Source: a virus. Taken from it: a stretch of DNA of 64,000 nt. The number at the start of each line of letters is the position of its first letter. Position 1 is the stretch's first letter. Made by a program: the position numbers and the translations under genes. Positions 1 through 64,000 of the stretch are shown here, piece by piece. The stretch lies in the UHGV virus genome UHGV-0021788; one strand, 5' to 3'. The notes under the pieces were generated by a model. That model ran no database searches, was not told where the DNA came from, and worked only from the letters and a program-made list of their open reading frames with translations.

Positions 1-3000
1 TTATACGTTTGAAGCAATAAGTACTGCTTATACTTATGTAAAAGTTTATAAAGGATTATTAGAAGTTACTTCATTTAATTTAGAGAGAATAGATGATGGT
101 TGTACTTCTGTTTATAGTAATGGAACAAGAAGATTAGATGTAACTTCATTGTCTAAAAATATAGCTACTGTTACATTAAATATAACAGTAGATGGAAATA
201 CCTTCCAAAAAGTAATGACTATAACTAAATCAATTAAAGGAGAAAAAGGCGAAGAAGGTACAGGTGTTAATATAATTGGTAAACTAGAAAATAAAGACCA
301 ATTACCTACAACTGGTAAACCTGGAGATGCTTATGTTATAGATGGTTTATTATATGTTTGGTTAGAAGAAAATAATGGTTGGTCAGATGGTGTACCTTTT
401 AGAGGAGAACAAGGTATCCCAGGTAAAAATGGTACTGACGGAAGAACCACTTATTTACATATAAAGTACAGTAACGATGGTAAAACATTTACAGATAATA
501 ATGGAGAAGACACTGGAGATTGGATAGGACAATATACAGATTACATTGAAACTGATTCAACTAATTTTGCTGATTATAAATGGAAAAAGATAAAAGGTGA
601 AGATGGAGAAAAAGGTATAGTTGCAAACTTAACTAATGATACTCATATAGTGCCTATTGAATCCGATGGTACTTTTGGAGAGGATTCTTTTAAAGGTTGT
701 TCTACTAAGATAACTTTATCTTATGTTGGACAAGAATTAATCAATGGAGTTTCATATAGTGCTAAACCTAATAGCGATATAGAAGGTACTTTAGATACAA
801 AAACAGGGACTTATACAGTTACAAATTGGACAGGAGAAGCAAAAGGTACTTATGTTGATTTAATAGCTATTTATGATGGAGTATCATATACAAAAAGATT
901 TACAATTAACAGAGCAAAAAATCCTTTAGATGCATATACTGTTGTATTAACAAATGAAGCACATATATTTCCTGGTGATATATCTAATGCTTTGGCAAGT
1001 TTTACTACTTGTGATGTCTTAGTATATAGAGGAGACCAATTAGTTAAGGCTACTATTGGAACAATAGAAAATATACCTAAAGGAATGACAATCACTATTG
1101 ATAATAACAATACAATTACTCCTACTTTGAATATAAATGTTAATACTAATTTAACTGAAAATGGTGAATTAAGTATACCTATTACAGTTGGATTATTAAA
1201 GTTTACTAAAACATTTACTTATTCAATATCTTTTAAAGGTATGCAAGGAATTCCAGGTACTCCTGGTAAAGATGGTAAAGATGGGAATTCAGTAAGAGTA
1301 TTGGGAAGATATGATAGTAAAGAACAATTAGATTCTGCTCATCCTACTGGAAATGAAAATGGTGACGGGTATATAATTGATAAAGATTTATGGGTATGGA
1401 CAGAAAATCAGTTTATAAATGTTGGTCAATTCCAAGGTGAAGATGGTACTTCTACATATGTACACATTAGATATTCTAATGATGGAGTAACTTTTACTGG
1501 TAGTAATGGTGAAGAAGTTGGTACTTGGATGGGTATGTATGTAGATAATATTGAAGAAGATTCAACAGTATTTTCAAAATATAAATGGAAAAAAATAGAA
1601 GGTTCGGATGCTAAATTATTATCATTATCTGCAAGTAGACAAACAATAGCTTTTAATAGTGATAATACATTAAAAGATAATGCTGAAATAGTATTAACAG
1701 CTAATCAACAAAATTTTAATGATACTATAACATGGTCTACTTCACCAAATGTAGAATTAGGTAGTAGTGGTAATAATAGAACATTGAATCCAACAATATT
1801 TACAAATAATAATCAAATAAAGATAACAGTAACCGGTGGAGGTTTAACTGATAGTATTACAATAGTAAAAGTATTAGATGGACAAAAAGGTTCAGATGGT
1901 ACTTCAGTTAAAATATTAGATTCTTATAATAGTAAAGAAGAATTAGACCAAGCTCATCCTACTGGAAATGAAAATGGTGACGGATATATAATTGACAAAG
2001 ATTTATGGGTATGGAATGGTAATGAATTTATAAATGTTGGTCAAATAAAAGGAAATGATGGACAAAACGGTCAAGATGGTCTAAACGGTACTTCAGCTTA
2101 TGTACATATAAAATATTCTAATGATGGTGGTATAACATTCACTAATAATAATGGTGAAGATACTGGGGATTATATGGGTGTATATACAGATGAGATTGAA
2201 GCAGACAGTACAAATCCTTCTGATTACAATTGGAGCTTGACTAAAGGTAATGATGGTTGGGATGCTTATACTGTTATATTAACAAATGAATCTCATACAT
2301 TTGCAGGTAATTCATCAACTGCCCTAGTTGGTTCTGCAAACTGTGGTATTATAGGTTATAAAGGTGGTACTCAAGTAGCTACAACAATAGGCAATATTAC
2401 AGGAATGCCAAAAGGTATGAGTGTATCAATAACAAATAACGGCACAACAAATGCTTATTTTATAGTTACAGTAGCTAATAGTATGTCAACAAGAAATGGT
2501 ACATTAACAATTCCTATTACAATTGATGGAATAACATTTACAAAAAGATTTACTTATGCTTTATCATTAAATGGTGAAAATGGTACAGATGGTACTAATG
2601 GTTCAGATGCCAGATTGTTATCATTATCAGCAAATAGACAAGCGATAGCATTTGATAAAAATAATTCTCCTAAAGATTCAACAGTTATAACTCTAACTGC
2701 TAATCAACAAAATTATAACGATACTATAACATGGTCTACAAGTCCAAATGTTACTTTAAGTGGAGATGGAAACACAAGAACTTTATCGGTTAATAACTTT
2801 ACTAATAATTTAAAAATATCTATTACTATTAAAGCAGGTGACTTAAGTGATACCATAACATTAGTTAAAGTAATAGATGGTGTAGATGGTATAGATGGTT
2901 CTGACGGAACTGATGGTGTAGATGGATGTACTATTAACTTAACTAATGACAATCATAGTTTCGTAGCTAATGCAGAAGGACAAATTGAAATGCAACAAGC

Positions 3001-4009
3001 TGTTACTACAACAGTTATAGCCTATAAAGGTAGTGAGATTGTAACTCCTAGTTTTGGTACAATGCCAACTGTTAATGGTTTAAAAATCACAAGAGATGGA
3101 TTAACTATAACGGTAGTTGCTTTGGTTGGAAGTACGCTTGCTTCAAATGGCTCATTTAATATTCCTGTAATAATTGATGGAATAACTTTTAATAAAGCAT
3201 TTAGTTATAGTAAAGTAAAATGCGGTGATGACGGAGCAGATGGATATACTATAATATTAACTAATGAAAATCATACTTTCCCTTGTGAAAATAATGGAAA
3301 TATCGAAACAGCTATTACTACAACAACACAAGTAAAAGTTTATCAAGGTACTAAAGAAATAACACCTACTATTGGTACTTTACCTACTGTAGATGGATTA
3401 ACATTGAGTAAAAGTGGAACAACAATAACTATTACTGCTACAACAGGTAATAAATTGGCTTCATCTGGTAGTTTTAGTGTTCCGATTGTAATTAATGATG
3501 TTACTTATTATAAAGTATTTAGTTGGGCTAAAGCATTTAAAGGTAACGCAGGACAAGATGGTAAAGCAGATTTACCAACTTGGATTACAGAATGGGATAC
3601 TGGTAAAACTACAATTAATGGTTCAACTGTATTAACTCCTAAAATCTTTGCAGGTACAGTTAGTAATGGATTGCCAACTGGTGTTGCTATGGGTAAAAAT
3701 GTATTTGGAACTAGTGGTAGTTATAGTGGTGTTAATGGTATAGTTGGATATAAGAGTGGTACTAAAACTTATGAATTCAACACTAATGGAGAAGTATTAA
3801 TAGGTAATAAAAATGCTTCACATATTAGTTGGGATGGTAGTAATTTAGAAATAGTAAGTGGTAGTAGTCCAGTTGCCAGTAAAGATGATGTTGACAAAGT
3901 AAATCAAAAAATTAATGAAATTAAAGAAAACGTAGATGATTACACAATAGTTATAACTAAGGATACAATAGTAACTAAATGTGATATAAATGGAAACATA
4001 ATAGATTAA
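1..4009 (+). CDS. Tail fibre protein with collagen-like Gly-X-Y tracts and repeated 'YLHIKYSNDG...DYKWKKI' modules. It is 5'-partial: the frame is open from nt 2, and the ORF track starts at an internal TTG at 149.
   Basis: GEKGEEGTG, GEQGIPGKNGTDG and GMQGIPGTPGKDGKDG tracts. Three copies of a ~110-aa module and four copies of a 'DAYTVVLTNEAHIFPGD...' module. No stop upstream in frame. Confidence 0.6.
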   Translation, partial: YTFEAISTAYTYVKVYKGLLEVTSFNLERIDDGCTSVYSNGTRRLDVTSLSKNIATVTLNITVDGNTFQKVMTITKSIKGEKGEEGTGVNIIGKLENKDQLPTTGKPGDAYVIDGLLYVWLEENNGWSDGVPFRGEQGIPGKNGTDGRTTYLHIKYSNDGKTFTDNNGEDTGDWIGQYTDYIETDSTNFADYKWKKIKGEDGEKGIVANLTNDTHIVPIESDGTFGEDSFKGCSTKITLSYVGQELINGVSYSAKPNSDIEGTLDTKTGTYTVTNWTGEAKGTYVDLIAIYDGVSYTKRFTINRAKNPLDAYTVVLTNEAHIFPGDISNALASFTTCDVLVYRGDQLVKATIGTIENIPKGMTITIDNNNTITPTLNINVNTNLTENGELSIPITVGLLKFTKTFTYSISFKGMQGIPGTPGKDGKDGNSVRVLGRYDSKEQLDSAHPTGNENGDGYIIDKDLWVWTENQFINVGQFQGEDGTSTYVHIRYSNDGVTFTGSNGEEVGTWMGMYVDNIEEDSTVFSKYKWKKIEGSDAKLLSLSASRQTIAFNSDNTLKDNAEIVLTANQQNFNDTITWSTSPNVELGSSGNNRTLNPTIFTNNNQIKITVTGGGLTDSITIVKVLDGQKGSDGTSVKILDSYNSKEELDQAHPTGNENGDGYIIDKDLWVWNGNEFINVGQIKGNDGQNGQDGLNGTSAYVHIKYSNDGGITFTNNNGEDTGDYMGVYTDEIEADSTNPSDYNWSLTKGNDGWDAYTVILTNESHTFAGNSSTALVGSANCGIIGYKGGTQVATTIGNITGMPKGMSVSITNNGTTNAYFIVTVANSMSTRNGTLTIPITIDGITFTKRFTYALSLNGENGTDGTNGSDARLLSLSANRQAIAFDKNNSPKDSTVITLTANQQNYNDTITWSTSPNVTLSGDGNTRTLSVNNFTNNLKISITIKAGDLSDTITLVKVIDGVDGIDGSDGTDGVDGCTINLTNDNHSFVANAEGQIEMQQAVTTTVIAYKGSEIVTPSFGTMPTVNGLKITRDGLTITVVALVGSTLASNGSFNIPVIIDGITFNKAFSYSKVKCGDDGADGYTIILTNENHTFPCENNGNIETAITTTTQVKVYQGTKEITPTIGTLPTVDGLTLSKSGTTITITATTGNKLASSGSFSVPIVINDVTYYKVFSWAKAFKGNAGQDGKADLPTWITEWDTGKTTINGSTVLTPKIFAGTVSNGLPTGVAMGKNVFGTSGSYSGVNGIVGYKSGTKTYEFNTNGEVLIGNKNASHISWDGSNLEIVSGSSPVASKDDVDKVNQKINEIKENVDDYTIVITKDTIVTKCDINGNIID

Positions 4010-4022
4010 GGAAGGTGATATA

Positions 4023-6098
4023 ATGGCAAATCTTTCAATTATTGGTAGTCCTTCGACTACCAATAATAACCTTATAGTTAGTTATAGTACGGATATTTCA
4101 GATATCACTAATATAGAAATTAGTAATAATGGAAGCAATTATATAAGTGCCACAACTTTTTCAAATAGTTCTGCAACCTTTGATGTATCTAGTTGGAAAA
4201 ATGGTACTTATAATTCATGTACTTTAAGGGTTACATATGGTAAAACTGGAGAAGAAACTCAGTTACTTATTAATAATATAGGAAATATAACACAAACAGT
4301 AGGAAATTCATTTTATATAAAATATAGCACAAATAAAGCAGTAACAAAACATGAAGTTTCATGGGATGGTGGAAGCACGTTCCACGATAAAACAAGTGAT
4401 GTAACTTCTAGTGGTAATAATTATTCTTTTAAACACGATGATAAAGCTAGTGCTGGAACTTATAGGATGGCTATAAGGGTAACTACTTCAAGTGGAGAAA
4501 CTAAAACAAGTAATATATTTACAGTAACTATAACTTCAGGAGTGTCAGTAGATACTTATTATACTGTTAAATATAACTTAAATAATGCTAGTAGTTCTAA
4601 TACAAATACAACTGTTAAAAAAGGTTCTAGTTATTCTACTACCATTTCTCCTGCAAGTAACTATAGAATAAAAACAATATATTGCGTAATGGGTGGTACT
4701 GATATAAGTAGTTCAACTGTTAGTGGTAATAATATTAATATACCTAATGTTACAGGCGAAATCAATATTACTGTTACAACAGAAGCAATTTCAAGTGGAG
4801 GCACAGATACTTATTATCCTGTTAATTATCATTTACATAATGCTACTAGTACCAACTCAGCTACTTCAATTAAAAAAGGTTCTAGTTACTCTACTACCGT
4901 TGCTCCTGAAAATGGTTATAGAATAACTAAGATATACTGTGTAATGAATGGTGATGACATAAGTGATTCAACAGTTAGTGGTAACAATGTCTACATAGGT
5001 AATGTTATAGGAGAAATTCATGTTACTGTATATACAGAAGCAATTTCTGGTACTAAGATTTATACAGTAACTAGAAATGTAACTAATTGTACATCAACAG
5101 GAAGTGATACTTTAGATACTTCAATAACTACAACATTCCAAAGTGTAGTTGCACCTAATGATGGATGTGTATTAAAAACTTTAACTGTAAGTATGGGTGG
5201 AGTTGACTATACTAATGGTCTTGATGTTATAACGGATATGGAATGGAATGGAAAACCTGCCAAACTAATAACTATTAAAAACGTAAATGGTAATATAGTT
5301 ATTAATGCAGTTGCTGAAAAAGAAAGCACTAAACCTGATATACCTGATACACCAATTGTAGATGATACTTTAGAAATATTACCTTCATGTACATATGTTG
5401 ATATTGCTGAAGGTGGAAGTAAAACAATATACTTTAAATTATCAAATAAACCTACATCAAGTACAACTATAAATATTTCTTCATCATCTTCTTATTTAAC
5501 ACTTTCTACAAGTCAATTAACTTTTACTGCTAATAATTATCATATTGCTCAATCTGTAAATGTAACTTCTATTAGTGATAACAATAAAACTGATGATATA
5601 TATAATATAACCGTATCAGCAAATGGCTTAACAAGTAAAACAATAACAGTAGATGTTATAGATAGTGCTAATAGTAATTTTGAAGTAATTTATGACAATG
5701 GTACTTTAGTGAACGGAGCTTCATTCTCATTAAGTAATGCGGTTAACAATGGAACTTATATAAGTACTAATCAAAGTCAAGATGTTAGTGTTGGTATAAG
5801 CAATCATCCATTAAGTCTTAATAAAAATGATAAAGTACATGTAGTTTTAGGATTAGGAACAAGTGACCCATCATCAATTTATTCTTTACGTAGTTTAATT
5901 TTAGGCGATGGTTCTGCTAATAATATAAGTAATTCTAATATGATTAATGAAGTGCAAATAAATGAAGCGTTATCAAGCGATGGTAAAGTAGATACTTACT
6001 GGACTATTGCTGGTAATTTATCAAATATAACTTTAACATTCACATGTTATTTCGCACGAGTTAATATTTATAAAATTTATATAGAAAGAGGGAAATAA
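4023..6098 (+). CDS. Tail/host-recognition protein with tandem Ig-like beta-sandwich repeats. Shares modules with the next gene.
   Basis: RBS GGAAGGTGATATAATGG. Duplicated ~80-aa repeat 'TYYTVKYNLNNASSSNT...ITVTTEAIS' and module 'FYIKYSTNKAVTKHEVSWDGG...' also present in ORF 6101. Confidence 0.5.
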   Translation: MANLSIIGSPSTTNNNLIVSYSTDISDITNIEISNNGSNYISATTFSNSSATFDVSSWKNGTYNSCTLRVTYGKTGEETQLLINNIGNITQTVGNSFYIKYSTNKAVTKHEVSWDGGSTFHDKTSDVTSSGNNYSFKHDDKASAGTYRMAIRVTTSSGETKTSNIFTVTITSGVSVDTYYTVKYNLNNASSSNTNTTVKKGSSYSTTISPASNYRIKTIYCVMGGTDISSSTVSGNNINIPNVTGEINITVTTEAISSGGTDTYYPVNYHLHNATSTNSATSIKKGSSYSTTVAPENGYRITKIYCVMNGDDISDSTVSGNNVYIGNVIGEIHVTVYTEAISGTKIYTVTRNVTNCTSTGSDTLDTSITTTFQSVVAPNDGCVLKTLTVSMGGVDYTNGLDVITDMEWNGKPAKLITIKNVNGNIVINAVAEKESTKPDIPDTPIVDDTLEILPSCTYVDIAEGGSKTIYFKLSNKPTSSTTINISSSSSYLTLSTSQLTFTANNYHIAQSVNVTSISDNNKTDDIYNITVSANGLTSKTITVDVIDSANSNFEVIYDNGTLVNGASFSLSNAVNNGTYISTNQSQDVSVGISNHPLSLNKNDKVHVVLGLGTSDPSSIYSLRSLILGDGSANNISNSNMINEVQINEALSSDGKVDTYWTIAGNLSNITLTFTCYFARVNIYKIYIERGK
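4300..4530 (+). repeat. ~230-bp module ('FYIKYSTNKAVTKHEVSWDGG...IRVTTSSGETKTSNIFTVT') present here and twice in ORF 6101 (~7930-8160, ~9375-9600).
   Basis: Protein-level identity ~75-85% between the three copies. Confidence 0.6.
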
Positions 6099-6100
6099 GT

Positions 6101-9100
6101 ATGGCGAATACAATAAATTCTACTAACAATCTCACATCCACAAAAATACCTGAATTATATATTAGATATTTCAATCCTAAACAAAAAGTTAATGAAACGA
6201 TAAGCATTAAATATTATGTATCTGATAGCACTCAAGCTGAGTATTTGAATAAAGATGATAGTAAAACTTTTACAACTATTGTTAAAATAAAAGATAAAAC
6301 ATATAATAAAACTACTAAAGCAGGAGAATATTCAATAGATATAGGTTCGATTGCTAATACTGGAGAAACTTATTTTAGTATTTATACTATAGATGATAAT
6401 GGAGTAGCAAGTATTGAACAATTTTTTGATATACTAATAGTTAATGATTCATACAATCAAGTGAATAATTATAATATGACAACTGCTGATTTATCTACAT
6501 ATAATATTACTGTTGGTGAAACTGCTAGCATAGCACAAGCTAAGACAAATAATACAGGATTGAATAACTTATTTAAAGCAGTTAAAAATAATGGTCATAA
6601 TAAGATTACTATGTTAAATAAAGTTTATATGTTAGATTATCATTCTGATAAAGTAGTTTTACCTGATAATTTCACAGTAGATATGAATGGAGCAACATTT
6701 AAAGCAACTCAATGTAATGATATTAACGTATCAAATTTAGTAGATTTAAAAGATTGTTTTGATTCTCATGTTAAAAATGGTAAATTAATTGGCAATTATG
6801 ATGGATTTGATTTCGAAGCAACAAAGACTAATACAAATTATAATATACCTGGTGAAGGATTAGCAGTTGCAGAAATTAATGGGGCAAGATATTCATCTTT
6901 TGAAGATATGGAAATGGGATATTCAGTTGGATACAATTTAGGTGTATTTGGTGGTAAACTAGCTGGATATGTAGGAACTCCTGGTCAATTAGCCTTCCCA
7001 AATGCATATTATATAAATGACCAAGGTAATACAGTTAGTAGTTCCACTATGAGTACAACAGAATTAATTGATATTTCAACATTATTAGATAGAGGTGAGA
7101 TACAATGTAATGTGTACTTAGGATATGGAGGATTAGCTTTAAACAAAGCAGAATTGTTTTTTCATTTTTATGATAGTCATTCTGCATATAAGACAACAAT
7201 AAAAACAAGACAGTATCAAGTAGTTAAAATACCAAGTGGTTCAAAATCTATGAGAATTACTGGTTTCACTTCAACTACAACATCATCAGGTATGACAATA
7301 TGTCATACAGGTGGTGCTACAAATTGTGAATTAATTAATATAAAATCACATAATACAAGAACATGTGCAATGCACCCTGGTATATACAATCATTTACTTA
7401 TAAAGAATTGTTCGTTTAACTATGTTGCTGACGAGAACGAATACAAAGTAACAAAATTAGCGTTAGATTTTGAAGATGGATATGAGAACGGTAAAAATTT
7501 ATTTTTCATAAATAATGAAGTTTATAATGGAACATCTGCTCTAACAATTCAAAGAGCTTTCAATAGTAATGTTATTAATTGTAGAAACTTTGGATTAGAC
7601 ATTAGAGGGCATATAAAAGGTGGTCTTTTTAAAAATAATTTCTTTAATGATGGAAGTATTTATACAACTAGTTTTGAATCTCAATCACACATTAAATTAC
7701 ACAATAATACATTTTTAAAAGTATTGAAATTTTTAAAATGGGATGATAAGGGAGATTATAGTACAATAGGTTTAACTAAGTTAGACTGTAAACAAAGTTA
7801 TCAAAATAATTCTAATATCAATGTAATAATTGATAAAGCAGTTGAAAGTAGTGGTAGTAGTGGAGGAGGAACTACTCCAACTGCATTAACTATAAGCAAT
7901 ATTTCAAATATTACACAAACTGCTAACACAGAATTTTATATTCAATATTCAACAAATAAAGCAGTAGTAAAACATGAAGTCTCATGGGACGGAGGAAATA
8001 TGTTCTATGATAAAACAAGCGATGTAACTTCTAGTGGAACAAGTTACAAGTTTAAACATGATAGCTCAGGTAATGCGGGAACTTATAGAATGGCTATAAG
8101 AGTTACTACTTCAAGTGGAGAAACCGTAACAAGTAATATATTTACTGTCACTTTAGAGAGTAAACCTGAAAGCGGTACTATAGGAAACATGACATATGGA
8201 AAAGGTATAGACTCAACTACTCACCTTATAAAAGACGATGCAGTGTGTTGGGCAACAGTTAATCCAGTAACAGTAGAACAAGGTGCTACTTACACATTAC
8301 AAATGGATGCTACATGGGTATGGGCATTTGCTTACGATGATAATGATAACTTTGTTAAAGATTTGTTTGATACATCAGGTGATAATAATGTTAAGTATAC
8401 ATTCACTGCACCTACAAATAAAATAAGATATAGATGTTATGACCCTAATAAGTATTTAACATATTGTAATTTAACTAAAATAAGTAGTGGAAGTACAGAT
8501 ACTTATTATACAATCAGATATTATTTACATGACTCTACTAGTTCTAACACAAGTACTTCTATCAAAAAGGGTTCTAGTTATTCTACAACTATCACTCCTA
8601 AAAATGGTTATAGAGTAAATTCGATATCTTGTATGATGGGTGGTAATGATGTAAGTAATTCGGTCGTTAGTGGTACTGCTGTTAATATACCTAATGTTAC
8701 AGGTGATGTTTCTGTTCTTGTAGATACTGAAGCGATTGGTGATACAAATACTTACTATACAGTTCATTATCATTTATCTGATTCTAGTAGTACTAATTTA
8801 ACTACATCTGTTAAAGAAGGTTTTAGTTATTCTACTACTATTATTCCTAATGATGGATATAGAATAAAAACAATATATTGTATAATGGGCGGTACTGATA
8901 TAAGTAGTTCAACAGTTAGTGATAATAAGGTTAAAATATCTAATGTTACTGGTGAAATTTATATTACTGTTATAACGGAAGCAATTTCTACACCAGAACC
9001 TGGCACTATAGGTAATATGACTTATGGAAAAGGTATAAATCAAAGTACTCATGTTATAACTGATAATACTGAATGTTGGGCAACAGTTAAGGCAATAACA

Positions 9101-11737
9101 GTTGAGAAAGGTGCAACTTATACATTACAAATGGATGGTACTTGGGTATGGGGCTATGCATTTGATGATAGTGATAATTATGTTAGTGAATTGTTTACAA
9201 GTAATGGTAATAACAACTACAAATATACATTTACTGCACCTACAACTAAAATAAGATATGGATGTTATGACCCAGGTAAATATTTAACTTATTGTAATTT
9301 AACTAAAACTTCAGGTGGTACTGAAACATTAACTATAAGTAATATAGCAAACATAACACAAACTGCTCAAACAGAATTCTATATTGAATATAGTACTAAT
9401 ATAGCAGTAGCAAAACATGAAGTCTCATGGGACGGAGGAAATATGTTCTATGATAAAACAAGTGATGTAGAGGCAAGTGGAACAAGATATAGATTTAAAC
9501 ATGATAATAAAGCTAGTGCTGGAACTTATAAAATGGCTATAAGGGTAACAACTTCATCAGGTGCTACAAAAACAAGTAATGTATTTACAGTAACATTAGT
9601 AGACAAGAACCAATTAACTTTTACTCAATATAAGAGACTTAATGATGGCGTGATAACAGATACTACAGATGGAACTTATTATACTACATTAAACTATATA
9701 AATGTAACCGCTGGTAAATCTTATACTTTAAATCTTAATAAAGCTAATTATGTATGTATTTGCTATTATAACTCATCAAATTCTTATGTATCTTACGCTG
9801 AAGGCAATACGGATGATTGGTCAAATAAAGCCTTATCATATACATTTACTATACCATCAAATATAACAAAGATGTTAATATGTGCCACTGGTGATTCAAG
9901 TACTGCTATTACAGGTACATTAAAAGAAAATAGTAGTTCCGGTACAGATACAAGTGGATTATTAGACTCTACTGGTGCTTATGTAATAGATGACTTCTCA
10001 AGTAATAGTATAGATTCACGTAAATGGAAATATGAATTAGGATATGTTAGAAATAATGAAACTCAAAGATATACAAATACTAATGCTGAAGTCAATAATG
10101 GTATATTAGCATTAAGAGGTAAAAAAGCAAGTGATGGTTCTTGGACATCAGCATCTATAATTTCTAAAGGACATTTTGCTTTTATGTATGGTAAAATAGT
10201 AGCTAGAGTTAAAGCTTGTAATTACAATGGTTCTTTCGGTGCATTTTGGACACTAGGAGATAGTTTTGAGTTTGGTTATAAAGAATGGAGTAGCCCAGAT
10301 ACTTTAGGTGAATGGTGGGCTTATTGTGGTGAATTTGACGTAATGGAATTCTATAGTGGCAAACTAACTTGTGGTACATTCTTCAATGAAAAAGAAGAAA
10401 GTGGTCGTGTATGGTATAATAATTATCCTACTGGTGATTGGCATGAGTTTGCAATGCAATGGAATACAGATGGTAGTTTGATTTTCTCTATTGATGGACA
10501 TGAGTTGAGTAGAACAAATGCTACTGATAATAGAGCATTCCATATACCTCACTTTATTTTACTTAATCAGGCAATTGGTGCTAGTGGAGGTACTCCTGAT
10601 AGTAATACTACTGAAATAACTCAATATGTAGATTGGGTTAAATATTATCCTTTAAGTACAAATAATCTAGTTGAAAATTCATCTAATTTCTATTTAGAAG
10701 CTACAGATTTTAATGATAATTCTCATAATTGCGTTGTTAGACCAAAATTCAATGATAATTGTATAAACAAATCTATAACATGGCAATCTAGTAACTCAAG
10801 TCTAGTAAGTTGTCATAGTGGATTATGTGCTACTTATTCAGGAGCTAATGGTGAAGTAGTAATTACAGGAACTTCACATTCGGGTGTATCGAAACAAATC
10901 ACATTAACTGTATCTAATGGTACATTAAGAGCTAAGAATTCAGGTGGTAATACTGGTGGTGGAGGTGATTCCTCTAATACTGAATATGCTACATCATGTA
11001 CATCATCTTACATTTTAGATAAGATGTATCCAATGCCACAGCCTCACGAAGCATTACCAAGTGGTGTAACAAGTGATTGGGCTACTCAATCTCGTTGGGA
11101 AAATCAACAAAGACCTACTGCAATAGCACATAATTGTGGTCAATCAGGTTGTCCAGGAGCAGTACAATTTAGAGCATTGGGTGCTTGGGCAAATGTTTAT
11201 AGAGTTAAAAATACAGGTTTTAGTGCAAATACTGGGGTAGAAATGAGAAATATAAAAGTTTATGGATGGTATAACGGTCAATGGGAAAAAATACAAGATT
11301 TACCAGTGCCAGATGGAAATTTCTATGCTGAAAGTTTTTTCGACGATAGTAATCAATATTTTAGTGACAGTATAAAAACTACAAGCACTAGTAAAACTAT
11401 AATTTTAAGAGAAGCTAATAAAATTAATGGAGAGAACTGTATGTATCACCCATTTAGTAAGATTAAAAACTTTGACACAAAATATCAATATGTATATACA
11501 TGTATTGATTTAAGAAAAGTGAAATGGAATGAAAGTGGTACAGATGATAGAGATAGTTCACATTACTGTGCATCTTGTGGCGGTGACTGGTGGTTAGCTG
11601 AGGGATTAACTTTTGATAGTAGTTGGCAACACAACAAAGGTATAGCTCAACCTAAAATAATTGAAATTACAAAAGAGTGGAGAAGATTCTCAATGACTAC
11701 TGTTCCACAAAATTGGACAAATGGATTCCCACAATAG
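6101..11737 (+). CDS. Giant tail fibre/host-specificity protein (1878 aa) with beta-helix-like N-region, shuffled Ig-like modules and an internal GH16 beta-glucanase (laminarinase-like) domain.
   Basis: GH16 hallmarks at ~9990-10600: 'WTSASIISKGHFAFMYGKIVARVKA', 'GAFWTLG', catalytic E-x-D-x-x-E 'GEFDVMEF' at nt 10331-10348. Confidence 0.6.
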   Translation: MANTINSTNNLTSTKIPELYIRYFNPKQKVNETISIKYYVSDSTQAEYLNKDDSKTFTTIVKIKDKTYNKTTKAGEYSIDIGSIANTGETYFSIYTIDDNGVASIEQFFDILIVNDSYNQVNNYNMTTADLSTYNITVGETASIAQAKTNNTGLNNLFKAVKNNGHNKITMLNKVYMLDYHSDKVVLPDNFTVDMNGATFKATQCNDINVSNLVDLKDCFDSHVKNGKLIGNYDGFDFEATKTNTNYNIPGEGLAVAEINGARYSSFEDMEMGYSVGYNLGVFGGKLAGYVGTPGQLAFPNAYYINDQGNTVSSSTMSTTELIDISTLLDRGEIQCNVYLGYGGLALNKAELFFHFYDSHSAYKTTIKTRQYQVVKIPSGSKSMRITGFTSTTTSSGMTICHTGGATNCELINIKSHNTRTCAMHPGIYNHLLIKNCSFNYVADENEYKVTKLALDFEDGYENGKNLFFINNEVYNGTSALTIQRAFNSNVINCRNFGLDIRGHIKGGLFKNNFFNDGSIYTTSFESQSHIKLHNNTFLKVLKFLKWDDKGDYSTIGLTKLDCKQSYQNNSNINVIIDKAVESSGSSGGGTTPTALTISNISNITQTANTEFYIQYSTNKAVVKHEVSWDGGNMFYDKTSDVTSSGTSYKFKHDSSGNAGTYRMAIRVTTSSGETVTSNIFTVTLESKPESGTIGNMTYGKGIDSTTHLIKDDAVCWATVNPVTVEQGATYTLQMDATWVWAFAYDDNDNFVKDLFDTSGDNNVKYTFTAPTNKIRYRCYDPNKYLTYCNLTKISSGSTDTYYTIRYYLHDSTSSNTSTSIKKGSSYSTTITPKNGYRVNSISCMMGGNDVSNSVVSGTAVNIPNVTGDVSVLVDTEAIGDTNTYYTVHYHLSDSSSTNLTTSVKEGFSYSTTIIPNDGYRIKTIYCIMGGTDISSSTVSDNKVKISNVTGEIYITVITEAISTPEPGTIGNMTYGKGINQSTHVITDNTECWATVKAITVEKGATYTLQMDGTWVWGYAFDDSDNYVSELFTSNGNNNYKYTFTAPTTKIRYGCYDPGKYLTYCNLTKTSGGTETLTISNIANITQTAQTEFYIEYSTNIAVAKHEVSWDGGNMFYDKTSDVEASGTRYRFKHDNKASAGTYKMAIRVTTSSGATKTSNVFTVTLVDKNQLTFTQYKRLNDGVITDTTDGTYYTTLNYINVTAGKSYTLNLNKANYVCICYYNSSNSYVSYAEGNTDDWSNKALSYTFTIPSNITKMLICATGDSSTAITGTLKENSSSGTDTSGLLDSTGAYVIDDFSSNSIDSRKWKYELGYVRNNETQRYTNTNAEVNNGILALRGKKASDGSWTSASIISKGHFAFMYGKIVARVKACNYNGSFGAFWTLGDSFEFGYKEWSSPDTLGEWWAYCGEFDVMEFYSGKLTCGTFFNEKEESGRVWYNNYPTGDWHEFAMQWNTDGSLIFSIDGHELSRTNATDNRAFHIPHFILLNQAIGASGGTPDSNTTEITQYVDWVKYYPLSTNNLVENSSNFYLEATDFNDNSHNCVVRPKFNDNCINKSITWQSSNSSLVSCHSGLCATYSGANGEVVITGTSHSGVSKQITLTVSNGTLRAKNSGGNTGGGGDSSNTEYATSCTSSYILDKMYPMPQPHEALPSGVTSDWATQSRWENQQRPTAIAHNCGQSGCPGAVQFRALGAWANVYRVKNTGFSANTGVEMRNIKVYGWYNGQWEKIQDLPVPDGNFYAESFFDDSNQYFSDSIKTTSTSKTIILREANKINGENCMYHPFSKIKNFDTKYQYVYTCIDLRKVKWNESGTDDRDSSHYCASCGGDWWLAEGLTFDSSWQHNKGIAQPKIIEITKEWRRFSMTTVPQNWTNGFPQ

Positions 11738-11752
11738 GAGAGTGATAAAATA

Positions 11753-13591
11753 ATGAGTAGTTATATAAGTAATTCGTTTTCAGTATCGGTCAATAGACCG
11801 ACTACTGGAACAATTGAACCCGTATCAACCGTTAACATATACAAAAATGAAAAAATGTTACAAGCTGTAAGTGGTACACCAGGAGACGGAGAGTATAAAG
11901 TTACAATAACAAATACAACAAATTGTAGTGCTAGTATAAAATCTGATAATAAAACTATATTATTAAATTCTGTAACAGGAAATAATGGTACAATAGAAAT
12001 ATCAGTAAATATTGAAAATAAAAAAACATATAGTAAAACTATTTCTGTTGCTAATGTTAATGATACATCTGTTTTAAGTAGTAATTTTAGTAGAATTGAA
12101 CAAACTGCTAATAAAATAAGTTGGCTAGTAAAAAGTGGTACTAGTTCAAGTAATATGACATTAACAGATGAAGCACTGGATATTATTTCAAAAAATATTA
12201 ATATTACAGGTACAGTTACTTTTTCTAGTTTAGATAGTTATACTCAAAATAGAATAAATAGTTCATATAATTTGACTTCAGATTGGTCATATGGAGGAAC
12301 AACTACAATTAATGGTGCTAAAATACAAACAGGTACAATAACTGCTGACCAAATAAGTGCTAATGCAATTAAAGGTAAGAATATTACAGGTGGTACAATA
12401 AATATAGGTAGTGGTACATTTGTAGTTAATAAAAATGGTCAAATCATTGCAAGAACAGAACCTAACTCAAAAGGTCAATATTTGGAAATGAATAGTTCAA
12501 GTTATAAAATTTATAATGGTTCTAAAACTGTTGCTATGACTTTAGGATTTAGAGATGTTACATTTGAAAATGGTAATACTTCTACATCAACACCTTGTAT
12601 ATATTTAGGGGCAGATGGTATAAATAATCAAGGTGGTAGTAGTTATACTGCTGGAACAGGTAGATATTTTGGTAGAATAATGGCTACTGATAGTCATACT
12701 TCAATGTCAAATACTCACGTTGGTGTTCCTTTGATGGAAATAAATTTCAACAGTAGATATACAGATTCTGATACAGGAAATGCAATTGCAAGTCAAATGA
12801 GATTTTTTGGTGATGGTGATATGATAATAGCTCCAGTTTGTGACCTTCAAATAAGAACCCATCAAAAAGATAATATGGTATCAAAAGGTGGTTCAGAATA
12901 TGAAGTAGCTTACTTTGCTTCAAGTTCATCTGAATGGTATTCTGGATTTATGAGAACTTATGCTGTGACAAATAATTTCAATAGTAAAGGTTTGTTCTTA
13001 GGAGATTATTATATGAGTTCTTCTGGTAATGGTTATAATTCTAGTCTAGGTGATTTTGTTAGTGCAGTTCTTGTAAAAGCAGGTAAAACAAGTTCAGGAG
13101 ACAAAATGAGAACATTTAGACCTCATACTGACAATGTTGCTTTATTGGGTACTGGTGGTTATAGATGGGCAAAACTTTATTGTGGTAATAGTTCAATAAA
13201 TACTTCCGACAGAAGATGTAAAACAAATATAAATTATCTTACTTCTGATAATGCAAAAGTTGCAAGTAAACCATTATTTAATGAAGATGAAATATGGAAT
13301 TTTGTAAAAGATATTGATTTTGCAACATATAACTTTATAGATAATGAAACAGGAGGAGCAAAAGAAGATAATCAAATAGGATTTATTTTACAAGATTTAA
13401 TTCAAGCTTATCCTGATTTAACCAATTCTTTATTATTGGATAAAGGTAGTTATGATGTAGAAGAAGGCGAAGATGACACAATAGTTCCTATGTTAGGATA
13501 CAATAGTGGAAACTATGTTAATTTATTGGGTTGTGCTTTAAAACAAGCATTACAAAGAATAGAGAAATTAGAAGAACAAATAAATAAATAG
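11753..13591 (+). CDS. Tail fibre with a C-terminal intramolecular chaperone auto-proteolytic domain (peptidase S74-like).
   Basis: C-terminal 'NTSDRRCKTNINYL' matches the Ser-Lys dyad motif (S-D-x-R-x-K) of endosialidase/tail-spike CIMCD domains, followed by a coiled-coil end 'LQRIEKLEEQINK'. Confidence 0.55.
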   Translation: MSSYISNSFSVSVNRPTTGTIEPVSTVNIYKNEKMLQAVSGTPGDGEYKVTITNTTNCSASIKSDNKTILLNSVTGNNGTIEISVNIENKKTYSKTISVANVNDTSVLSSNFSRIEQTANKISWLVKSGTSSSNMTLTDEALDIISKNINITGTVTFSSLDSYTQNRINSSYNLTSDWSYGGTTTINGAKIQTGTITADQISANAIKGKNITGGTINIGSGTFVVNKNGQIIARTEPNSKGQYLEMNSSSYKIYNGSKTVAMTLGFRDVTFENGNTSTSTPCIYLGADGINNQGGSSYTAGTGRYFGRIMATDSHTSMSNTHVGVPLMEINFNSRYTDSDTGNAIASQMRFFGDGDMIIAPVCDLQIRTHQKDNMVSKGGSEYEVAYFASSSSEWYSGFMRTYAVTNNFNSKGLFLGDYYMSSSGNGYNSSLGDFVSAVLVKAGKTSSGDKMRTFRPHTDNVALLGTGGYRWAKLYCGNSSINTSDRRCKTNINYLTSDNAKVASKPLFNEDEIWNFVKDIDFATYNFIDNETGGAKEDNQIGFILQDLIQAYPDLTNSLLLDKGSYDVEEGEDDTIVPMLGYNSGNYVNLLGCALKQALQRIEKLEEQINK

Positions 13592-13642
13592 ATTAAAGTC
13601 TTATAAATATAATGTAAAATAAAAATAAAGGAGAGATATTAA

Positions 13643-13803
13643 TGGATATAAAACTTGAAATTGCTTTTCAACAAGCAATGGAGGAAATAGCAAATTTAAA
13701 TCAAAGAGTGATTCTTGAAAAAAGTTTAAGAATACAAGTAGAAGAAGAAAATAAAGAATTAAAAGAAAAAATAGAAAAATTAGAAAAAGATAATCCTCAA
13801 TAA
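13643..13803 (+). CDS. Small coiled-coil protein (53 aa), absent from the ORF track.
   Basis: RBS AAAGGAGAG 8 nt before the ATG. Translation MDIKLEIAFQQAMEEIANLNQRVILEKSLRIQVEEENKELKEKIEKLEKDNPQ. Confidence 0.35.
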
Positions 13804-13827
13804 ATATAAATAAAAGAAGGTGATAAA

Positions 13828-14304
13828 ATGGCTGACAATTTTATCAAAAGAGAAGTAGATATAGTAGTAAAGGGCAATACTGCTTCTCTTAATGAAAATA
13901 TATATCTATATCCTAGAGATAGATATATAGACATATATTTTACAATAAAAGATGTTGGATTTGCATTTGGTAATATCAATGGTAATTATGCTGAAAATGC
14001 AAGTTATGCTAGAGTAAAATATATAAGAAAAGATAAAACCACTCAAGGTGTTGTTTCACCTAGCATTTTAAATGTTGTTGATGGTAAGGTCAAATTATCT
14101 ATAAATGATGATTTTATGTGTAAAGAAGTAAATGGAGAACACGTTGAAATAACTCCAGGAGTATATTTATTACAAATACTTTTATATGATAATTCAGAAG
14201 GACATGGAAGAATAACAATACCACCTGTTGAATTTGAAATATTAGAACCTATTTTCCCAGATGATGAAAGCATAGAAACACTTTCTCTAAAGGTAGATGA
14301 ATAA
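13828..14304 (+). CDS. Structural (baseplate/fibre-associated) protein, short paralogue of the next gene.
   Basis: RBS AAGAAGGTGATAAAATG. N-terminus and the 'GRITIPPVEFEILEPIFPDDE' motif are paralogous to ORF 14307 ('GRITIPEIEFVVLDPIFFDPE'). Confidence 0.45.
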   Translation: MADNFIKREVDIVVKGNTASLNENIYLYPRDRYIDIYFTIKDVGFAFGNINGNYAENASYARVKYIRKDKTTQGVVSPSILNVVDGKVKLSINDDFMCKEVNGEHVEITPGVYLLQILLYDNSEGHGRITIPPVEFEILEPIFPDDESIETLSLKVDE

Positions 14305-14306
14305 TT

Positions 14307-15581
14307 ATGGCTTTAATAAAAAAATATATAAATCTTACAGTAGATGGTGATAAGGCTCATGTAGACCAACCAATATTTCTATTTCAAAATGATAAAAATA
14401 TTGATTTAATATTTACTATAAAAAATTTAAAATTTGATTTTGTTAGAAATATTCAAAAAGAAGAAGATTTAGTTGAATCAATTGGAGCTACTTATTTTAG
14501 AGTTAAAGTATTAAAACCTGATAAAGATGATGTAGATAAAGAATATACAACTGATTTATTTAAAATAAAAGATAATAAAATTATATTTAATATAGATGAT
14601 ACTTTTATATTTGATAAAAAAGATGAAGATGGGAATTTACCATCTTCAGAAAATGATAAAATAGGTATATATAAATTACAGATACAATTATATGATAACG
14701 CAAATGGTAGAATTACAATACCTGAAATTGAATTTGTTGTATTAGACCCTATATTTTTTGACCCAGAAACAGATGGAATTATAGGTGGTGACATCGGAGA
14801 CTCAACCATAGGTAAACCAAGTGAAATAACAGGATTGGTTGATTGGGTAAAAGGTCAAATAATAAGTGCAGAAAGAATGAATGCAATTCATCGTTATCTT
14901 GAAAAACTTCAAAATCAAATAGATAACATTGATTTAAGCGATAAAGATATATATGCGAAAAATGTACATTATGAAAATGAACAGTTTACAAACGTACAAG
15001 ATGCCTTAGATAGCTTATTATATAAAGCTCCTCAAGTTAATTCATTATCTTCAAATATAGGTACTACTGTTGAAATGGGTACTATGCTTTCTAGTGTAAC
15101 TTTTACATGGTCTTATAATAAATCAATAGTTTCGCAATCATTTGCAGGGGTAACATTGGATTCAAATATAAGAACTTACACTTATACAAAAGGAATATAT
15201 AATAATGTTACTTTAACATTAACTGCAAATGATGGAAAAAATAATTGTAGTAGAAATATAAGTTTTACTTATGCAAATCGTATTTTTTATGGGGTATCTG
15301 ATACAACTACTTATAATGTTAACTTATTAAAATCATTATCAAATACATTAAGTAATAATAGAAATAGAAGTTTTACTGTTAATCCAATAAACAATCAACA
15401 TATTATATATGCAATACCTAGTAGATTAGGTGAATGTAAATTTTCAGTTAATGGTTTTGAAGGTGGTTTTCAAAAAGTATCCACTATAAAATATACAAAT
15501 TCACAAAATTACACAGAAGATTATTATATTTATAGGTCAGATAACCCGAATTTAGGAAAAACAACAGTTGTTGTAAATTAG
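14307..15581 (+). CDS. Structural (baseplate/fibre) protein, long paralogue of 13828..14304.
   Basis: Start overlaps the upstream stop (TAATTATG). Shared N-terminal domain with the previous gene. Confidence 0.45.
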   Translation: MALIKKYINLTVDGDKAHVDQPIFLFQNDKNIDLIFTIKNLKFDFVRNIQKEEDLVESIGATYFRVKVLKPDKDDVDKEYTTDLFKIKDNKIIFNIDDTFIFDKKDEDGNLPSSENDKIGIYKLQIQLYDNANGRITIPEIEFVVLDPIFFDPETDGIIGGDIGDSTIGKPSEITGLVDWVKGQIISAERMNAIHRYLEKLQNQIDNIDLSDKDIYAKNVHYENEQFTNVQDALDSLLYKAPQVNSLSSNIGTTVEMGTMLSSVTFTWSYNKSIVSQSFAGVTLDSNIRTYTYTKGIYNNVTLTLTANDGKNNCSRNISFTYANRIFYGVSDTTTYNVNLLKSLSNTLSNNRNRSFTVNPINNQHIIYAIPSRLGECKFSVNGFEGGFQKVSTIKYTNSQNYTEDYYIYRSDNPNLGKTTVVVN

Positions 15582-15597
15582 GAGGTGATAGTTAACA

Positions 15598-15678
15598 ATG
15601 GCTATTGAATTAATTTCAACTATAATTCCTAAAAATAGTGGGAATTTTGCTATTGTTCTCACCTGTCAAATGATATAA
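15598..15678 (+). other. N-terminal 26 codons of the PTR-repeat tail-fibre gene, interrupted by a frameshift.
   Basis: Strong RBS AGGAGGTGATAG 11 nt upstream of ATG 15598. Frame stops at TAA 15676-15678. The -1 frame is open from 15639 to 16697 and carries the rest of the conserved fibre N-terminus '..NDIKGGLHSVKTIAERDNIPLERLEEGMLCYVKD'. Confidence 0.4.
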
Positions 15679-15749
15679 AAGGTGGATTACATTCAGTAAA
15701 AACAATAGCTGAAAGAGATAATATACCTCTTGAAAGATTAGAAGAAGGT

Positions 15750-16697
15750 ATGTTATGTTATGTAAAAGATACGGAAAAGTATTATAATTGGAAAAATAGT
15801 ATTTGGTCAGAATTTAGTGGAGGCGGTTCTGGCAATTTACTAATTTATAGAGTTGATAATTTTAACGATATGAATTCTATTAATACAAAAAATCTTGAAT
15901 ATGGAAGTTTATGTCATGTATTAAATGATGAAAACTTAAGATATATGTATTATTATGGTAAAGAGGGTTGGCAATCAATCAGCCATAAATATAAAGTGTG
16001 GATAGGTAAAGAACCACCAAATGATAAAAACTCTCTTTGGGTTGACACAAGAATGATGGAATTAGATTTATCAACAGGTCAAGAATCAAGTATACCTCAA
16101 TCTGTTAAATATTTAATAAATGTAATTAGTAATCTATCTAATGAAATTATCAATCTAACAGCAAAAGTAAACATATTAAATAATGAAATAGAAACTATTA
16201 AAAAGCAAATTGGTAGTGGTGGAATTATTACTGATAATAATATATATCTTACTACTGAAGACGATAAGATTATTACAACAGAAGATGGAATTCCTATTTT
16301 ATATGAAGAAAGTAAAGGTAACAGTGGAGGTTCAGGCGGTGGTACTGGTGGTGAAGATAAACCTCCTATTGATAACAACACCTATATTGTTACTGAAGAT
16401 GATAAAATCATTACTACTGAAGATGGAATTCCTATTTTATATGAAGAAAGTAAAGGTGGTAGTGGAGGAGGAACTACTCCTAGTGTTGATAATAATACTT
16501 ATATTACAACTGAAGATGGTAAAGTTATTACAACAGAAGATGGAAAACTTATATTACATGAACAAAGTAAAGGCAACAGTGGTGGTACTACAGGAGATAC
16601 AGATAAAACAGATAAAAATACTTATATAATTAGTGAAAATGGTAAAATAATAATTACCGAGAATGGTAAAGCTATTATACCAGAAAATAAAAAATAA
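15750..16697 (+). CDS. Tail-fibre-like protein with four PTR-type repeats ('NTYIVTEDDKIITTEDGIPILYEESKG' + Gly-rich linkers). The true start is probably ATG 15598 via a frameshift.
   Basis: Frame open from 15639. No RBS before ATG 15750. Tandem nucleotide repeats at 16230-16620. Confidence 0.5.
   Translation: MLCYVKDTEKYYNWKNSIWSEFSGGGSGNLLIYRVDNFNDMNSINTKNLEYGSLCHVLNDENLRYMYYYGKEGWQSISHKYKVWIGKEPPNDKNSLWVDTRMMELDLSTGQESSIPQSVKYLINVISNLSNEIINLTAKVNILNNEIETIKKQIGSGGIITDNNIYLTTEDDKIITTEDGIPILYEESKGNSGGSGGGTGGEDKPPIDNNTYIVTEDDKIITTEDGIPILYEESKGGSGGGTTPSVDNNTYITTEDGKVITTEDGKLILHEQSKGNSGGTTGDTDKTDKNTYIISENGKIIITENGKAIIPENKK
16253..16451 (+). repeat. Near-perfect direct tandem repeat (~66 nt core repeated with ~133-nt period) encoding PTR repeats.
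   Basis: 'actgaagacgataagattattacaacagaagatggaattcctattttatatgaagaaagtaaaggt' at 16253-16318 recurs at 16386-16451. Confidence 0.7.
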
Positions 16698-16702
16698 AGG
16701 AG

Positions 16703-17989
16703 TTGGATATATTGGAAACTATTAAGAAAAGTGCATTTCAAGAAATTGGTATTCTTAATGATAATGATTATTTTGATATAGTTACTAATACAAATGTTAA
16801 TAGAAGAATTAAATTTTCAGCAATGAAAGAAGCTATAAATAATAGTGTTAATTCTTATGTCGATGTTAAAGCAAAAAATGGAAAAATTTTCAGATTAACT
16901 GTTAATAATGAAGGGGAAATAATTTGTCAAAATGCTGAAGCATATACTGCTACTGCTCCAGAAAAAACTGAAAGTGGTAGATTTGCTGGTTTAATGATAA
17001 ACATGATATATGGTGGTGGAAATAATAAAAATAATACTGCTTGTTCACATCACTTTATAGAATTATATAATCAAAGTACTAGTAGTATGGATTTAAATTT
17101 AAAAGGACTTTATTTATCTGTTAAAAGTAATACAGGTGATTGGCAATCTCTTGCATTAGAGGGTATAATACCTTATCAACATTCATTCCTTGTAAGATGT
17201 AATCAAGTTTCTAATCCTGTACTATTAGGTACTAGATGTAAAATAGATACATATGACCAAGAATGGAATATAGATTTAACTGATGTAGGATTTAGTGCTT
17301 ATTTATCAATAGGAACACCTACAACTGTTAATCCAGCTAATGCAGATGGTAATATGAATAAAGAAGTTGGATATATAGACTTAATGGGTGCTGGTGGAAC
17401 ACAAGAAACACAAGGAGTTAAAGCTTTTGAAACTGCCTATCCAATGTTGATGACTAAAGATATAGGTTGTAGAAGACTTGACTTTGCTGATACAGATAAT
17501 AATCAAAAAAACTGTAGAGCAATAAATTGGAAAACTTGTGATGTAAGTGTCTATAAACCTAGAAGTGTATCAGATGGTAAATGGGACTTATACTTTAACA
17601 AAGCAAAACTAAAATCTACAATGCCTAATCTAATAAATATGTGTTATGGACAAGATGGTTCTAAAACTAGAACATTTACTTTCCAAACTGTATTAACTGA
17701 TGAAGGTTATATTAAATGGAGAAAATACGGAGAATTAAAATGGAATAAAAAACCTACTACTAAAGAAATAATAACTCACTATGATTGTGATGCTACTTTA
17801 CATAGAGTTTTTATTACTGATTTACAACCTGGAATTTATGAATATCAATGTGGTTCTGAAGGTGCATGGAGTGATATAAGTACTTTTGAAGTAAGAAATT
17901 ATGCACAAACTGCTGATAAAAGTAATTTTGTACATAACGATATAAAAATGTTATGGACTACAGACCAACAAGCATGGACTAACATATAG
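16703..17989 (+). CDS. Exon 1 of a split tail-associated LTD-Fn3-metallophosphoesterase (purple-acid-phosphatase-like) gene. TTG start.
   Basis: RBS AAGGAG before TTG 16703. Lamin-tail-domain-like 'HHFIELYNQSTSSMDLNLKGLYLS'. PAP N-terminal Fn3-like 'HRVFITDLQPGIYEYQCGSEGAWSDISTFE'. Motif-1-like 'FVHNDIKM'. The catalytic domain continues only after the downstream intron. Confidence 0.55.
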   Translation: MDILETIKKSAFQEIGILNDNDYFDIVTNTNVNRRIKFSAMKEAINNSVNSYVDVKAKNGKIFRLTVNNEGEIICQNAEAYTATAPEKTESGRFAGLMINMIYGGGNNKNNTACSHHFIELYNQSTSSMDLNLKGLYLSVKSNTGDWQSLALEGIIPYQHSFLVRCNQVSNPVLLGTRCKIDTYDQEWNIDLTDVGFSAYLSIGTPTTVNPANADGNMNKEVGYIDLMGAGGTQETQGVKAFETAYPMLMTKDIGCRRLDFADTDNNQKNCRAINWKTCDVSVYKPRSVSDGKWDLYFNKAKLKSTMPNLINMCYGQDGSKTRTFTFQTVLTDEGYIKWRKYGELKWNKKPTTKEIITHYDCDATLHRVFITDLQPGIYEYQCGSEGAWSDISTFEVRNYAQTADKSNFVHNDIKMLWTTDQQAWTNI

Positions 17990-18194
17990 TCCCTATATTA
18001 AGTGATTAGTATAGTAAATCCTTTGAATTGCTGGTAAATCCTAAAGCCTTATAAACTACAACATGATTAGAAATAATGAGTGTGAATGTTACGAAAGTAG
18101 AAAAAATTATAAGGATAACATATGGTTAAATCCTAAGTGTTATATACAATGGAAGCTCAGCAGGTAAGATTCTAAATTAAATTATTTTAAATAC

Positions 18195-18223
18195 TTGACT
18201 TTTAATAAGATAAATTGTATAAT
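18195..18223 (+). promoter_or_regulatory. Sigma-A-type promoter TTGACT-N17-TATAAT (TG-extended) driving the intron-encoded HEG.
   Basis: TTGACT 18195-18200, TGTATAAT 18216-18223, RBS GTGAGGTGA, ATG 18246. Confidence 0.65.
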
Positions 18224-18245
18224 ATAAGTAAAGTGAGGTGATAAA

Positions 18246-19160
18246 ATGGGAAGAAAGAAAACACATGAGGAATTTATGAAAGAGTTTTATGAAAAAAATC
18301 CTAATGCTAAAAATATAGAAATATTAGGAAAATATGAAGGTAGAAAAGTAAAAATTTTATGTATGTGTAAAATAGATAACTATAAATGGCATACAACTCC
18401 TAATGGATTATTGGGAAGTAAAAATATTAAACCAAATGGATGTCCGAAATGTGCTGGAAAAATAAAAAAAACACATAAACAATTTATAGAAGAAATGAAT
18501 GAAATAAATCCAAATATTAAAATATTGGGGCGTTACATAGATGCTAAAACTAAGATAGAATGTGAATGTAAAATAGATGGATATAAATGGGAAGTTGAAC
18601 CAACTAATTTGCTACAGAAAAGAGGATGTCCAAAATGTGCTAATAAAATACCTAGAGAACATGATGATTTTGTTAAAGAATTAAATAACATCAATCCTAA
18701 TATAAAAATAATAGGTAAATTTATATCTACTAGAACTAAAATAGAATGTGAATGTAAAATAGATGGATATAAATGGGAAGCTGAGCCAAGACATCTTTTA
18801 GGAAATCATGGATGTCCAAAATGTAATGATTCTATTGGAGAAAAAATAACTTATAATATATTAAATAAATTAAATATAAAAAATATAAGACAATACAAAT
18901 TTAAAGATTGTAAATTTTATAAATGTCTTCCTTTTGATTTTTATTTGCCACAATATAATTGTTGTATTGAAATTGATGGTAAGCAACATGAGAATATAGT
19001 CAAATGGTTTGGTGGGTTAGATGGTTTTATAGATAGAAAAATTAGAGATACGGTTAAAGATATATATTGTAAGAATAATGGAATAAAATTAATTAGAATT
19101 ACATATAAAGATATAAATGAAATAGAAAAAATAATTTGTCAAGAACTTAATTTAAATTAA
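18246..19160 (+). CDS. Intron-encoded homing endonuclease: three tandem CxxC...CPKC zinc-ribbon modules plus a C-terminal Vsr-like/DUF559 PD-(D/E)XK nuclease domain (I-Bth0305I-like).
   Basis: Repeats 'CECKIDGYKWE..LL...GCPKC' x3. C-terminal 'FDFYLPQYNCCIEIDGKQHE...IRDTVKDIYCKNNGIKLIRI'. Confidence 0.6.
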   Translation: MGRKKTHEEFMKEFYEKNPNAKNIEILGKYEGRKVKILCMCKIDNYKWHTTPNGLLGSKNIKPNGCPKCAGKIKKTHKQFIEEMNEINPNIKILGRYIDAKTKIECECKIDGYKWEVEPTNLLQKRGCPKCANKIPREHDDFVKELNNINPNIKIIGKFISTRTKIECECKIDGYKWEAEPRHLLGNHGCPKCNDSIGEKITYNILNKLNIKNIRQYKFKDCKFYKCLPFDFYLPQYNCCIEIDGKQHENIVKWFGGLDGFIDRKIRDTVKDIYCKNNGIKLIRITYKDINEIEKIICQELNLN

Positions 19161-19486
19161 TTTAATATGAATAAACTTCAACGACTAAGTATCCTAGTAG
19201 TCTAGGTAGTGGAGGATACCCTTATTGGGTAATGATATAGTCTGCTCTCATGGGAAACCATGAGCAGTTTTTATGTAAAAAAACGGATAGAATAGTAACG
19301 ATATTCTATTGAACATAAGGTGTTGAGGAATCACAAGCTACTAATGTTTGTTTCCAAAATATAAGTGAATGGGAAAAAGGTACTGATTTTGATTTTCATT
19401 TAAATACAGGCGACATTTCGCAAAATGCAAACAGAAGTTTTGAGTGGAGATACCACTATAAATATGCAGATGACCTAATAAGAACT

Positions 19487-20161
19487 ATGTGTCATCAAAT
19501 AACTTGTGGGAATAATGACTTAATAGATAAGAAATATTCAGATGCATTTACATGGTACATGACACCAGAAGATTATTTCTTACCAGACCAAATAGATAGT
19601 GGTTCAGGTGTTATGGTTAATAATCCTAATAAATGTACTTTTAATTCATGTCATAGTTTTGACTTAGGATATGTACATTTTGTTTGTTTAAATAGTAATA
19701 AAGATTATTCTATGTTTAATGAAAATGAAGGTGAAAAAATAGATGATTGGATACAAAGAGAATGTGCATGGTTAGATGCAGATTTAACTAGAGATGAATC
19801 TAATGCTAAAACAAGATGGGTAATATGTTATATGCATTACGCACCTTTTACAGTATCTAGACCTGACTGGATACAAAGATTTGTTCCTGTATTTGAAAAA
19901 CATAGAGTACATTTAGTATTATGTGGTCACAACCATACAAACTCAAGAAGTATTGTAGTTAGAAGTGGTTATGATGGAGACCCAAATAAAGCAAGCTATG
20001 ACCCTAAAGGTCAAAAAACAGCTGAAGAAGAAACAGCTTTAGGACATGGTACTATAAATCATAATGAAGATTTAAAAAATGGTACTCTTTACCTAATGAT
20101 TAATGCAACTGGATTCAAGAATACAGGTAAAGAAAGTATACAAAATCCTTATCCTTGGTAA
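19487..20161 (+). CDS. Exon 2 of the metallophosphoesterase gene. The ORF-track ATG is internal; the exon probably begins ~19320.
   Basis: Frame open upstream to 19299 with no RBS. Upstream in-frame 'GVEESQATNVCFQNISEWEKGTDFDFHLNTGDISQNAN' (PAP GDxxY-like motif). 'ITCGNND' (GNH[DE]-like). 'LVLCGHNH' (GHxH motif). Confidence 0.55.
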   Translation: MCHQITCGNNDLIDKKYSDAFTWYMTPEDYFLPDQIDSGSGVMVNNPNKCTFNSCHSFDLGYVHFVCLNSNKDYSMFNENEGEKIDDWIQRECAWLDADLTRDESNAKTRWVICYMHYAPFTVSRPDWIQRFVPVFEKHRVHLVLCGHNHTNSRSIVVRSGYDGDPNKASYDPKGQKTAEEETALGHGTINHNEDLKNGTLYLMINATGFKNTGKESIQNPYPW

Positions 20162-20332
20162 AAAAATATTGCCACTTTACATAGTAATATGTAATGACAA
20201 ACTCATTGAATTGCTGGGACGACCTTAGAGCCTTAATGCCACAATATAAGAGAAATCATTATATGAAGGTTTAAAAAGTTTAAGGATTGGTTAATCAGCA
20301 GGTAAGATTCTAAATTAAATTATTTTAAATAC

Positions 20333-20361
20333 TTGACTTTTAATAAGATAAATTGTATAAT
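20333..20361 (+). promoter_or_regulatory. Duplicate of the intron HEG promoter (TTGACT-N17-TATAAT).
   Basis: ~184-bp block 20296-20479 is ~97% identical to 18157-18340 (promoter, RBS, first ~30 codons). Confidence 0.6.
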
Positions 20362-20375
20362 ATAAGTAGAGTGAG

Positions 20376-21299
20376 GTGATAAATATGGGTAAAAAGAAAA
20401 CACATGAGGAATTTATGAAAGAGTTTTATGAAAAAAATCCTAATGCTAAAAATATAGAAATATTAGGAAAATATGAAGGAAACAATAAACCTATTAAATG
20501 TCGTTGCAGAATAGATGAATACGAATGGTATCCAAGACCTTGTCATTTATTGGGAAATAAAAATGCTAAACCTACTGGTTGTCCTAAGTGTAGTGGAAAA
20601 GCAAAAAGAACAAATGAAGAGTTTATTAAGGAAATATATATAATAAACCCTAATATAGAAATACTTAGTGAATATAGTGGAGTTAGTAATTTAATAGATT
20701 GTCGTTGTAAAATAGATGATTATGAGTGGTCATCAATTGCTGATAATTTATTACATGGACATGGTTGTCCTAAATGTGGAGGACAAATAAAAAAGGAACA
20801 TGAAGAGTTTGTAAAAGAAATGGAAGAAATAAATCCCAATATAGAAATACTTGGGGAATACAATGGAGTTCATGAATATATTTTATGTGGATGTAAAATA
20901 TGTAATCATGAATGGACAACTCGTCCTCATGAATTATTAAATGAATACGGATGTCCTTCTTGTAATATATCTCGAGGAGAATTTAAAATAAAAACTTTAT
21001 TAGAAAAATATCAAAAACAATATAAATATCAATATAAATTTAAAGATTGTAAATTTTATAATGAATTACCTTTTGATTTTTATTTACCTGATTATAATAT
21101 TGCAATAGAATATGATGGAGAACAGCATTATAAAATAATTAAACAATTTGGTGGAATAAATAGATTAATAGATAGTAAAATAAGGGATACTGTTAAAACT
21201 GAATATTGTAAAAATAATAACATAAAACTTATAAGAATACCTTATTGGAATTATAAAGATATAGAAAATATACTTATAAAAGAACTTAATTTAAAATAA
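20376..21299 (+). CDS. Intron-encoded homing endonuclease, paralogue of 18246..19160 (Zn-ribbon repeats + Vsr-like/DUF559 domain). The real start is probably ATG 20385.
   Basis: 'ELPFDFYLPDYNIAIEYDGEQHYK...IRDTVKTEYCKNNNIKLIRIPY'. N-terminal 30 aa identical to HEG 18246. Confidence 0.6.
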   Translation: MINMGKKKTHEEFMKEFYEKNPNAKNIEILGKYEGNNKPIKCRCRIDEYEWYPRPCHLLGNKNAKPTGCPKCSGKAKRTNEEFIKEIYIINPNIEILSEYSGVSNLIDCRCKIDDYEWSSIADNLLHGHGCPKCGGQIKKEHEEFVKEMEEINPNIEILGEYNGVHEYILCGCKICNHEWTTRPHELLNEYGCPSCNISRGEFKIKTLLEKYQKQYKYQYKFKDCKFYNELPFDFYLPDYNIAIEYDGEQHYKIIKQFGGINRLIDSKIRDTVKTEYCKNNNIKLIRIPYWNYKDIENILIKELNLK

Positions 21300-21477
21300 T
21301 TTAACATGAATAAACTTCAACGACTATCCTGTAATGGAGTAGGGTTCAAGCGAACTCGAAGTAGTGAGCATCTTAATAAAGATGAAGATATAGTCTAGTC
21401 TCATGGGAAACCATGAGCAGTTTTTGTGCGTAAAAACAAAACGGGTTAGGTGTAGCGAACCTAATTGAATATAACGG

Positions 21478-21691
21478 GTATGGATTAAGAACTTCACATC
21501 CAACACAACCAACTTATGCAACATTAACTATAGGTTGGGATAAGATAGAATATAAATGCTATAAGATAATGAACACATTAAGTAAAGATAGAAACGGAAA
21601 TACAATAGTAGTGCCTTATGGTAGTCAAACTAAAGAATTGTATGATAGTTGTACTCTTAATTGGAGAGCAAAAGGTCAAACACTAATATAG
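21478..21691 (+). CDS. Exon 3 (C-terminal ~70 aa) of the metallophosphoesterase gene.
   Basis: Frame open after TAA ~21446. 'NGYGLRTSHPTQPTYATLTIGWDKIEYKCYKI...NWRAKGQTLI*' resembles the PAP C-terminal beta-strand region. Stop TAG 21689-21691. Confidence 0.45.
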
Positions 21692-21704
21692 GTGGTGATA
21701 GTTT

Positions 21705-24380
21705 ATGCCTAATAGAATTTGGAGTGAAGAAAAAAAAGATTGGATAATAGTCGATGAAACAAATTTAGCTACAAATATAGAAGTAATGGATATCAAAGAG
21801 TACTATCATAAAAAGAAAACAGAAGAAGAAACAAAAGATGATGAATTTTTAAGTGTTGAAAAATGCTTAGAACAAATAGGGGATAAAATAAATAATGGTG
21901 ATATAGGTGCTATAGGTGAAATAAAAGATAAAGTACAAGATTTGGATGACAGAGTAACCTATATTGAAGAAAACGGTGGTGGTGGAGGAGGTGGCTCTTC
22001 CATGCCTACCGTTAAACTTCTTAGTGATAGTTATTATGCTATACCAACCGATGGAGAATTAAATATTTATTATAACTTTACTTCTCCAAATATAGGATTT
22101 GGTACAGCATTTATAAGTTTAGACTATGGAACAGCTGAACAGTTATCAGTTGCACAAGGTCGTAATTTTTATACTGTAAAAAACTTAGAAAAAGGTGAAC
22201 ATAGACTAGATATATATGTAACTGATATAACAGGTTTATTCTCGAATACAGTTACAGTAACAATAGTTGTTGGTGGACTTGAATTAACTTCTAATTTTGA
22301 CGATAGTACGGATTTATCCTTAGAGGATTATATTAGAATAAGATATGTTATCTCAACAATATCTTCTAAGCCAATTGAAGTGTCTATTGAAATAGATGGT
22401 AAACTAACAAAAGCAGAAGGTATAATTGGTCAAAATATATTGGAAGTTGGACAGTTTAGTTCATTAGGGGTTCATACAGTTAAAATATCAGCCGTCAGTG
22501 GTGATTTAGTATCAAACCAATTAGTATTTAATTTAGTTGTAGCCGATTCAGAAAATCTTTATGTATCTACTACTTTTCCTGATAATTATACTATACAAGT
22601 AGGTAAAAACCTACAAATTGATTATAGAAATAGTATGGTAAATCAAAATAGATTTATTACTCATATGCTTATAAATGGTACTGAAGTAGATACGGTAACA
22701 TCTTATTCAGGATATAACTATTGGAACGTTGGGTCTAATTTAGAGATAGGTTTATATACTTTAACATTATATTCTACTACATCCGATGGTGCATATACAT
22801 CAAATTATTTAACATGGGTAATAGATGTTGTTTCAGAAGACTATGTTCCCTTTAAGGTTGTAACAGATGGGTTATTATGTAATTTTGATGCTAATGGTAA
22901 TCAACAAACATCTTCTAGTAGAAACATATGGAAAGACGATAGTGGAAACGACGTTAAATGTGAATTGTTTAATTTCAACTATTCTACAAATGGTTGGATA
23001 GATAACAGTTTAGTATTTAATGGTAAAACATATGCTAAAATAGATTTTTCTCCTTTTAGTGATAATATCAAAAATGGTATGACAATTGATATGTTATTTA
23101 AAGTAAAAAATGTTGGTGATATAGACGGAAAAGTATTATGGTGTAAAAATCCAATTACACCTTACCAAGGTTTTTATATAAATACTTATGAGGCAAATTG
23201 TCGTTCTGCCAACTCAAGAATAGTTAGTAACCAATTTCAAGATGACACATGGACTAGAATAACATGGGTTATTAATAGAGAAGATTTGACAATGATAGCT
23301 TATGTAAATGGTATCATAACGAAACCTGTATATATAACAGATACAGAAAACTTTAGAATGGAAAAAGATATTTATCTAGGTGTATCATTTGACGAAGTAG
23401 ATAACAATTTAGATAATGATGGTAATCCAATACCTCACTATGCATCTTGTTCTATAAAAACATTTAGAATATATGATAGAGCATTAACTGATGAAGAAAT
23501 ATTACAAAATCATATTGCCGATATAAAAGATAAAGAAAAACAATTGGAAATAAGAGAAAAGAACTATGGTGATAGTACAATGCCTATCATAAAATTTGAA
23601 GGTAATGTAGAAGGTATGGATGGTAGTATCTATAAATTATTAACAATAGATTATAATGACCCATTAGACCCATCTAAACGTTTTAGACAAGAACAATGTA
23701 GAGTAAAATGGCAAGGTACTTCTTCACTAGAATATCCAGTAAAAAACTATACAATAGAACTTAGAAGTGGTGGTAACGTTTGGGAATATGCTCCTAAAGA
23801 CAATTGGCTACCAGAAAAAAGATATACTTTGAAGGCTTCGTTTATGGATAGTTCTACATATAATAACGTTGGTTCTTCTAAATTAATTTATGATTACTTT
23901 AGAAAATCTAATATGTTTTATCCACAAGAAATTAAAAATCCTAAAACTAGAGCAGTAATAGATGGTTTCCCAGTTAGACTTTATATTAATGGGGAATCAA
24001 AAGGTATATATATGTTCAATATAGATAGATATGCTGAAAACAATTATGGATTTTCTGGGGAATCATCAATTGTATCTTATGAAATAGCTGTCAACTCTGA
24101 AAGTGGTGCTGGTGCTTTCGCATCAGATGCTTGGTCAAGTATACGTTCTGAATTTGAAATGAGATATCATTATGCTGGAGATGAAAGTGTTGTATGTGAA
24201 ACTGTTATGGAAAATGGTGTACCAACTACTGTTTTAAAAGCAGGTTTTCATTCAGAATTACAAAATTTAGTTTCATGGGTATTAAATTCTACTATAGAAG
24301 AGTTTAGAAGTGAATTAAAAGAACATTTTGAATTAAACTTTTTAATAGATTATTATCTATGGGTTCTATGTTTGGGTTAA
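21705..24380 (+). CDS. Exon 1 (891 codons) of a giant CotH-kinase-like / BspA-LRR tail protein. The ORF-track stop at 24378-80 lies in the intron; the exon probably ends at 24377.
   Basis: RBS GGTGGTGATAG. CotH-family region 'MPIIKFEGNVEG...KRYTLKASFMDSSTYNNVGSSKLIYDYF...GFPVRLYINGESKGIYMFNIDRYAENNYGF' ending '..NFLIDYYLWVLCLG'. Confidence 0.55.
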   Translation: MPNRIWSEEKKDWIIVDETNLATNIEVMDIKEYYHKKKTEEETKDDEFLSVEKCLEQIGDKINNGDIGAIGEIKDKVQDLDDRVTYIEENGGGGGGGSSMPTVKLLSDSYYAIPTDGELNIYYNFTSPNIGFGTAFISLDYGTAEQLSVAQGRNFYTVKNLEKGEHRLDIYVTDITGLFSNTVTVTIVVGGLELTSNFDDSTDLSLEDYIRIRYVISTISSKPIEVSIEIDGKLTKAEGIIGQNILEVGQFSSLGVHTVKISAVSGDLVSNQLVFNLVVADSENLYVSTTFPDNYTIQVGKNLQIDYRNSMVNQNRFITHMLINGTEVDTVTSYSGYNYWNVGSNLEIGLYTLTLYSTTSDGAYTSNYLTWVIDVVSEDYVPFKVVTDGLLCNFDANGNQQTSSSRNIWKDDSGNDVKCELFNFNYSTNGWIDNSLVFNGKTYAKIDFSPFSDNIKNGMTIDMLFKVKNVGDIDGKVLWCKNPITPYQGFYINTYEANCRSANSRIVSNQFQDDTWTRITWVINREDLTMIAYVNGIITKPVYITDTENFRMEKDIYLGVSFDEVDNNLDNDGNPIPHYASCSIKTFRIYDRALTDEEILQNHIADIKDKEKQLEIREKNYGDSTMPIIKFEGNVEGMDGSIYKLLTIDYNDPLDPSKRFRQEQCRVKWQGTSSLEYPVKNYTIELRSGGNVWEYAPKDNWLPEKRYTLKASFMDSSTYNNVGSSKLIYDYFRKSNMFYPQEIKNPKTRAVIDGFPVRLYINGESKGIYMFNIDRYAENNYGFSGESSIVSYEIAVNSESGAGAFASDAWSSIRSEFEMRYHYAGDESVVCETVMENGVPTTVLKAGFHSELQNLVSWVLNSTIEEFRSELKEHFELNFLIDYYLWVLCLG

Positions 24381-24469
24381 TACAATGGCTCAAGTAAAAC
24401 TTTCTCTGATTAATGGCGAACACCCTAGTAGAAAAGGGCAACGCTCAAGAAGATTTATTTAACAATATT

Positions 24470-24498
24470 TTGACTTTTAATAAAATAAGTAGTATAAT
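24470..24498 (+). promoter_or_regulatory. Sigma-A-type promoter TTGACT-N17-TATAAT for the GIY-YIG HEG.
   Basis: TTGACT 24470-75, TATAAT 24493-98, RBS AAAGGGGTGA, ATG 24520. Confidence 0.6.
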
Positions 24499-24519
24499 AT
24501 AAATGAAAGGGGTGATACT

Positions 24520-25230
24520 ATGAGTGAAAATAAATATTATGTTTATGAATGGATTAGATTAGACACAAATGAACCATTTTATGTAGGTAAAGGTTGTGGA
24601 GATAGATGGAGGAATTTATATAGGGATTACAATCCTCGTTTTATGAATATAATAAATAAAGTACCAGTAGCAGTATCAATATTAATAAATAATTTAACAG
24701 AAAAGGAATCTTTTGATTTTGAATGTTATTATATATGGTTATATAAAGATATTATAGGATATGATATATGCAATATAAATGAAGGTGGGGAAGGTCAAAG
24801 TTTATGTGGTGAAGCTAATGGTTTTTATGGTAAACATCATTCAGAAGAAACTAAAAAATTATTAAGTGAACAACATAAAGGCATGACTTATTCTCAAGAG
24901 ACAAAAAATAAATTGAGTGCTATGAGAAAAGGTGAAGGGAACGCTATGTGGGGACGTAGAGGAGAATTATCTCCGCATTGGGGTAAAAAATATTCAGAAG
25001 AAAGAAAAAATAATATTAGTAAAGCAATGGGTACTTCTGTAAAGTGTATTGAATTAAATATAGAATTTAATAGTCTTAATAAAGCAGAAAAATATATGAT
25101 TAAAGAATATGATATTAAATTTTCTCATAAAACTTTAAAAGCTACGATAGAAAAAAGAAGAAAAAAAGATTGGTATGGAGAAATAGAAATTAATGGAGAA
25201 TTAATTAAACTTCATTGGGAATATTGTTAA
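24520..25230 (+). CDS. GIY-YIG homing endonuclease with NUMOD3-like repeats (I-TevI-like), intron-encoded.
   Basis: 'KYYVYEWIRLDTNEPFYVGKGCGDRWRNLY' (GIY...YIG...R). Repeats 'GKHHSEETKKLLSEQHKGMTYSQETKNKLSAMRKGEGN'. Confidence 0.75.
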   Translation: MSENKYYVYEWIRLDTNEPFYVGKGCGDRWRNLYRDYNPRFMNIINKVPVAVSILINNLTEKESFDFECYYIWLYKDIIGYDICNINEGGEGQSLCGEANGFYGKHHSEETKKLLSEQHKGMTYSQETKNKLSAMRKGEGNAMWGRRGELSPHWGKKYSEERKNNISKAMGTSVKCIELNIEFNSLNKAEKYMIKEYDIKFSHKTLKATIEKRRKKDWYGEIEINGELIKLHWEYC

Positions 25231-25428
25231 ATAAAATCACTTGCAACGACTGAGTGAGAAAGGCTTAAAGATTAATTCTTTAAGTAAGCAACAGTCTGAA
25301 CTTGCGAATATAATTTCTACAAAAAACAAATCGCAGAAGAGGGGTCATCGGTAATCAGACCGATTAAAGAAGAACCCCTCTCGCCAACTTAGGTTGGTCA
25401 GTAGCCGAAAGGTGAAAGTAACAGAATG

Positions 25429-25446
25429 CTAGTAGACAACTTGGGT
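25429..25446 (+). CDS. Putative 18-nt micro-exon 2 of the CotH/LRR gene (LVDNLG).
   Basis: Sits between the 3' end of intron a (...ACAGAATG) and a second td-like 5' splice context 'CTTGGGT|TTAATGATTTTGGCTCAAG'. Keeps the reading frame. Confidence 0.4.
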
Positions 25447-25693
25447 TTAATGATTTTGGCTCAAGTATAAAATTCTCTCTGATTAATGGCGAACACCCTA
25501 GTAGAAAAGGGCAACGCTCAGGAAGATTTATAAAATCACCTGCAACGACTGAGTGAGAGAACACTTATTTAAGTGAAGCAACAGTCTGAACTGCAAATAT
25601 AATTTCTACAATAACAAATTGCAGAAGGAAGTTGAAGTGCTTCCTCGCCAACTCAAGTTGGTCAGTAACCGAAAGGTGAAAGTAACAGAATTG
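25447..25693 (+). mobile_element. ORF-less group I intron 'b' (247 nt). It is intron a without the HEG cassette.
   Basis: 5' region near-identical to 24381-24460 (IGS GCTCAAG, 'CTCTGATTAATGGCGAACACCCTAGTAGAAAAGGGCAACGCTCA'). R 'CTGCAACGACTGAG' 25530-43. S 'CAACAGTCTGAAC' 25577-89. 3' '..AGTAACAGAATTG'. Confidence 0.6.
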
Positions 25694-25786
25694 AAAAATA
25701 TGGTTTTAACAACTTTCGGTATGAATGCTGAAGGTAACGTAATTTGGTATCCATCCTTTGACATAGGAGGATGTAAAACTCTCTTT
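25694..25786 (+). CDS. Putative 93-nt exon 3 of the CotH/LRR gene (KNMVLTTFGMNAEGNVIWYPSFDIGGCKTLF).
   Basis: In-frame with exons 1/2 and 4. Contains a CotH-family 'N..L....G.W..IPWDLD..G'-like motif (NVIWYPSFDIGG). Confidence 0.45.
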
Positions 25787-26003
25787 AATTGACTTGGAAG
25801 TCCTGAAGAGGACGACAGGGGGCAAGTTTAAATACAGCCTGAACGACTAAACAAGAGAGCATTATCATATTGATAATGATGTGATAGTCTGAACTCTAGT
25901 AATAACTTGTTTTAATGAAACTAGAGAAGGAAATCCGAAGTGTTTTCCTCGCCATAAAATATTATGGTCAGTAGCTTAGGAATAAGTGAAAGTAACAGAA
26001 TGG
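25787..26003 (+). mobile_element. Compact ORF-less group I intron 'c' (217 nt).
   Basis: Begins 'TAATTGACTTGG' (cf. td 'UAAUUGAGG'). IGS 'GAAGAG' pairs with exon 'CUCUUU'. R 'CCTGAACGACTAAAC' 25836-50. S 'GTGATAGTCTGAAC' 25890-903. 3' end '..GTGAAAGTAACAGAATGG' as in introns a and b. Confidence 0.55.
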
Positions 26004-29000
26004 TATGATGCAGACTCAGAGTTGGGTTTAACCAACGATGGTGAGTTAAGATACGGTTCAGGTATCGACACTTTAACAGATAATTTCAATACTTCTGATT
26101 CTAAATTATGGACTAAATTACTAGAAGCTTTCCCAGATGAAGTACAAGCAAGATATATCTATATGAGAAGTAATGGATTTATGACTTATGAAAATATTAT
26201 AAAATATTATGAAAATATAGCAGATACAATTGGTCAAACATTCTATAATGAAGATGCAAGACTTAAATATATTAATGAAGATAATAAATCATTTATTTAT
26301 ATGTGTAATGGTTCAAGACTTGAACATACAAAAAGATGGTTAAGCGAACGTATTGTATATATGGATAGTAAATTTAACTATGGTGATTTCTTATTATCTT
26401 CTACTATACGTTCAAATGTTTCCGGTGAGGTATCATTAAAAGTAAAAACATATTCACCTCAATGGGTAGAAATATCTTTCTCAGATAGTGCTACAGGTAC
26501 AACAAGACAATGGTGTAGTAAAGATAAATGGTATACATTTATAAATACCATTGAAAATGCCGTCGACAACAATATCACCATTAGAGGTGTAACTAATATA
26601 ATGTATTTACAAGGATTAGAAAATTTAAATGTATCTTCTTTACTTGTATCAAATGCAAAAGGTTTATGTGAAATTGATATTCATGGTTCTAAACGTATTC
26701 AAAGATTGGAACTAGGTAACAATATCATGTTACAAAAACTTAATTGTAAAGATTGTATTAATTTAGGTATTGATGATAACTATAAAGTTGTTAACTTGGA
26801 AAAATGTATCAACTTAAAATATCTTGATTTATCTAATACTATGATAGGTACACTTCAATTAAATAAAGATGGTGGTGCATTAGAATATTTAGATTTATCT
26901 GAAACAGAATTAACTTATTTAACTTGTAACCATCAAGAATATTTACCTGAAATAAAATTAGATGGTTGTAAAAATCTATCATCTGTTACTATTAATGGTT
27001 GTAATGCATTAACAAGATTGAGTTTACCTAATACTAAATTAGCTGAATTTACTGTAACAGATTGTAATAGTTTAAATTACCTTGATATATCATATACTGG
27101 TTATTTAGTAAAATTAGATTTAACAGGTTGTAGTAGTTTAACTACTTTAATAATGTCAGGTATAGCAAATAATAAATTTACTGAATTAGATGCGAGAACA
27201 TTAACAAAATTAACAACATTAGATGTGTCTAAATGTTATTTCTTAAATAATATAAGATTTGCTAATGGATATAATGCTTTAACATCTGTAAACTTCCAAC
27301 AAAGTGGGATTAAGACTTTACAGTTTGGAAATAATGAAAAACCTCCTTATTTAGATTTATCTCCATTTAATTTAACAGAAGTTAATTTCTATAACTGTAC
27401 TGAAATAGAATATATTAAAAATATAAAATTATATGCTACAAAATCCATAGAACCTTTTTATAATTGTGTTAATTTACACACTATAGAAGGTACTATAAGT
27501 TTAACTGATGATTTAGGAAGAAGTTTTTATAATTGTAAAAAACTAGTTAATTTACCTACTTTAGATTTAAGTAGAGTTAAAACAGCTTCGGATTCCTTTA
27601 TGCATTGTGAGTCTTTAACTTATGACCAATTACTAGAAATTTTAGGTAAGATGAATAATTGTCAAAGTTTTTATAGAACTTTCCAAAACTGTTTAGCTAT
27701 GGAACATGACGGTTGGGAAAAAGCTTTATTCGATAAGATACCAAAAGCAACTTATTTTTATTGGACATTCTCAGATACTCCAATAAGCGGACAATTAGAG
27801 CAAGGAATCTTTGATAGTTTATTAGATTTACAAACTGTAGATGGATTATTTAGCGGTGGTAAGGCAAAAGGTTATATTCCAGCCAATCTATTCAAATATA
27901 ATACAAAATTACAAAATCTTTGGAATCTATTTAATGGATGTAAAGAATTAGAAACTGCTACTAATATAGTAAACATGTTTACCACTACAGTAGATTTAAG
28001 AGGTATAGAGGGATTATTTAGTGGTTGTACTAATGCTTTTATGAAACTAAGTGATACATGGTTTGCAAATTGTCCAGAGCTACAAAATATGGATTATGCT
28101 TTTGCAAATTGTACAAACTTAATTGGTTCTATAGCTGAAAATCCTCATATGATAAAAAATAAATCTAAATTAACAACAGCAGAACATACCTTCCTTAATT
28201 GTACAGGCATAAGTGGTGATTTACCTGATGATTATTTTGTTGGGTGTACTGCTTTACAAGAAATACAAGGACATTTTCAAGGATGTACTGGTCTAACAGG
28301 AACTCCTAAAACTGAATCATGGATAGATTGTGAAAATATAACTAATGCTTCATATTTATATGCAGGATGTACTGGTTTAGGTGGTATAGCAGGTGCTACT
28401 CAAGAAATACCTAAAGATTTCTATAAAAGAAAATATAGACTTATAGATATATCTGGTATGTGGCAAGGTTGTAATCAACTACAATTTTCTCTAATGCCAT
28501 TAAAAGAAGATAAGTTAGGTGAGGATGGAGCTGTTATAGAAAAAGGGGACGACCCTTGGTTTGTTGATTGTAGACAGTTAGCGAAAATAAATTATCTATT
28601 TGATGGTTGTAGTAATTTATCATCTGTAATACCTTCTAGGTTATTTGAAGTTTGGGATGAAAAAGGCGAAGTAATGGATACACTTATAACAGAAGCTAAA
28701 GCGGTATTTAAAAATTGTCAATTACTTACAGATGAAATACCAGAAAATCTATTTGAAAAATTTATTAAAGTTAGAGATTTAACTGAATTTTTCTATCAAT
28801 GTAGAAGTTTAACTGGTGGTATTCCTGATACATTATTTTCTAATTGTTATTCTTTAGTTTATGCTAATAGAATGTTTATGCGTTGTGGTAAATTAGGAAA
28901 ATATGCAGACCAAGTAACAGAAGAAGAGCCATATTTCTGTAATGAAGAACTATTTTGGAACTGTCCTAACCTATTGGAAATATCTCAATTATTCCATATG

Positions 29001-29396
29001 TATGATGGATGGGGAACTTCTCTAAGAGGAGACATACCTCCATTGTTATTTAGAGCTAATCCTAAATTACAAAATATAAATAATGCCTTTGCTGGTTGTA
29101 GTCTTTTAACTGGTGGGTTGGATGGGCAACTATTTGTTAGAAATGCTAAATTAAAAACTGCTAGAGAAACTTTCCACGGTTGCTCAGGTTTAAATGGAGA
29201 AATGAGTGGAGCGTTATTTACCTCTACTAATAATCCACTTTTAACAGATTTCTATCAAACCTTTCAAAATTGTAAAAATATACAAGGTACTGCACCTTCA
29301 TTATGGACACAATTCTCTAATGCAAATGGTGGAGGATGTTTTAATGGATGTACTAAATTAAGTAATTATGCAGATATACCTTCACAATGGAAATAA
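25986..29396 (+). CDS. Exon 4 of the CotH/LRR gene (true exon start ~26004): BspA-type leucine-rich repeats (LRR_5) and Cys-containing repeats. The GTG 'start' of the ORF track is intron sequence.
   Basis: 'gtgaaagtaacag' before nt 26004 is present in all three intron 3' ends. 'LDLSNTMIGTLQLN', repeated 'F.NC..L' BspA-type LRRs. Terminator after the stop. Confidence 0.55.
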   Translation: MKVTEWYDADSELGLTNDGELRYGSGIDTLTDNFNTSDSKLWTKLLEAFPDEVQARYIYMRSNGFMTYENIIKYYENIADTIGQTFYNEDARLKYINEDNKSFIYMCNGSRLEHTKRWLSERIVYMDSKFNYGDFLLSSTIRSNVSGEVSLKVKTYSPQWVEISFSDSATGTTRQWCSKDKWYTFINTIENAVDNNITIRGVTNIMYLQGLENLNVSSLLVSNAKGLCEIDIHGSKRIQRLELGNNIMLQKLNCKDCINLGIDDNYKVVNLEKCINLKYLDLSNTMIGTLQLNKDGGALEYLDLSETELTYLTCNHQEYLPEIKLDGCKNLSSVTINGCNALTRLSLPNTKLAEFTVTDCNSLNYLDISYTGYLVKLDLTGCSSLTTLIMSGIANNKFTELDARTLTKLTTLDVSKCYFLNNIRFANGYNALTSVNFQQSGIKTLQFGNNEKPPYLDLSPFNLTEVNFYNCTEIEYIKNIKLYATKSIEPFYNCVNLHTIEGTISLTDDLGRSFYNCKKLVNLPTLDLSRVKTASDSFMHCESLTYDQLLEILGKMNNCQSFYRTFQNCLAMEHDGWEKALFDKIPKATYFYWTFSDTPISGQLEQGIFDSLLDLQTVDGLFSGGKAKGYIPANLFKYNTKLQNLWNLFNGCKELETATNIVNMFTTTVDLRGIEGLFSGCTNAFMKLSDTWFANCPELQNMDYAFANCTNLIGSIAENPHMIKNKSKLTTAEHTFLNCTGISGDLPDDYFVGCTALQEIQGHFQGCTGLTGTPKTESWIDCENITNASYLYAGCTGLGGIAGATQEIPKDFYKRKYRLIDISGMWQGCNQLQFSLMPLKEDKLGEDGAVIEKGDDPWFVDCRQLAKINYLFDGCSNLSSVIPSRLFEVWDEKGEVMDTLITEAKAVFKNCQLLTDEIPENLFEKFIKVRDLTEFFYQCRSLTGGIPDTLFSNCYSLVYANRMFMRCGKLGKYADQVTEEEPYFCNEELFWNCPNLLEISQLFHMYDGWGTSLRGDIPPLLFRANPKLQNINNAFAGCSLLTGGLDGQLFVRNAKLKTARETFHGCSGLNGEMSGALFTSTNNPLLTDFYQTFQNCKNIQGTAPSLWTQFSNANGGGCFNGCTKLSNYADIPSQWK

Positions 29397-29408
29397 AAGT
29401 CTTATTAT

Positions 29409-29447
29409 ACTCATGTAAAGAGTTATTTCTTTACATGAGTTTTTTTA
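29409..29447 (+). terminator. Rho-independent terminator after the CotH/LRR gene.
   Basis: Hairpin CTCATGTAAAGAG-ttatttc-CTTTACATGAG followed by TTTTTTT. Confidence 0.7.
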
Positions 29448-29470
29448 TTTAAAATTAAGGAGATGATAAA

Positions 29471-29857
29471 ATGAGAGTAAATTTAACAATAGATAATAAA
29501 GATAAAATTATTGAATTTCATTATAAGAAGGTGAAAGGAAATATTACAATTAAATTCATTGACGATGATACTGGTGAAGTTATAAAAACAAAAATATTAT
29601 CTGATTTAGAACTTGGTACACATAATATAAAACCTACAGAAATAGAAGGATACAAATTCGTAGGGGAAGAGATTGTTGAAGAAATAGAAGAAGATGAAGA
29701 AGATTATGATGAAGAATACGATGAAGATGAAATAGATGATGAAGAATATGACGAAGAGATAGAAGAAGATGATGATGAAATAGAAGAATTAGAAGACGAC
29801 GAATTAGATTCTATTAAAAAATTTGTAGATGGATTAAGTGGAAAGGATGGGAAATAA
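29471..29857 (+). CDS. MucBP-like beta domain fused to an extremely acidic (E/D ~60%) tail.
   Basis: RBS AAGGAGATGATAAAATG. 'GNITIKFIDDDTGEVIKTKILSDLELGTHNIKPTEIEGYKFVGEE' then 'EEIEEDEEDYDEEYDEDEIDDEEYDEEIEEDDDEIEELEDDELD'. Confidence 0.45.
   Translation: MRVNLTIDNKDKIIEFHYKKVKGNITIKFIDDDTGEVIKTKILSDLELGTHNIKPTEIEGYKFVGEEIVEEIEEDEEDYDEEYDEDEIDDEEYDEEIEEDDDEIEELEDDELDSIKKFVDGLSGKDGK
29690..29800 (+). repeat. GAA/GAT-rich low-complexity coding repeat (acidic tail).
   Basis: Runs of gaagaagat / gatgaagaa codons. Confidence 0.6.
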
Positions 29858-30241
29858 ATGGATAATAAAGAATTATTAGAACAATTAAAAAAGTGCCTTA
29901 GTATATGTGATAGTTTAAAAGCTGAGAAAGAAGAATTAATACAACAATTAGAAGAAGAAAAACAAACAAATGAACAATTATCTAAAACTTTAGTTGAAGC
30001 AAATAATGCAGTTGTTGAAACAATAGATGTCTTAGGTAAAACGAATAATTCTATTATGGAATTTAAAGAAGGCGTTTTAAATTATCAAGCTTATGTAACA
30101 GTTTCATTAGATAATATGTATAAAAAGGTTAATAGTATCATAGAAAATGAAGAAGTAAGAAAAGAAGATTTAAGTAAATTTAAAGACGAAGTAGAAAATG
30201 TAATAAAAGAATTAGAAGAATTAAATAAAGAATTAAGCTGA
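29858..30241 (+). CDS. Coiled-coil protein.
   Basis: ATG overlaps the upstream stop (TAAATGG). Heptad-rich, K/E-rich sequence. Confidence 0.4.
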   Translation: MDNKELLEQLKKCLSICDSLKAEKEELIQQLEEEKQTNEQLSKTLVEANNAVVETIDVLGKTNNSIMEFKEGVLNYQAYVTVSLDNMYKKVNSIIENEEVRKEDLSKFKDEVENVIKELEELNKELS

Positions 30242-30242
30242 G

Positions 30243-31163
30243 GTGAATTCAATGGATAAAAAAGAAAAAGAAGATGATAAAAAAGTAGATGTGCTTAGCA
30301 GTTCTTTATCAACAACAGTTAAGAAAAATTATGCAATGGAACAAAGTAAAATTAAATTATTTTGGAATAAAGGAATTACTGGAGAAGGAATAAAGGTTGG
30401 AATAGTTGATACAGGTTTACAATTAGACCATCCTATGTATAATGGAAAAATATTATGTGGTAAAAATTTCTCTAATGATGGTAATTCTGAAGATAATTTA
30501 TCTAGTAATCATTATCATGGAACTGCCGTAACATCTTTAGTATGTGGCGATTATATGAATTATCAAGCTTATGGTATAGCACCTGATTGTAAAATTGTAA
30601 TAGGTAAAGCTATGAATGACAAAGGTGTAGGTAATGCTACTAATATAGCTAATGCAATAACATATTGTGTACAACAAGGAGTAGATATAATAAATTGTTC
30701 TTTAGGATGCGTAGATGATACACAAGTATTGAGAAATGCCGTAAATTTAGCAGTTTCAAATGGCATATCAATAGTTTGTGCTAGTGGTAACGATGGACAT
30801 AATGATACAGATGGGAGTATTAGAGAAGTAAGATACCCAGGTGCTTATGGTGAGAGTATTTGTGTAGGTGCAATAGATATAAATTTTAAGGTAACTGATT
30901 TTAGTAATTCAAATGAATTTGTTGATGTTGTAGCACCAGGGCAAGATATATTATGTGCTTATCCTGGTGATAAGTATGCTATAATAAGTGGAACTTCATT
31001 TGCTACACCTATAATAAGTGGAATATTAGCATTACTTAAACAAAAGTTTAGAATAGACTTTAAAAGAGACCCAGTTGAATCAGAATTATATGGTATGTTA
31101 TTAAAATATACCAGAGAGATTAAAGGAGTTCCAAGAAGTATGCAAGGGAATGGTTATCCCTGA
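30243..31163 (+). CDS. Subtilisin-like serine protease (peptidase S8).
   Basis: Catalytic triad motifs 'VGIVDTGL' (D), 'HGTAVTSL' (H), 'GTSFATPIISG' (S). Confidence 0.75.
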   Translation: MNSMDKKEKEDDKKVDVLSSSLSTTVKKNYAMEQSKIKLFWNKGITGEGIKVGIVDTGLQLDHPMYNGKILCGKNFSNDGNSEDNLSSNHYHGTAVTSLVCGDYMNYQAYGIAPDCKIVIGKAMNDKGVGNATNIANAITYCVQQGVDIINCSLGCVDDTQVLRNAVNLAVSNGISIVCASGNDGHNDTDGSIREVRYPGAYGESICVGAIDINFKVTDFSNSNEFVDVVAPGQDILCAYPGDKYAIISGTSFATPIISGILALLKQKFRIDFKRDPVESELYGMLLKYTREIKGVPRSMQGNGYP

Positions 31164-31215
31164 CCTTAGTATACGCAGGGAAAAAATTATAAAATAAACA
31201 GAAAGGAGAAATAAA

Positions 31216-32817
31216 ATGTTTGATAAAGATAATAAATTTGGATTTATTAATAATAATGAATCTAATAATAATGTAGAAGGGTTGAATAAAGTTAAAACTG
31301 ATATTACTAATATTAAAAGTGATGTAGATGAACTTAATACGCAATATAAAGATATTGCGACTAACAAAGCAGATAAAACTACTACTGCAAATATACAACA
31401 ACAAGTAAATAATCTTGTATTAGGAGCAGTGGGGGACGGAAATAATGCTGAAGTAGTTCAAGCTAGAGGTTCTTATACTACTTTAAACGCAAGATTAGAC
31501 AGTTCTGATAAAGGCAAACTTAATAAAATAGATTTTGTTGTAGATAAATACAATGATAATTATACAGCAATAGATGAATCCACTTTAAAATTTAATGTTG
31601 GTTATAATTTTAGCACTGACGGAGAAATGAGCAAATTAACAAATCAGGATTGGTGGTGTGTGTCTGATTATATACAACTTCCAAATAAAGGATATTTAGA
31701 AGTGAAAGGATATAGTGACCGTACTACACCAACTGCAATTGTTGTATATAATTCTAGTAAAGAAATAGTTGAAAAAATAAAGACTAAAAACCCCGACGAT
31801 GTCGGTAGTACTTTCCCGTGGGAAAAAGTAATTATATCAAAAGAGATTAATCCTGAATATTCATATGTACGAGTTTTAGGAAATTATTATAATGGGAGTT
31901 ACCGTAGACCAGCTTATGCAAATGAATACACTTGTCAAAATATACAAACAAATAGATATAAACCATATAGTGCAGGTACTATATTCTTTACTGTTAATGT
32001 TAATCAAGATTTTGCAGATACAACAAGTATAACTACAGCTACAAATGACAGCGAAACTATGAAACCAGTATACTGTGCTTTAAAATTGCCAACAAATTAT
32101 TCTAATGAGGGTACTCCTACAAAAATAGCTGTTGTAATGCATGGAGCTGGGGGGAAAGTTACAGATAATAATGCTGGTGAAATGATGCACTTTACGGAAC
32201 TTGTAAATAATGGGTATGCAATATTTGATGTGAATGGAAGTAACAATGAATATACAGACGGAACTAGTGACCATATGGGAAGTTCAAGGACTATAAGTGC
32301 TTATCTTAAAGCATTTGAGTGGATTAAAAATAATTATAATGTAGAAGATAAGCTATATGTTCATGGACATAGTATGGGAGGTTTGACAGCTTTGAATTTT
32401 GCTGCAAAAAACCCATATCTATGCAAAGTATTAGGTCTATATCACCCAGTTGTGGATATGTATAATCAAGCATGGTTGCATCCTTGGTTTAGTTCGACTA
32501 AACAAGCAATAGCTTCAGAATATAATTTCGATGACAAGACTGGTAACACTTATGAAAAAGATAAAGTAATAGGATACAACCCTATCGAAAATAACAGTAT
32601 TTTAATAGATGGTACTAGATATAATTACCTTCCATGTCCAATTAAAATATGGCATGGAAATGCAGATACTACTGTATCATTGAGTGGTAGCCAAGAGTAT
32701 ATAAAAGCACTAAAAAACAATGGTTGTGAAGCACATCTAAGAGTTGTAGACAAAGTAACACATAGTTACGTTGATAGTATGCACAAAGAATTGGTAATGT
32801 GGTTTAATAGACATTAG
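31216..32817 (+). CDS. Tail-associated alpha/beta-hydrolase (esterase/lipase fold) with a fibre-like N-terminus.
   Basis: N-terminus 'NAEVVQARGSYTTLNARLD' (phage structural-protein motif). Nucleophile elbow 'VHGHSMGGLTALNFAAKNP'. Confidence 0.55.
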   Translation: MFDKDNKFGFINNNESNNNVEGLNKVKTDITNIKSDVDELNTQYKDIATNKADKTTTANIQQQVNNLVLGAVGDGNNAEVVQARGSYTTLNARLDSSDKGKLNKIDFVVDKYNDNYTAIDESTLKFNVGYNFSTDGEMSKLTNQDWWCVSDYIQLPNKGYLEVKGYSDRTTPTAIVVYNSSKEIVEKIKTKNPDDVGSTFPWEKVIISKEINPEYSYVRVLGNYYNGSYRRPAYANEYTCQNIQTNRYKPYSAGTIFFTVNVNQDFADTTSITTATNDSETMKPVYCALKLPTNYSNEGTPTKIAVVMHGAGGKVTDNNAGEMMHFTELVNNGYAIFDVNGSNNEYTDGTSDHMGSSRTISAYLKAFEWIKNNYNVEDKLYVHGHSMGGLTALNFAAKNPYLCKVLGLYHPVVDMYNQAWLHPWFSSTKQAIASEYNFDDKTGNTYEKDKVIGYNPIENNSILIDGTRYNYLPCPIKIWHGNADTTVSLSGSQEYIKALKNNGCEAHLRVVDKVTHSYVDSMHKELVMWFNRH

Positions 32818-32887
32818 ATACTTAACGAACTACACAATTTGAATCAATTGCGTAATAAAAAATTATAAAATATAAGGTGGTGATAAA

Positions 32888-34804
32888 ATGCGAATCAAAA
32901 AAATTTATTTCAATAGACTTTATAATCAATGGAAAGGTGAACCTTTATATGTAGAAGATGGTTTAAGAGATGATTGCTTATATGTTAGAATAATGGATGT
33001 TAAATATGAAGATGGTTCAACAAATGCAGTAACCGCTGATTTTAAAGATTTAAATGGTTATTCGTATTCTGTTTTAGGAGAAACAAACTATAAGAAAAGA
33101 TTAGCCATATTTAAAATACCTTTATCAATATTAAGTAATAATGGTATTTATGAAGTAGATTTTTCAATATCTTATAATTCTAAAGATACAGATAAAAATT
33201 ATAAAAAAACTGCTATTCAAACTTTTGAAATTGTAGATGCTATCGAATCAGATGATGAAGCTATCCAAAATGACCCTAAGTATCCTATATTAACTGATTT
33301 AATTAATCAATTAGCAGATTATAAAATAGATATGACTGAATATCCTAAAAAAGAAGAAGTTAACGAAATAATAGATTTAAAATTTGATGATTTTCCAATT
33401 GATAAAATAATAGAAAAAATTCGAAAAGATGGATATATAACACAAGATAAAGTAAACGACATATTAAGAGATTATGTAAAGAAATTTGATTTAGGTGACT
33501 ATGCTAAAAGAACTGATTTAAATAAATATGTTACTTACATAAATTTTAATAATACATTGGATAGATATATCTTAAAGAAAACAGTTGAAGATAATTATGT
33601 TTTAAAAGAAAATGGAAAACAATTATCTACTCATGATTTTACAGATGAATTATATAATAAATTAGTAGGTATTGATATAAATAATATTGAAGTTGATTTA
33701 CATGAATATCAAAAAATAGTAGACAATAATTTGAATACAAATAATAAAGAAATAACTAAAGCTATAAATGAAGTAAATAAGAAGATACCAACTAAAACTA
33801 GTCAATTAGAAAATGATAGTTATTATGTTGTTAGAAATGAATTACATAATCATAATAATATAGATGTATTAAATAATATTACATCTTCTGATATAAACAA
33901 TTGGAATAATAAATCTGATTTTAGTGGTCAATATAATGACCTTGAAGGATTACCAAAAATACCTTCAAAAGTATCTGAATTAACTAATGATAGCAATTAT
34001 GTTAATGATAATTATGTAACTAGAAAAATAGCTGAAGCTAGTTTAAATAAAGATATTGATTTAAGTGCTTATGCTACTAAGAATTTTGTAATTGATACTT
34101 TAGCATCAGATGTTAAAAACTTGACATTAGTTAATTCAAGTGCTAAAGTTAGTCAAAATATTATAGATTATTTAAATGAAATTGTTAAATGTTTTTTAAC
34201 CAATAATACAATTAAAAATAATAAGATAAAATACTATTATATATTAAGAGGTAAGATAAATCCATTAGACGATGAATTTCAATTAAGTGTTAATGATGAA
34301 TTTTATACTAATGTTTCTTATATTTCTATGTTAAATATAGAATGTAAAGTATTAACAACATTTCTATTTGCTAATGAAGGAATGATGAGATTAGAAACAC
34401 CAGTTGAAACAGTTGTTAGTGGTGATGGAACTTATATAAATTTATCTGTCACTGAATTAGGTAGTGTTTATCTTAACAATAGCAATAACAATGTTAATGA
34501 TGTTAGTGTAGATGATATTATACAAACAATTATAAGTGATGATAAGAATAACTTATCTGAATTTAAAACATATTCAAATTCTATGATTGAAAATAGATTA
34601 TTAGAGGTTAATGCTGATATAACTGAAGTTTCAGATAATCTAAGTGGAGTTGGAAATAGAGTAAACTACTTGGAACAAAGAGAAACTTATTTAACTGAAT
34701 CTTTAAATAATATTAAAAATTTACCTCAATTATCTTTTAATGAAAATGGAGAATTAGTTGTAATTATTAATGGAGTTAGTAAAACATTTGTACCTAAAGG
34801 ATAG
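32888..34804 (+). CDS. Large structural protein of unknown function with repeated 'NDS(Y/N)YV' segments.
   Basis: RBS AAGGTGGTGATAAAATG. No recognisable catalytic motif. Confidence 0.35.
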   Translation: MRIKKIYFNRLYNQWKGEPLYVEDGLRDDCLYVRIMDVKYEDGSTNAVTADFKDLNGYSYSVLGETNYKKRLAIFKIPLSILSNNGIYEVDFSISYNSKDTDKNYKKTAIQTFEIVDAIESDDEAIQNDPKYPILTDLINQLADYKIDMTEYPKKEEVNEIIDLKFDDFPIDKIIEKIRKDGYITQDKVNDILRDYVKKFDLGDYAKRTDLNKYVTYINFNNTLDRYILKKTVEDNYVLKENGKQLSTHDFTDELYNKLVGIDINNIEVDLHEYQKIVDNNLNTNNKEITKAINEVNKKIPTKTSQLENDSYYVVRNELHNHNNIDVLNNITSSDINNWNNKSDFSGQYNDLEGLPKIPSKVSELTNDSNYVNDNYVTRKIAEASLNKDIDLSAYATKNFVIDTLASDVKNLTLVNSSAKVSQNIIDYLNEIVKCFLTNNTIKNNKIKYYYILRGKINPLDDEFQLSVNDEFYTNVSYISMLNIECKVLTTFLFANEGMMRLETPVETVVSGDGTYINLSVTELGSVYLNNSNNNVNDVSVDDIIQTIISDDKNNLSEFKTYSNSMIENRLLEVNADITEVSDNLSGVGNRVNYLEQRETYLTESLNNIKNLPQLSFNENGELVVIINGVSKTFVPKG

Positions 34805-34906
34805 TCTAAAAGTCTTATTAAATAAGTGAAGAAATATAATATAAAATAAAAATAATTAGCATATAATAAATCTTTGAACATATTATATATCAAGGGGTGA
34901 TGATAT

Positions 34907-36259
34907 ATGAAGTTTAAAGATTTAAATAAAATAAAAAATGGTATTGTGAAAATTGGAACTACAATAATATTGATATTTTCAATAAGTTTAAATTCTATTT
35001 TTATAAGTTTTGGAAATATTAATTATTCTAATGATACACAAATATTGAATGAGGTGAATGAAGAAGTGAAAACTCAAAATGGTTTTACATTGTTAGAAAA
35101 TGCCAAAGAAGTAAAAGATTGGTTAGCAAAACAAAAAGTAACTAGAAAAATTACTAAATTACAAGTACATCATATGGATTTACCAAGTTATAGCACATGG
35201 GAAAAAACTGATAAGAAGTTATTTGATGAACCACATTTTGGGAGAACACAATCTTTAAACAGTTACGGAAAATCTACATGGGGTAGTGGAGCTAGCGACG
35301 GACATGGTCATTATATTGCACAACACTTCAATGTTTTTCCTGATGGTAAGATAACAACTGGTAGAAACCTTAATAGTACTCCAATAGGAATTAGAGGATG
35401 GAATACAAATGCTATCTGCATAGAAATATATGGTTGCTTTGATAAAGGAAAAGATACAATGACTAAAGAACAAAAGAAAGCAGTTGTTTATCTTTATGGT
35501 GAATTATGTAAGAGATTTGATATTCCAGTTAATACCACTCACATAAGACCGCATTGTTGGTTTACAGCAGGAGGAACTTATCTAGGTAAGTATAATCCTT
35601 CAAGAAGTGCTAAAACTTGCCCAGGTACTGCATTTTGGGGATATGGATGTAGTGCTGATGGTTTCGCTCACTTTATAAAGGATGTAAAGAATTATGTGGA
35701 TGGTAAAAAAGAAGAACCTAAAGTAGTAGATAGAAGTGGAGAAAAAGATGTACCTAATTACACAGTTCAAGTAATAACTGATACATTAAATGTTAGATAT
35801 GGTGCTAGTACATCATATGATAAAATATCAACACTTAAAAAAGGTGACAAGGTTGTAATTACCCATGAAAAAGATGAATGGGGATTAATACAAGGTGCTA
35901 AAGGTTGGATATCTTTAAATGATAAATATGTGAAAAAAGTTGAAATTAAAAAAGAAGATGAAGTAAAAAAAGATACAGATACAAAAAAAAATGAATCACA
36001 AGAAAGTGAAACAACTTTTTATAGAGTTGTAACAGGTTCTTATTCAGATAGAGATAATGCTATAGTAGAACAAGATAAATTAAAGAAATTAGGATATGAT
36101 GCATTTTTAATTACTGCTAAAGTTAATAAAAAAATAATATTTAGAGTAGTAGCTGAATCTTTTAAAGATAAAAAAGATGCTGAAAATTTAATAGCACAAT
36201 TGAAGAAAAAAGGTTACGACCCTTTTATAGTTATATATGTAAAAAATAATACAAATTAA
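34907..36259 (+). CDS. Endolysin: N-terminal TM/signal-anchor, amidase_2 (PGRP-type N-acetylmuramoyl-L-alanine amidase), SH3b and two SPOR-like domains.
   Basis: 'IVKIGTTIILIFSISLNSIFISF' hydrophobic N-terminus. Amidase_2 'VHHMDLPS...GHGHYIAQHF...TCPGTAF'. SPOR repeats 'FYRVVTGSYSDRDNA...LGYDAFLI' and 'IFRVVAESFKDKKDA...GYDPFIV'. Confidence 0.7.
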   Translation: MKFKDLNKIKNGIVKIGTTIILIFSISLNSIFISFGNINYSNDTQILNEVNEEVKTQNGFTLLENAKEVKDWLAKQKVTRKITKLQVHHMDLPSYSTWEKTDKKLFDEPHFGRTQSLNSYGKSTWGSGASDGHGHYIAQHFNVFPDGKITTGRNLNSTPIGIRGWNTNAICIEIYGCFDKGKDTMTKEQKKAVVYLYGELCKRFDIPVNTTHIRPHCWFTAGGTYLGKYNPSRSAKTCPGTAFWGYGCSADGFAHFIKDVKNYVDGKKEEPKVVDRSGEKDVPNYTVQVITDTLNVRYGASTSYDKISTLKKGDKVVITHEKDEWGLIQGAKGWISLNDKYVKKVEIKKEDEVKKDTDTKKNESQESETTFYRVVTGSYSDRDNAIVEQDKLKKLGYDAFLITAKVNKKIIFRVVAESFKDKKDAENLIAQLKKKGYDPFIVIYVKNNTN

Positions 36260-36273
36260 GGAGAAGATAAGAT

Positions 36274-36552
36274 ATGATAGATTTAAATATTTTAACAAAT
36301 TATGTAGTTTTACTAGTGGTAGGAATTTGCGTTTGTATAGGATATATACTTAAAAATAGCTGTCCTAAATTAGATAATAAATATATACCACTTATAATGG
36401 GATTATTAGGATTAGTGCTTAATATTTGGTTAAGTAATTGGCAAATTAGTGGTGAAATAGTATTAGGTGGATTATTTAGTGGATTAGCCAGTACCGGATT
36501 ACACCAAGCATTCAAAAATCTAATAAATGGAAACAAAAAAGAAGATGAATAA
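36274..36552 (+). CDS. Holin (two TM segments, charged C-terminus).
   Basis: RBS AAGGAGAAGATAAGATATG. 'VVLLVVGICVCIGYIL' and 'IPLIMGLLGLVLNIWL'. 'SGLASTGLHQ' holin-family motif. '..NGNKKEDE' tail. Confidence 0.7.
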   Translation: MIDLNILTNYVVLLVVGICVCIGYILKNSCPKLDNKYIPLIMGLLGLVLNIWLSNWQISGEIVLGGLFSGLASTGLHQAFKNLINGNKKEDE

Positions 36553-36555
36553 TAC

Positions 36556-36597
36556 TAAAGGCTAGAGAAAATAATCTCTAGCCTTTAGTTTTTTATA
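36556..36597 (+). terminator. Bidirectional rho-independent terminator between the convergent late (+) and early (-) modules.
   Basis: AAAGGCTAGAG-aaaataat-CTCTAGCCTTT followed by TTTTTT. Confidence 0.7.
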
Positions 36598-36611
36598 ATA
36601 TTTTTAATTTT

Positions 36612-36851
36612 TTATTTAAAACTCAATACAATATCATGTGCTTTTATGATTTGATTATATTTATATTCATCTCTAATTTCATTAATACTATCATATATTC
36701 TTACATTATCAGTTGTTTCAGTTAAATCTATAGTAATAGCTTTTTGTTTAATATCGTCCCAACCTATTAATAAATAGCTATTTCCATCTATAATTATATC
36801 TCCATCAGTAGCCGAACTTCCTTTAGGGTAGTTTTTCTTTTTAATTTCCAT
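36612..36851 (-). CDS. Hypothetical protein (79 aa).
   Basis: ORF with RBS GGAGAGATGATATATG. No recognisable motif. Confidence 0.35.
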   Translation of the reverse strand: MEIKKKNYPKGSSATDGDIIIDGNSYLLIGWDDIKQKAITIDLTETTDNVRIYDSINEIRDEYKYNQIIKAHDIVLSFK

Positions 36852-36883
36852 ATATCATCTCTCCTTTATTTTTTTATAATATT

Positions 36884-37630
36884 TTATTTATCTTTATCAA
36901 TTCTAGGATATGGATTTTTACAACTCATGTCGCCCTCATTACATTTACCTCTTACACAATCTGCACCAGCATATTTAAATAAGGTAGGTGCTACTTCTCT
37001 ACATAGTCTTAACATTTCATTAGCTAATTCACATATAGGTTCTTGTGCCCTATGACAACATCTTTTATTAAAGAAATGTAATAATTCTCTTACATTCATA
37101 GTCATTACTATTTTAGTTTCACAAGCATTAGGTAACATACCTCTTGCATTTTCATTTGCTACTTTTTCTGCATTCATACCATTAGTTGGATAATCATTTG
37201 TTTCTACATATTCTTTTATTATTTTTTGCCATTTAATATATTTGTCTAATATTTCCATCATATCTTCATGCCATTCATCTGTCATATTCATTTCTTTTAC
37301 TACATTAGGAGTAGTGTGTTTAAATGTTTCATCAAGATTAACATATCTTTGAGATTGTTGACTATATGAAGCTACCCTGTGACGGACAATTTGATGTGAA
37401 ATTGTTCTATCAATTCCTTCAATAGCAAATGTAAACGAAACATGTTCTAATGGACTATCGTGACCTATTTCAACTAGATGTGTTAAAAATTTTTCTATTT
37501 TTTCAGGAGTAAGTTTCTCCATTATTTCGTCTACACCAACTTTACTATAGCATAATTTTGCAGATTGAGCAATTACTTCCTCCGGATTTGGTGTATGTGC
37601 TAATATTTTTACTTTTAATAAATCATTCAT
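36884..37630 (-). CDS. thyX: Flavin-dependent thymidylate synthase ThyX.
   Basis: ThyX signature 'RHRVASYSQQSQRY' (RHRxxSxxxxSxR). RBS AAAGGAGAGAGATATTATG. Confidence 0.8.
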   Translation of the reverse strand: MNDLLKVKILAHTPNPEEVIAQSAKLCYSKVGVDEIMEKLTPEKIEKFLTHLVEIGHDSPLEHVSFTFAIEGIDRTISHQIVRHRVASYSQQSQRYVNLDETFKHTTPNVVKEMNMTDEWHEDMMEILDKYIKWQKIIKEYVETNDYPTNGMNAEKVANENARGMLPNACETKIVMTMNVRELLHFFNKRCCHRAQEPICELANEMLRLCREVAPTLFKYAGADCVRGKCNEGDMSCKNPYPRIDKDK

Positions 37631-37813
37631 AATATCTCTCTCCTTTTTATATTATTATTATCTATTTTCTTTTTCTTCTATTTCTTTTTGCATTTCTTTT
37701 CTTACTGCTTCTTTGTACATTGTTTAATAATATTTGAAAAGAATATCTAGCTCTATCTATTCCTTGTAATTCATTTACCATATTTACCAACTCCTTAATA
37801 ATCATTTACTTAT

Positions 37814-37842
37814 ATTATACTATTATTCTTGTTAAAAGTAAA
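37814..37842 (-). promoter_or_regulatory. Early promoter (conserved phage promoter family, -35 TTTACT, N17, TATAAT) upstream of thyX.
   Basis: + strand 'ACTTATATTATACTATTATTCTTGTTAAAAGTAAAG' is the reverse complement of TTTACT-N17-TATAAT-ATAAGT. Confidence 0.5.
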
Positions 37843-37848
37843 GTATTT

Positions 37849-38166
37849 TTATATTAACATTGCAAATCTTGATATTTCAAAACCATTTAAGTAATATGTG
37901 AATTCATATATTTTTAATTCATCCATTCTTTTTTCTTCTTTAGTATGCATACTTAATGGATATATGGTTAAACTTTGCATTTTTTCTTTTAACTCATTAG
38001 CAAAATGAAACAATTCTTCTTTCTTCCATTCTGTAAATTTATTAGTATCATAACATATTAATTCACATCTTGATTCAAATCTTAATATTCTTTCATTAAA
38101 ATATTTTATCTCAATATCTACAAAATTCATTAACTTATTTCTATCATTATTATATTCGTCTCCCAT
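37849..38166 (-). CDS. Hypothetical protein (105 aa).
   Basis: RBS AAGGAGGGTATTAATG. Confidence 0.35.
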   Translation of the reverse strand: MGDEYNNDRNKLMNFVDIEIKYFNERILRFESRCELICYDTNKFTEWKKEELFHFANELKEKMQSLTIYPLSMHTKEEKRMDELKIYEFTYYLNGFEISRFAMLI

Positions 38167-38178
38167 TAATACCCTCCT

Positions 38179-38625
38179 TTATATTTCATCATATTTAAGA
38201 CAATTAATACCTCTTAAAGATGCTAATTTCTTACTTAATGGTGCATCATAATCTTCTAAATATATTATTGTATTTATACCACTGTTAATAATTGCTTTCA
38301 TACAATTAACGCATGGAAAAGTTGTTACATAAAGAGTAGCACTTTCACAAGATACTCCTACTCTAGCACATTGTAAAATTGCATTCATTTCTGCATGAAC
38401 AGCAAAACAAGTATCTAAATTTTCTCCACTTTTACTTTCTTTTCTTATACAATAACCTTTATCATAACAAGTTTCTATACCTTGTGGTGAACCATTGTAT
38501 CCTGTTGCTAATATTCTTTTATCTTTTACTATTACTGCTCCTACTTGTCTTGATAAACAACTAGAACGTTTGGCTATATCTAAACATACTGTCATAAAAT
38601 ATTCTTCCCATGTTAATCTTCGCAT
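38179..38625 (-). CDS. dCMP deaminase (ComEB/Dcd family zinc deaminase).
   Basis: 'HAEMNAI' and 'PCVNCMKAI' zinc-binding motifs. Confidence 0.8.
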   Translation of the reverse strand: MRRLTWEEYFMTVCLDIAKRSSCLSRQVGAVIVKDKRILATGYNGSPQGIETCYDKGYCIRKESKSGENLDTCFAVHAEMNAILQCARVGVSCESATLYVTTFPCVNCMKAIINSGINTIIYLEDYDAPLSKKLASLRGINCLKYDEI

Positions 38626-38677
38626 TTAATCATCTCCTTTATTTATATTATACTATTAATATTATAAAAAGTAAATA

Positions 38678-38710
38678 AAATCCTAAGAAAAAATTCTTAG
38701 GATTTTTTAA
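38678..38710 (-). terminator. Rho-independent terminator after the permease gene.
   Basis: ATCCTAAGAA-aaaa-TTCTTAGGAT with a T-run on the - strand. Confidence 0.6.
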
Positions 38711-39889
38711 TTATTTCAATTCTTTATGATTTAAGATTATATTTAATATAACTCCAACTATAGCAGATAATGCTAAAGAAGATAATGACACAATTCCTAA
38801 TGTTAATGTAAATCCACCTAATCCTATAATTAGCATAATTATTATAATAATTATATTTTTTATAGATTTATATGATTTATTATCTTTTAATGATTTCATA
38901 CCAACCCAAGCTATCATAAAATAAAGTTGTAAACTAATTGCTCCAACAACAAAACTAGGGATTGATTGTAATGTTCCACTAAAATAACCACATAAAGATA
39001 AAATTATAGCTAATATTCCAGCCCTTCTAGTTAACTTACTATCATATTGTTTTGTTAAAGCTAATACTGAAGTTGATTCTCCATAAGTAGTATTTCCTAC
39101 GCTTCCAAATAATCCTCCTAATGCAGTAGCTAAACCATCTGCAATTAATGTTCTGTGCAAACCAGGATTTTCTATGAAATTTTTATTAGTAACAACACCC
39201 AATGTAGTTATGTCTCCTATATGCTCTAAACAAGTTACTAATGCAACTGGAGCAACAATCATAATTGCAGTTAAATCGAATTTGGGTAATACTATACTAG
39301 GTAACATTATGCTTTGTGATTGTGTTACAATAGAAAAATCAACTAAACCACATAAAATAGATATTGCATATCCAACTAATAATGCTATCATTATTCCCAA
39401 TTGTTTTAATAATCCTTTTCCAAATAATAAAATTAATAATGATATACTTAAAGATATTATAGCTATTAATATATTTCCTTGTATATTCGTTATAGCACTA
39501 GGAACTAAAGATAATCCAATTATTATTATCATTGTTCCTGTTATATGAGGTGGTAATATTTTATTAATTTTGTTTACGCCTATTTTATAAATCAATAACG
39601 CAAATACAATATATATTAATCCTACTATTATAAATCCACCACAACTATATTCATAACCATATTGTGAAACAATAATAGACATAGGTGTTATAAAGGCAAA
39701 ACTAGAACCTAAAAATGCTGGAACTTTATTTTTTGTAATAAAACCAAATAACAAAGTACCAATTCCAGCAGTGAATAACGCAGTAGATGGAGGAAATCCA
39801 ACTAATAATGGCACGAGCGTAGTTGCTCCTACGCAAGCCAATAATATTTGTAAACTTAATAACCATTCTTTTACATTTTGTTTTTTCAT
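38711..39889 (-). CDS. NCS2-family nucleobase (uracil/xanthine-type) permease.
   Basis: Multi-TM. 'LQILLACVGATTLVPLLVGF...GIGTLLFGFITKNKVPAFLGSSFAFITP' closely resembles UraA/PyrP N-terminal motifs. Confidence 0.6.
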   Translation of the reverse strand: MKKQNVKEWLLSLQILLACVGATTLVPLLVGFPPSTALFTAGIGTLLFGFITKNKVPAFLGSSFAFITPMSIIVSQYGYEYSCGGFIIVGLIYIVFALLIYKIGVNKINKILPPHITGTMIIIIGLSLVPSAITNIQGNILIAIISLSISLLILLFGKGLLKQLGIMIALLVGYAISILCGLVDFSIVTQSQSIMLPSIVLPKFDLTAIMIVAPVALVTCLEHIGDITTLGVVTNKNFIENPGLHRTLIADGLATALGGLFGSVGNTTYGESTSVLALTKQYDSKLTRRAGILAIILSLCGYFSGTLQSIPSFVVGAISLQLYFMIAWVGMKSLKDNKSYKSIKNIIIIIIMLIIGLGGFTLTLGIVSLSSLALSAIVGVILNIILNHKELK

Positions 39890-39935
39890 TATATCAAATC
39901 CTTTCTCTATCTCTCGTGGATAGAATTAAAATTAT

Positions 39936-40643
39936 TTAATCATTTATTTCTACTTCATAATCATACATAGCATCATATAACTTTTTAGATATGTATGGTT
40001 TATATTCATTAGCTATTTGTTTAATATATTTTTCTTTTTCTATTTTATATACATTAAATGCTTCTTCTACTGTAGAATAACATCCTAAATATCTTTTTCT
40101 ACTATCATTAAACTCACATTGTGATATATATTTTCCATTTTTATGTTTATATACGCCTATAGGATATTTTCCTCTTTTAATATCTGTCTTTGTAAATATT
40201 TTATTTATTCTTTGAGGTACAAAAACACAAGTTTTAGGAGAGTATATTTTATTTCCTTTTATTAATATATCTTTATCTAAACACATAGTTTCTTTTTCAA
40301 TCTCATAGTAATTTTCTTCAAACCATTTAGCAAAGTTTTGGAAATTATGCCATTCTTCACAAACATAACAATCTTCATACGTATTATATTTTTCTTTCCA
40401 TAATTTACTATATCCTCTTTCCAACATTCTCATCCATTCATGGTAACATTTTGTTTCCTTATTGTTTTCTCTAAATTTATATTTACCTTCACCTAAATAT
40501 CCAATATCTCTAAACCTTTTTTCATAAGGGCATATGATACTACCATTTTTAAAATGCTCATATCTACTATGTTTAAAAGTCCAATTATATTCCTCAAAAT
40601 AAACATCTATATCCTTAGCATTTCTATATTCAATTATTTTCAT
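39936..40643 (-). CDS. Free-standing HNH-type homing endonuclease with a C-terminal AP2-like DNA-binding domain.
   Basis: 'CLDKDILIKGNKIYSPKTCVFVPQRIN' (degenerate HNH). 'GVYKHKNGKYISQCEFNDSRKRYLGCYSTVEEA' (AP2). N-terminal module 'KIIEYRNAKDIDVYFEE' shared with the Zn-ribbon HEGs. Confidence 0.5.
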   Translation of the reverse strand: MKIIEYRNAKDIDVYFEEYNWTFKHSRYEHFKNGSIICPYEKRFRDIGYLGEGKYKFRENNKETKCYHEWMRMLERGYSKLWKEKYNTYEDCYVCEEWHNFQNFAKWFEENYYEIEKETMCLDKDILIKGNKIYSPKTCVFVPQRINKIFTKTDIKRGKYPIGVYKHKNGKYISQCEFNDSRKRYLGCYSTVEEAFNVYKIEKEKYIKQIANEYKPYISKKLYDAMYDYEVEIND

Positions 40644-40680
40644 TTTGCTACCAAAATTATTATAATTAATTTCTCCAATT

Positions 40681-42114
40681 CTATCTTCTTTTCTTATTTT
40701 TATTCACCTCTTCCAATAATGATGTTGCACATAAAATCCCCATACTGCATGCAGTTGTTAAACCACGCCCCATTCCACTACAGTCGCCTATAAAATATAC
40801 ATTTTTATTTGAACTCTTGCCATATTTATCAATTAACACTTTGTTAGAACATAGTTTCACTTCTAATCCATATAATAATGTTTTATCACCATTTATTCCT
40901 GGTACTATCTTATCTAATTCTTCTATAAATTCAAGTATACTTTGCAATGTTCTATATGGCATAGCACTTGTCAAATCTCCTGCATATGCTTTAGCAGTTG
41001 GTGTCACATCTAATTCTTTTAATCTTTCATCTGTACTTCTTCTTTTAAGTTTTATATCTTTTAAAGATTGTATTATAACAGAACCATTACCTAAAGAATT
41101 AACTGCTAAAGTTAAAGGATACACATAATTACTTAATGGGTCTTCCATATCTTCATTAAAATGTCTACTAACTAATATTGCAAAATTTGTATTATCAGAT
41201 TTTTTATTTCTAAAGCTATGACCATTAGCACAAAATAATTTTTTATCACCATATGGATAACTTTCTATTGTAACAAATCCACCTGGGTTAACACAAAAAG
41301 TTCTACAACTATCACCAAAAGAACTAGTAAAATATGTTTTAAGTTCATAAAAATTTCTATTTAACTTATCCATTATATCATTAGTTGTTTCTACTCTAAC
41401 ACCAATTTGAACTTCACCATTTTTATATTCAATGTTATTGTTATCACATATAGTTTTTACTAATTTATTACCACTTCTACCCATAGCAACAATTATTTTA
41501 TCACAACTTAAGTGTTTAATATTTCGACCCTTTTTATACCATATTTCATTAGATACATCATTTGCTATTATATCAATAACTTCACAATCAGGTATAATAT
41601 TAACATTGTTATCTTTTAAAAAGTCTAGCATTCTTTTATATATGATTCTTGAGTTTTCGCTTCCAAGATGAATAGTAATGCATTCTCCTATGTCTAATCT
41701 AGGATTATCTTTAATTATATCCATTATTTCTTTTGCTTCTTCAGTATGTTTTTTTCCATATGCTTTAGATTTAAATTCTTCTATTCCAAATTGTTGATAT
41801 ATTTCATATGTTTTTTTAAGATATTTAGTTATCTCTTCTTCAGTCATTAATTCAGCCATATCCCCACCTACTCTACCAGTAGTATCAAAGTTAAGTTTAC
41901 TATCTGAAAAAGAACCAGCTCCACCACAACCATGTGTTATAGAACATACCTTACATTTCTTACAAGATGTATCAGCAGTTACAAAACATTTTCTTTTATC
42001 TATTGTCTTACCTTTTTCTAACATTGTTATATCAGCACCATCAAATCCATTATTAATTAATTCTATTGCCGTAAATATTCCTGATGCACCTGTTCCAATA
42101 ATTCCTATATTCAA
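40681..42114 (-). CDS. FAD-dependent oxidoreductase (COG2509-like).
   Basis: Rossmann 'MNIGIIGTGASGIFTAIEL'. C-terminal 'YFIGDCSGMGRGLTTA'. Confidence 0.5.
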   Translation of the reverse strand: MNIGIIGTGASGIFTAIELINNGFDGADITMLEKGKTIDKRKCFVTADTSCKKCKVCSITHGCGGAGSFSDSKLNFDTTGRVGGDMAELMTEEEITKYLKKTYEIYQQFGIEEFKSKAYGKKHTEEAKEIMDIIKDNPRLDIGECITIHLGSENSRIIYKRMLDFLKDNNVNIIPDCEVIDIIANDVSNEIWYKKGRNIKHLSCDKIIVAMGRSGNKLVKTICDNNNIEYKNGEVQIGVRVETTNDIMDKLNRNFYELKTYFTSSFGDSCRTFCVNPGGFVTIESYPYGDKKLFCANGHSFRNKKSDNTNFAILVSRHFNEDMEDPLSNYVYPLTLAVNSLGNGSVIIQSLKDIKLKRRSTDERLKELDVTPTAKAYAGDLTSAMPYRTLQSILEFIEELDKIVPGINGDKTLLYGLEVKLCSNKVLIDKYGKSSNKNVYFIGDCSGMGRGLTTACSMGILCATSLLEEVNKNKKRR

Positions 42115-42146
42115 TCTATCATCTCCAATCCAATGTCTTTAATATT

Positions 42147-42175
42147 ATTATACTAATACTATTATTAAAAGTCAA
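42147..42175 (-). promoter_or_regulatory. Early promoter TTGACT-N17-TATAAT (conserved family) upstream of the oxidoreductase.
   Basis: + strand ATTATA 42147-52 and AGTCAA 42170-75. Confidence 0.55.
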
Positions 42176-42222
42176 CATTTTTATAAAAAAATAGGAAGAA
42201 AATTTCTTCCTATTTTATATTG

Positions 42223-42792
42223 TTATCTACTTGATGTTGTCCCGAAGCCACCTCTGTTTTCTGTACCTAAATCATCAGTTTCATTAAATTCAATAGATGG
42301 TGGAATCTTACATATTTCCATTTGACATATTTTGTCACCTTTTTTAATCCATGTACCACTTATTGTTACTTTATGTCCATTTATCACAACTTTTTCAGTT
42401 TGTTTTGCCATAGTACATTGACAAGGATACATATAGATATCATCATTGCCACAGTATGAATTATCTATTACACCAACATGATTGGTTTGTATTATTCCAA
42501 AGTTTTTAAAAGTTGAACTTCTAGGATATAATTTAGCCATATAACCTTCAGGTAATTTTAATGAAAATCCTAGAGATATCAATGCTTGACCCATATAAGG
42601 AACAAATACATCTTCATATGCATATAAGTCTATAAAATCACCTTTTGATATTTTAAATAATTTATTAGCACCTTCCAAATATTTTATATCTACTTTTAAA
42701 GTTTCAGTATCTTCCGGAGTATTTTCTATAATATTTTCTCCTTTTGTATCTTTTAGTCCTTTGAAATATTTATTTAAATCTATATTATCCAT
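42223..42792 (-). CDS. dut: dUTPase.
   Basis: 'HVGVIDNSYCGND', 'GDKICQMEI', C-terminal 'NRGGFGTTSSR' (dUTPase motifs 3-5). Confidence 0.7.
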   Translation of the reverse strand: MDNIDLNKYFKGLKDTKGENIIENTPEDTETLKVDIKYLEGANKLFKISKGDFIDLYAYEDVFVPYMGQALISLGFSLKLPEGYMAKLYPRSSTFKNFGIIQTNHVGVIDNSYCGNDDIYMYPCQCTMAKQTEKVVINGHKVTISGTWIKKGDKICQMEICKIPPSIEFNETDDLGTENRGGFGTTSSR

Positions 42793-43034
42793 TATTCATT
42801 TTCTCCTTTTTCTTTTTCTTCTTTTTCAGTTTCTCTTATAATTGCATTAATTTTGCCTATAATTATTTCATTCATTTTTGTTAATGCATCGCTTAATTCT
42901 TCTGAATCTTCTTTAGTCATTTTTTCTTTTATATCTATTTTTTTACCATTTATTTCTAATTCATATATTTCTAATGATAAAGTACCATTCTCACCAATTA
43001 ATAATTCACCTATTTGTTCTTTCACAAATATCAA
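42792..43034 (-). CDS. Hypothetical acidic protein (80 aa).
   Basis: Stop overlaps dut start. Promoter 43054-43082 immediately upstream. Confidence 0.35.
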   Translation of the reverse strand: MIFVKEQIGELLIGENGTLSLEIYELEINGKKIDIKEKMTKEDSEELSDALTKMNEIIIGKINAIIRETEKEEKEKGENE

Positions 43035-43053
43035 CTCCTTACACTTTATTTAT

Positions 43054-43082
43054 ATTATACTATTATTTTTCTTTATTGTCAA
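43054..43082 (-). promoter_or_regulatory. Early promoter TTGACA-N17-TATAAT.
   Basis: + strand ATTATA 43054-59, TGTCAA 43077-82. Confidence 0.55.
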
Positions 43083-43107
43083 GAGAAATTTTAAATTTTT
43101 TAATCAC

Positions 43108-44286
43108 CTATTTTATATTATTTAATTTTTTATATAAACACTTATTGCATTCTTCTCCTATTTTAAGATATTTTCTAACTACGTCATCGCTAATATTCAT
43201 TTTATTGGCTATGTCTATAACTTTATATTTATTATTCCATAGTTCCCATGTTTTAACACATAAACTATTTTGACTTTCTTCCCAAGCCAATTCCCAATCT
43301 ACATTAGATAAATCAAAACAATCACTAAGTTCTTTTATGATGTTTTCTTTTAACCATTCTAAAGTAGAATATCTACAATCTATTACTATATAATTGTTAA
43401 TATGATTCTTAGCACACTTATATTTAAATAAATCATTCATTTGTTCTTGTTCTAAAGTTCTACCTCTAGCACTACTTTCATAATGTTGTATCCCATTTAT
43501 TTCTATTATACTATTTGTTCTAGGTAAATAAAAATCATAATAGAAATAATTTTTATCACTAAATTTTTTAGAAGATAATTCTGCTATAAAATCTTCATTT
43601 AATTGTTTTAATATGTTAGCCATAAATTTATTTGGAATACTAATTCCATCAGAACAAATTTCACAAGAAAATCTTCTTCTTACTACATTATTTAATATTT
43701 TTTTATTTTTTGATATATTACCACAATCTAAACATTTAAAATAGTATTTTTTATCACTTCCACAAGATATATTATAACAATCTTCAAAAGTTAAATTATT
43801 TTCAGATATAGCAATCATTTTGGCTACATTTGGATAATTATATGCTAAACTATCTTTATAATGAGTTTTTTTTCTAGCATTACAATATCCACATCTACCT
43901 CCTCTGTAAAAATGGCTACAACTTATTTCATATCCAATTTTATTACCTTCTCTGTCATAATTATGATATTCATTTTCTAAACAATATAGCCAAACTTTTT
44001 TATTTGCCTGTTTTGATATTTCTTTTGGATTAACTTTATTCAGTTCCCAATTCCATATGTCATCTAAATTTAATCCTAATTCAATTTCTATATGATGTGC
44101 AAAACTTTCTTCATATCTAAAAGGATGTTTTATTTCACCTTTTTTAAAACTTCCATAACTTTTATTATAATTTATAGTATTATCTTCAAATTGAACATCT
44201 ATATCCTCATAACATCTATAAGTTATAATCGTCATTTTTTCTCCTTGTGTATTTAGATTTGTTTCTCCAGTTCTGTCTTTTTTCAT
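43108..44286 (-). CDS. Free-standing homing endonuclease (Zn-ribbon/Cys-rich + Vsr-like/DUF559 nuclease + C-terminal HTH). The likely real start is the internal ATG at 44235.
   Basis: 'YDFYLPRTNSIIEINGIQHYE'. 'DIANKMNISDDVVRKYLK'. RBS GGAGAAAAA before ATG 44235. The annotated start overlaps the ruvC stop. Confidence 0.55.
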   Translation of the reverse strand: MKKDRTGETNLNTQGEKMTIITYRCYEDIDVQFEDNTINYNKSYGSFKKGEIKHPFRYEESFAHHIEIELGLNLDDIWNWELNKVNPKEISKQANKKVWLYCLENEYHNYDREGNKIGYEISCSHFYRGGRCGYCNARKKTHYKDSLAYNYPNVAKMIAISENNLTFEDCYNISCGSDKKYYFKCLDCGNISKNKKILNNVVRRRFSCEICSDGISIPNKFMANILKQLNEDFIAELSSKKFSDKNYFYYDFYLPRTNSIIEINGIQHYESSARGRTLEQEQMNDLFKYKCAKNHINNYIVIDCRYSTLEWLKENIIKELSDCFDLSNVDWELAWEESQNSLCVKTWELWNNKYKVIDIANKMNISDDVVRKYLKIGEECNKCLYKKLNNIK

Positions 44287-44287
44287 T

Positions 44288-44800
44288 TTAAACCTCTCTT
44301 TTCATTTTCTTATACATATATAAACCAGTCACAATAGCATCGTAAATATCACTTGTTTTTTCTATTTCTTTTGTTTGTTTATCACTATATTCTCCAATAT
44401 CTATATAATTTTCTCTGATATAATTTGCTACTCTTTCTTTTGTAGCATTACCTACACCAATTACCCCTTTTCTTATTGTTGATGGCATATATACACCAAT
44501 TACAATATTTTTTTTATATGACATTAATGCTTGGCATACAAACCCACATAATCTTGCTAACAAAGTAGATGTCTTTGGGTTTACACCAGTATAAGTATTT
44601 TCTATTGCTACATAAGATATATCATATTTTTCAGCTAATTCTTTTAATGTATTTGCTATATAATGCATTCTTTTTTCATCTGACCTATTAAAATCAGATG
44701 ATTTAGTGCATATTTTTCCACAATATATAATTTCATCATCATTTAATATCGCAAAACCTGTTGAGCTTAATGATAAGTCTAAAGATAATATTTTTTTCAT
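44288..44800 (-). CDS. RuvC-like Holliday-junction resolvase.
   Basis: 'KILSLDLSLSSTGFAIL' (RuvC motif I Asp), 'VAIEN' (Glu), 'DIYDAI' (C-terminal Asp). Confidence 0.6.
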   Translation of the reverse strand: MKKILSLDLSLSSTGFAILNDDEIIYCGKICTKSSDFNRSDEKRMHYIANTLKELAEKYDISYVAIENTYTGVNPKTSTLLARLCGFVCQALMSYKKNIVIGVYMPSTIRKGVIGVGNATKERVANYIRENYIDIGEYSDKQTKEIEKTSDIYDAIVTGLYMYKKMKREV

Positions 44801-44968
44801 CTATTCATTTTCACCTTCTTTAGTATAGTAATATTCTTTTTCTAATAGAAATATTATTAAAGAAGATGTTTTTTTGCCATATTTTTCACATAATTCATCA
44901 AGTATTTTTTCTTCTCTTTCATTTACTCTAAATGAAATGGTTCTACTTTTATTACTCAAAATATTCAC
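44801..44968 (-). CDS. Small ribbon-helix-helix (CopG/Arc-like) protein with GTG start; absent from the ORF track.
   Basis: Translation MNILSNKSRTISFRVNEREEKILDELCEKYGKKTSSLIIFLLEKEYYYTKEGENE. RBS GGAGAG. Stop TAG abuts the ruvC ATG. A 15-bp perfect inverted repeat lies just upstream. Confidence 0.4.
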   Translation of the reverse strand: MNILSNKSRTISFRVNEREEKILDELCEKYGKKTSSLIIFLLEKEYYYTKEGENE

Positions 44969-44983
44969 TCTCCATATAATTTG

Positions 44984-45026
44984 TTATAATGTAATACAAA
45001 ATATTATAAAATGTATTACATTATAA
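44984..45026 (-). promoter_or_regulatory. Perfect 15-bp inverted repeat (TTATAATGTAATACA / TGTATTACATTATAA) spanning a TTATAAT -10-like element: putative RHH operator.
   Basis: Arms at 44984-44998 and 45012-45026, 13-nt AT loop, immediately upstream of the RHH ORF. Confidence 0.4.
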
Positions 45027-45044
45027 CTATAAGACTATTATGTT

Positions 45045-45686
45045 TTATTTTTTCTTTGTTTTCTTATTTTTACTTTCCTCGCATTCTTTAATATGTTTAT
45101 TTATTATAACTTCTACTTCTCTAATTGCTTCATCTAATCGACCATTATTATTTTTTATTTCATTATATACAGTATGAACTCTAAAAGGCATAAAACGTTC
45201 ATAGTCATCTTTTAATCTTCTATCAACTTCTGCTTCTAAATCACCTCTAGCTAATGCTCTAGCTTTTATTTCTTCTTGTGGAGCAGTTATAAATATTGGA
45301 ACTATCTTATTATTACCTACATATGCTTTAAGTTCTTTAAAACCAATTGAATCAACTATAACTATTAAATAATCATCTTTTTCCAATTCTGCTCTTTCTA
45401 TACCATATCTCCAAGTCGCATCTTTTTCTATACCATTTTCTTCTATTTTAGTATGATATGCTCTTTGTTCAACAAAATCTGTTCCTCTTTCAAAAAAATC
45501 TTTATCATTAATAAAATAATATTCTACACCTTCTGTTTCACCATTTCTCATAGGTCTAGTTGTTGTACTAATTATTGGTTTAACCATATCTAAATCTTTT
45601 AATATTTGTTTTAATATAGTATCTTTACCAGAACTACAATATCCGAGTAATGCGAATATTTTCTTAGCTTTTACATTTCTACTCAT
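45045..45686 (-). CDS. Guanylate-kinase-like nucleoside monophosphate kinase.
   Basis: P-loop 'GYCSSGKDT'. 'ISTTTRPMRNGETEGVEYYFI' (GMP-kinase signature region). Confidence 0.6.
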   Translation of the reverse strand: MSRNVKAKKIFALLGYCSSGKDTILKQILKDLDMVKPIISTTTRPMRNGETEGVEYYFINDKDFFERGTDFVEQRAYHTKIEENGIEKDATWRYGIERAELEKDDYLIVIVDSIGFKELKAYVGNNKIVPIFITAPQEEIKARALARGDLEAEVDRRLKDDYERFMPFRVHTVYNEIKNNNGRLDEAIREVEVIINKHIKECEESKNKKTKKK

Positions 45687-45715
45687 TTACATCTCTCCTT
45701 TATTCATTTACTTAT

Positions 45716-45744
45716 ATTATACTAATGTTCTTATTAAAAGTCAA
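45716..45744 (-). promoter_or_regulatory. Early promoter TTGACT-N17-TATAAT, then RBS AAAGGAGAG, upstream of the kinase.
   Basis: + strand ATTATA 45716-21, AGTCAA 45739-44. Confidence 0.6.
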
Positions 45745-45962
45745 TTATTTTCTTCCCATTTTGTATTTTTATAATCTGCTTCTATTTTTTCTAATACTTC
45801 ATCAACTGTTAATTCACCACTTACACCTTTACTTAAAGAAAATAACATTGAACAATAATCATATATTGGACAAAATTCTTCACATTGCATGATTGTGTCG
45901 CATGGTAAATTAGAAAAATCAATTAATAATTCACTTAATTCTAAGAGTTTCTTTTCATCCAT
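45741..45962 (-). CDS. Hypothetical Cys-containing small protein (73 aa).
   Basis: RBS AGTAAAGGAGTTGATAATATG. Own promoter 45984-46012. Confidence 0.35.
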   Translation of the reverse strand: MDEKKLLELSELLIDFSNLPCDTIMQCEEFCPIYDYCSMLFSLSKGVSGELTVDEVLEKIEADYKNTKWEENN

Positions 45963-46013
45963 ATTATCAACTCCTTTACTTATATTATACTATTGATATT
46001 ATTAAAAGTCAAT

Positions 46014-46052
46014 ATAAAAAGAAAAAACCTAGATAAATTATTTATCTAGGTT
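46014..46052 (-). terminator. Rho-independent terminator after HEG 46060..47490.
   Basis: AACCTAGATAA-atta-TTTATCTAGGTT with a T-run on the - strand. Confidence 0.6.
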
Positions 46053-46059
46053 TTAAATT

Positions 46060-47490
46060 TTAACTACATTTAGTAATTTTATATCCTTCGTATTTTGATA
46101 TAATACTTCTTTTAGATTTAGAAAAATTTGAAGAATATATTATAAATCCTTTTTTTGCAATATTATTATAATAAGTATCTTTTGATATATTTAATAATTT
46201 ACACAATTCTGTTAATGTTATTTTAGTTTTATTATTTTTTAAATCAATCAGATATAATGTTAATTCTTTAAATTTACCCTTTTCCTTTTGACTATCTACA
46301 TCATATTTTATATTATTTGAATCATTACCATCTTTTAAATACTTTCTTATAGTATGTCTATCTAATTTTAATAATTGACATATCTCACTTATACTTTTTC
46401 CATTTTTCCATAAGTCCCAAGTTTCAACACATAAACTTTTCTGAGAATTTTTCCATATTAAATTCCAATCTAAAATACTTAAATCGTATAAATATTTTAA
46501 ATTGGAATTTAATATTTTCATTTTTATATAATTAAAAGTATTACAATTATATTCTTTAGAATCCATCAAATCTACTCTTATGACATATATCTCATGCTCT
46601 AAGCATTTCTTATCTTTCCAACTATCTATTTCTTTTCTTTTATTTTTATGATTATCTTTATATTCTGCATCCATTTCTATAGCAATTTTTAAATGTTTAT
46701 CATATCCGTCTAATCTTTTATTTTCCAACCATATTGGAGAATATTCAAATTCTAAATCTAAATTAAGTTGTTCTGATATTTGTCTTAAAATTTTATTTGG
46801 TAAACTTATTCCATCTGAACAATATTCACAATGATGATTTTGAAGCATAACACTACTCAATTCTTTCTTATTATTTGATATTTTATTACACTTATCACAT
46901 TTAAAATAAAACTTTTTATTACTTTGACAAGCTATATTATAACAATCATCAAAAGTTAAATTATTCTCAGATATAGCAATCATTTTGGCTATATTTGGAT
47001 AATTGTAAGCTAAACTATCTTTATAATGAATCTTTCTTCTATTACAATATCCACATCTATGACCTCTGCAAAATCGACTTGGTTTAGTTTTATATCCTAT
47101 TTTATCACCCTCTTTATTGTAGTTATGACAATTATATTCTAAACAATACAACCATATTTCCTTATCACTCCCAAAAGAAATAAAATAAGGATTTATATTA
47201 TTTTCATTATTCTTTTCCCAATTCCAAATATCATCTAAATTTAATCCTAATTCAACTTCTATATGATAAGCAAAACTTTTTTCATAACAGCCACAACAAT
47301 TCCTACATTTATTTATATATTTATTAAAACTATCCAATCTAATAATTAACTCATTATCACAATACAAATGTGTTACATTCACTTTAATTCTATCTTTTCC
47401 ATTCTCTTTTAGTTTAATAGAATAATTATATTTAAAAGTATTATATTGTTCAACTTTATTTTTATGATTTTCATTATAATATTTTACCAT
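46060..47490 (-). CDS. Free-standing homing endonuclease (multiple CxxC zinc-ribbons + PD-(D/E)XK-like core + C-terminal HTH).
   Basis: 'CRGHRCGYCNRRK', 'CDKCNKISNNKK', 'CEYCSDGIS', 'IAIEMDAEYKD', 'ICQLLKLDRHTIRKYLK'. Paralogue of 43108 and 55843. Confidence 0.5.
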   Translation of the reverse strand: MVKYYNENHKNKVEQYNTFKYNYSIKLKENGKDRIKVNVTHLYCDNELIIRLDSFNKYINKCRNCCGCYEKSFAYHIEVELGLNLDDIWNWEKNNENNINPYFISFGSDKEIWLYCLEYNCHNYNKEGDKIGYKTKPSRFCRGHRCGYCNRRKIHYKDSLAYNYPNIAKMIAISENNLTFDDCYNIACQSNKKFYFKCDKCNKISNNKKELSSVMLQNHHCEYCSDGISLPNKILRQISEQLNLDLEFEYSPIWLENKRLDGYDKHLKIAIEMDAEYKDNHKNKRKEIDSWKDKKCLEHEIYVIRVDLMDSKEYNCNTFNYIKMKILNSNLKYLYDLSILDWNLIWKNSQKSLCVETWDLWKNGKSISEICQLLKLDRHTIRKYLKDGNDSNNIKYDVDSQKEKGKFKELTLYLIDLKNNKTKITLTELCKLLNISKDTYYNNIAKKGFIIYSSNFSKSKRSIISKYEGYKITKCS

Positions 47491-47583
47491 TATTTACCAC
47501 CTCGTTTATATTATAAGACTTGGTGGTTATAAATAATGGTAAAATATGTAATTAAAGGTGTATATATTTATTATATAATATAT

Positions 47584-50001
47584 CTATTCACATTTACTCC
47601 AAGAGCATGCACCACATTGAATGCATCCTCCCACGTAGGATAACTCTTCATAGCACACTGGACATCTACTGAATCTTTGAGCAAATGCAACTTCTCCATA
47701 CTCATTTATAAAATCTAATTCTTCTTTAGTAAATATTTCATGTTTACTTAATTTATATTCTTCTTTTTTTTCTTTAACTACTTCCATAGTTTCCTTTTTA
47801 TCATAATATCCTAATAATCGAAGCTCTTCTAAACAATCATTTTTTAAATCCTTTTCAACATCCAATAACATATGCAATATTGCAGAACCACAAGAATTTC
47901 CTTTTGATACTATTTGTCCTTTTGCTCTTGCTCTTGCAAATGAACTACAGTTACCCGCTCCTTCATAGCTCTTCTCTAAACTTTGAAGCGAACCTCCAGT
48001 TCTAATAAGGTTAGATATTGTTATAGCTATATTTTGTATGCTTAAAGAACATCCACCTTTAGCTGAATTCGTTACATATACATCAAATACTCTCTTTTCA
48101 CTAGGTATAATAGTTATATGTAATGTCATTTTTCCACATCCACTATATATTTTTCTAGGTATTTCTATACATCCTTGAGGTTTAACTTCCCATTCACCAC
48201 GTTTTAATTCATGAGGTTTTTCGTCCTCTTTAGTATTCTCATTAGTTAATAATATACCTTGTCTTACTTCATTAGGTCTAAATACAGTACATCCTTTTAT
48301 TCCTCTTTTCCAACATTCCATATAAACATCTTTCATTTCTTCAAAAGGGTATTCTGTTGGTATGTTAATGGTCTTACTACAACTCATATCTGTATGAAAG
48401 GCTATTGTAGATAATATATCTAAATGACTTTTAACACTCAATTCCATAGATGTTTTAAATACATCTTTATTTACTATATTATCTTCATTATTAAATTCTA
48501 ACCATTCTCCATAAGCATAATCTCTCATTTTATATATTCTTTCATGTTCTTCGTCTTGACCTCCAACTTTTATCTTCCTATCATATTCTAAAGAAAATAT
48601 AGGTTCAAGACCACTTGAGCAGTTATTTCCATATGATAAAGATAAAGTTCCGGTAGGAGCGATTGATACAAGTCTAGCGTTTCTAATACCATCTTTTAAT
48701 ATTTTTTCTTTTATATTATTCCATTTTGAATTTCTTTCAATATGTTTTTTTATAAAATTACTTTCTACAAATTTCTCTCTATCTAAAAAATTAAATGAAC
48801 CTTTTTCTTTAGCAAGATTACAACTTTCATCATAAGCAGTATATACTATAAAATCCATTAATTCATCGGTTAATTGAATTGATTCTTCATCACCATACTC
48901 TAAACCTAGCATAACAAATAAATCTGCCAATCCAGTTATTCCTAATCCTATTGTTCTTATATTTTTTTGATAATTAGCATAATTTTCTAATGGATAATTA
49001 TTAATATCTATTATATCATCCAATAATCTTACCCCTACTCTAATAGCTTTTTCAAGTTTATTCATATTGATTCCAGCTTCTTTAGTAAATGGATTTTCAA
49101 CAAAGTTATGCAAGAATAAACTACCTAAATTACAAGCCCCAAAATAATCGTATCTAGCTTTACCATCTAAAGTAATAACACCACTAAGATATTCACCGCA
49201 TGGATTTGTTGTTACTATTTTTTCCATATACTTTAAATTATTATCTTTATTCATATTGTCATAATATAATACTCCATATTCTCCAGTATTATATGCTTTT
49301 TCCATTATTAAATTCCATAACTCTCTCGCATTAACCTCTTTTTTTACATTCCATTCATCTTCGTTATATATAAAATCACCATTTTCCGTCATACAAGGGT
49401 ATCTTAAATATATGTTTCCGTCTTTTTCTACGGCTTCCATAAATTTATCATCGACTAAAAATGATAAATTAAAATGTGTTAACTTACCTTCATCCCAAGA
49501 TTTACTTTCTAAAAATTCATAAATATCAGGATGATATATACAAAGACAGCCCATGTTAGCACCTCTACGTGAACCTTGTAAAACTGTATGAGTTTGTGCA
49601 TCAAATGCATTCATAAAAGATACTACTCCACTAGCTATAGCTTCATTAGAAGTTGGAGTACCATTAGGTCTTAATAGTGAGAAATTATATCCTGTTCCTC
49701 CACCAGCTTTTTGAGTTATAGCACCATATTTTACAAAATTAAATATTCCTTCCATTGAATCAGGTACAAAATTTAAAGAAAAACAATTATTTAATGTTAA
49801 TGATTTTCCTATTCCACTATTACTCATTGTTCTACCAGCTGGATAAAATAATCCATCTATCATTACATCATAAAAATCTTGTTTTTCTTTATCTGTTGAA
49901 CCTATATAATCAGCTACTCTTCTTAACTGTTCTTCAAAAGTTTCATCATGTTTTCTATATCTATCATTCCATATTTCTTTAGAAATCAAATTATTTATCA
50001 T
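47584..50001 (-). CDS. nrdJ: Class II (adenosylcobalamin-dependent) ribonucleotide reductase NrdJ.
   Basis: N-terminal 'WNDRYRKHDETFEEQLRRVA'. 'TNPCGE' active-site motif. C-terminal CxxC...CxxC zinc ribbon 'CPVCYEE...CIQCGACSW'. Confidence 0.7.
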   Translation of the reverse strand: MINNLISKEIWNDRYRKHDETFEEQLRRVADYIGSTDKEKQDFYDVMIDGLFYPAGRTMSNSGIGKSLTLNNCFSLNFVPDSMEGIFNFVKYGAITQKAGGGTGYNFSLLRPNGTPTSNEAIASGVVSFMNAFDAQTHTVLQGSRRGANMGCLCIYHPDIYEFLESKSWDEGKLTHFNLSFLVDDKFMEAVEKDGNIYLRYPCMTENGDFIYNEDEWNVKKEVNARELWNLIMEKAYNTGEYGVLYYDNMNKDNNLKYMEKIVTTNPCGEYLSGVITLDGKARYDYFGACNLGSLFLHNFVENPFTKEAGINMNKLEKAIRVGVRLLDDIIDINNYPLENYANYQKNIRTIGLGITGLADLFVMLGLEYGDEESIQLTDELMDFIVYTAYDESCNLAKEKGSFNFLDREKFVESNFIKKHIERNSKWNNIKEKILKDGIRNARLVSIAPTGTLSLSYGNNCSSGLEPIFSLEYDRKIKVGGQDEEHERIYKMRDYAYGEWLEFNNEDNIVNKDVFKTSMELSVKSHLDILSTIAFHTDMSCSKTINIPTEYPFEEMKDVYMECWKRGIKGCTVFRPNEVRQGILLTNENTKEDEKPHELKRGEWEVKPQGCIEIPRKIYSGCGKMTLHITIIPSEKRVFDVYVTNSAKGGCSLSIQNIAITISNLIRTGGSLQSLEKSYEGAGNCSSFARARAKGQIVSKGNSCGSAILHMLLDVEKDLKNDCLEELRLLGYYDKKETMEVVKEKKEEYKLSKHEIFTKEELDFINEYGEVAFAQRFSRCPVCYEELSYVGGCIQCGACSWSKCE

Positions 50002-50029
50002 ATTATCTCTCCTTTTTAATTTAATATAA

Positions 50030-50045
50030 CCACTATATATTGTGT
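50030..50045 (-). promoter_or_regulatory. NrdR box 1 (CCACTATATATTGTGT), one mismatch to the acaCwAtATaTwGtgt consensus.
   Basis: Near-palindromic 16-mer 45 nt upstream of the nrdJ ATG. Confidence 0.55.
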
Positions 50046-50062
50046 AGCATATAAAAAATAAG

Positions 50063-50078
50063 ACACTATATATTGTAT
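50063..50078 (-). promoter_or_regulatory. NrdR box 2 (ACACTATATATTGTAT), 33 bp from box 1.
   Basis: Tandem arrangement typical of NrdR operators. Confidence 0.5.
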
Positions 50079-50225
50079 TTTTAACCCCTAACCTTAATAA
50101 AAATGAATCAATTAATATTTATAAAATTTCATGAATTGATATAATGTTAAAGTTTGTTGTTTTTCTAATGAAGCTAATATATTATTCATAATTCATCTCT
50201 CCTTTATTAAGATTATTTTAATTAT

Positions 50226-50254
50226 ATTATACTAATATTATTTATAAAAATCAA
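50226..50254 (-). promoter_or_regulatory. Early promoter TTGATT-N17-TATAAT upstream of a 25-aa leader ORF and nrdJ.
   Basis: + strand ATTATA 50226-31, AATCAA 50249-54. Confidence 0.5.
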
Positions 50255-50387
50255 TAAAACAAATGTATATTTTTAAAATCTTTTGATAATAATATTAGTA
50301 TCAAAGAGTTGTCAACGTGCTTTCATGATAAACCTATCGCCTTTTTACCAACTGACTAATTGTAAATTTGACAACTCTTTGATAGAA

Positions 50388-51389
50388 TTATTTTGCTGAA
50401 TTATCTGCATTATCTAAAGTCAATAGTCTAGCATAATTTAAATATCCAATTTTTCTAACCAATTTTTCAGATGAATATCCATTTTTTAATATCATATGGT
50501 TATTTATTAACCAAGCTATATCCATAATATCTCTATCACAAAGTTTAGTATATTTTATTAATACATCTATAACATCATAAGCTGACATATTCTCATGATT
50601 ATAATAATGGCAATGTCTACCTTCTTCGTCTTCTGTTTTTGCTATTGGTTTACTTATGTCATGCAACATAGAAGCTATTAATAAATTTTCATCAAGTTTA
50701 CTAACTTCTTTAATTTTCTTATAACAAAAATACATATGTTTACTTAAGGATAAATTGTGCCATTTACTATCTTGTGGCATTTCTATGCAATTGCTTAAGC
50801 TTAATTCAATTAATAAATTAATGTATTCTTTATAATCATCACATTTAATAAATCTTTCTTTATCCATACCTAAGCCAATTTTTCTTCTATTATCAATATA
50901 TAATTTTGTTTTATTATCATAATCTATAATAATTTCATCAAACCCTTCACATTTATGTGGTATTTCTATATTTTTATACATTCTTTCTACAACTTCATTA
51001 GGAACTTCTCTATCTCTTGCTTCATTATCTATAATACAATTTGTTAAATTCTTATATTTAAATAAACAAATTACTTTAGAATAATATTTTTTCATTTCTT
51101 TTAATAAGGCTCTTCTACGTTTGCTAGATATATTTGTAGCTTCATATATAGTCACATAACCTTTAGATAAACTCTTTTTTGTTCTTTTCCTCATCATTTC
51201 AAATACTTCTTTATTTTTGCTTTGGTCTTCTATGTCATTTAATAATTCTTTTCTAATTTCATCTGATGATATAACTTCTATATTTTTATCTTTATTTTCT
51301 TCTATATAATTTTTAACCCAAGATGTTTTTCCACTTCCAGGTATACCAACTGCAACAATTAGAATTCCTTGCAATTTTCTTCCACCCAC
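50388..51389 (-). CDS. Polynucleotide-kinase-like P-loop kinase fused to a C-terminal HD-domain phosphohydrolase.
   Basis: 'LIVAVGIPGSGKTSWV' (T4 Pnk-like Walker A). 'KHMYF...LLIASMLHDISKP' (H...HD). Translationally coupled to the RNA ligase gene. Confidence 0.6.
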   Translation of the reverse strand: MGGRKLQGILIVAVGIPGSGKTSWVKNYIEENKDKNIEVISSDEIRKELLNDIEDQSKNKEVFEMMRKRTKKSLSKGYVTIYEATNISSKRRRALLKEMKKYYSKVICLFKYKNLTNCIIDNEARDREVPNEVVERMYKNIEIPHKCEGFDEIIIDYDNKTKLYIDNRRKIGLGMDKERFIKCDDYKEYINLLIELSLSNCIEMPQDSKWHNLSLSKHMYFCYKKIKEVSKLDENLLIASMLHDISKPIAKTEDEEGRHCHYYNHENMSAYDVIDVLIKYTKLCDRDIMDIAWLINNHMILKNGYSSEKLVRKIGYLNYARLLTLDNADNSAK

Positions 51390-52594
51390 TTTCTTATTTC
51401 ATTATATTTTTTATATGCACCACTATGAGATTTAAGTATATTATATTTTCTTCCTAAATATTTCATTCTAACAAATTCTCTAATGTCACTATCTAAACAA
51501 TTAATATATTTATGTAATTCTTTATCGGTTTGAAGCTTACCTTTATTTCTTAATAATTCTATATTTATTCTATTTTTTGTTATTTTCATATTCATTCCAA
51601 CTATAAATTTTTCTATGGTATCTATTGTGTTTTTATTTGTTTCTTTTAGTGAGGACGACATATTAGCATATAAATCATCTATTGTGTCATCTGCATATGC
51701 TTTTATTATTGTGTTAGCAGAACTTAATTTATCATTTAGTCTATGTAATTGTAGATAGTCTTCACATTTAAGTTTTATTTTATGACCGTCTATATTTAAT
51801 ACAAACCCTTCTCCATCGTTTATTGTCATTTTATTTAAACGTTCCAAGACTTCTTCTAATGTATCACATTGATAAATCTTACAACAAGGAACATTAAATT
51901 TTATTGATGTTTTTTTAATGTATTTATAATCATATTCTTTACCATCTAAAACGCTTCTCATACCTATAAGATATAGACCTTTTTCTTTAGAATAGTCATA
52001 AGGAATAACATGCTTATCTTTTTCTGATATATATTCAAATACAAATGTTATCATTGGACAACTTTTTATCATCTGTTTATGATTATCTGTTAACATTTCA
52101 AATCCTTCTTTTAATCTAAATGAATTATTTATATCTAAAGATATACTTCCACTACCAACTATTTTTCCGTTATAATACCTATATGATTGCATACTACCAT
52201 CTAATTTTTCAGATACTTCAAACATATCGCAGTTGTTTATTTCTTCTTCTATAATATCTTTCATATTTTCTTTTACTTCATTCATATTAAAAAATTTTCT
52301 AAATGGTGTTAATACCATTTCTTCATTTTTTATATCAAAAACCAAACTTCTTGCTTCTCTTAGTGGAGAATTTTCATCTTCCCACATATTTCTTCCCATT
52401 TCATGTAATTTATATCTAATTAATACCAAGTCGTCTTTTTGATTAATTTGTACTTCATCAAATATTTCATTATATGGAATCCCTTCTTCTTTCATTGTAT
52501 CAATCATACCATTGAAAATTATATAATCTCCAAAATATTTAATATAATCATGTTTTAACTTAATACATTCATCAAACATTTTATTCCAACTCAT
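51359..52594 (-). CDS. RNA ligase, Rnl1 (T4 RnlA) family.
   Basis: Motif I 'EVSEKLDGSMQSYRYYNGKIVGSGS' (cf. T4 Rnl1 'TKEDGSLVSTYLDG..KSKGS'). Confidence 0.65.
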   Translation of the reverse strand: MSWNKMFDECIKLKHDYIKYFGDYIIFNGMIDTMKEEGIPYNEIFDEVQINQKDDLVLIRYKLHEMGRNMWEDENSPLREARSLVFDIKNEEMVLTPFRKFFNMNEVKENMKDIIEEEINNCDMFEVSEKLDGSMQSYRYYNGKIVGSGSISLDINNSFRLKEGFEMLTDNHKQMIKSCPMITFVFEYISEKDKHVIPYDYSKEKGLYLIGMRSVLDGKEYDYKYIKKTSIKFNVPCCKIYQCDTLEEVLERLNKMTINDGEGFVLNIDGHKIKLKCEDYLQLHRLNDKLSSANTIIKAYADDTIDDLYANMSSSLKETNKNTIDTIEKFIVGMNMKITKNRINIELLRNKGKLQTDKELHKYINCLDSDIREFVRMKYLGRKYNILKSHSGAYKKYNEIRKWVEENCKEF

Positions 52595-52638
52595 ATCATC
52601 ATCTCCTTAAAAATAATAGTTTGTGTATCTTTACTTAT

Positions 52639-52667
52639 ATTATACACAAACTATTATCAAAAGTCAA
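52639..52667 (-). promoter_or_regulatory. Early promoter TTGACT-N17-TATAAT upstream of the rnl-pnk operon.
   Basis: + strand ATTATA 52639-44, AGTCAA 52662-67, then RBS AAGGAGATGATGATATG. Confidence 0.6.
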
Positions 52668-52683
52668 TTATTTTTTATTATTT

Positions 52684-53622
52684 TTATTCAGTATCTTCAT
52701 CATATTTACTTAATACTTCACCTAATGTTTTAGATAATTCATCTTTATCTTCTTCTTCATCCTCAGTATCTTCTTCTTCATCTTCTTTGTGGCAATCACA
52801 ATTTCCGTCACATTCACAATTTCCACCACATTTACATTCTTTCTTATCTTCCATTTCTTCATCTCCCTCCTCATCTTCATCTTCATCATTTAATCCTAAA
52901 ATTTCAGATAAACCTGTATGTAATAAAGTTATCGCCAATTCTCCTTCTTCCATATCCATTAATTGAGCAAAGGTTTGAACTGCTAAAGCAGTTGCTTGAT
53001 TAAATCTTTCATCTAATTCATCCCAATCAGGTTCACAACCTTCATATCCATAATTTACTATTCCTAACTCTATTGCTTCCTCATAGCCATAGTATATACA
53101 TTTTAATCTACTTGCTTCAATTTGTTCTTCAGGTATATTTGTTTGTTCTCTTATCATTTTATCATATAAATCATCCATATAATCACTATGGTCTAAATCA
53201 CTTCTAACTTCTTCTCTATATCCCATATAATGAGAACGACTACTATGATTCATGCCAGCAAATAATTTATCTGCTGTCCTTTTATTAAATGCTATATATA
53301 TTATGAACGCCATAGACATACAAGTTATTCCATTTGCTATTAAAGGTATTTCTAATTCTTGCATCTCTTTTATTCTTGATATAATTAAGTTACCATCATA
53401 TATATTTCCTCCAGGAGAGTTTATAGTAACTGTTATCGTAGGAAATTTTTGTTGCATAATTTCTTTTATATAAGAAGTTTCAGTTTTATATGATGTAAAT
53501 TCATCTATTATATCTTGTGTTTCTTCAATAAACTTATTAGATACATTATCATCAATTATTCCAGTTATAAATAATTCAGTTCTTAATTTATTTTTTTTAT
53601 CTACCATATTTTTATTCTTCAC
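52684..53622 (-). CDS. ClpP-family serine protease with an acidic, Cys-rich C-terminal extension.
   Basis: 'TINSPGGNIYDG', 'ANGITCMSMAFIIYIAFNKR', 'AGMNHS' (ClpP Ser/His regions). Tail 'ECKCGGNCECDGNCDCH' flanked by poly-E/D. Confidence 0.5.
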   Translation of the reverse strand: MKNKNMVDKKNKLRTELFITGIIDDNVSNKFIEETQDIIDEFTSYKTETSYIKEIMQQKFPTITVTINSPGGNIYDGNLIISRIKEMQELEIPLIANGITCMSMAFIIYIAFNKRTADKLFAGMNHSSRSHYMGYREEVRSDLDHSDYMDDLYDKMIREQTNIPEEQIEASRLKCIYYGYEEAIELGIVNYGYEGCEPDWDELDERFNQATALAVQTFAQLMDMEEGELAITLLHTGLSEILGLNDEDEDEEGDEEMEDKKECKCGGNCECDGNCDCHKEDEEEDTEDEEEDKDELSKTLGEVLSKYDEDTE

Positions 53623-53635
53623 TTTGTTATCAAAG

Positions 53636-54364
53636 TTACTCTCCTTGTTTTATTCTATATACTTTATTATGATTCCATACTAAAAACTTCCATTTTAACT
53701 TAACTCCATTAGGTAGTTTTCCAGCAGTTTTAATATTTATTTTTTTACCATTTGCCATACGATAACCATAACAACATCTAGTTATTCCAGATTGATGACA
53801 ATTATAATATTGAGAAGCTTCTGATAATGATGTAAAAATTCTTTTTGTTGTTAAACATATAACGCTTTTAGCTTCTGGATGATTACCAAATGAAACATCA
53901 GCATGATTTTTACTCATTTTTATTCTGGACTCTTCACTCATTTTAACTCCAAACATATGATTATCTTCTCCACAATATTTACCTTTTTTATTTTTACTCA
54001 TTTTTTTCTTACTTTCTTCTTTATGATGATATCCACTTACTCCTTCTCCTCCCCAACTACAATTAACTAAATGATAATTTTTACCATCACAACTTCCATT
54101 ATTAATTATATCAATAGAATAACCTTCATTAAACACTAGATTATATATTGTTTCTTCTTCCAATTGAAACGCTTCTTTTTCTGTTAGGTTATCATATAAT
54201 ATTTCAACAACACATTCTGTTTTATTTAATATATTTGTAAAATGATTGCTTCTATCTTGTAAAACAAATCGTCTTCTGTCTTTTCCTTTGCCTATATAAA
54301 AATAAGTATTTGTATCTAATCTTATATATCCATATACATAGTATTTATTATTCATTTTTATCAC
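53636..54364 (-). CDS. Free-standing GIY-YIG homing endonuclease with NUMOD3-like repeats. The likely real start is ATG 54355.
   Basis: 'KYYVYGYIRLDTNTYFYIGKGKDRRRF'. 'GYHHKEESKKKMSKNKKGKYCGEDNHMFGVKMSEESRIKMSKNH'. Confidence 0.7.
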   Translation of the reverse strand: MIKMNNKYYVYGYIRLDTNTYFYIGKGKDRRRFVLQDRSNHFTNILNKTECVVEILYDNLTEKEAFQLEEETIYNLVFNEGYSIDIINNGSCDGKNYHLVNCSWGGEGVSGYHHKEESKKKMSKNKKGKYCGEDNHMFGVKMSEESRIKMSKNHADVSFGNHPEAKSVICLTTKRIFTSLSEASQYYNCHQSGITRCCYGYRMANGKKINIKTAGKLPNGVKLKWKFLVWNHNKVYRIKQGE

Positions 54365-54521
54365 CTATGTATTCCAAATATTGTTCATGAGTATAATATC
54401 TTCTATTAGTTGGAGTTCTATATGCTACTAATAATCCTTTTTTATCCCATCTTTGTAATGTTTTTACAGATACTCCTAATAATTTTGCAAATTCTTTTGG
54501 TTTATATATCTTACCTTCCAT
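54348..54521 (-). CDS. Small MerR/excisionase-type HTH protein (57 aa), overlapping the GIY-YIG start; absent from the ORF track.
   Basis: RBS GTGAGGTGATAAAATG. 'KPKEFAKLLGVSVKTLQRWDKKGLLVAYRTPTNRRYYTHEQ'. Confidence 0.45.
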   Translation of the reverse strand: MEGKIYKPKEFAKLLGVSVKTLQRWDKKGLLVAYRTPTNRRYYTHEQYLEYIGDKNE

Positions 54522-54599
54522 TTTATCACCTCACTATCTAGGTAAGACTATATTTGTATACTTTTGTCTATATTTATTTATGTTTATTATTTTAATTAT

Positions 54600-54628
54600 A
54601 TTATACTAAAAAATTTATTAAAAGTAAA
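54600..54628 (-). promoter_or_regulatory. Early promoter TTTACT-N17-TATAAT upstream of the HTH-GIY-YIG pair.
   Basis: + strand ATTATA 54600-05, AGTAAA 54623-28. Confidence 0.5.
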
Positions 54629-54631
54629 TAG

Positions 54632-55195
54632 TTATTTCAAAATTTCTGTTTCTAAAGTTATAGGATTAATGTTTATAATTTCTACAATGTTTTCTTGTTG
54701 TAAAGCATATCTAATAGTATACCATGTCCCACCATGTTTTTCATGATTCCAACATGAAATAAGAACATTAGAATTGTCTATCATTAATTCATTTCTTTTT
54801 ATTAATTTTGCAATATGATATTCTCCTTCTATTGTATCTTTAACTTTATATTGTTCTACACTATCAACATAAATAACCTCATCACATTTCGACTTCATAA
54901 TATTATAAACTTCAATATCATTCTTTTTCCATTTTTTATATTGTTTTTCAAAAGGTATACAACCTATTATATTAGTTCCTTGTCTACTAAACCATAGCTC
55001 CTCAAAAGCTATTGTATCAAATCCTAATGCTAAACCATTATAAGCATTAATTATTTCGCCATATTTATTTTCGATATAAGAGAAAATTTCTTGTAGTTTA
55101 TCTCTCAATGGGTCGTATTTTTTACTGTAAATATTATCACCATATAACCCTTTTGGTCTATGACCAGTGAAAGATATATTAACCATATATTTCAC
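54632..55195 (-). CDS. DUF1273/YoqJ-like (SLOG superfamily) protein.
   Basis: N-terminal 'ISFTGHRPKGL' signature. Confidence 0.45.
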   Translation of the reverse strand: MKYMVNISFTGHRPKGLYGDNIYSKKYDPLRDKLQEIFSYIENKYGEIINAYNGLALGFDTIAFEELWFSRQGTNIIGCIPFEKQYKKWKKNDIEVYNIMKSKCDEVIYVDSVEQYKVKDTIEGEYHIAKLIKRNELMIDNSNVLISCWNHEKHGGTWYTIRYALQQENIVEIININPITLETEILK

Positions 55196-55874
55196 CTACT
55201 TTTATTCTTTTTTTATTATCTAAAATTAAACATCCTTTATCTGTTATTGCATAATTTAAAGTTTGCTTAAAAGAGCAATCTAAAAATCTATTAAATTCTC
55301 TAAATAATTCTTCATGATTTTCTTCATTGTAATGGACGAATAAGTTAACTATATCTATTAACCCTATTCCTTCATATTTCATTGGTATTGCATTTGTCAT
55401 TACTACATAATATTCTAATAAGCATAATGCCCCAGCTGACTCCCCTATTAAAATTTTGTTATCCAATTGTTTTATTGTATCTAATAATTTATATTTCTTT
55501 AACATCATCATTAGCATATCCATAGAACCACCAGTAAAATATATTACATCTGACGTATTTATTAGCCATTTAATAAGGTTTAAATTGTCCAAAGGAGTAA
55601 TTACATTAAAATCTTTAATCCCATACTCTCTAAAGTGTTTATTATGTTTATTATAGAATTTACCATTATATTGTAAATCAGTTTGATTTTTAAATAAATA
55701 TTCTAAATCACAAGCAAATGGAATACATACTACTCTTGAATTAGGTTTTATATATTCCTTAACTTTATTATAACATTGTTTATCTTCTAAGTAATCAGCA
55801 TTAGATAATAATATATATTTATTCATATCAACCACCACCCTTTTAATATATTTGTCTGAAGAATTGTAAATCAT
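55179..55874 (-). CDS. Peptidase S51 (dipeptidase E / class I glutamine-amidotransferase-like) family protein.
   Basis: 'IYFTGGSMDMLM...LIGESAGALCL' matches the S51 nucleophile region. Confidence 0.4.
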   Translation of the reverse strand: MIYNSSDKYIKRVVVDMNKYILLSNADYLEDKQCYNKVKEYIKPNSRVVCIPFACDLEYLFKNQTDLQYNGKFYNKHNKHFREYGIKDFNVITPLDNLNLIKWLINTSDVIYFTGGSMDMLMMMLKKYKLLDTIKQLDNKILIGESAGALCLLEYYVVMTNAIPMKYEGIGLIDIVNLFVHYNEENHEELFREFNRFLDCSFKQTLNYAITDKGCLILDNKKRIKVGEIYG

Positions 55875-57294
55875 TATTTTTTATTTTATAAATTTTATTA
55901 TGTCTCCAATTTATATATTTCCATATTAATTTAGTTCCATCTTCTAATTTTCCAGCTGATTTACTTCTGCCTTTACAACAAGATGTTACACCACTTGGAC
56001 TTTTAATATTATAGAAATTACAAGCATCAGTTATTGTATAAAATAATTTACCAGTGGTAATACATATAACTCCTCTTGAACAATAATTATCTTTTCCTTT
56101 TTTCTTTAAATTTCCAATTCTTTTACTTTCTTCTTTTGTATAATCGCATTTATTACATTTCACTCCTTGTTTCAAATAGCTTCTAACCGTAGACCTATTT
56201 AAATCAAGTATATTACTTATTTTATTAATATCATGTTCTCCATTGTTCCATAATTCCCATGTTTTAACACACAAACTATTCTGAGTTTTTTTCCATGCTA
56301 ATTCCCAATTAATATCAGACAAATTAAATAAATTTGATAATTTCTTAGTTACATTTTCTTTTAACCATTCTAAAGTTGAATATCTACAATCTATTACTAT
56401 ATAATTATCTACATGAACTTTAGCACATTTATATTTAAATAAATCATTCATTTGTTCTTGGAATAAATTTCTTTTAGTTAAACTGCATTCTTCATAATGT
56501 TGTATCCCATTTATTTCTATTATCATATTATATTTTTTAATATAAAAATCATATTTGAAATATCCACACCATTTAAAATCTGATTTATTTAATTGTGTTT
56601 GAAAATCTACGTTAAGTTGTTTTAATATGTTTATCATAAATTTTTCAGGAATTGAAATGCCATCTGAACAAAAATTACAAGAATATCCTCTATTAACAAT
56701 AAATTGTAAAACTATTTTATTTTCACTTACTAAATTACAATCCAAACACTTAAAATAATATTTTTTATGACTAAAAGGTGCTATACTATAGCAATCTTCA
56801 AAGGTTAAATCATTTTCTTTTATAGCAATCATTCTGGCTATTTGAGGATATTTATATGCTAAACTATCTCTCCAATGAGTTCTATTAGTACTGCAATACC
56901 CACATTTACTTCCATTATAAAAATTATTACACTTCATTTTATATCCTATTTTATTTCCTTCTCTATCATAATTATGATAATCGTGTTCTTGACAATATAA
57001 CCATATAATAGTTCTGCTACTTTTAGATGTTTCATAGGGATTAATGCCTAATTCATTATTTTTCTCCCAATTCCAAATATCATCTAAATTTAATCCTAGT
57101 TTATTTTCTATATAGTAACCAATACTATTTTTTAACGGGTGTTTAATATCTCCGTTTTTAAAATTTTTATAATGCTTTTTATAAGCTATAGTACCATCTT
57201 CAAATTGTATATCTATATCTTCATATTTTCTATAATTTATTACAGTCATTTTTTCGCCTTGTTTATTGTATTTTATTTCTCCTTCTCTATTCAT
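55843..57294 (-). CDS. Free-standing homing endonuclease (Zn-ribbon + Vsr-like/DUF559 + HTH + C-terminal Cys cluster), overlapping the start of the S51 gene. The likely real start is ATG 57249.
   Basis: 'YFKYDFYIKKYNMIIEINGIQHYEE'. 'ISNILDLNRSTVRSYLK'. N-terminus 'MTVINYRKYEDIDIQFEDG' shared with 43108 and 39936. Confidence 0.55.
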   Translation of the reverse strand: MNREGEIKYNKQGEKMTVINYRKYEDIDIQFEDGTIAYKKHYKNFKNGDIKHPLKNSIGYYIENKLGLNLDDIWNWEKNNELGINPYETSKSSRTIIWLYCQEHDYHNYDREGNKIGYKMKCNNFYNGSKCGYCSTNRTHWRDSLAYKYPQIARMIAIKENDLTFEDCYSIAPFSHKKYYFKCLDCNLVSENKIVLQFIVNRGYSCNFCSDGISIPEKFMINILKQLNVDFQTQLNKSDFKWCGYFKYDFYIKKYNMIIEINGIQHYEECSLTKRNLFQEQMNDLFKYKCAKVHVDNYIVIDCRYSTLEWLKENVTKKLSNLFNLSDINWELAWKKTQNSLCVKTWELWNNGEHDINKISNILDLNRSTVRSYLKQGVKCNKCDYTKEESKRIGNLKKKGKDNYCSRGVICITTGKLFYTITDACNFYNIKSPSGVTSCCKGRSKSAGKLEDGTKLIWKYINWRHNKIYKIKNNDLQFFRQIY

Positions 57295-57529
57295 TTATAT
57301 CATCTTCTTTATGTAATAATTCAAAATACTTTAAATCACATAAATATAATATCATTTCTGTTCTATTCATATCTAATTTATCACATATATATTCAATTCT
57401 ATCATTTTCTATTTTATTAACTTTCATTGTTATAAGTTTATCTTTTTTCAAACTAATCTCTCCTTTAAAGTAAAATAAGGTATATACAAATATATAACAT
57501 ATCTGTATATACCTTTAATAAGACTTACT

Positions 57530-58780
57530 TTATATAAAAAATATACTATTATCTTTATCAGCACAAATTATTTTAGTAGTTTTATTTGATTTTCTAAGTT
57601 CTTCTTCCATCTTATCTCTAAATTTATATTTACTATCATCACTATGATGTATAACAATTAAATTAGTATTAATACCTTTCATCATTTTGATTATTTCTTC
57701 TCCTTGTATATGAGAAGACCATGTATTATATCTTATAACTTTAGCTTTCTTTTTAAATGACATATTTTCAATTTTAACTTCTTTAGTATTATCTTTTAAT
57801 AATAATCCTCCTACTGTCGTTGGAGCACAATAGCCAATTATCATTATAGTATAATTACTATCTTCTATATTTGCTTTTAAATGATTCAATATTCTACCTA
57901 TATTACACATACCAGCAGATGATATTACAATTTTTTGTTGTTCTTTATTAAGTGCTAAATTCATAGATGATTCAAAATCTTTTACAAAATGAAGTTTTTC
58001 CCATGATAATATTTTTTCAAACATATCTTTATCTTCTTTGTTTAATATTTGTTTATAAACATCATTGATTTCCAAAGAAAGTTTACCATCTAAGAATATA
58101 GGAGTTTTAAAATTTGGGTCATTAGAAAAAGTATTATATAAGTAATATAATAAATCTTGAGTTCTAGCTTGAGCAAAAGCTGGTATTAAAATTGAATGAC
58201 CTTGTTTTAATTCGTTGATTATATCATCTTTCATTTTCTTTCTTTCTTTTTCGATATCTTTTGCATTAAATCCTCTTGATAAATCTGAATAAGTTGCTTC
58301 TGTTATTACTAAATTAGCATTTGATATAGTTTTAGTTTTTTTACGGAATGGTTGTTGATTATTGAAACTACCTGTATCTCCACTATAATATATTTTTTTT
58401 GTAACTCCACTTGGCATTTTAAAGAATAATTCTATTGAAGTTGCTCCTACTATATGGTTATTTGGCAAAAGTCTAAAGCTAACATATTCATTTAACTCAT
58501 GTATAACATCTTCTTCATAAGTAGAAGTTTTTGATAACATTCTATATACATCGCTTTCAGTATAAAGAGGTTCTACCTTATATCCTTGATTACTCATTTG
58601 TCTACAATTTCTTTGTAATATATAAGCACCATCTATCAATAAAGGTTCAGATAATTCTTTATTCTCATAACCCATAATAAATTTATCTACATTATCTACT
58701 ATAGCTGGTAGATTTCCTATATGGTCTAGTGATTTCAAAGATGTGAATGAGATACAAAACAAGCTTTTATTTGACCACAT
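57530..58780 (-). pseudogene. C-terminal ~95% of an MBL-fold beta-CASP nuclease, frame-disrupted relative to ORF 58735..59436.
   Basis: Begins within motif II '...DHIGNLP'. beta-CASP motifs 'YSGDTG', 'ITEATY', 'WSSHIQGEE', 'VIHHSDD'. Confidence 0.5.
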
Positions 58781-59436
58781 TCACAAACTTTTTCAACCAC
58801 CCCCTTATTAACTACATATTCTTCTCTTAAAGCACCATTCATTTGAACCATACCACATTCAATAAGAACTTTTTCATAGTCTCCTTCTTTTGTTGGATAT
58901 GATAAGAGTATAGAAGTTCCAACAACTCCATTATGGCTTTCGCCTACGAATTCAACTATTACTTTATTTTTATTTTTCTTACTTATAATATATGGATTCT
59001 TTTTCTTCTTTTTCTTTTTCTTGATTACATTGAGATTTTCTTTTCTGCAATCCAAAAAATCACCATTTATAAATTCTATTTTATTATCATTTCCTAGTAT
59101 ATAATTTTGTAAAGTTGTATTTTTGCCTAACACATCTCCAATAATACAAGAATGTTTTTTATTCCATCTTACATTTTTACATGTTTTTACATCATCTAAA
59201 TCTATTAATACTCTTTCTTCAAGTTCTTCTTGAAATAAAGTATCATATAATACAATTTCAGCATAATCTTTATGTATTATTATTTCATTATTGTCAAATT
59301 CTGTTACAGGACTATCTGATATACAAAAACCATATTTCCTATATTCATCCCAATGTTTTTTACAAAGTCCATTTTTATTTTTTTTGCTTAATAATTTTCC
59401 ACATTGGCTACAGTGTTTTTTATTATCTTTATCCAT
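58735..59436 (-). pseudogene. N-terminal part of the same nuclease: Zn-ribbon, poly-Lys linker and MBL motifs I-II, ending 'ACFVSHSHL*'.
   Basis: 'CSQCGKLLSKKNKNGLC'. 'KKKKKKKK'. 'VEFVGESHNGVVGTSILL'. The HxHxDH motif is split by an 11-nt segment 'tgaaatcacta' (58754-58764). Confidence 0.5.
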
Positions 59437-59591
59437 TTATTTCCCTCCATCCATACCCTGATACAAATATTTTTATATTTTTAATAACAATGTTTTATGG
59501 TTAATAATAAATCTATTCTTCATATTCAACACCTCTTTACCTTTACATATATTAAATAAGTCAAATTCTTTATAATTATCTATTTACTTAT

Positions 59592-59620
59592 ATTATACTA
59601 TCAGTCTTATTAAAAGTCAA
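59592..59620 (-). promoter_or_regulatory. Early promoter TTGACT-N17-TATAAT abutting an upstream terminator hairpin.
   Basis: + strand ATTATA 59592-97, AGTCAA 59615-20. Hairpin GGAGTGAA-tttcac-TTCACTCC 59621-59642. Confidence 0.55.
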
Positions 59621-59642
59621 GGAGTGAATTTCACTTCACTCC
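59621..59642 (-). terminator. Terminator hairpin after ORF 59667..59867, fused to the next promoter.
   Basis: 8-bp GC-containing stem directly adjacent to the -35 element. Confidence 0.45.
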
Positions 59643-59666
59643 TAATAAAATTAAAATTTTATTCAA

Positions 59667-59867
59667 TTACTCCTTTGCAAACTCACCTAATTTTTCACCA
59701 CACATAGGACAATAATTTAATTTTATCCCATATATACTTTCTTTATGTCCTCCAACTCTATTTTCTTCTAAATAGTTACAACTATTAATTTTTATTGCAT
59801 AATCACTATTATTTTTATACATTAATGGTTCTTTATCTTTATATTTACCTTCGCAATATTTACACAT
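59667..59867 (-). CDS. Small zinc-ribbon protein (66 aa).
   Basis: 'CKYCEGKY...CPMCGEKL'. RBS AAGGAGGATTAATATG. Confidence 0.45.
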   Translation of the reverse strand: MCKYCEGKYKDKEPLMYKNNSDYAIKINSCNYLEENRVGGHKESIYGIKLNYCPMCGEKLGEFAKE

Positions 59868-59879
59868 ATTAATCCTCCT

Positions 59880-60071
59880 TTACTTATATTCTACCAAATA
59901 CTCTTTTATATCATCTATAAAATAACAATCTTCACTTATTATAATTGGAAATCCTACGAATAAAATTTGCATAATATTTTTCAAATCATCAAAATCTTTT
60001 ACTTTATCAAAATCAACTATATATCGCTTTGGCATTTCAGTAGTTGTAAAATCTTCTTTCTTTATTTCCAT
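59880..60071 (-). CDS. Hypothetical small protein (63 aa).
   Basis: RBS AAAGGAGATGATAATATG. Promoter 60105-60133. Confidence 0.35.
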   Translation of the reverse strand: MEIKKEDFTTTEMPKRYIVDFDKVKDFDDLKNIMQILFVGFPIIISEDCYFIDDIKEYLVEYK

Positions 60072-60104
60072 ATTATCATCTCCTTTTATTATCTATTTAC
60101 TTAT

Positions 60105-60133
60105 ATTATACTACTACTCTTATTAAAAGTCAA
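60105..60133 (-). promoter_or_regulatory. Early promoter TTGACT-N17-TATAAT abutting the hairpin 60134-60155.
   Basis: + strand ATTATA 60105-10, AGTCAA 60128-33. Hairpin GGAGTAGA-ttaatt-TCTACTCC overlaps the stop of ORF 60144. Confidence 0.55.
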
Positions 60134-60143
60134 GGAGTAGAAA

Positions 60144-60551
60144 TTAATCTACTCCTAATTCTGTAATGTTTGTGTTAAAATTTTCATTTAAATATTCACG
60201 CAAAATATGTCTATGGCAAAAATCAGTAGACTTTTCATAACACAATAATACAATTTCCGTATCTGTAATTCCTTCATAATCATACATATCTTCGAGTATT
60301 CGTTCTAAATCTAATTCTTTTAATTTATCAATATATGCATTTATAAAACCTTCTTGTGATATGTTGTTATTTTTTAGTTTAAAAACATTGTCACCAGATG
60401 GTGCTAATGGTTTATATTCCATATAGTATTCTTCCCTATCTAAGAACCATTTAGGTAGACTGGTTGAAATTAATATTGGCATATATCTATCCTTTTCTTC
60501 TTTTGATAACCTAGAAAAACGAGCATAATAACTTGTTTTCATCACAATCAC
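60144..60551 (-). CDS. DUF488-like protein.
   Basis: 'EIVLLCYEKSTDFCHRHILREYL' resembles the DUF488 C-terminal Cys/His motif. Confidence 0.35.
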   Translation of the reverse strand: MIVMKTSYYARFSRLSKEEKDRYMPILISTSLPKWFLDREEYYMEYKPLAPSGDNVFKLKNNNISQEGFINAYIDKLKELDLERILEDMYDYEGITDTEIVLLCYEKSTDFCHRHILREYLNENFNTNITELGVD

Positions 60552-60557
60552 TCCTTT

Positions 60558-62145
60558 TTATTTATTTGCTTTTCTATATTCATATTCTTCTTTATTTAAT
60601 TCTTCTACTTCTTCTTCATTAAGTAAATGATATTCATCACACCATATTTCAAACTCTCCATTTTGTACCCATTTTGTTTTAGTTATTGTATTTCCATCTT
60701 TGTCTATTGTTTCAACTTCTTTTTTTTCTTTTTTTGCCTTTTGAAACATATGGTATACATTGATTACACTAAATGCTTTAAATGGTTGTGCTTCATAAAT
60801 TCCTTCACCAACTTTTATTTCTATGTTTTTTCCAGTACTTATATTAAAAATCCATGCTTTTTTATTCTTAAATTTGGTTATAACATCAATAACGATACAA
60901 GTTGATGAATCATAATCTTCAAAATAATAATTACATTCTCCAGTCATTTCAAGATTAATTTTAACCTTATCTATTGATGGCATTTCGTTATCTTCTATAT
61001 TCAACATTAATTCATTACATAATTCTAATGCTTTTTCTACTTTATATTGTTTATATTTATCTTCTTTACTTTTTTCAGTTGCATATTTTTCTATTATTTC
61101 TTTAGGATATGGTAGGTCAGCTTTATTAAATGATACTTCACCTTTCTTAGATTTTAATTTTTTACTCATTATTTTTTCATATAAATCTATAATATCTAAT
61201 AATTTTTGTGATTTACCAAATTCATCGAAGAAATCTATTGCTATTAATATATTAAGTTGTCTTGAGTTTATAGATGTTTTATCATTTAAATCAATAAGTA
61301 AATCCATAAAACTATTATATTTATTATCTTTTAACATATATAATTCTTGTGATACTTGTTCATTCATATATTTTATACTAGCCATACCTTTATATATAGA
61401 ATTACTTTCTTTATCCATAAAATATTCAGCTTTAGAATATCTAAATTTAGGTGGTAATAATTTTATATCAAAATAACTTAATTCTTTTATTAGTCTATTT
61501 GTTCTAGTTGAATCATCGGAATAAATAGATAGGGCAACTGTATAATATTCAAGAGGATAATGTGATTTTAAAAATGCTCCATACAGACTATCATAGGCAT
61601 AAGAAAGTGAATGTGAAGCATTGAATGAATATTTTGAAGCATCATTAACTACTTGCCATGTTTCTTCAAATCCATCAATTGAACCAACTTTATCTATCCA
61701 ACCTTTTTTTAATTTTTTTTCTAACTCTATTAATTCTTTTTCTTTAAATTTTTTCTTTGATATTTTTTTAATAATTCCATATGTTTCAGGCTCAGGAATA
61801 CCTAACCATATTAAATATTTCATAATAGATTCTTGATACATCAAATAATGATAACTATCTTCTAACAAATTATCCAATTCTTTTACACCTGTTGTATATG
61901 GTTTTCTTTCTATAAAATTATCTAATAAAGAAGCAAATCCTGGTCTAATTGAAGCAACAAACGCACTCATTTCAGCTACACTAGAAACTTTATATCTTGA
62001 TGCTAAATTAGTTGCAAAATCTGAATCAGATTGATTTATTGTACAAGTTATTTTATCTTCATATATTTTAAATGTTTTTTCATCTAACATTTTTTCTAAT
62101 TCTTTAATAGTCGGTATTTTAATATTAGCTAATTCACAAGTTTTT
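60558..62145 (-). CDS. dnaE: 3' exon of the split dnaE-type DNA polymerase III alpha gene. The ORF track starts at internal ATG 62090.
   Basis: 'SKYSFNASHSLSYAYDSLYGAFLKSHYPLEYYTVAL' (DnaE 'SFNKSHA..YA..Y.TAYLK.HYP' motif). Frame open upstream of the ATG to ~62150, no RBS. Confidence 0.55.
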
Positions 62146-62515
62146 CTTATTAATGTCCAAACTGTAACCGCAAGATACGTTAATACCGTTCCTTTCGGAA
62201 TACTTTAACACCCATTTAAGGGTCGGACTAGACTATACCTTTATCTTCGACATTACTCGTTAAGATATGCCTATTATAGTCGTTGAAGGTTTCCCATTTT
62301 AAAGGGATTTCCCTGCTGATTATCCATTCATTCGCCCTTAGCGCCTTTTACAAGGCTTTTATTTCAGCTTAGGTAATCCTTATAATTTTTTCTGCTTTCG
62401 CAACCATCAAGCTTAATGTCACCATTTACTTTGTGGTTTATAAGGCTTTAGGAACTCCCAGCAATTTAAGGCATCATAATCTACATAATTTCTTATATAG
62501 ACGACTATTAAATTA
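62146..62515 (-). mobile_element. ORF-less group I intron in dnaE, same family as the phosphoesterase-gene introns. Splice sites approximate.
   Basis: On the - strand: P 'AAATTGCTGGGAG' (rc of 62456-68), Q 'AATCAGCAGG' (rc of ~62312-21), R 'CCTTCAACGACTAT' (rc of 62277-90), S 'GGTATAGTCTAGTCC' (rc of 62226-40), 3' end '..TTTGGACATTAATAAG'. Confidence 0.6.
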
Positions 62516-64000
62516 ATCATTCTTTAGATATTTATAAACATCACAATTATAACCATCTAAATTACAACATATTCCTTCTTTAGTTTTTATTAAACCAATT
62601 TCTTCTGAAACATTTTTATCATATAATAACATTGAACAAGGTGATTCTGATATACTTTCTACTACTCCTTTAAATACTTTTGAATCTTTTATTATTTTTC
62701 CCCAATATTCATCATTTTCATATTGTTCTAAATTTTTAGCTATTTCATCATATTTACTAACATGCATATCATTTGCCTTACACCATAGTCTAAAAGCAGA
62801 TGAATCTTGTAAAGGTTTATATGATAAAATCCAAGCACAATTTTCTTCGCCTAATAAATCTTTAGTTGCTTGTATAAATACTGAACGGTCTTCTGTATTT
62901 AAATCTACATCAGGCAATGAACGTGTACCTAATATACGTTCTATACTCATAAATCTAGTTGGATACAATGGAACTGGTGCAGACAATCTATCTATTTCTG
63001 TTAAACCTAATAATTTATTTATAATAAAACTTACAGCTGAATTATGAACTATCATATTATTAAGTAAATAACTATGCTCATTTTCAACTTCTATATCATA
63101 TACTGTGGTTTTTTGTTTAGGTAATATAATGATTTCCTTAATAGGAAGATAATAGTAATTATTATCCTCGAAAGTTCTTTCATTTTTTTTCTGTGAATAA
63201 TTAGAATTTTTATTTAATCTTAATTTATAAGATTCTTTACATAAATACCCTTCTTTCATTTTATGTTCTTTTCTTACGCTTAAACTATTTACTCCTTCAT
63301 CCGTCATTAAACATAATAATTTATATGCGTTTATTAAAGATTTTGAAGTATTATCGAAATTGATTCTATATTCACAAAAGCTTCCATCTGATAATCTTAA
63401 TCCTTTTACTATACCTAATAAATTTTCTTTTGATTGATTAAACCATTTTTCATTAAATATTTTATCTTTTCCTTTTTTAGATTCAAATAATTCCTGTTTA
63501 ACAAAATTACAAAATACTGTAGAATTAATATATAGTTGACTTAATTTTTTAGTTTTACTTACATTTTCATATATAGATTTATTTAATTTAGATGCTATAT
63601 TATAAAATATTTCTCTATTATATTTATCTTTTTCAGTAGTATTGTTTATGGCTAATCCAACACTGGTTTTTTTAGAAGTAAATCCGTCGCCATACATTAA
63701 TCCTATAAATATATTAAATTCTTTATCTATTTCAATATATCTTTCTAATTTTGAAAATTGTTTAGATTTAACATATTTAGAATATTCTTCTTGGGTATTA
63801 AAAGGTATATAATCCATTAAAGCTTTATATTTATCTTTTTTCCTATTAAAACAATTTTTTTTCATATTTGCAAAATTTTCTACTAATGACTTACCAACAC
63901 CTATTTTTCTTGCAACATCACTAGGAGAATATTTATAAATAGTATTAGTTTTTTCATATATATATTTATCATCAAAATCAAATCCGTTGATATTATAATC
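62516..64000 (-). CDS. dnaE: 5' exon segment of dnaE, 5'-partial at the window edge. Contains the C-terminal part of an intein and the downstream extein.
   Basis: Extein 'SAVSFIINKLLGLTEIDRLSAPVPLYPTRFMSIERILGTRSLPDVDLNTEDR' (pol III alpha core). Frame open to nt 64000. Confidence 0.55.
63041..64000 (-). mobile_element. Intein with a LAGLIDADG homing-endonuclease domain inside dnaE. The N-terminal splice junction lies beyond the window.
   Basis: LAGLIDADG-like 'IFIGLMYGDGF' and 'LGIVKGLRLSDGSF'. Intein C-terminus 'YDIEVENEHSYLLNNMIVHN|S' (His-Asn + Ser+1 at 63038-63043). Confidence 0.6.

Follow-up and report, generated by a model that had tools for sequence, protein, structure and literature searches.

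A tail-region metallophosphoesterase gene of a phage very probably divided into three exons by two mobile group I introns

The group I intron of the T4 td gene (IA2, with I-TevI in P6a) is among the closest described counterparts of the two introns analyzed here. It has the architecture P1-P2-P3-P4-P5-P6(a)-P7-P7.1-P7.2-P3'-P8-P7'-P9-P9.1-P9.2 in common with them, carries its ORF in the P6a loop behind a separate promoter and ribosome-binding site as they do, and is nearly identical to them in R, S and the 3' terminus (AACGACUAUCC..., GAUAUAGUCU, GAACAUAAxG). T4 td aligns with intron 2 in the helices common to both. The differences lie in the host gene, which here is a phosphoesterase gene of the late structural region and not one of nucleotide metabolism, in the endonuclease, which is Vsr/EDxHD-like and not GIY-YIG, and in intron 1, which has a P5 extension of ~100 nt, a single P7.1-type hairpin and no U·G pair at its 5' splice site.

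EDxHD is one of six homing endonuclease families (PMC3984707). PHROG 559 of the Bastillevirinae, a family of VSR-signature nucleases located within terminase introns (PMC11878797), and the prototype I-Bth0305I represent the Vsr-like/EDxHD enzymes. The endonucleases of this locus share with them a Vsr-fold C-terminal nuclease domain (1cw0 TM 0.68; 3r3p probability 1.0), the invariant E, D, (E), H, D and K residues, a separate, putatively DNA-binding N-terminal region, and a gene within a phage group I intron. The N-terminal region, however, is here a variable array of 2-5 zinc-ribbon/treble-clef repeats (DUF4379/CapR). As for phage genes with several introns, Twort orf142 reportedly has three. 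In Bastillevirinae, the genes for DNA polymerase and terminase contain 2-3 (PMC11878797). As in such genes, a single gene takes up several related group I introns at conserved codons, some with an endonuclease ORF and some without, and close relatives vary in intron content. The host genes of this locus, by contrast, encode tail-region enzymes (the phosphoesterase and an adjacent CotH-domain protein) and have exons down to 18 nt.

By the window we mean the whole stretch of 64,000 nucleotides analyzed, from the virus genome UHGV-0021788. The initial annotation had proposed that a single gene in it is split into three exons by two group I introns. The pieces it listed (ORFs 16703..17989 and 19487..20161, and an open frame to 21691) are all present, and they are collinear with uninterrupted homologues, which number more than 400, the best of them (772 aa) having 78-79% identity at 100% coverage. 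Together with intron-less alleles and with the fold and covariation of the introns, this bears out the proposal: the locus is very probably one LTD-Fn3-metallophosphoesterase gene, whose three collinear exons, interrupted by two mobile group I introns, would be joined by splicing. Translation probably starts at TTG 16712, 9 nt after AGGAG, the start also called on L155 and P0010. Features are listed in Table 1.

The junctions (17979|17980, 19320|19321, 20159|20160 and 21476|21477) are exact, because they were set by uninterrupted homologues and by near-identical phage contigs without one or other intron. These intron-less alleles have 96-98% DNA identity to the window. Intron 1 is absent from L001 (96.5% identical), which reads GCATGGAC|AGTCGAAG with no insertion, and intron 2 is absent from L155 (96-98% identical) and L003, both of which read CCTTGGT|GGTATGG; the flanks of the latter junction allow no sliding. 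The 5' site of intron 1, for which a position up to ~45 nt upstream of the TAG had been suggested, is in fact 8 nt upstream of it. An 82-nt P6/5'UTR segment, 97.6% identical between the two introns, could mislead an assembler into joining repeats chimerically. Such a metagenome assembly artefact is extremely improbable, as the introns greatly exceed the repeat in length, the unique sequence at the flanks is unbroken, intron 1 lies at the same place in independent assemblies from other samples (L155 and L156; 98.5% identity), and it occupies the same site in L008, a diverged second lineage with about 73% protein identity.

Table 1. Positions of the exons, introns, endonuclease genes, promoters and RNA elements in the window.
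Feature	Position	Strand	Remarks
Exon 1	16712(16703)..17979	+	ORF 16703..17989; end set by intron-less allele L001
Intron 1	17980..19320, 1341 nt	+	group I, 'type A' lineage; terminal G = 19320
Promoter, intron 1 endonuclease	18195..18230	+	exact extended consensus TTGACTTTTAATAA-N8-GTATAATATAAGTA
Endonuclease gene 1	18246..19160	+	304 aa; P6a loop of intron 1
Exon 2	19321..20159	+	boundaries from L001, L003, L155; alignment to uninterrupted homologues
Intron 2	20160..21476, 1317 nt	+	td-like (IA2-like) group I, 'type B' lineage; terminal G = 21476
Promoter, intron 2 endonuclease	20333..20368	+	identical to intron 1 promoter
Endonuclease gene 2	20385..21299	+	304 aa; P6a of intron 2
Exon 3	21477..21691	+	phosphoesterase C-terminal beta-strands; collinear with homologues up to their C termini
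Paralogue intron	62210..62527	-	RF00028 65.3 bits; matched by independent profiles
Quoted element AATTGCTGG	18026 and 20209		introns 1 and 2
Quoted element CAGCAGG	18158 and 20296		introns 1 and 2
Quoted element CTTCAACGACTA	19176 and 21315		introns 1 and 2
Quoted element GATATAGTCT	19234 and 21387		introns 1 and 2
Quoted element CTCATGGGAAACCATGAG	19247 and 21400		introns 1 and 2
3' end elements	TTGAACATAAGG at 19309; TTGAATATAACG at 21465

Exon 1 encodes the N-terminal region, a lamin-tail-like domain, a PAP-type Fn3 domain and metallophosphatase motif I (TTDQQ). Motifs II (GDIS), III (GNND), IV (MHYAPF) and V (GHNH) are in exon 2, and exon 3 runs from within an invariant P-W-W motif to the stop TAG at 21689-21691. 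Both exon joins split a codon (phases 2 and 1), the reading frame runs into a stop no more than a few codons past each 5' splice site, and the 5' ends of exons 2 and 3 have neither a start codon nor a ribosome-binding site. No exon contains a stop, whether in the window or in the roughly 28 relatives whose gene is likewise interrupted. Compared with intron-less L003, the spliced CDS has a dN/dS ratio of 0.16; compared with L155, which itself bears an intron, the ratio is 0.12. By these ratios, the predicted spliced protein of 773 aa is under purifying selection.

Once the ORFs are taken out, both introns can be threaded onto a td-like P1-P9.2 core that includes the P7 pseudoknot. The RNA elements that the initial annotation quoted were found at both introns, except that at CAGCAGG intron 1 reads GCTCAGCAGG, not AATCAGCAGG, and the 3' end it gave for T4 td is 100% identical to that of T4. 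In intron 1, 60/60 consensus pairs are formed, P7 included; across its family 97.8% of cells are paired, compared with 32-42% in slid controls, and compensatory change is seen at 40 pairs. For intron 2, the td-type P1-P9.2 structure (85 pairs) was built on the intron's own sequence, so that its own count of pairs is inflated and covariation in relatives is the real test: in relatives including T4 td 85.7% are paired versus 36-45% slid, with compensatory change in 55 pairs. This conserved, covarying group I core is made up of the ~200 nt before and the ~160 nt after each endonuclease ORF.

Profiles built from relatives outside the window only were searched against the whole 64 kb. In intron 1 they matched 18017..18167 (E 6e-34) and 19169..19311 (E 8e-19 to 2e-22), and in intron 2 20199..20304 (E 3e-21) and 21309..21467 (E 2e-32). 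These independent profiles matched both halves of both introns plus one minus-strand intron and nothing else in the 64 kb, and at E 1e-19 to 1e-34 the matches are far above chance. An RF00028 search (gathering score 50), suggested earlier as a check, found neither intron directly. T4 td with its ORF in place was likewise missed, so the failure is uninformative and not a negative result; ORF-less relatives in the same gene family do score 67-104 bits (103.9, 91.9 and 67.4 in the homologous phosphoesterase gene of L056). The cores of the two introns are 54% identical in the 5' half and 66% in the 3' half. Judged from these identities, the description of the introns as paralogous applies closely to the endonuclease cassette only, the ribozyme cores belonging to two sub-lineages.

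A U·G pair at the 5' splice site is nearly universal among group I introns. P1 of intron 2, in which UGGU (20156-20159) pairs with GCCA, has the canonical U·G. In P1 of intron 1, GGACU (17976-17980) pairs with AGUCC (17988-17992), and the pair at -1 is C17979-G17989, a C-G in place of the conserved U·G, with which the first step could be slow or inaccurate or could depend on protein. A commoner intron sits 15 nt upstream, at a TTD|QQ site with the exon sequence ...GGAU^, and intron 1 appears to derive from it ectopically; intron 1 would have retained the guide AGUCC, whose partner is now ...GGAC^, giving C-G rather than U·G. The C-G pair and the in-frame stops close to each 5' splice site would also fit introns of which the first, or both, no longer splice, so that the gene is a recent pseudogene or yields only an exon-1 product (LTD plus Fn3, ending at TAG 17987). 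We regard such a loss of splicing as unlikely, given that the core pairs are all intact in both introns, that the exons stay open in the window and its interrupted relatives, that dN/dS is low even between two intron-bearing phages, and that the diverged L008 retains the C-G with its downstream exons intact.

The endonuclease ORFs lie in P6a as in T4 td/I-TevI, just as had been claimed, and end before R, at a distance of 15 nt where ~12 nt had been given. The promoter postulated ahead of each is a copy of the phage's own extended consensus, 28 bases with 12 matches in the window and 0 expected by chance; 3/12 precede the three intron ORFs, and the hexamers of the intron endonuclease promoters score 11/12. 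In endonuclease 1, a Vsr/EDxHD-like nuclease domain at the C terminus comes after three zinc-ribbon/treble-clef repeats. The protein matches DUF4379, CapR, PvuRts1I-like_N and DUF2726 in Pfam, PHROG 559 (E 9e-72), and also PHROGs 9084 ('homing endonuclease') and 7140 ('intron encoded nuclease'). Its AF2 model (pLDDT 91) matched Vsr 1cw0, I-Bth0305I 3r3p and PvuRts1I 4oky in Foldseek, the nuclease domain with weak E values (about 0.01-0.02), probability of about 1.0 and TM up to 0.68; comparison with PDB chains at the sequence-profile level gave no match. Endonuclease 2 (PHROG 559, E 9e-76) is 57% identical to endonuclease 1 over the full length (BLASTP E 1e-118). Its ATG 20385 is in register with the endonuclease 1 start and Shine-Dalgarno sequence, and GTG 20376 of the ORF list is probably not its start.

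Fractured genes involving Vsr-like endonucleases have reportedly been described, and endonuclease genes with a promoter and ribosome-binding site of their own between gene pieces could be free-standing cassettes or other insertions, the pieces being translated apart and reassembled, or joined at the protein level as inteins. This is very doubtful, since the ORF flanks form a covarying group I core, the same gene holds ORF-less versions of these introns, exons 2 and 3 have no translation starts and are broken within codons, and no intein motifs are present at the junctions.

Under the group I intron reading, the tail operon transcript would run through both introns. The ribozyme would fold, an external guanosine would attack the 5' splice site held in P1, and the freed exon would attack after the terminal G, joining the exons in frame. 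This would restore the catalytic domain, exon 1 supplying motif I, exon 2 motifs II-V and exon 3 the last strands. The endonuclease genes probably have separate transcripts from promoters of their own, and the enzymes may cut intron-less alleles in co-infection, whereupon repair would copy the intron in; such homing would explain the presence/absence polymorphism among 96-98% identical phages.

In Pfam, as the initial annotation anticipated, the exon 1 ORF matches Pur_ac_phosph_N (PF16656; residues 310-396) and, weakly, LTD (PF00932; 96-167). Piece 2 covers positions 27-190/191 of the Metallophos profile, so the domain must start in piece 1. The spliced protein would comprise the lamin-tail-like, PAP-type Fn3 and metallophosphoesterase domains, the last best explained as binuclear and the gene as a late, tail-region one. 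Plant-type purple acid phosphatases (kidney bean, sweet potato), which likewise have an Fn3-like N-domain and then a metallophosphoesterase domain, are the best fold matches (E 5e-21, TM 0.70, about 485 columns); the AF2 model of a homologue, P0001, matches them and the lamin A/C globular domain, and the family profile matches PAP chains in PDB. The phage protein has motifs I, II, IV and V, whereas Gln takes the place of the GDxxY tyrosine ligand (GDISQ), GNH(D/E) is GNND, and a lamin-tail-like domain and a ~90-aa N-terminal region are extra. The PAP likeness proposed earlier thus holds for the fold, but the protein is not a purple acid phosphatase. Teichoic acid as its substrate is speculation. 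Phage homologues, in Bacillus phage G (gp352) and crAss-like phages, are labelled only 'phosphatase' or hypothetical.

The phosphoesterase family has at least 8 intron insertion sites. The window contains six group I introns, three of which are in the next gene, which adjoins the phosphoesterase gene and encodes a 2050-aa CotH-domain protein.

The interpretation offered in the initial annotation, a phosphoesterase gene with a lamin-tail domain (LTD) and an Fn3-like domain that is broken by two group I introns, was correct in its essentials, and the finding is real. It is of a kind already well known; its more notable features are the host gene, the density of introns, and the non-canonical splice sites. 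The three coding pieces were all recovered, every RNA motif quoted was found in place, and the 3' end of T4 td had been quoted exactly. In Pfam searches, piece 1 contained the purple-acid-phosphatase (PAP) N-terminal, Fn3-like domain together with a weak lamin-tail match. Piece 2 covered only positions 27-190 of the 191 in the Metallophos profile, and the start of that domain must therefore lie elsewhere. A search with the joined pieces retrieved more than 400 uninterrupted homologues, the best of which (772-773 aa, 78-79% identity) covered 100% of the query, so that the three segments are collinear with a single metallophosphatase, as had been claimed.

The exact junctions were determined by comparison with relative contigs that carry intron-less alleles. 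Intron 1 is absent from contig L001 (96.5% identical), where the exons meet as GCATGGAC|AGTCGAAG. Intron 2 is absent from contigs L003 (about 80% identical) and L155 (98.5% identical); in both, the joint is CCTTATCCTTGGT|GGTATGGATT and the flanks are those of the window. The intron-less alleles of these three contigs are contiguous over both junctions. Since L003 and L155 read through with window-identical flanks, intron 2 is unambiguously 20160..21476. Intron 1 is either 17980..19320 or 17981..19321, with a T repeated at both ends. We adopted 17980..19320 because only that choice has a terminal G; the slid alternative would end in U in the window and in A at the same site in the diverged contig L008. 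The predicted spliced joints are ...GCATGGAC|TGTTGAGG for intron 1 and ...CCTTGGT|GGTATGG for intron 2, and the intron-less target sites are ...CAAGCATGGACAGTCGAAG... (L001 type) and ...CCTTATCCTTGGTGGTATGGATT... (L155 type). A splice at 17985|19321 (...AWTNI|VEES) was rejected, as it adds 'NI', which is absent from all homologues, and the L001 sequence runs straight through 17979/19322. Three further junctions of intron 1 compatible with U/G (17975|19320, 17980|19328, and 17987|19320) were rejected too: they would lose or add conserved residues, and exon identity to L001 reaches 17979. The sole match in a megablast search of the region against GenBank phages was a 160-nt intron core, and hence that collection contains no cultured close relative.

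Precise excision restores the host reading frame and gives an open coding sequence of 773 codons, with no stop in any exon. The mechanical ORF begins at TTG 16703, directly against AGGAG, and a second TTG is the start used in relatives (METIKK...). This second codon, at 16712 and 9 nt past AGGAG as in L155 and the related protein P0010, is the most likely start of the gene, and the protein is probably of 773 rather than 776 aa. For the spliced coding sequence, dN/dS was 0.12 in the comparison with L155 (18.5 non-synonymous and 34.5 synonymous differences) and 0.16 in that with L003, which is intron-less. The open exons and these ratios of 0.12-0.16 argue indirectly that the introns are removed accurately.

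Relatives, covariation, and profiles built free of the window all identify the two inserts as group I introns, as the initial annotation had claimed. Intron 1 was aligned with 13 relatives after the ORF had been cut from P6a. RNAalifold gave P3, P4, P5, an extended P5 arm, P6/P6a, P8, and P9, to which the P7 pseudoknot was added by hand, and intron 1 forms all 60 consensus pairs including P7. In this family 97.8% of cells were paired, compared with 32-42% when the partners were slid, and 40 pairs had changed on both sides. Intron 2 was aligned with nine relatives including T4 td on a td-type structure of 85 pairs (P1, P2, P3, P4, P5, P5a/b, P6, P6a, P7, P7.1, P7.2, P8, P9, P9.1, and P9.2). With its ORF removed it forms 85 of 85 pairs, a structure written from intron 2 itself, so the meaningful part is the covariation in the other rows: 85.7% of cells were paired against 36-45% when slid, with 55 compensated pairs. 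HMMs made from both alignments after removal of all window sequences found the two halves of each intron (E 1e-19 to 1e-34), and across the 64 kb, both strands included, their one further match was a minus-strand paralogue. The R...S core pattern was present in more than 120 viral contigs, and many ORF-less relatives were found among these and the protein-derived loci. The homologous phosphoesterase gene of contig L056 has three ORF-less introns that scored 103.9, 91.9, and 67.4 bits with RF00028 (gathering score 50), and in nhmmer searches their halves ranked at or near the top for the window introns.

RF00028 did not match introns 1 and 2 themselves, either in the whole window (gathering and E-value modes) or in 17800..21800. 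It likewise missed T4 td with I-TevI, because an ORF of about 1 kb splits the core, and its silence on introns 1 and 2 thus says nothing either way. The terminal guanosines (omega-G), G19320 and G21476, align with the td terminus ...GAACAUAAUG. Intron 2 has P7.1 and P7.2 between P7 and P3', as well as P9.1 and P9.2, all backed by compensatory changes, and is classed as td-like (IA2-like). Intron 1 has a single hairpin (CCUAG/CUAGG) where P7.1/P7.2 would stand and a P5 extension of about 100 nt, and is placed in a sister lineage, 'type A'. The P9 hairpin (CTCATGGGAAACCATGAG) and the U-rich 5' strand of P9.1 were flagged as resembling an intrinsic terminator at 19247..19274 and 21400..21427 on the plus strand. 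This element could attenuate transcripts from the endonuclease promoters, or could simply be ribozyme structure.

The 5' splice sites were compared by regex-based counts, as the automatic junction finder was noisy where introns lie close together. In P1 of intron 2, the canonical U20159·G20171 pair stands at the 5' splice site, and the introns at motif III of the metallophosphatase likewise have the canonical U·G (UGGU/GCCA, GUGGU/GCCAC). P1 of intron 1 has no U·G wobble at this site; C17979 pairs with G17989. Type-A introns at TTD|QQ (at least eight alleles) are canonical, combining GGAU^ with (A/G)GUCC. At AWT|V (the window and L008) the same guide faces GGAC^ and forms C-G, and at the GD site (at least ten alleles) the exon ends in GGAG^ and the guide is GCUCC, forming G-C. 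The GGAU^ and GGAC^ sites thus share the same guide; that of the GGAG^ site carries a compensating change. By the junctions obtained from sequence comparison, cleavage in type A is always after the fourth P1 pair (GGAN^). A U·G pair is present one position further in at the GD site, and canonical cleavage after it was considered and rejected, as it would break the frame or replace the invariant Asp. To our knowledge, no natural G-C is known at the group I 5' splice-site position. A C·G pair there is recorded as a natural rarity in the passage of PMC6468297 that cites Hur & Waring 1995, and as a documented exception it leaves the group I membership of intron 1 standing. Our literature search on natural non-U·G 5' splice sites found little.

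It is possible, and we put it forward tentatively, that the type-A sub-lineage splices accurately without a U·G wobble, its 5' site always following the fourth P1 pair. Were this so, 5' splice-site choice in these natural ribozymes would depend on position in the helix and not on the wobble pair. The non-U·G sites offer a natural test set for 5' splice-site choice by group I ribozymes. The pattern of guides and sites points to ectopic spread within one gene, into look-alike GGAN targets of 4-5 nt, possibly via reverse splicing and followed by fixation. Type-A introns without U at -1 were seen at two phosphoesterase sites; the loci noted for non-U·G type-A introns are the window (17976..17992) and contigs L008, L020, L030, L056, L207, L213, L216, L223, L225, and L226. 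Two further type-A introns in other genes, at about 14030 in L030 and about 11700 in L117, also have P1 helices without any wobble pair.

As for the protein, the uninterrupted homologue P0001 was modelled with AF2 (pLDDT 83). The model matched plant purple acid phosphatases (E 5e-21 and TM 0.70, about 485 columns), the Foldseek matches including 1xzw, 2qfp, and 1kbp at E 1e-19 to 5e-21, and the family profile also matches PAP chains by sequence. PF16656 and PF00149 were above their cut-offs, giving an Fn3-like N-domain followed by a calcineurin-like fold. The LTD that had been proposed is borne out by the lamin fold in the model (lamin A/C globular domain 1ifr, probability 1.0, TM 0.65) and by PF00932 in some homologues, but PF00932 scored only 22-23 bits here against a cut-off of 34.3. 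Purple acid phosphatases have seven metal ligands in five motifs, GDxG, GDxxY, GNH(D/E), VxxH, and GHxH. The corresponding motifs, TTDQQ, GDISQ, GNND, MHYAPF, and GHNH, are invariant in the family, with the Tyr ligand of GDxxY replaced by Gln and the His of GNH(D/E) by Asn. Because of these two replacements, the protein is predicted to be a PAP-like binuclear metallophosphoesterase and not a purple acid phosphatase; the PAP-like assignment stands for the Fn3 domain, the fold, and motifs I, II, IV, and V, but not for the Tyr ligand. The general features of the metallophosphoesterase superfamily are present. Homologues in cultured phages, annotated as 'phosphatase' or hypothetical, occur in Bacillus phage G (gp352, 35% identical), Bacteroides phages, and crAss-like phages. 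As a tail-region enzyme beside a CotH/laminin-G protein, it could plausibly have a role in degrading phosphodiester-linked wall polymers.

The endonucleases encoded in introns 1 and 2 share 57% protein identity. Each has three zinc-ribbon/treble-clef repeats (DUF4379/CapR) followed by a C-terminal domain with borderline Pfam matches to PvuRts1I-like_N (27 bits) and DUF2726. They match PHROG 559 (E 1e-72 to 1e-76), 9084 'homing endonuclease', and 7140 'intron encoded nuclease', within a family of more than 2300 matches with 2-5 repeats. Searches of PDB sequences, with phmmer for the single sequence and with a profile, gave no significant match, including to I-Bth0305I/Vsr. The AF2 model of the C-terminal domain (pLDDT 91) matched Vsr (1cw0_A, TM 0.68), the I-Bth0305I catalytic domain (3r3p_B), 1vsr, 3hrl, and 4oky in Foldseek; the fold matches, which include PvuRts1I and a DUF559-like protein, had probabilities of 0.98-1.0 but weak E-values of about 0.01-0.09. 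E15, D47, E58, H64, D84, and K87 are invariant in 29 homologues. By this model the domain has a Vsr-type nuclease fold, in which acidic and His residues are conserved. In a 2025 survey of Bastillevirinae, PHROG 559 is a VSR-signature nuclease within terminase introns (PMC11878797), and a 2014 review lists EDxHD and PD-(D/E)xK among six homing endonuclease families, mostly in phage group I introns (PMC3984707).

The initial annotation had called the two introns paralogous and their endonuclease ORFs promoter-driven. Nucleotide identity between the introns is 97.6% in the P6/5'UTR segment, 70.6% in the ORFs, and 54% and 66.5% in the ribozyme halves; it is therefore the cassette, and not the ribozymes, that is closely paralogous. 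Matches to sigma-70 hexamers were not enriched (58 found against 66 expected). A 36-nt pattern, TTGACTTTTAATAA-N8-GTATAATATAAGTA, with 28 specified bases, occurred 12 times in the window against none expected. Three copies are on the plus strand, one placed exactly before each of the three intron ORFs, the unrelated GIY-YIG ORF among them, and this makes a stronger case for promoters than a sigma-70 hexamer match. Endonuclease genes inside late genes appear to use the phage's own promoter class, the extended consensus being probably an early or middle one.

Features of the interrupted genes and copies of the extended promoter consensus
Feature	Position	Strand	Description
Phosphoesterase exon 1	16712..17979	+	
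Phosphoesterase exon 2	19321..20159	+	
Phosphoesterase exon 3	21477..21691	+	
Endonuclease ORF 1	18246..19160	+	304 aa, in P6a of intron 1
Endonuclease ORF 2	20385..21299	+	304 aa, in P6a of intron 2
Extended promoter consensus	18195, 20333, 24470	+	each before an intron endonuclease ORF
Extended promoter consensus	37842, 38675, 42175, 45744, 46012, 52667, 54628, 59620, 60133	-	replication-gene block
CotH/laminin-G-domain gene	21705..29396	+	four exons, three more td-like group I introns
Intron 3a	24378..25428	+	GIY-YIG endonuclease ORF 24520..25230
Internal exon	25429..25446	+	18 nt
Intron 3b	25447..25693	+	ORF-less; RF00028 28.8 bits, E 3e-5
Internal exon	25694..25758	+	65 nt
Intron 3c	25759..26002	+	ORF-less; RF00028 23 bits, E 0.0015
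Sixth group I intron	~62169..62515	-	ORF-less; RF00028 65.3 bits, E 2e-16, match 62210..62527; 3' junction approximate

Intron content varies among phages that are 96-98.5% identical over the region. Of the two window introns, L155 and L156 have only intron 1, and they carry another intron, ORF-less, at TCG|NND (window 19509/19510). In L001, intron 1 is missing and a type-A intron with no ORF stands at the G|D codons of motif II. Such polymorphism at 96-98% identity would lend indirect support to site-specific cutting of the intron-less allele by the endonucleases, and close relatives differing only in intron content are ready donor/recipient pairs for homing work. In a census of 113 locus-strands carrying the phosphoesterase gene, 71 had one near-full-length match, and about 39 insertions were found in about 28 loci, nearly all bearing the AACGAC...AYAGTC signature. 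Insertion sites, in P0001 numbering, were near 270, at 418/419, 423/424, 453/454, 486/487, about 504, about 609-629 (near GHNH), and 701/702. Most are at residues invariant in a 32-sequence alignment (D418, G453-D454, G486-N487-N488-D489, and P700-W701-W702). The introns of relatives hit codons of catalytic residues (D418|Q, G453|D, G486|N, and the GHNH region), and those of the window lie at T423|V, just past motif I, and inside the invariant W701|W.

Across relatives, the intron content of the tail region was seen to be highly polymorphic. L155 (5826..6138 and 9790..9953) carries, besides its intron at TCG|NND, a GIY-YIG intron that follows ...SELG in its CotH gene, and the CotH gene of L030 (11493..14030) has three insertions of about 430, 1060, and 1150 nt.

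The window (27% G+C) contains six group I introns, two in the phosphoesterase gene, three in the gene downstream, and one on the minus strand. Large proteins of tail type are encoded around the finding; ORFs 149..4009 and 11753..13591 match tail-fibre and tail-protein PHROGs, respectively. The joined CotH exons encode 2050 aa and run residue for residue with the uninterrupted 2056-aa homologue of L003 over the junctions. Gene callers will give the phosphoesterase and CotH genes as several truncated 'hypothetical' ORFs plus 'HNH endonucleases'; once the introns are recognised, the tail region regains an enzyme of 773 aa and a CotH-domain protein of 2050 aa. The locus shows heavy colonisation by group I introns of late genes for host interaction in uncultured low-GC phages, and not of DNA-metabolism genes alone.

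The sixth intron links ORFs 62513..63865 and 60558..62090 of the minus strand, which together encode a DNA polymerase III alpha-like protein (Pfam DNA_pol3_alpha, finger, and HHH_6). Because of speed filters, neither whole-window Rfam scan picked it up, and small-region scans found the ORF-less paralogues. A CAACGAC at 57822 on the minus strand was considered as a further intron and rejected, being matched by no profile. Residues of about 125-275 of the Pol III alpha-like ORF 62516..63865 (minus strand) gave a weak match to Pfam Intein_splicing (23.7 bits against a cut-off of 35.8, E 5e-5), and the gene may contain an intein besides the intron.

Upstream of the phosphoesterase gene, the plus-strand ORF 15750..16697 encodes four tandem repeats of about 40 aa (…YI(V/T)TEDGK(I/V)ITTEDG(I/K)(P/L)IL(Y/H)E(E/Q)SKG(G/N)SGG…). 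The protein had no family match, and its L001 version is shorter, with 274 aa compared with 315 aa.

Follow-up and report, generated by a model that had tools for sequence, protein, structure and literature searches.

Three clustered, probably self-splicing group I introns in a CotH-domain tail-module gene of an uncultured gut phage

Removal of a group I intron takes two steps, an attack by exogenous GTP on the 5' splice site and a subsequent attack by the freed exon after omegaG. The T4 td intron belongs to class IA2 and has P2 and P7.1/P7.2; in IA introns, P7.1/P7.2 lie between P7 and P3'. According to a later account (PMC10136302, citing Landthaler & Shub 1999), orf142 of Staphylococcus phage Twort has three group I introns and shows exon skipping across a 23-nt internal exon that lies between two similar introns, and the Coxiella 23S rRNA shows exon skipping across a 34-nt exon. 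Bastillevirinae phages have genes with two or three group I introns (PMC11878797), and the gut "Jug" jumbo phages have multi-intron genes and an average of 18.5 introns per genome (PMC12880540).

Here we analyzed a 64-kb stretch (64,000 nucleotides; the window) of virus genome UHGV-0021788. Sequence comparisons indicated, with a probability of roughly 0.88, that ORFs 21705-24380 and 25986-29396 were the two ends of one 2049-codon gene with three group I introns inside its CotH domain. The gene is located in a tail and host-interaction module, and within 1.6 kb it was interrupted by three introns that are very probably self-splicing, with exons of only 18 and about 65 nt between them. The crowding of introns in such a gene was well supported but not unprecedented. 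The earlier note on this DNA knew of no comparable case of clustered introns with a tiny exon, but Twort orf142, the Bastillevirinae, and the gut jumbo phages provided precedents.

Twort orf142 resembled the window gene in being a late phage gene with three clustered self-splicing group I introns, two of them highly similar and placed around a very short exon, an arrangement that makes exon skipping possible. The Twort introns are IA2, whereas the window introns lacked P2 and P7.1/P7.2. The short exon was 23 nt in Twort and 18 nt here, and the two similar introns here (a and b), unlike those described for Twort, shared the guide sequence and the exon hexamer. In addition, the host gene has 142 codons in Twort and 2049 here, where splicing is predicted from sequence comparison. 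The T4 td/I-TevI system was similar in that the intron, likewise of group I and located in a protein-coding phage gene, had a free-standing GIY-YIG-type homing-endonuclease ORF with its own expression signals looped out of P6. According to the earlier note, the td 5' splice context, UUGGGU^UAAU (carets mark splice junctions), is almost that of introns a and b. Unlike I-TevI, the window endonuclease reached only NUMOD3 and phrog_314 and fell below the Pfam GIY-YIG cut-off. The Bastillevirinae and Jug phages (PMC11878797, PMC12880540) likewise have two or three group I introns in a gene, numerous introns in a genome, and endonucleases of phrog_314 and phrog_559. The window had 24-29% GC, came from human gut assemblies whose contigs measured 0.2-1 Mb, and held at least six introns. 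The genes in those reports encode DNA polymerase, terminase, nrdD, and thymidylate synthase, whereas the gene here was a CotH/LRR tail-module gene.

The split gene and its uninterrupted homologues

The proposed arrangement of the gene was as follows.

21705..24377, + strand: exon 1, CotH/Laminin_G/LRR tail-module gene (ORF list), 3' end ...TGT TTG GGT (...LCLG)
24378..25428, + strand: intron a (group I), 1051 nt, P6 loop with endonuclease gene
25429..25446, + strand: exon 2, 18 nt, CTAGTAGACAACTTGGGT, encoding LVDNLG
25447..25693, + strand: intron b, 247 nt, no ORF
25694..25758, + strand: exon 3, 65 nt, or 66 nt with the splice site one base later
25759..26002, + strand: intron c, 244 nt, no ORF; alternative register 25760-26003
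26003..29396, + strand: exon 4, remaining CotH domain and LRR/BspA-like C-terminal part (ORF list)

Conceptual splicing joined the four exons into a 2049-aa protein with a single stop and Laminin_G-like, CotH-like, and LRR regions. Exon 3 encoded KNMVLTTFGMNAEGNVIWYPS and ended with positions 1 and 2 of the junction codon, and the predicted spliced junctions were TTTGGGT^CTAGTAG, ACTTGGGT^AAAAATA, and CCATCCTT(T)^(G)TATGAT. The exon 1 ORF matched Pfam CotH (profile 2-182) and Laminin_G_3, and the exon 4 ORF matched LRR_EndoS and related families. As the earlier note had predicted, splicing rebuilt the CotH region: the Pfam match lengthened from profile positions 2-182 to 2-299, the product aligned across the junctions, and the score rose from 31.1 bits for ORF 1 alone to 58.4 bits. 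The profile of phrog_9915 spanned both halves of the gene, with exon 1 matching positions 16-852 and exon 4 matching positions 874-1531. The GTG "start" at 25986 fell within the conserved intron 3' motif and was not a real start, again as proposed.

Among cultured phages, the nearest homologue of the spliced protein was gp353 of Bacillus phage G (AEO93612.1), which has a similar length (2055 aa) and no annotated function; in both phages the preceding gene (gp352 in phage G) encodes a metallophosphoesterase. In contrast to the window gene, the gp353 gene is uninterrupted. It matched in one tblastn piece, with 55% identity over 99% of the 423-aa junction segment, and read ...MVDNLGKNMVLSTWGKNSQGNTVWYPSFYDVDS across the junctions; L125 to L128, four related loci, read ...LGLVDNLGKNSVWTTFGMNAQGNVIWYPSFYDCDS. 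Seven more distant CotH proteins also aligned without gaps. The uninterrupted homologues had LVDNLG or MVDNLG at exon 2 without a gap, which bore out the proposed 18-nt exon and the intron a and b junctions, and had ...GKN......W(Y/I)PS(L/F/M)YD.DS at exon 3 without an insertion. Intron excision thus restored an open frame that was colinear and gap-free with genes that read across all three sites, as expected for one CotH/LRR gene split by three introns. At the DNA level, megablast revealed no similarity between the window and GenBank phages. Among related assemblies, L002 had an intron at site b only, L001 and L129 had introns at sites b and c, and L125 had none at the three sites but carried an intron of this family at a fourth.

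Structure and class of the introns

Each intron could be folded into P1 and P3-P8 with a P3/P7 pseudoknot and an extended P9 domain. The terminal U of the 5' exon paired with a G in the guide sequence, and the terminal base of the intron was G. The assigned elements were as follows.

24371-24377 (exon, UUUGGGU) with 24388-24394 (IGS, GCUCAAG): intron a P1, U24377.G24388 at the splice site
24400-24406 with 25256-25262: intron a P3
25248-25252 with 25292-25296: intron a P7
25428: intron a omegaG
25440-25446 (CUUGGGU) with 25459-25465 (GCUCAAG): intron b P1
25473-25479 with 25555-25561: intron b P3
25488-25491 with 25515-25518: intron b P4
25496-25499 with 25508-25511: intron b P5
25519-25522 with 25539-25542: intron b P6
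25547-25551 with 25582-25586: intron b P7
25562-25566 with 25571-25575: intron b P8
25693: intron b omegaG
25752-25758 (CAUCCUU) with 25767-25773 (GAGGAUG): intron c P1
25779-25785 (CUCUCUU) with 25853-25859 (AAGAGAG): intron c P3
25793-25796 with 25816-25819: intron c P4
25800-25804 with 25809-25813: intron c P5
25820-25823 with 25837-25840: intron c P6
25845-25849 with 25885-25889: intron c P7
26002 (or 26003): intron c omegaG

The repeats described in the earlier note were confirmed. Three copies of a 3' module were present in the 1.6-kb stretch (direct-repeat families D3-D6 and D9), and the identical intron 3' end GTGAAAGTAACAG occurred at 25412, 25676, and 25986 and nowhere else in the window. 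P7-type elements (AACGACTG/A and A(C/T)AGTCTG) were found in all three copies. Copies 1 and 2 shared a 95% identical 5' module (repeat D1), with TTGGGT directly abutting 24378 and 25447 and GCTCAAG located 10-12 nt downstream of each.

Model R1, a covariance model built from unrelated metagenomic phage introns without any window sequence, folded the intron cores. It matched intron b (25468-25591, 91.4 bits, E = 3e-16) and intron c (25774-25894, 111.3 bits, E = 3e-20) well beyond chance, and it matched the 5' and 3' halves of intron a individually. Intron c formed 49 of 49 family base pairs. The MFE fold of intron b recovered P1, P3-P6, P8, and the P9 hairpins (z = -2.3), and that of intron c had a z of -2.7. 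RF00028 (Intron_gpI), the model suggested in the earlier note, aligned over its full length with intron b at 25.6 bits (E = 9e-5) and with intron c at 18.5 bits (E = 0.011). Both alignments kept the same helix register, and in intron c P1 fell where the revision given below puts it. These scores were under the gathering score of 50 and arose only when about 270 nt were searched alone. A search of 1.8 kb found nothing, and at the gathering threshold RF00028 found no family member either in the window or in 17 further loci. The helix order was that of RF00028, and J6/7-P7 (AACGACUA) and J8/7-P7' (GAUAGUCU) were conserved.

At least 120 contigs of uncultured phages carried members of the intron family. 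Across 26 independent phage introns, 96.6% of cells were paired and 30 of the 49 pairs, a set that takes in the P3/P7 pseudoknot, showed compensatory changes; the covariation score was 0.496 versus 0.08-0.10 for slid controls and was reached by none of 500 shuffles. The family was compact, with no P2, no P7.1/P7.2, and only 3 nt between P7 and P3', so the introns were not of the IA2 type that the earlier note had implied. P1 covaried with synonymous exon changes at sites b and c, which argues for selection for splicing. At site b, UUGGGU/GCUCAA was replaced by the compensatory CUCGGU/GCCGAG in L001. At site c, relatives had CAUCCUU/GAGGAUG, CGUCCUU/GAGGACG, or CUUCCUU/GAGGAAG, with A-U, G-C, and U-A pairs.

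Splicing and alternative readings

Based on group I chemistry, exogenous GTP would attack at each 5' splice site and the freed exon would then attack after omegaG, with the three ribozymes presumably acting independently on one transcript and the 18-nt and ~65-nt exons being kept. The earlier note had started intron c after 25786, with an IGS GAAGAG paired to an exon CUCUUU, which gave a 93-nt exon 3, a 31-aa peptide, and a 2058-aa product. This anatomy kept the frame open and CotH still scored 52.6 bits, but we consider it exceedingly unlikely. The revised splice scored higher, CUCUUU was part of the ribozyme P3 strand (25779-25785), which would become exonic, and GAAGAGG was the P5 loop and 3' strand. 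R1 and RF00028 both began the ribozyme core upstream of 25786, and the earlier junction (...AAAACTCTCTTT^TATGATGC rather than ...CCATCCTT(T)^(G)TATGATGC) added a 9-aa insertion, FDIGGCKTL, that none of the close or distant homologues had. The unambiguous ends of the L129 intron c also pointed to the upstream site and fixed the register of the exon 3 end. The 5' splice site was therefore moved 27-28 nt upstream, to after 25758 or 25759, with CAUCCUU(U)/GGAGGAUG as the true P1, and exon 3 became 65-66 nt (22 aa) in a 2049-aa product. The intron c limits had a one-base ambiguity: 25759-26002 (junction Leu) was favored by L129 homology and the common AACAGAAUG end, and 25760-26003 (junction Phe) was favored by P1/P10 continuity (CAUCCUUU.UAUG versus CAUAGGAGGAUG).

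Because introns a and b had an identical guide, mis-pairing and exon skipping were possible. UUGGGU/GCUCAA was the same at both sites, skipping would preserve the frame, and the Twort 23-nt and Coxiella 34-nt exons are documented precedents (PMC10136302). It nevertheless seemed improbable that the main product joins the 5' site of intron a to the 3' site of intron b, or that both isoforms are made on purpose, given that LVDNLG was conserved in all homologues and its removal lowered the CotH score by 16.6 bits, to 41.8. Decay of the introns into splicing-incompetent sequences, which would leave a broken pseudogene or separate N- and C-terminal proteins, was judged quite improbable. The near absence of P10 in intron a and the sub-threshold RF00028 scores fit decay, but the core helices were intact in all three copies, every exon was in frame with conserved residues, P1 tracked the exon changes noted above, and the independent assemblies L001, L129, L132, and L133 kept the same architecture. 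Furthermore, the split fell within one CotH domain, and neither half would thus make up a complete domain. A tandem a/b arrangement created during assembly was very unlikely, even though the 5' modules were 89-95% identical and the short contigs L132 and L133 broke inside intron a. The 189-nt exon 1/intron a junction was identical, without mismatches, in those two assemblies from other samples; introns a and b differed clearly in P8, P9, P9.1, and the presence of the endonuclease gene; and the 18-nt exon was exactly what the homologues called for at that position.

Intron a and its endonuclease gene

In the favored reading of one gene with three introns, introns a and b were 89% identical in the 5' half and 75% identical in the 3' half. 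Site a was empty in L001, L002, L129, L125, and phage G and was filled in the present phage lineage only. Ectopic spread from site b is the most likely origin of intron a, since it was a close copy of the site-b lineage with the same guide, GCUCAA, and lay behind a second TTGGGT 18 nt upstream. As the earlier note had described, introns b and c lacked ORFs and intron a contained a promoter-equipped homing-endonuclease gene.

24470..24498, + strand: promoter-like site, TTGACT-17-TATAAT, 11/12 consensus positions, upstream of the intron-encoded endonuclease gene
24520..25230, + strand: homing-endonuclease gene, 236 aa, GIY-YIG-like N-terminus and NUMOD3 repeats

The protein matched Pfam NUMOD3 (E = 5e-12) and phrog_314 "homing endonuclease" (E = 1e-18) and had no match among PDB sequences. 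L002 and L125 have intron endonucleases with which it could be aligned, and the Pfam GIY-YIG cut-off was reached by the L125 endonuclease but not by the window endonuclease alone. This GIY-YIG/NUMOD3-type enzyme, encoded by a free-standing gene in the P6 loop, presumably drives homing at the DNA level. Only three sites in the window fitted the strict promoter pattern, and all of them lay shortly upstream of an endonuclease ORF carried by an intron.

Coding sequence across the three introns

The earlier note had proposed that four segments of the window form one gene split by three group I introns, and the features that bear on this proposal are as follows.

21705-24380: ORF upstream of the introns
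24378-25428: intron a
25429-25446: exon 2 (18 nt)
25447-25693: intron b, followed by exon 3 (65-66 nt)
25759-26002 (or 25760-26003): intron c
25986-29396: ORF with a GTG start

The one-gene reading was borne out, because CotH and PHROG 9915 profiles spanned the two halves and uninterrupted homologues were colinear with them. PHROG 9915 was one 1813-position profile, of which exon 1 matched 16-852 and exon 4 matched 874-1531. Coverage of the Pfam CotH profile (PF08757) went from 2-182 with ORF 21705-24380 alone to 2-299 of 322 after exon joining, and the spliced product with the revised splice sites scored 58.4 bits (cut-off, 23.8). The closest cultured homologue, gp353 of Bacillus phage G, had 2055 aa and no interruption; it matched the junction segment as a single tblastn piece with 55% identity and read ...HLIDYYLIAYVFGMVDNLGKNMVLSTWGKNSQGNTVWYPSFYDVDS... 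there. Four metagenomic relatives (L125 to L128) read ...LGLVDNLGKNSVWTTFGMNAQGNVIWYPSFYDCDS... over the junction region, and 7 distant CotH proteins likewise aligned over it. All of these homologues fit the first two junctions of the earlier note, LCLG/LVDNLG/KNMV, without gaps, and intron-less alleles were found for each of the three sites. Judged by alignment to gp353, L125, and the distant CotH proteins, excision of the introns gave a conserved coding sequence that was in frame, uninterrupted, and aligned without gaps.

The predicted spliced protein had 2049 aa, 22 of them from exon 3 in either register of intron c. The predicted spliced junctions a and b were TGTTTGGGT/CTAGTAGACAACTTGGGT/AAAAATATGG, and a product that skipped exon 2 would read TGTTTGGGT/AAAAATATGG. 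Dropping the 18-nt exon lowered the CotH score to 41.8 bits. In the proposed mechanism, each ribozyme would carry out the standard GTP-initiated two-step transesterification, and the three introns would be removed independently with both small exons retained. Either UUGGGU is available to the guide of intron a and also to that of intron b, and the 18-nt exon could therefore be skipped. Skipping of a 23-nt exon in Twort orf142 and of a 34-nt exon in Coxiella is described in PMC10136302.

In place of one 2049-aa protein, gene callers gave three products: a protein of 891 aa, the endonuclease, and a spurious protein of 1136 aa with a GTG start. The same miscall recurred in public predictions P0001-P0012. 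As the earlier note had pointed out, the GTG of ORF 25986-29396 lay within a repeated intron 3' motif. Because ORFs upstream matched PHROGs for tail fibres and tail proteins, and because there was an endolysin downstream, it is reasonable to call the 2049-aa gene a tail-module gene, a name taken from its neighbours. The immediate upstream neighbour was of the same kind as gp352, the metallophosphoesterase upstream of gp353.

A megablast search of GenBank phages with window positions 23800-26600 gave no match, and a protein-pattern scan of IMG/VR gave no match to relatives of exon 4. A single metagenome scan yielded 2 loci, and L129, which was one of them, proved decisive. Another locus, L003, diverged after ...NVVW.

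Ribozyme fold and splice sites

The sequence elements listed in the earlier note were recovered. The three repeated segments were linked by direct-repeat families D1, D3-D6, and D9, and their shared 3' end included a 13-mer, GTGAAAGTAACAG, that occurred only at 25412, 25676, and 25986 in the 64-kb window. The P7-forming elements AACGACT(G/A) and A(C/T)AGTCTG occurred once per segment, and TTGGGT preceded 24378 and 25447, with GCTCAAG 10-12 nt further on. All three introns finished in ...AACAGAAU(U)G, which supplied omegaG, and this 3' motif was conserved among the family members listed. With a U.G pair at the splice site, P1 paired UUUGGGU with GCUCAAG in intron a, CUUGGGU with GCUCAAG in intron b, and CAUCCUU with GAGGAUG in intron c. 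Compensatory changes were observed in P1 of same-site introns in relatives. At site b of L001, for example, the synonymous exon AAU CUC GGU was accompanied by the guide GCCGAG rather than GCUCAA.

The third junction of the earlier note had to be revised. It placed the end of exon 3 at CUCUCUU (25779-25785), a sequence that pairs with AAGAGAG (25853-25859) and is therefore a strand of P3, not an exon end. The earlier junction also added FDIGGCKTL, which was absent from every homologue, and its CotH score was 52.6 bits versus 58.4 bits for the revised splice. The true P1 of intron c is CAUCCUU(U) (25752-25759) with GGAGGAUG (25766-25773), because four lines of evidence agreed. The MFE fold of the region formed this helix; the match of model R1, a covariance model built from unrelated phage introns, began at 25774; the alignment to the Rfam group I model RF00028 put P1 at the same place; and at one P1 pair the window had A-U, L004 had G-C, and both L001 and L129 had U-A, in step with the third position of a proline codon.

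In the case of L129, the intron c ends were unambiguous (...TCCTT/TAAATG... and ...AACAGAATTG/TTATGAC), and the 5' splice site therefore follows the penultimate U. By homology, intron c of the window would span 25759-26002 and give the product ...WYPS-L-YDADS, just as the intron-less allele L002 reads. The alternative register, 25760-26003, made the P1/P10 helix continuous and would give Phe, the residue that L125 and phage G have here. The predicted junction thus reads CCATCCTT/GTATGATGC if the residue is Leu and CCATCCTTT/TATGATGC if it is Phe. At L004 230-300, intron c ended ...AGTGAAAGTAATAGTTGTGGCAGAC, and no G-terminated 3' splice site put the conserved YD codons back in frame; this copy may be decayed, or may reflect a deletion or an assembly error.

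The earlier note had expected an IA2 fold, and this assignment failed. P1 ran straight into an A-rich joiner and then P3, the IA2 traits P2 and P7.1/P7.2 were not found in the three introns, and only 3 nt (AGU or AAC) separated P7 from P3'. Because P2 was missing and the P7-P3' spacer was 3 nt, the introns are not IA2. The gathering score of RF00028 (50 bits) was reached nowhere in the 64-kb window, and a search of the 1.8 kb at 24300-26100 gave no group I match even at an E value of ≤10, but when ~270 nt were searched alone, introns b and c aligned full-length in the same helix register with sub-threshold scores of 25.6 and 18.5 bits, respectively. Model R1, which contained no window sequence, scored 111.3 bits for intron c and 91.4 bits for intron b, and it matched intron a as two separate halves.

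A compact intron family in uncultured phages

The three introns shared the signature ...CGCC-hairpin-GGUCAGUA(G/A)CC-hairpin-GGUGAAAGUAACAG-N2-5-G with a larger family. A scan of IMG/VR for the family 3' motif, GTCAGTARC...GTGAAAGTAAYAG, returned at least 120 phage contigs (L005-L124), often of 80-200 kb, in which family introns interrupted many different genes. We aligned 26 ORF-less, independent members taken from these contigs and built model R1, with 114 core positions, from the aligned members. The alignment yielded P3, P4, P5, P6/P6a, P7, P8, P9.0, and four P9-region hairpins, in the order P3-[P4-P6]-P7-P3'-P8-P7', which is the group I pseudoknot. Across the 26 members, 96.6% of cells were paired and 30 of the 49 pairs showed compensatory changes; the covariation score was 0.496, versus 0.08-0.10 with the partners slid, and none of 500 shuffles reached 0.496. 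The closing pair of P7 alternated between G-C and A-U, and all 49 family pairs formed in intron c. P9.0 consisted of two invariant pairs (UG with CA), and covariation was therefore uninformative there.

Two candidate helices were replaced. P4 of intron c as ACUUG with CAAGU was dropped for CUUG with CAGG plus P6 as GGGC with GCCU, because a G-C pair becomes A-U in L054 and the family covariation agrees. A long UCUG/CAGA helix that RNAalifold closed around the 3' domain was cut to a P9.0 of 2 bp, since P7 includes two of the helix columns.

None of the 17 loci tested held a family member that scored above the RF00028 gathering threshold, and the compact family seems to lack a curated model. A blastn search with intron b and the family consensus found only two records, both unannotated; by this measure, GenBank phages have hardly any members. 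Intron surveys that rely on RF00028 will therefore overlook this family, which is common in uncultured phages. Tandem introns also occurred elsewhere: an RF00028-detectable intron was directly followed by a compact-family intron at L054 1834-2522, and two family introns flanked a ~230-nt exon at L059 4500-5225. The tandem arrangement is therefore not unique to the window.

The earlier note knew of no described phage gene of this kind, a claim overtaken by Twort orf142, since PMC10136302 records three group I introns and a 23-nt exon in this one phage late gene, described in 1999. Genes with two and three introns are known in Bastillevirinae (PMC11878797), and cluster J mycobacteriophages are reported to have introns in capsid and tail genes (PMC3706429). 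Nothing here alters the accepted view of phage introns; the distinguishing details are the gene that is split, an exon of 18 nt, two tandem introns with one shared guide, and a family that scores below the Rfam threshold. Human-gut jumbo phages are reported to have ~18.5 group I introns per genome (PMC12880540). The window had a GC content of 24-29%, the exon 1 protein was present in human gut assemblies that included contigs of 0.2-1 Mb, and the phage may belong to an intron-rich clade of gut jumbo phages.

Possible intron movement and other introns in the window

Introns at the sites of the CotH/LRR gene in the window and its relatives
Window: site a, intron with endonuclease gene; site b, intron; site c, intron
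L001: site a, empty; site b, intron; site c, intron
L129: site a, empty; site b, intron with endonuclease gene; site c, intron
L002: site a, empty; site b, intron with endonuclease gene; site c, empty
L125-L128: sites a, b, and c, empty; fourth site (TLKAC/FMDSS), same-family intron with endonuclease gene, P1 AGCCUGU with GCAGGCU

The 2049-aa gene is a repeated target of the compact family. The fourth site lay upstream of the CotH core, and in L125 its intron (12125-13293) carried a GIY-YIG/NUMOD3 endonuclease gene. Site a was filled only in the window lineage, and an identical exon 1/intron a junction was present in L132 and L133. These two 5.6-kb contigs, from independent gut assemblies, broke ~180 nt into intron a and appeared to have a single metallophosphoesterase intron where the window has two. 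The repetitive introns are a probable cause of broken assemblies for this phage.

The earlier note had described a promoter-equipped endonuclease gene in intron a, and both parts were found: ORF 24520-25230 lay in P6, and TTGACT-17-TATAAT lay at 24470-24498. The ORF matched NUMOD3 (Pfam, E = 5e-12) and phrog_314 "homing endonuclease" (E = 1e-18). Its N-terminus had no Pfam GIY-YIG match at an E value of ≤10; the aligned L125 endonuclease scored 26.7 bits against that profile (cut-off, 22.6). A PDB search gave no sequence match for the window endonuclease, which would act in homing at the DNA level.

The 5' module of intron a was 89% identical to that of intron b, and its 3' module was 82% identical to that of the L002 site b intron. 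Intron a had the same guide as intron b, placed after a second TTGGGT, and P10, which paired AUUUU with AAAAU in intron b, was almost absent. Together, these features suggest that intron a came from the site b lineage via ectopic insertion at a guide-complementary site. UUGGGU was the only nearby sequence complementary to the guide GCUCAA, and insertion there would be the signature of P1-guided (reverse-splicing-type) ectopic integration, not of endonuclease homing. A recent intragenic transposition, in which an endonuclease-bearing site b copy moved 18 nt upstream to UUGGGU and left a same-guide tandem pair whose 18-nt exon is possibly skipped to give a second isoform, is a tentative and rather doubtful scenario. 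These introns also bear on the routes by which introns reach new sites.

Strict TTGAC-N17-19-TATAAT sequences occurred only three times in the 64 kb, at 18195-18223, 20333-20361, and 24470-24498 (+). They were near-identical 29-mers, TTGACTTTTAATAA(G/A)ATAA(A/G)T(T/A)GTATAAT, each directly upstream of an intron-borne endonuclease ORF, which suggests a dedicated promoter common to the endonuclease genes.

Other introns of the window were of another type.

16709-21688 (+): metallophosphoesterase gene next to the CotH/LRR gene, exons 16709-17980, 19322-20158, and 21479-21688
18246-19160 and 20376-21299: phrog_559-type endonuclease ORFs, one in each of its two introns
62091-62512 (-): ORF-less group I-like element

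The two metallophosphoesterase introns were ~1.3 kb each, with cores near 19180-19240 and 21319-21395, and Rfam detected neither at the gathering threshold; the L125 gene (764 aa) was uninterrupted. Unlike introns a, b, and c, the introns at 19180-19240, 21319-21395, and 62236-62284 had a ~30-40-nt insert between P7 and P3'. The ORF-less element contained ...CUUCAACGACUA...GGUAUAGUCUAG..., and its two flanking ORFs together resembled a single gene for DNA polymerase III alpha (DnaE-like): ORF 62513-63865 had an NTPase domain match and a weak Intein_splicing match, and ORF 60558-62090 matched finger and HHH domains.

Follow-up and report, generated by a model that had tools for sequence, protein, structure and literature searches.

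A group I-type intron with a GIY-YIG homing endonuclease gene beside an ORF-less paralogue in the tail-fibre-like gene of a human-gut phage

The window analysed in this study, a stretch of 64,000 nucleotides, belongs to a phage related to the large Clostridioides/Clostridium phages and contains three related group I-type introns (A, B and C) within the CotH domain of a single tail-fibre-like gene, which extends from 21705 to 29396 (Table 1). Exon 1 encodes a LamG-like domain and then the start of the CotH domain; its last bases, TTGGGT, pair with the intron guide sequence, and the first three bases of intron A provide an in-frame TAA stop for its ORF. The gene is interrupted precisely, and removal of the introns restores both the reading frame and the CotH domain, the Pfam match to the latter scoring 59.5 bits in the spliced product versus 31 bits for exon 1 alone. 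Intronless homologues in the relatives L001 and L003 (76% nucleotide identity) align without gaps over all three junctions and run continuously through exon 2. In addition, intron B is absent from L100 and L177, in which exon 2 is fused directly to exon 3, and intron C is absent from L180, each gap falling exactly at the predicted junction. The exon 3/intron C junction was set at TT|G by L180, which reads PSLYD without intron C, and an orthologue of intron C was found at the equivalent site in L100. The codon at site D, empty in the window, is occupied by related introns in L009/L083, L058/L090, L024/L035, L100 and L180.

Table 1. Positions of the exons, introns and intron-borne features of the tail-fibre-like gene in the window.
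Feature	Position	Strand	Basis
Exon 1, tail-fibre-like gene	21705..24377	+	ORF list; Pfam CotH and Laminin_G_3
Intron A, 1051 nt, group I-like	24378..25428	+	Family HMM; intronless L001/L003; restored CotH
Left arm, stem closing the ORF loop as an extension of P6a, TTTATTTAACAATATT	24454..24469	+	Inverted repeat
Sigma-70-type promoter-like element, TTGACT-N17-TATAAT	24470..24498	+	Directly 3' of the left stem arm
Putative ribosome binding site (RBS), AAAGGGGTGA, 4 nt 5' of ATG	24506..24515	+	Read from sequence
Homing-endonuclease gene (HEG), 236 aa, uninterrupted	24520..25230	+	ORF list; profile searches
Right arm of the closing stem, AATATTGTTAAATAAA, which takes in the final codons of the ORF and its TAA stop	25220..25235	+	
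Exon 2, 18 nt, CTAGTAGACAACTTGGGT, encoding LVDNLG, 3' end again TTGGGT	25429..25446	+	
Intron B, 247 nt, ORF-less	25447..25693	+	HMM E = 3e-39; alignment to A
Exon 3, 65 nt, 3' end ATCCTT, pairing with GAGGAT of intron C	25694..25758	+	
Intron C, 244 nt, ORF-less	25759..26002	+	HMM E = 3e-45; alignment
Exon 4, remaining CotH domain and leucine-rich repeats	26003..29396	+	
Site D, empty TTGGGT (ELG|LTN) in exon 4	26022..26027	+	Related introns there in relatives

The similarity of the three introns to each other is far above chance. The family HMM matched A, B and C and nothing else within the window (E = 9e-28 to 3e-45), its matches on intron A lying at 24376-24473 and 25215-25428, and a 16-mer common to the introns (GTGAAAGTAACAGAAT) occurs three times versus 0.09 expected. 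Intron C is a more distant relative in the A/B family, with a P4 of the CTTG/CAAG type. All three have a U-G pair in P1 at the 5' splice site, P1 being formed by exon TTGGGT with the guide GGCTCAA in A (24388-24394) and B, which share this guide, and by ATCCTT with GAGGAT in C, and all three end in G (G25428, G25693 and G26002). At site 0, P1 and exon covary between relatives (AGCGAGT/GCTCGCT in L100 versus AGCCTGT/GCAGGCT in L001). The conserved core helices P3-P8, including the P3/P7 pseudoknot, were also found: a P3-P9 model applied to 23 family members has pairing in 90.9% of its cells and changes on both sides at 39 of its 52 pairs, with none of 500 shuffles as high and slid controls at 33-45% pairing. 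P7 is invariant across the family, which is compatible with the model and gives it no covariation support; a TCTG/CAGA pairing proposed by RNAalifold (columns 163-166 with 315-318) was dropped as it involves invariant columns only and competes with P7. From their sequences, A, B and C are predicted to be self-splicing group I introns. The Rfam group I model RF00028 gave no match to them, either across the window at the gathering score or over 24300-26100 at E <= 10, yet it does detect another intron, in dnaE, with 65.3 bits, and therefore the A/B/C family lies beyond the reach of that model.

Intron A carries an HEG whose product has an N-terminal GIY-YIG nuclease domain, NUMOD3 repeats and a C-terminal DNA-binding domain. 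Pfam identified two copies of NUMOD3 (E = 5e-12), PHROG 314 ('homing endonuclease') matched at E = 1e-18, and a PDB profile search returned the DNA-binding domain of I-TevI (1i3j, E = 0.003) and GIY-YIG proteins (E = 0.014), the profile being required as a single-sequence PDB search gave only noise. The Pfam family PF01541 had no direct match to the 236-residue protein; it is precomputed for the homologues P0029, P0041 and P0042. All top Foldseek matches to the AF2 model, whose N-terminal pLDDT is about 80-93, were GIY-YIG nucleases (probability 0.96-1.0, weak E-values of 0.013-0.06), and residues Y9, Y21, G23, R29, E68 and N85 are invariant among 18 homologues. Both the GIY-YIG fold with its catalytic residues and a modular DNA-binding region are accordingly recognisable in the protein, which probably functions as an I-TevI-like GIY-YIG homing endonuclease. 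The HEG is under purifying selection (dN/dS 0.10-0.38) and occupies one and the same site in several phages, both of which are indirect signs that its product may cleave the intronless allele and promote homing. A look-up of P0001, which is 100% identical to the HEG product, returned no contig.

A gap-tolerant (affine-gap) global alignment of introns A and B contains a single large gap of 774 nt at 24457-25230, with 24459-25232 equally valid owing to a 2-nt 'AT' ambiguity. The flanking blocks are identical at 59/62, 27/28, 16/16, 17/18 and 45/48 positions, and 211 of the 229 aligned core positions are identical (92.1%). The proposal of the first-pass annotation that intron A equals intron B plus a cassette of promoter, RBS and GIY-YIG ORF is therefore borne out, with the cassette measuring 774 bp instead of 770 bp. 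Positions 25231-25240 (ATAAAATCAC) are the first bases past the ORF stop and mark the right-hand cassette junction. Outside the cassette the introns are collinear as had been predicted, except that they differ in length at P8 (21 nt in A versus 14 nt in B) and P9.1 (42 nt versus 18 nt). They had also been placed 1 kb apart, which is true only of their 5' ends (1069 nt), the actual spacer being the 18-nt exon 2. In place of the cassette, intron B has as its P6a a plain hairpin, GATTT-ATA-AAATC (25525-25537; P6-P6a mini-fold), and ORF-less copies of B with an identical loop were found in L180, L181, L183, L185 and L186.

The covariation-supported structural model places the cassette in the terminal loop of P6a, the same position as that of the I-TevI ORF in the td intron of T4 (PMC3073962), in agreement with what had been proposed from the window itself. 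The two 16-nt arms that close this loop are 100% complementary and form the longest perfect inverted repeat in intron A; a mini-construct of the stem had a folding energy of -17.5 kcal/mol (z = -6.2). Compensatory changes maintain the stem in L177, L171, L175 and L009, its arms differing in sequence and remaining complementary in L171 (TTAATTAATATAT), L175 (TATATTATACAT) and L009 (TTTATTAACA). The cassette ends, stop codon included, pair as a 16-bp stem, which would join up both halves of the ribozyme core such that the intron could still fold and splice. The promoter-like element matches 11 of 12 consensus positions and was the best promoter-like site in a 2-kb scan. A TTGAC(A/T)-N17-TATAATATAAAT module is also located 5' of the loop ORFs of L100, L171 (both introns), L009, L001 and L024, and the RBS is conserved among orthologues (GGAGGTGA/GGGGTGA). 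The promoter-like element may drive expression of the HEG.

The TTAA found at both ends of the cassette (24459-24462 and 25227-25230) had been interpreted as its insertion site, a claim that we could not sustain. Intron B lacks a TTAA at this point (GATTTATAAAATC), the two TTAAs are the ORF stop (TGT TAA) and its complement within the 16-nt inverted repeat, and orthologues retain the stem with other sequences, that of L175 having no TTAA at all. It is also extremely improbable that the cassette represents a transposon-like insertion, a small DNA element bounded by 11-bp terminal inverted repeats (TTAACAATATT) and by a target duplication of AT (2 bp) or TTAA. The perfect inverted repeat at the cassette ends and the 'AT' on either side are what such an element would have; however, the arms covary without conservation of their sequence, which is the pattern left by an RNA stem as opposed to a binding site for a transposase, and the right arm coincides with the 3' end of the ORF itself. 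Moreover, the cassette has no transposase, its sole ORF being the GIY-YIG nuclease, and the 'AT' is part of the stem; as it is self-complementary, any stem through it mimics a direct repeat.

The first-pass annotation had described the A/B pair as a snapshot of invasion of a pre-existing intron by an HEG, and comparison with related phages makes this unlikely. An orthologous HEG is present in the same loop at site A of the same gene in L180 (99% amino acid identity), L100 (95%), L177 (83%), L171 (71%) and L175 (68%), and at site D in L009 (54–60%). The identities of the intron cores to A (93.6, 90.7, 85.5, 88.2 and 84%) broadly follow the order of the HEG identities, with L171 and L175 swapped, and the divergence of the HEG is in step with that of the core. 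In a neighbour-joining tree (500 bootstraps) of about 250 columns of visibly mosaic sequence, A groups with the site-A intron of L100 (100%), B with the HEG-containing site-A intron of L177 (100%) and all four with each other (88%), and intron B of L180 is identical to the L177 intron, after deletion of its HEG, at 232 of 250 positions. Because B is nested in a clade of HEG-containing introns, and the HEG and core have diverged together, the HEG appears to predate the A/B split, and B is therefore more likely to be a HEG-less derivative than a pre-invasion state.

The interpretation that we favour, and consider somewhat probable, is that A is a composite mobile intron and B an ORF-less paralogue produced by HEG loss and ectopic spread, where both the polarity of the change in HEG content and the means by which B reached its site are our inferences. 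The HEG-carrying site-A intron would be the older element in this phage group, and B would have come from an HEG-carrying ancestor whose 774-nt loop cargo was lost to leave a minimal P6a hairpin. B would then have settled at the nearby second TTGGGT, where the shared guide satisfies the P1 pairing rule, and later may have swapped peripheral hairpins with its neighbours through recombination. The pair would accordingly reflect HEG loss and ectopic spread in a homing cycle, not a fresh HEG invasion. HEG loss that leaves an intact loop has been documented in Bacillus cereus-group introns (PMC2504315). Against this history, B has no ORF remnant of any kind, removal of the cassette and one 'AT' from the loop of A gives exactly that of B, a relation that could also result from insertion accompanied by a 2-bp duplication, and the empty loop of the ORF-less site-0 intron of L100 (GATTAATAAAATC, nearly that of B) would also fit a long-lived ORF-less lineage.

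The same observations on the loops of B and the L100 intron would be expected if a B-like ORF-less intron were ancestral and a free promoter-HEG cassette had entered its P6a loop to produce A, a history that we regard as unlikely. It is in keeping with the review consensus that the ancestral introns had no ORF and that ORFs invaded them on many occasions (PMC3984707, PMC3073962). In addition, the P6a loop of related introns holds unrelated nuclease ORFs, namely GIY-YIG with NUMOD3, GIY-YIG with NUMOD1 and a third type with a treble-clef zinc finger and a Vsr/DUF559-like domain, which indicates that the loop of this family has been invaded. The sampling of relatives was also biased to HEG-containing introns: most of the close relatives (L100, L171, L175, L177 and L180) were retrieved with the HEG protein as bait, and therefore HEG-less introns at site A are under-sampled and the parsimony argument is biased. 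However, the HEG has long been present at site A and has diverged in parallel with the core, B lies inside the HEG-containing introns in the tree, and an HEG that is under purifying selection and 54-99% identical among relatives is no recent arrival. Furthermore, A and the L009 intron share cassette boundaries despite their different P6a sequences, which argues against independent illegitimate insertions, and B has no TTAA target. The HEGs behave as separable units in this family, and the idea of the HEG as an independent invader stands for the family, in which unrelated nucleases share one loop and alleles with and without an HEG exist, but is unlikely to apply to this A/B pair.

INPHARED DNA searches returned no close phage, only weak matches to other intron-like segments, and the CotH region gave no matches in a protein-guided scan of JGI metagenomes. 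IMG/VR and metagenome contigs contain the HEG-less junction GAAGATTTATAAAATCAC at 68 loci, none of which has a family intron, and neither IMG/VR nor the GTDB genomes gave a match to the A-type 21-mer TGATTAATGGCGAACACCCTA. A 21-mer match to the 3' end of the HEG in L099 was ruled out by alignment as chance.

The comparison with related phages also revealed alleles with and without an HEG. HEG-containing introns in L009/L083 and HEG-less introns in L058/L090 are alleles with almost identical cores, and at site 0 the intron has an HEG in L001 and none in L100. In addition, near-identical phages differ in which introns they have at five sites, all lying within about 900 nt of this one gene. Intron B is itself a mosaic, its P9 being that of intron A in L100 and its P9.1 that of intron A in L177, while its P9.2 is that of the window's intron A in the window copy and of the L177 type in the L180 copy. 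Possibly, then, filled and empty P6a loops circulate in the family and are swapped by homologous recombination via the flanking core, either between alleles of co-infecting phages or between paralogous introns of one gene, with B representing an empty allele. We consider this quite unlikely as the explanation, as the L009/L058 junction is no clean swap (ATTTT in L058 versus TATTAACA...TGTTAATA in L009) and the first origin of the empty allele would be left unexplained; it also overlaps with the two histories above and excludes neither of them. An apparent B/D hybrid intron in L182, with 87 nt of exon missing, is probably an assembly artefact of the ~60 nt of identical intron 3' ends, and was treated as such because a hybrid would place a stop codon in the spliced mRNA.

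A related question is how ORF-less introns reach new sites. Guide-matching motifs are found at the family's insertion sites: TTGGGT at sites A, B and D, and CTTGGAT for intron D of L100 and intron 2 of L171. Conceivably, although we give the idea little credence, the ORF-less members including B have spread by guide-sequence-directed integration, through reverse splicing or an equivalent P1-dependent route. If true, this would explain why the paralogues always follow a guide-matching hexamer or heptamer (TTGGGT three times, CTTGGAT twice) as well as the differing intron combinations at the five sites in near-identical gut phages, and the gene would offer a natural setting in which to observe RNA-guided transposition of group I introns in phages. 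We know of no direct evidence anywhere for such transposition. A related possibility is that slippage over the 16-bp closing stem removes the HEG cassette without trace.

A composite mobile group I intron beside an ORF-less sibling is textbook biology, and on the favoured history of HEG loss and ectopic spread the A/B pair would illustrate mobile-intron turnover well, though in an ordinary way. The wider setting adds modestly to its value. The introns belong to a large family that is missed by the Rfam group I model and has more than 60 copies in IMG/VR contigs, often several per contig. Its P6a loop accommodates nuclease genes of at least three kinds that are unrelated to one another, with a similar promoter module before each, and occupancy of the five sites in this tail-fibre gene is combinatorial among genomes that are 95-99% identical. 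As the locus holds an 18-nt exon together with alleles and paralogues both with and without an HEG, it should be useful for studies of the cycle of mobile-intron gain, loss and spread and of guide-dependent site choice. There is also a practical consequence, in that the receptor-binding protein is fragmented by gene callers, making phage annotation wrong where such introns go unrecognised.

Among the closest known systems is td/I-TevI of T4, which likewise has a group I intron in a protein-coding phage gene, a GIY-YIG enzyme whose linker and DNA-binding region (NUMOD3; 1i3j) are of the I-TevI type, an ORF in the P6/P6a loop whose 3' end contributes to P6a pairing (PMC3073962), and expression signals of the ORF's own inside the intron, which are predicted in our case. 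Unlike td, the introns described here are of another ribozyme sequence family with no RF00028 match, have no P2 and have one hairpin between P3' and P7' instead of P7.1/P7.2. The host gene is CotH/LRR tail-fibre-like as opposed to one of nucleotide metabolism, the overlap of ORF and core is limited to the loop-closing stem, and an ORF-less paralogue lies 18 nt away.

In 1999 Landthaler and Shub reportedly described three group I introns in one gene, orf142, of the Staphylococcus phage Twort. As in our locus, several closely related introns with short exons between them interrupt a gene of the phage structural region, and with such a layout exon skipping is possible. The locus differs from orf142 in that one intron has an HEG, a single guide sequence and a single 6-nt 5' exon motif are common to two of the introns, and the five sites are occupied combinatorially among near-identical phages.

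For related introns at different sites of rDNA, a model of reverse splicing and ectopic transposition has been proposed, in which non-homologous sites share 4-7 nt complementary to the guide (PMC3984707), as they do here. Our introns are in a protein-coding phage gene, however, with no evidence for an RNA intermediate, and the guide-motif pattern would be explained equally by survival of only those insertions that can pair in P1 and hence are competent to splice.

In the recA and nrdE genes of the Bacillus cereus group, group I introns with and without an HEG share their insertion sites, a comparable polymorphism of HEG presence and absence (PMC2504315). There, too, the HEG-less copies are phylogenetically nested and have been read as HEG loss, the HEG is in a loop from which its deletion spares the ribozyme fold, and an in-frame stop codon is present at the intron 5' end (PMC2504315). 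The HEG-less introns of that group often retain ORF remnants (PMC2504315), whereas B has none, and in the phage locus the HEG-less copy is not only an allele but a paralogue within the same gene.

In the window, a single large tail-fibre-like CotH gene lies in four pieces separated by three related introns (A, B and C), whose borders we set from the reading frame and the rules for group I introns, by which the last U of the exon pairs with a guide G and the intron ends in G. Exon 1 encodes a LamG-like domain and the first two-thirds of CotH, and the last piece encodes leucine-rich repeats. The predicted spliced product, ...LWVLCLG/LVDNLG/KNMVLTTFGMNAEGNVIWYPSL/YDADSELGLTNDG... (slashes mark junctions), gives one continuous CotH match of 59.5 bits, versus 31 bits for exon 1 alone. 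An uninterrupted homologue in the IMG/VR contigs L001 and L003 (76% nucleotide identity) aligned straight across all three junctions, and individual introns are missing exactly at the predicted junctions in close relatives (B from L100 and L177, C from L180). A one-base ambiguity at junction C was settled as TT/G because L180 reads PSLYD. The first-pass annotation had placed A and B 1 kb apart, but only the short exon 2 separates them. Since A and B share both the guide sequence and the 5' exon hexamer, and the 18-nt exon 2 is in frame, splicing from the 5' site of A to the 3' site of B is predicted; exon 2 would then be left out and the CotH motif would lose LVDNLG.

Coordinates of the features (on the window unless a contig is named)
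Feature	Position	Strand	Remarks
Split CotH gene	21705-29396	+	
Exon 1	21705-24377	+	2673 nt
891-aa ORF	end at 24380		
Intron A	24378-25428	+	1051 nt
Closing stem, left/right arm	24454-24469/25220-25235		
A-B alignment gap	24457-25230		774 nt
TTGACT-N17-TATAAT	24470-24498		
Promoter-like module	24470-24505		
HEG ORF	24520-25230		236 aa
Exon 2	25429-25446	+	18 nt
Intron B	25447-25693	+	247 nt
Exon 3	25694-25758	+	65 nt
Intron C	25759-26002	+	244 nt
1136-aa ORF	from 25986		
Exon 4	26003-29396	+	3394 nt
Third TTGGGT	26022-26027		
dnaE-like gene intron	62210-62527	-	between ORFs 60558-62090 and 62513-63865
Module in L171	2950-2995; 4068-4115		
Module in L009, L001, L024			loop regions
Hybrid intron in L182	3427-3700		

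Rfam scans did not detect A, B or C, and their structure was therefore tested directly. A scan of IMG/VR with a 16-mer common to the three introns (GTGAAAGTAACAGAAT), with the matches filtered by HMM, yielded more than 60 related elements, in many cases several to a contig. In a hand-built model counted on 23 diverse members (P3, P4, P5, P6, P6a, P7 with the P3 pseudoknot, P8, P9 and three further 3' hairpins), standard pairs occurred in 90.9% of cells and both-side changes in 39 of 52 pairs; none of 500 shuffles reached the observed values, and slid partners gave 33–45% pairing. P4 is either GGCG/CGCT or CTTG/CAAG, changing as a block; P7 shows no variation, P2 is absent, and a single hairpin lies between P3' and P7'. 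At insertion site 0, P1 covaries with the exon (AGCGAGT/GCTCGCT in L100 versus AGCCTGT/GCAGGCT in L001). Intron A starts with an in-frame stop codon, as has been described for introns of bacteria and phages (PMC3984707). Because the junctions are precise and the U-G and terminal-G rules hold, and in view of the in-frame stop and the structural counts, we take A, B and C to be group I introns from a lineage that Rfam's model does not cover.

Multi-copy contigs of this family include L095 (four copies), L086 (three) and L045, L069, L011, L012, L065, L049, L032, L063, L067 and L084 (two each), the members being mostly ORF-less and ~210–230 nt in length, with GC-rich ones from environmental viromes among them. 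A dnaE-like (DNA polymerase III alpha) gene is split by a fourth group I intron, which is of another type and matches Rfam RF00028 at 65.3 bits (E = 2e-16); the whole-window Rfam scan at gathering threshold left it unreported, presumably owing to speed filters. The DnaE fragment of the window (27% GC) is closest (50–54% aa identity) to those of Clostridium botulinum phage c-st and of phiCD211 and phiCDIF1296T, which are large Clostridioides difficile phages; no close genome was found in INPHARED.

Gap-tolerant alignment of A and B revealed one gap, whose boundary slides by the dinucleotide AT, between blocks identical at 59/62, 27/28, 16/16, 17/18 and 45/48 positions; A minus the cassette matches B at 211 of 229 aligned positions. 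The earlier description of A as B plus a promoter, RBS and ORF cassette between collinear flanks is thus borne out, with the cassette 774 rather than 770 nt long. Collinearity holds overall, but two peripheral hairpins outside the cassette differ as well, P8 (21 nt in A, 14 nt in B) and P9.1 (42 versus 18 nt). The cassette holds TTGACT-N17-TATAAT (11 of 12 consensus positions), an RBS and the HEG ORF. It takes the place of the loop of a small P6a hairpin (GATTT-ATA-AAATC) that in B is surrounded by P6 (CAGG/CCTG).

Together, the two ends of the cassette make up a perfect inverted repeat of 16 nt, the longest 100% complementary one in intron A, and a mini-construct of this closing stem folds strongly (-17.5 kcal/mol, z = -6.2). 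The right arm coincides with the last ORF codons (…TAT TGT TAA), and the left arm is complementary to it; one TTAA is thus a T plus the stop codon, and the other is its mirror image. As B has no TTAA at the corresponding site, insertion at a TTAA site, as first proposed, is not supported. Orthologous introns keep the closing stem with different sequences, a pattern that is one of selection on an RNA helix predicted to clamp the ORF loop shut. Both a DNA insertion target and transposon ends were rejected as readings of the cassette ends, since the arms change yet stay complementary in the orthologues.

Arms of the closing stem in orthologous introns
Intron	Left arm	Right arm
A (window)	TTTATTTAACAATATT	AATATTGTTAAATAAA
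L177	GATTTATTTTAACAATAT	ATATTGTTAAAATAAATC
L171	GATTAATTAATATAT	ATATATTAATTAATC
L175	GATATATTATACAT	ATGTATAATATATC
L009	GAAAATTTATTAACA	TGTTAATAAATTTTC

Pfam assigns NUMOD3 and PHROGs 'homing endonuclease' to the HEG product, and a PDB search with a profile of 18 homologues matched the I-TevI DNA-binding domain (1i3j, E = 0.003) and GIY-YIG proteins. The top Foldseek matches of its AlphaFold model (mean pLDDT 77.7, N-terminal domain confident) were GIY-YIG nucleases only (probability 0.96–1.0, with weak E-values of 0.013–0.06). Homologues show no variation at the catalytic Tyr, Tyr, Arg, Glu and Asn positions, and dN/dS against orthologues is 0.10–0.38; the HEG is therefore maintained, not decaying. 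A HEG with 100% identity is on record for a 206-kb NCBI/ENA contig. The module TTGAC(A/T)-N17-TATAATATAAAT, for which we infer promoter activity, lies 5' of loop ORFs in many family members, unrelated ORFs included. Upstream of unrelated nuclease-family loop ORFs in different introns it reads TTGAC(A/T)-N17-TATAATATAAAT(A) and occurs with GGAGGTGA; it could be an expression module common to them, or just the host/phage promoter consensus. L175 lacks the whole module, and L177 keeps the -10 (TATAATATAAGT) with the -35 absent.

The proposed comparison with related phages was run on close relatives, all from human-gut metagenomes, that were retrieved via HEG homologues and contig look-ups, and found HEG-bearing, HEG-less and empty sites.

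Intron and HEG states at CotH insertion sites (0, KAS/FMD; A, LG/LVD; B, NLG/KNM; C, PSL/YD; D, ELG/LTN)
Locus	HEG aa identity	0	A	B	C	D
Window	reference	empty	with HEG	intron	intron	empty
L180/L181/L183	99%	empty	with HEG	intron	empty	intron
L100/L101	95%	ORF-less intron	with HEG	empty (TTAGGG)	intron	intron
L177 (contig covers A and B)	83%		with HEG	empty (TTGGGT)		

HEG-bearing site-A introns occur likewise in L171 (71% HEG aa identity) and L175 (68%), and a second intron of L171 has an unrelated Zn-finger plus Vsr-like ORF. In a more distant CotH gene, the IMG/VR loci L009 and L083 have an A-type intron with an orthologous HEG (54% aa, BLASTP) at site D; L058 and L090 have a HEG-less version of this intron there, the cores being almost identical, and in L024 and L035 the site has a related intron with a treble-clef Zn-finger ORF. 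Site 0 has a HEG-bearing intron in L001/L003 versus the ORF-less one of L100. At the family level, the L009/L058 pair and the unrelated loop ORFs bear out the HEG as a separable passenger of a pre-existing ribozyme.

The intron core and 3' exon of L009 and L058 are virtually identical, with many differences in the ~130 nt of 5' exon abutting the intron and near-identity returning farther upstream; this tract, on the side where GIY-YIG enzymes cut, may reflect co-conversion or recombination. In L182 (ENA ERZ28614418 scaffold_25822), a hybrid intron joins the 5' splice site of B to the 3' end of intron D; the 87 nt of exon between sites B and D are missing, and splicing would create a stop codon. 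Assembly collapse over the ~60 nt of identical intron 3' ends is more likely here than a recombinant defective phage.

Core identity to A (HEG removed) falls through L100 (93.6%), B (92.1%), L177 (90.7%), L175 (88.2%), L171 (85.5%) and L009 (84%), and the ranking by HEG aa identity is broadly similar (95, 83, 68–71 and 54–60%), with L171 and L175 swapping places; the HEG and ribozyme therefore diverged together. In a neighbour-joining tree of cores (249 columns, 500 bootstraps), A pairs with the HEG-bearing site-A intron of L100 (100%) and B with that of L177 (100%), the four grouping at 88%, and the B intron of L180 matches the HEG-removed L177 intron at 232 of 250 positions. Thus, within the clade that holds B, every other member has the HEG at site A, and the first-pass view of A and B as a snapshot of invasion is not supported. 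The simplest reading of this nesting is that B is a HEG-less descendant: probably, it derives from a HEG-carrying intron whose cargo was lost and which now occupies a second site, a loss for which there is precedent (PMC2504315). Gain of the cassette by A from an earlier B-like state seems unlikely given the nesting and co-divergence, even though the HEG served as bait for most of the relatives, the empty loop of B has a near match in the ORF-less site-0 intron of L100, and taking the cassette and one AT away from A gives the loop of B, a difference that deletion or insertion could each yield. The introns are also mosaic, the window's B having the P9.2 hairpin of A, the B of L180 having the L177 type, and the P9 of B being that of L100's A, which would fit loop swapping by recombination between introns. 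It is because of these four caveats (bait, mosaicism, the L100 loop and the AT ambiguity) that loss is rated no higher than probable, with loop swapping taking most of what loss and gain leave.

A, B and the L009-type intron all lie directly after TTGGGT and have the common guide GCTCAA; the 6150-nt spliced gene has five copies of TTGGGT, two occupied in the window and a third in relatives. Intron D of L100 and the second intron of L171 have the guide GTCCAAG and both follow CTTGGAT, four codons apart. This pattern would fit guide-sequence-dependent integration (reverse splicing, PMC3984707), and fits equally well the simple survivorship of insertions able to form P1, because only those will splice.

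The host tail-fibre gene is unusually intron-dense and polymorphic, and its intron lineage is missed by standard models. Intron A itself belongs to a well-known kind, composite mobile group I introns that have an ORF-less sibling. In the td intron of T4, I-TevI lies in the same region as the cassette of A (PMC3073962).
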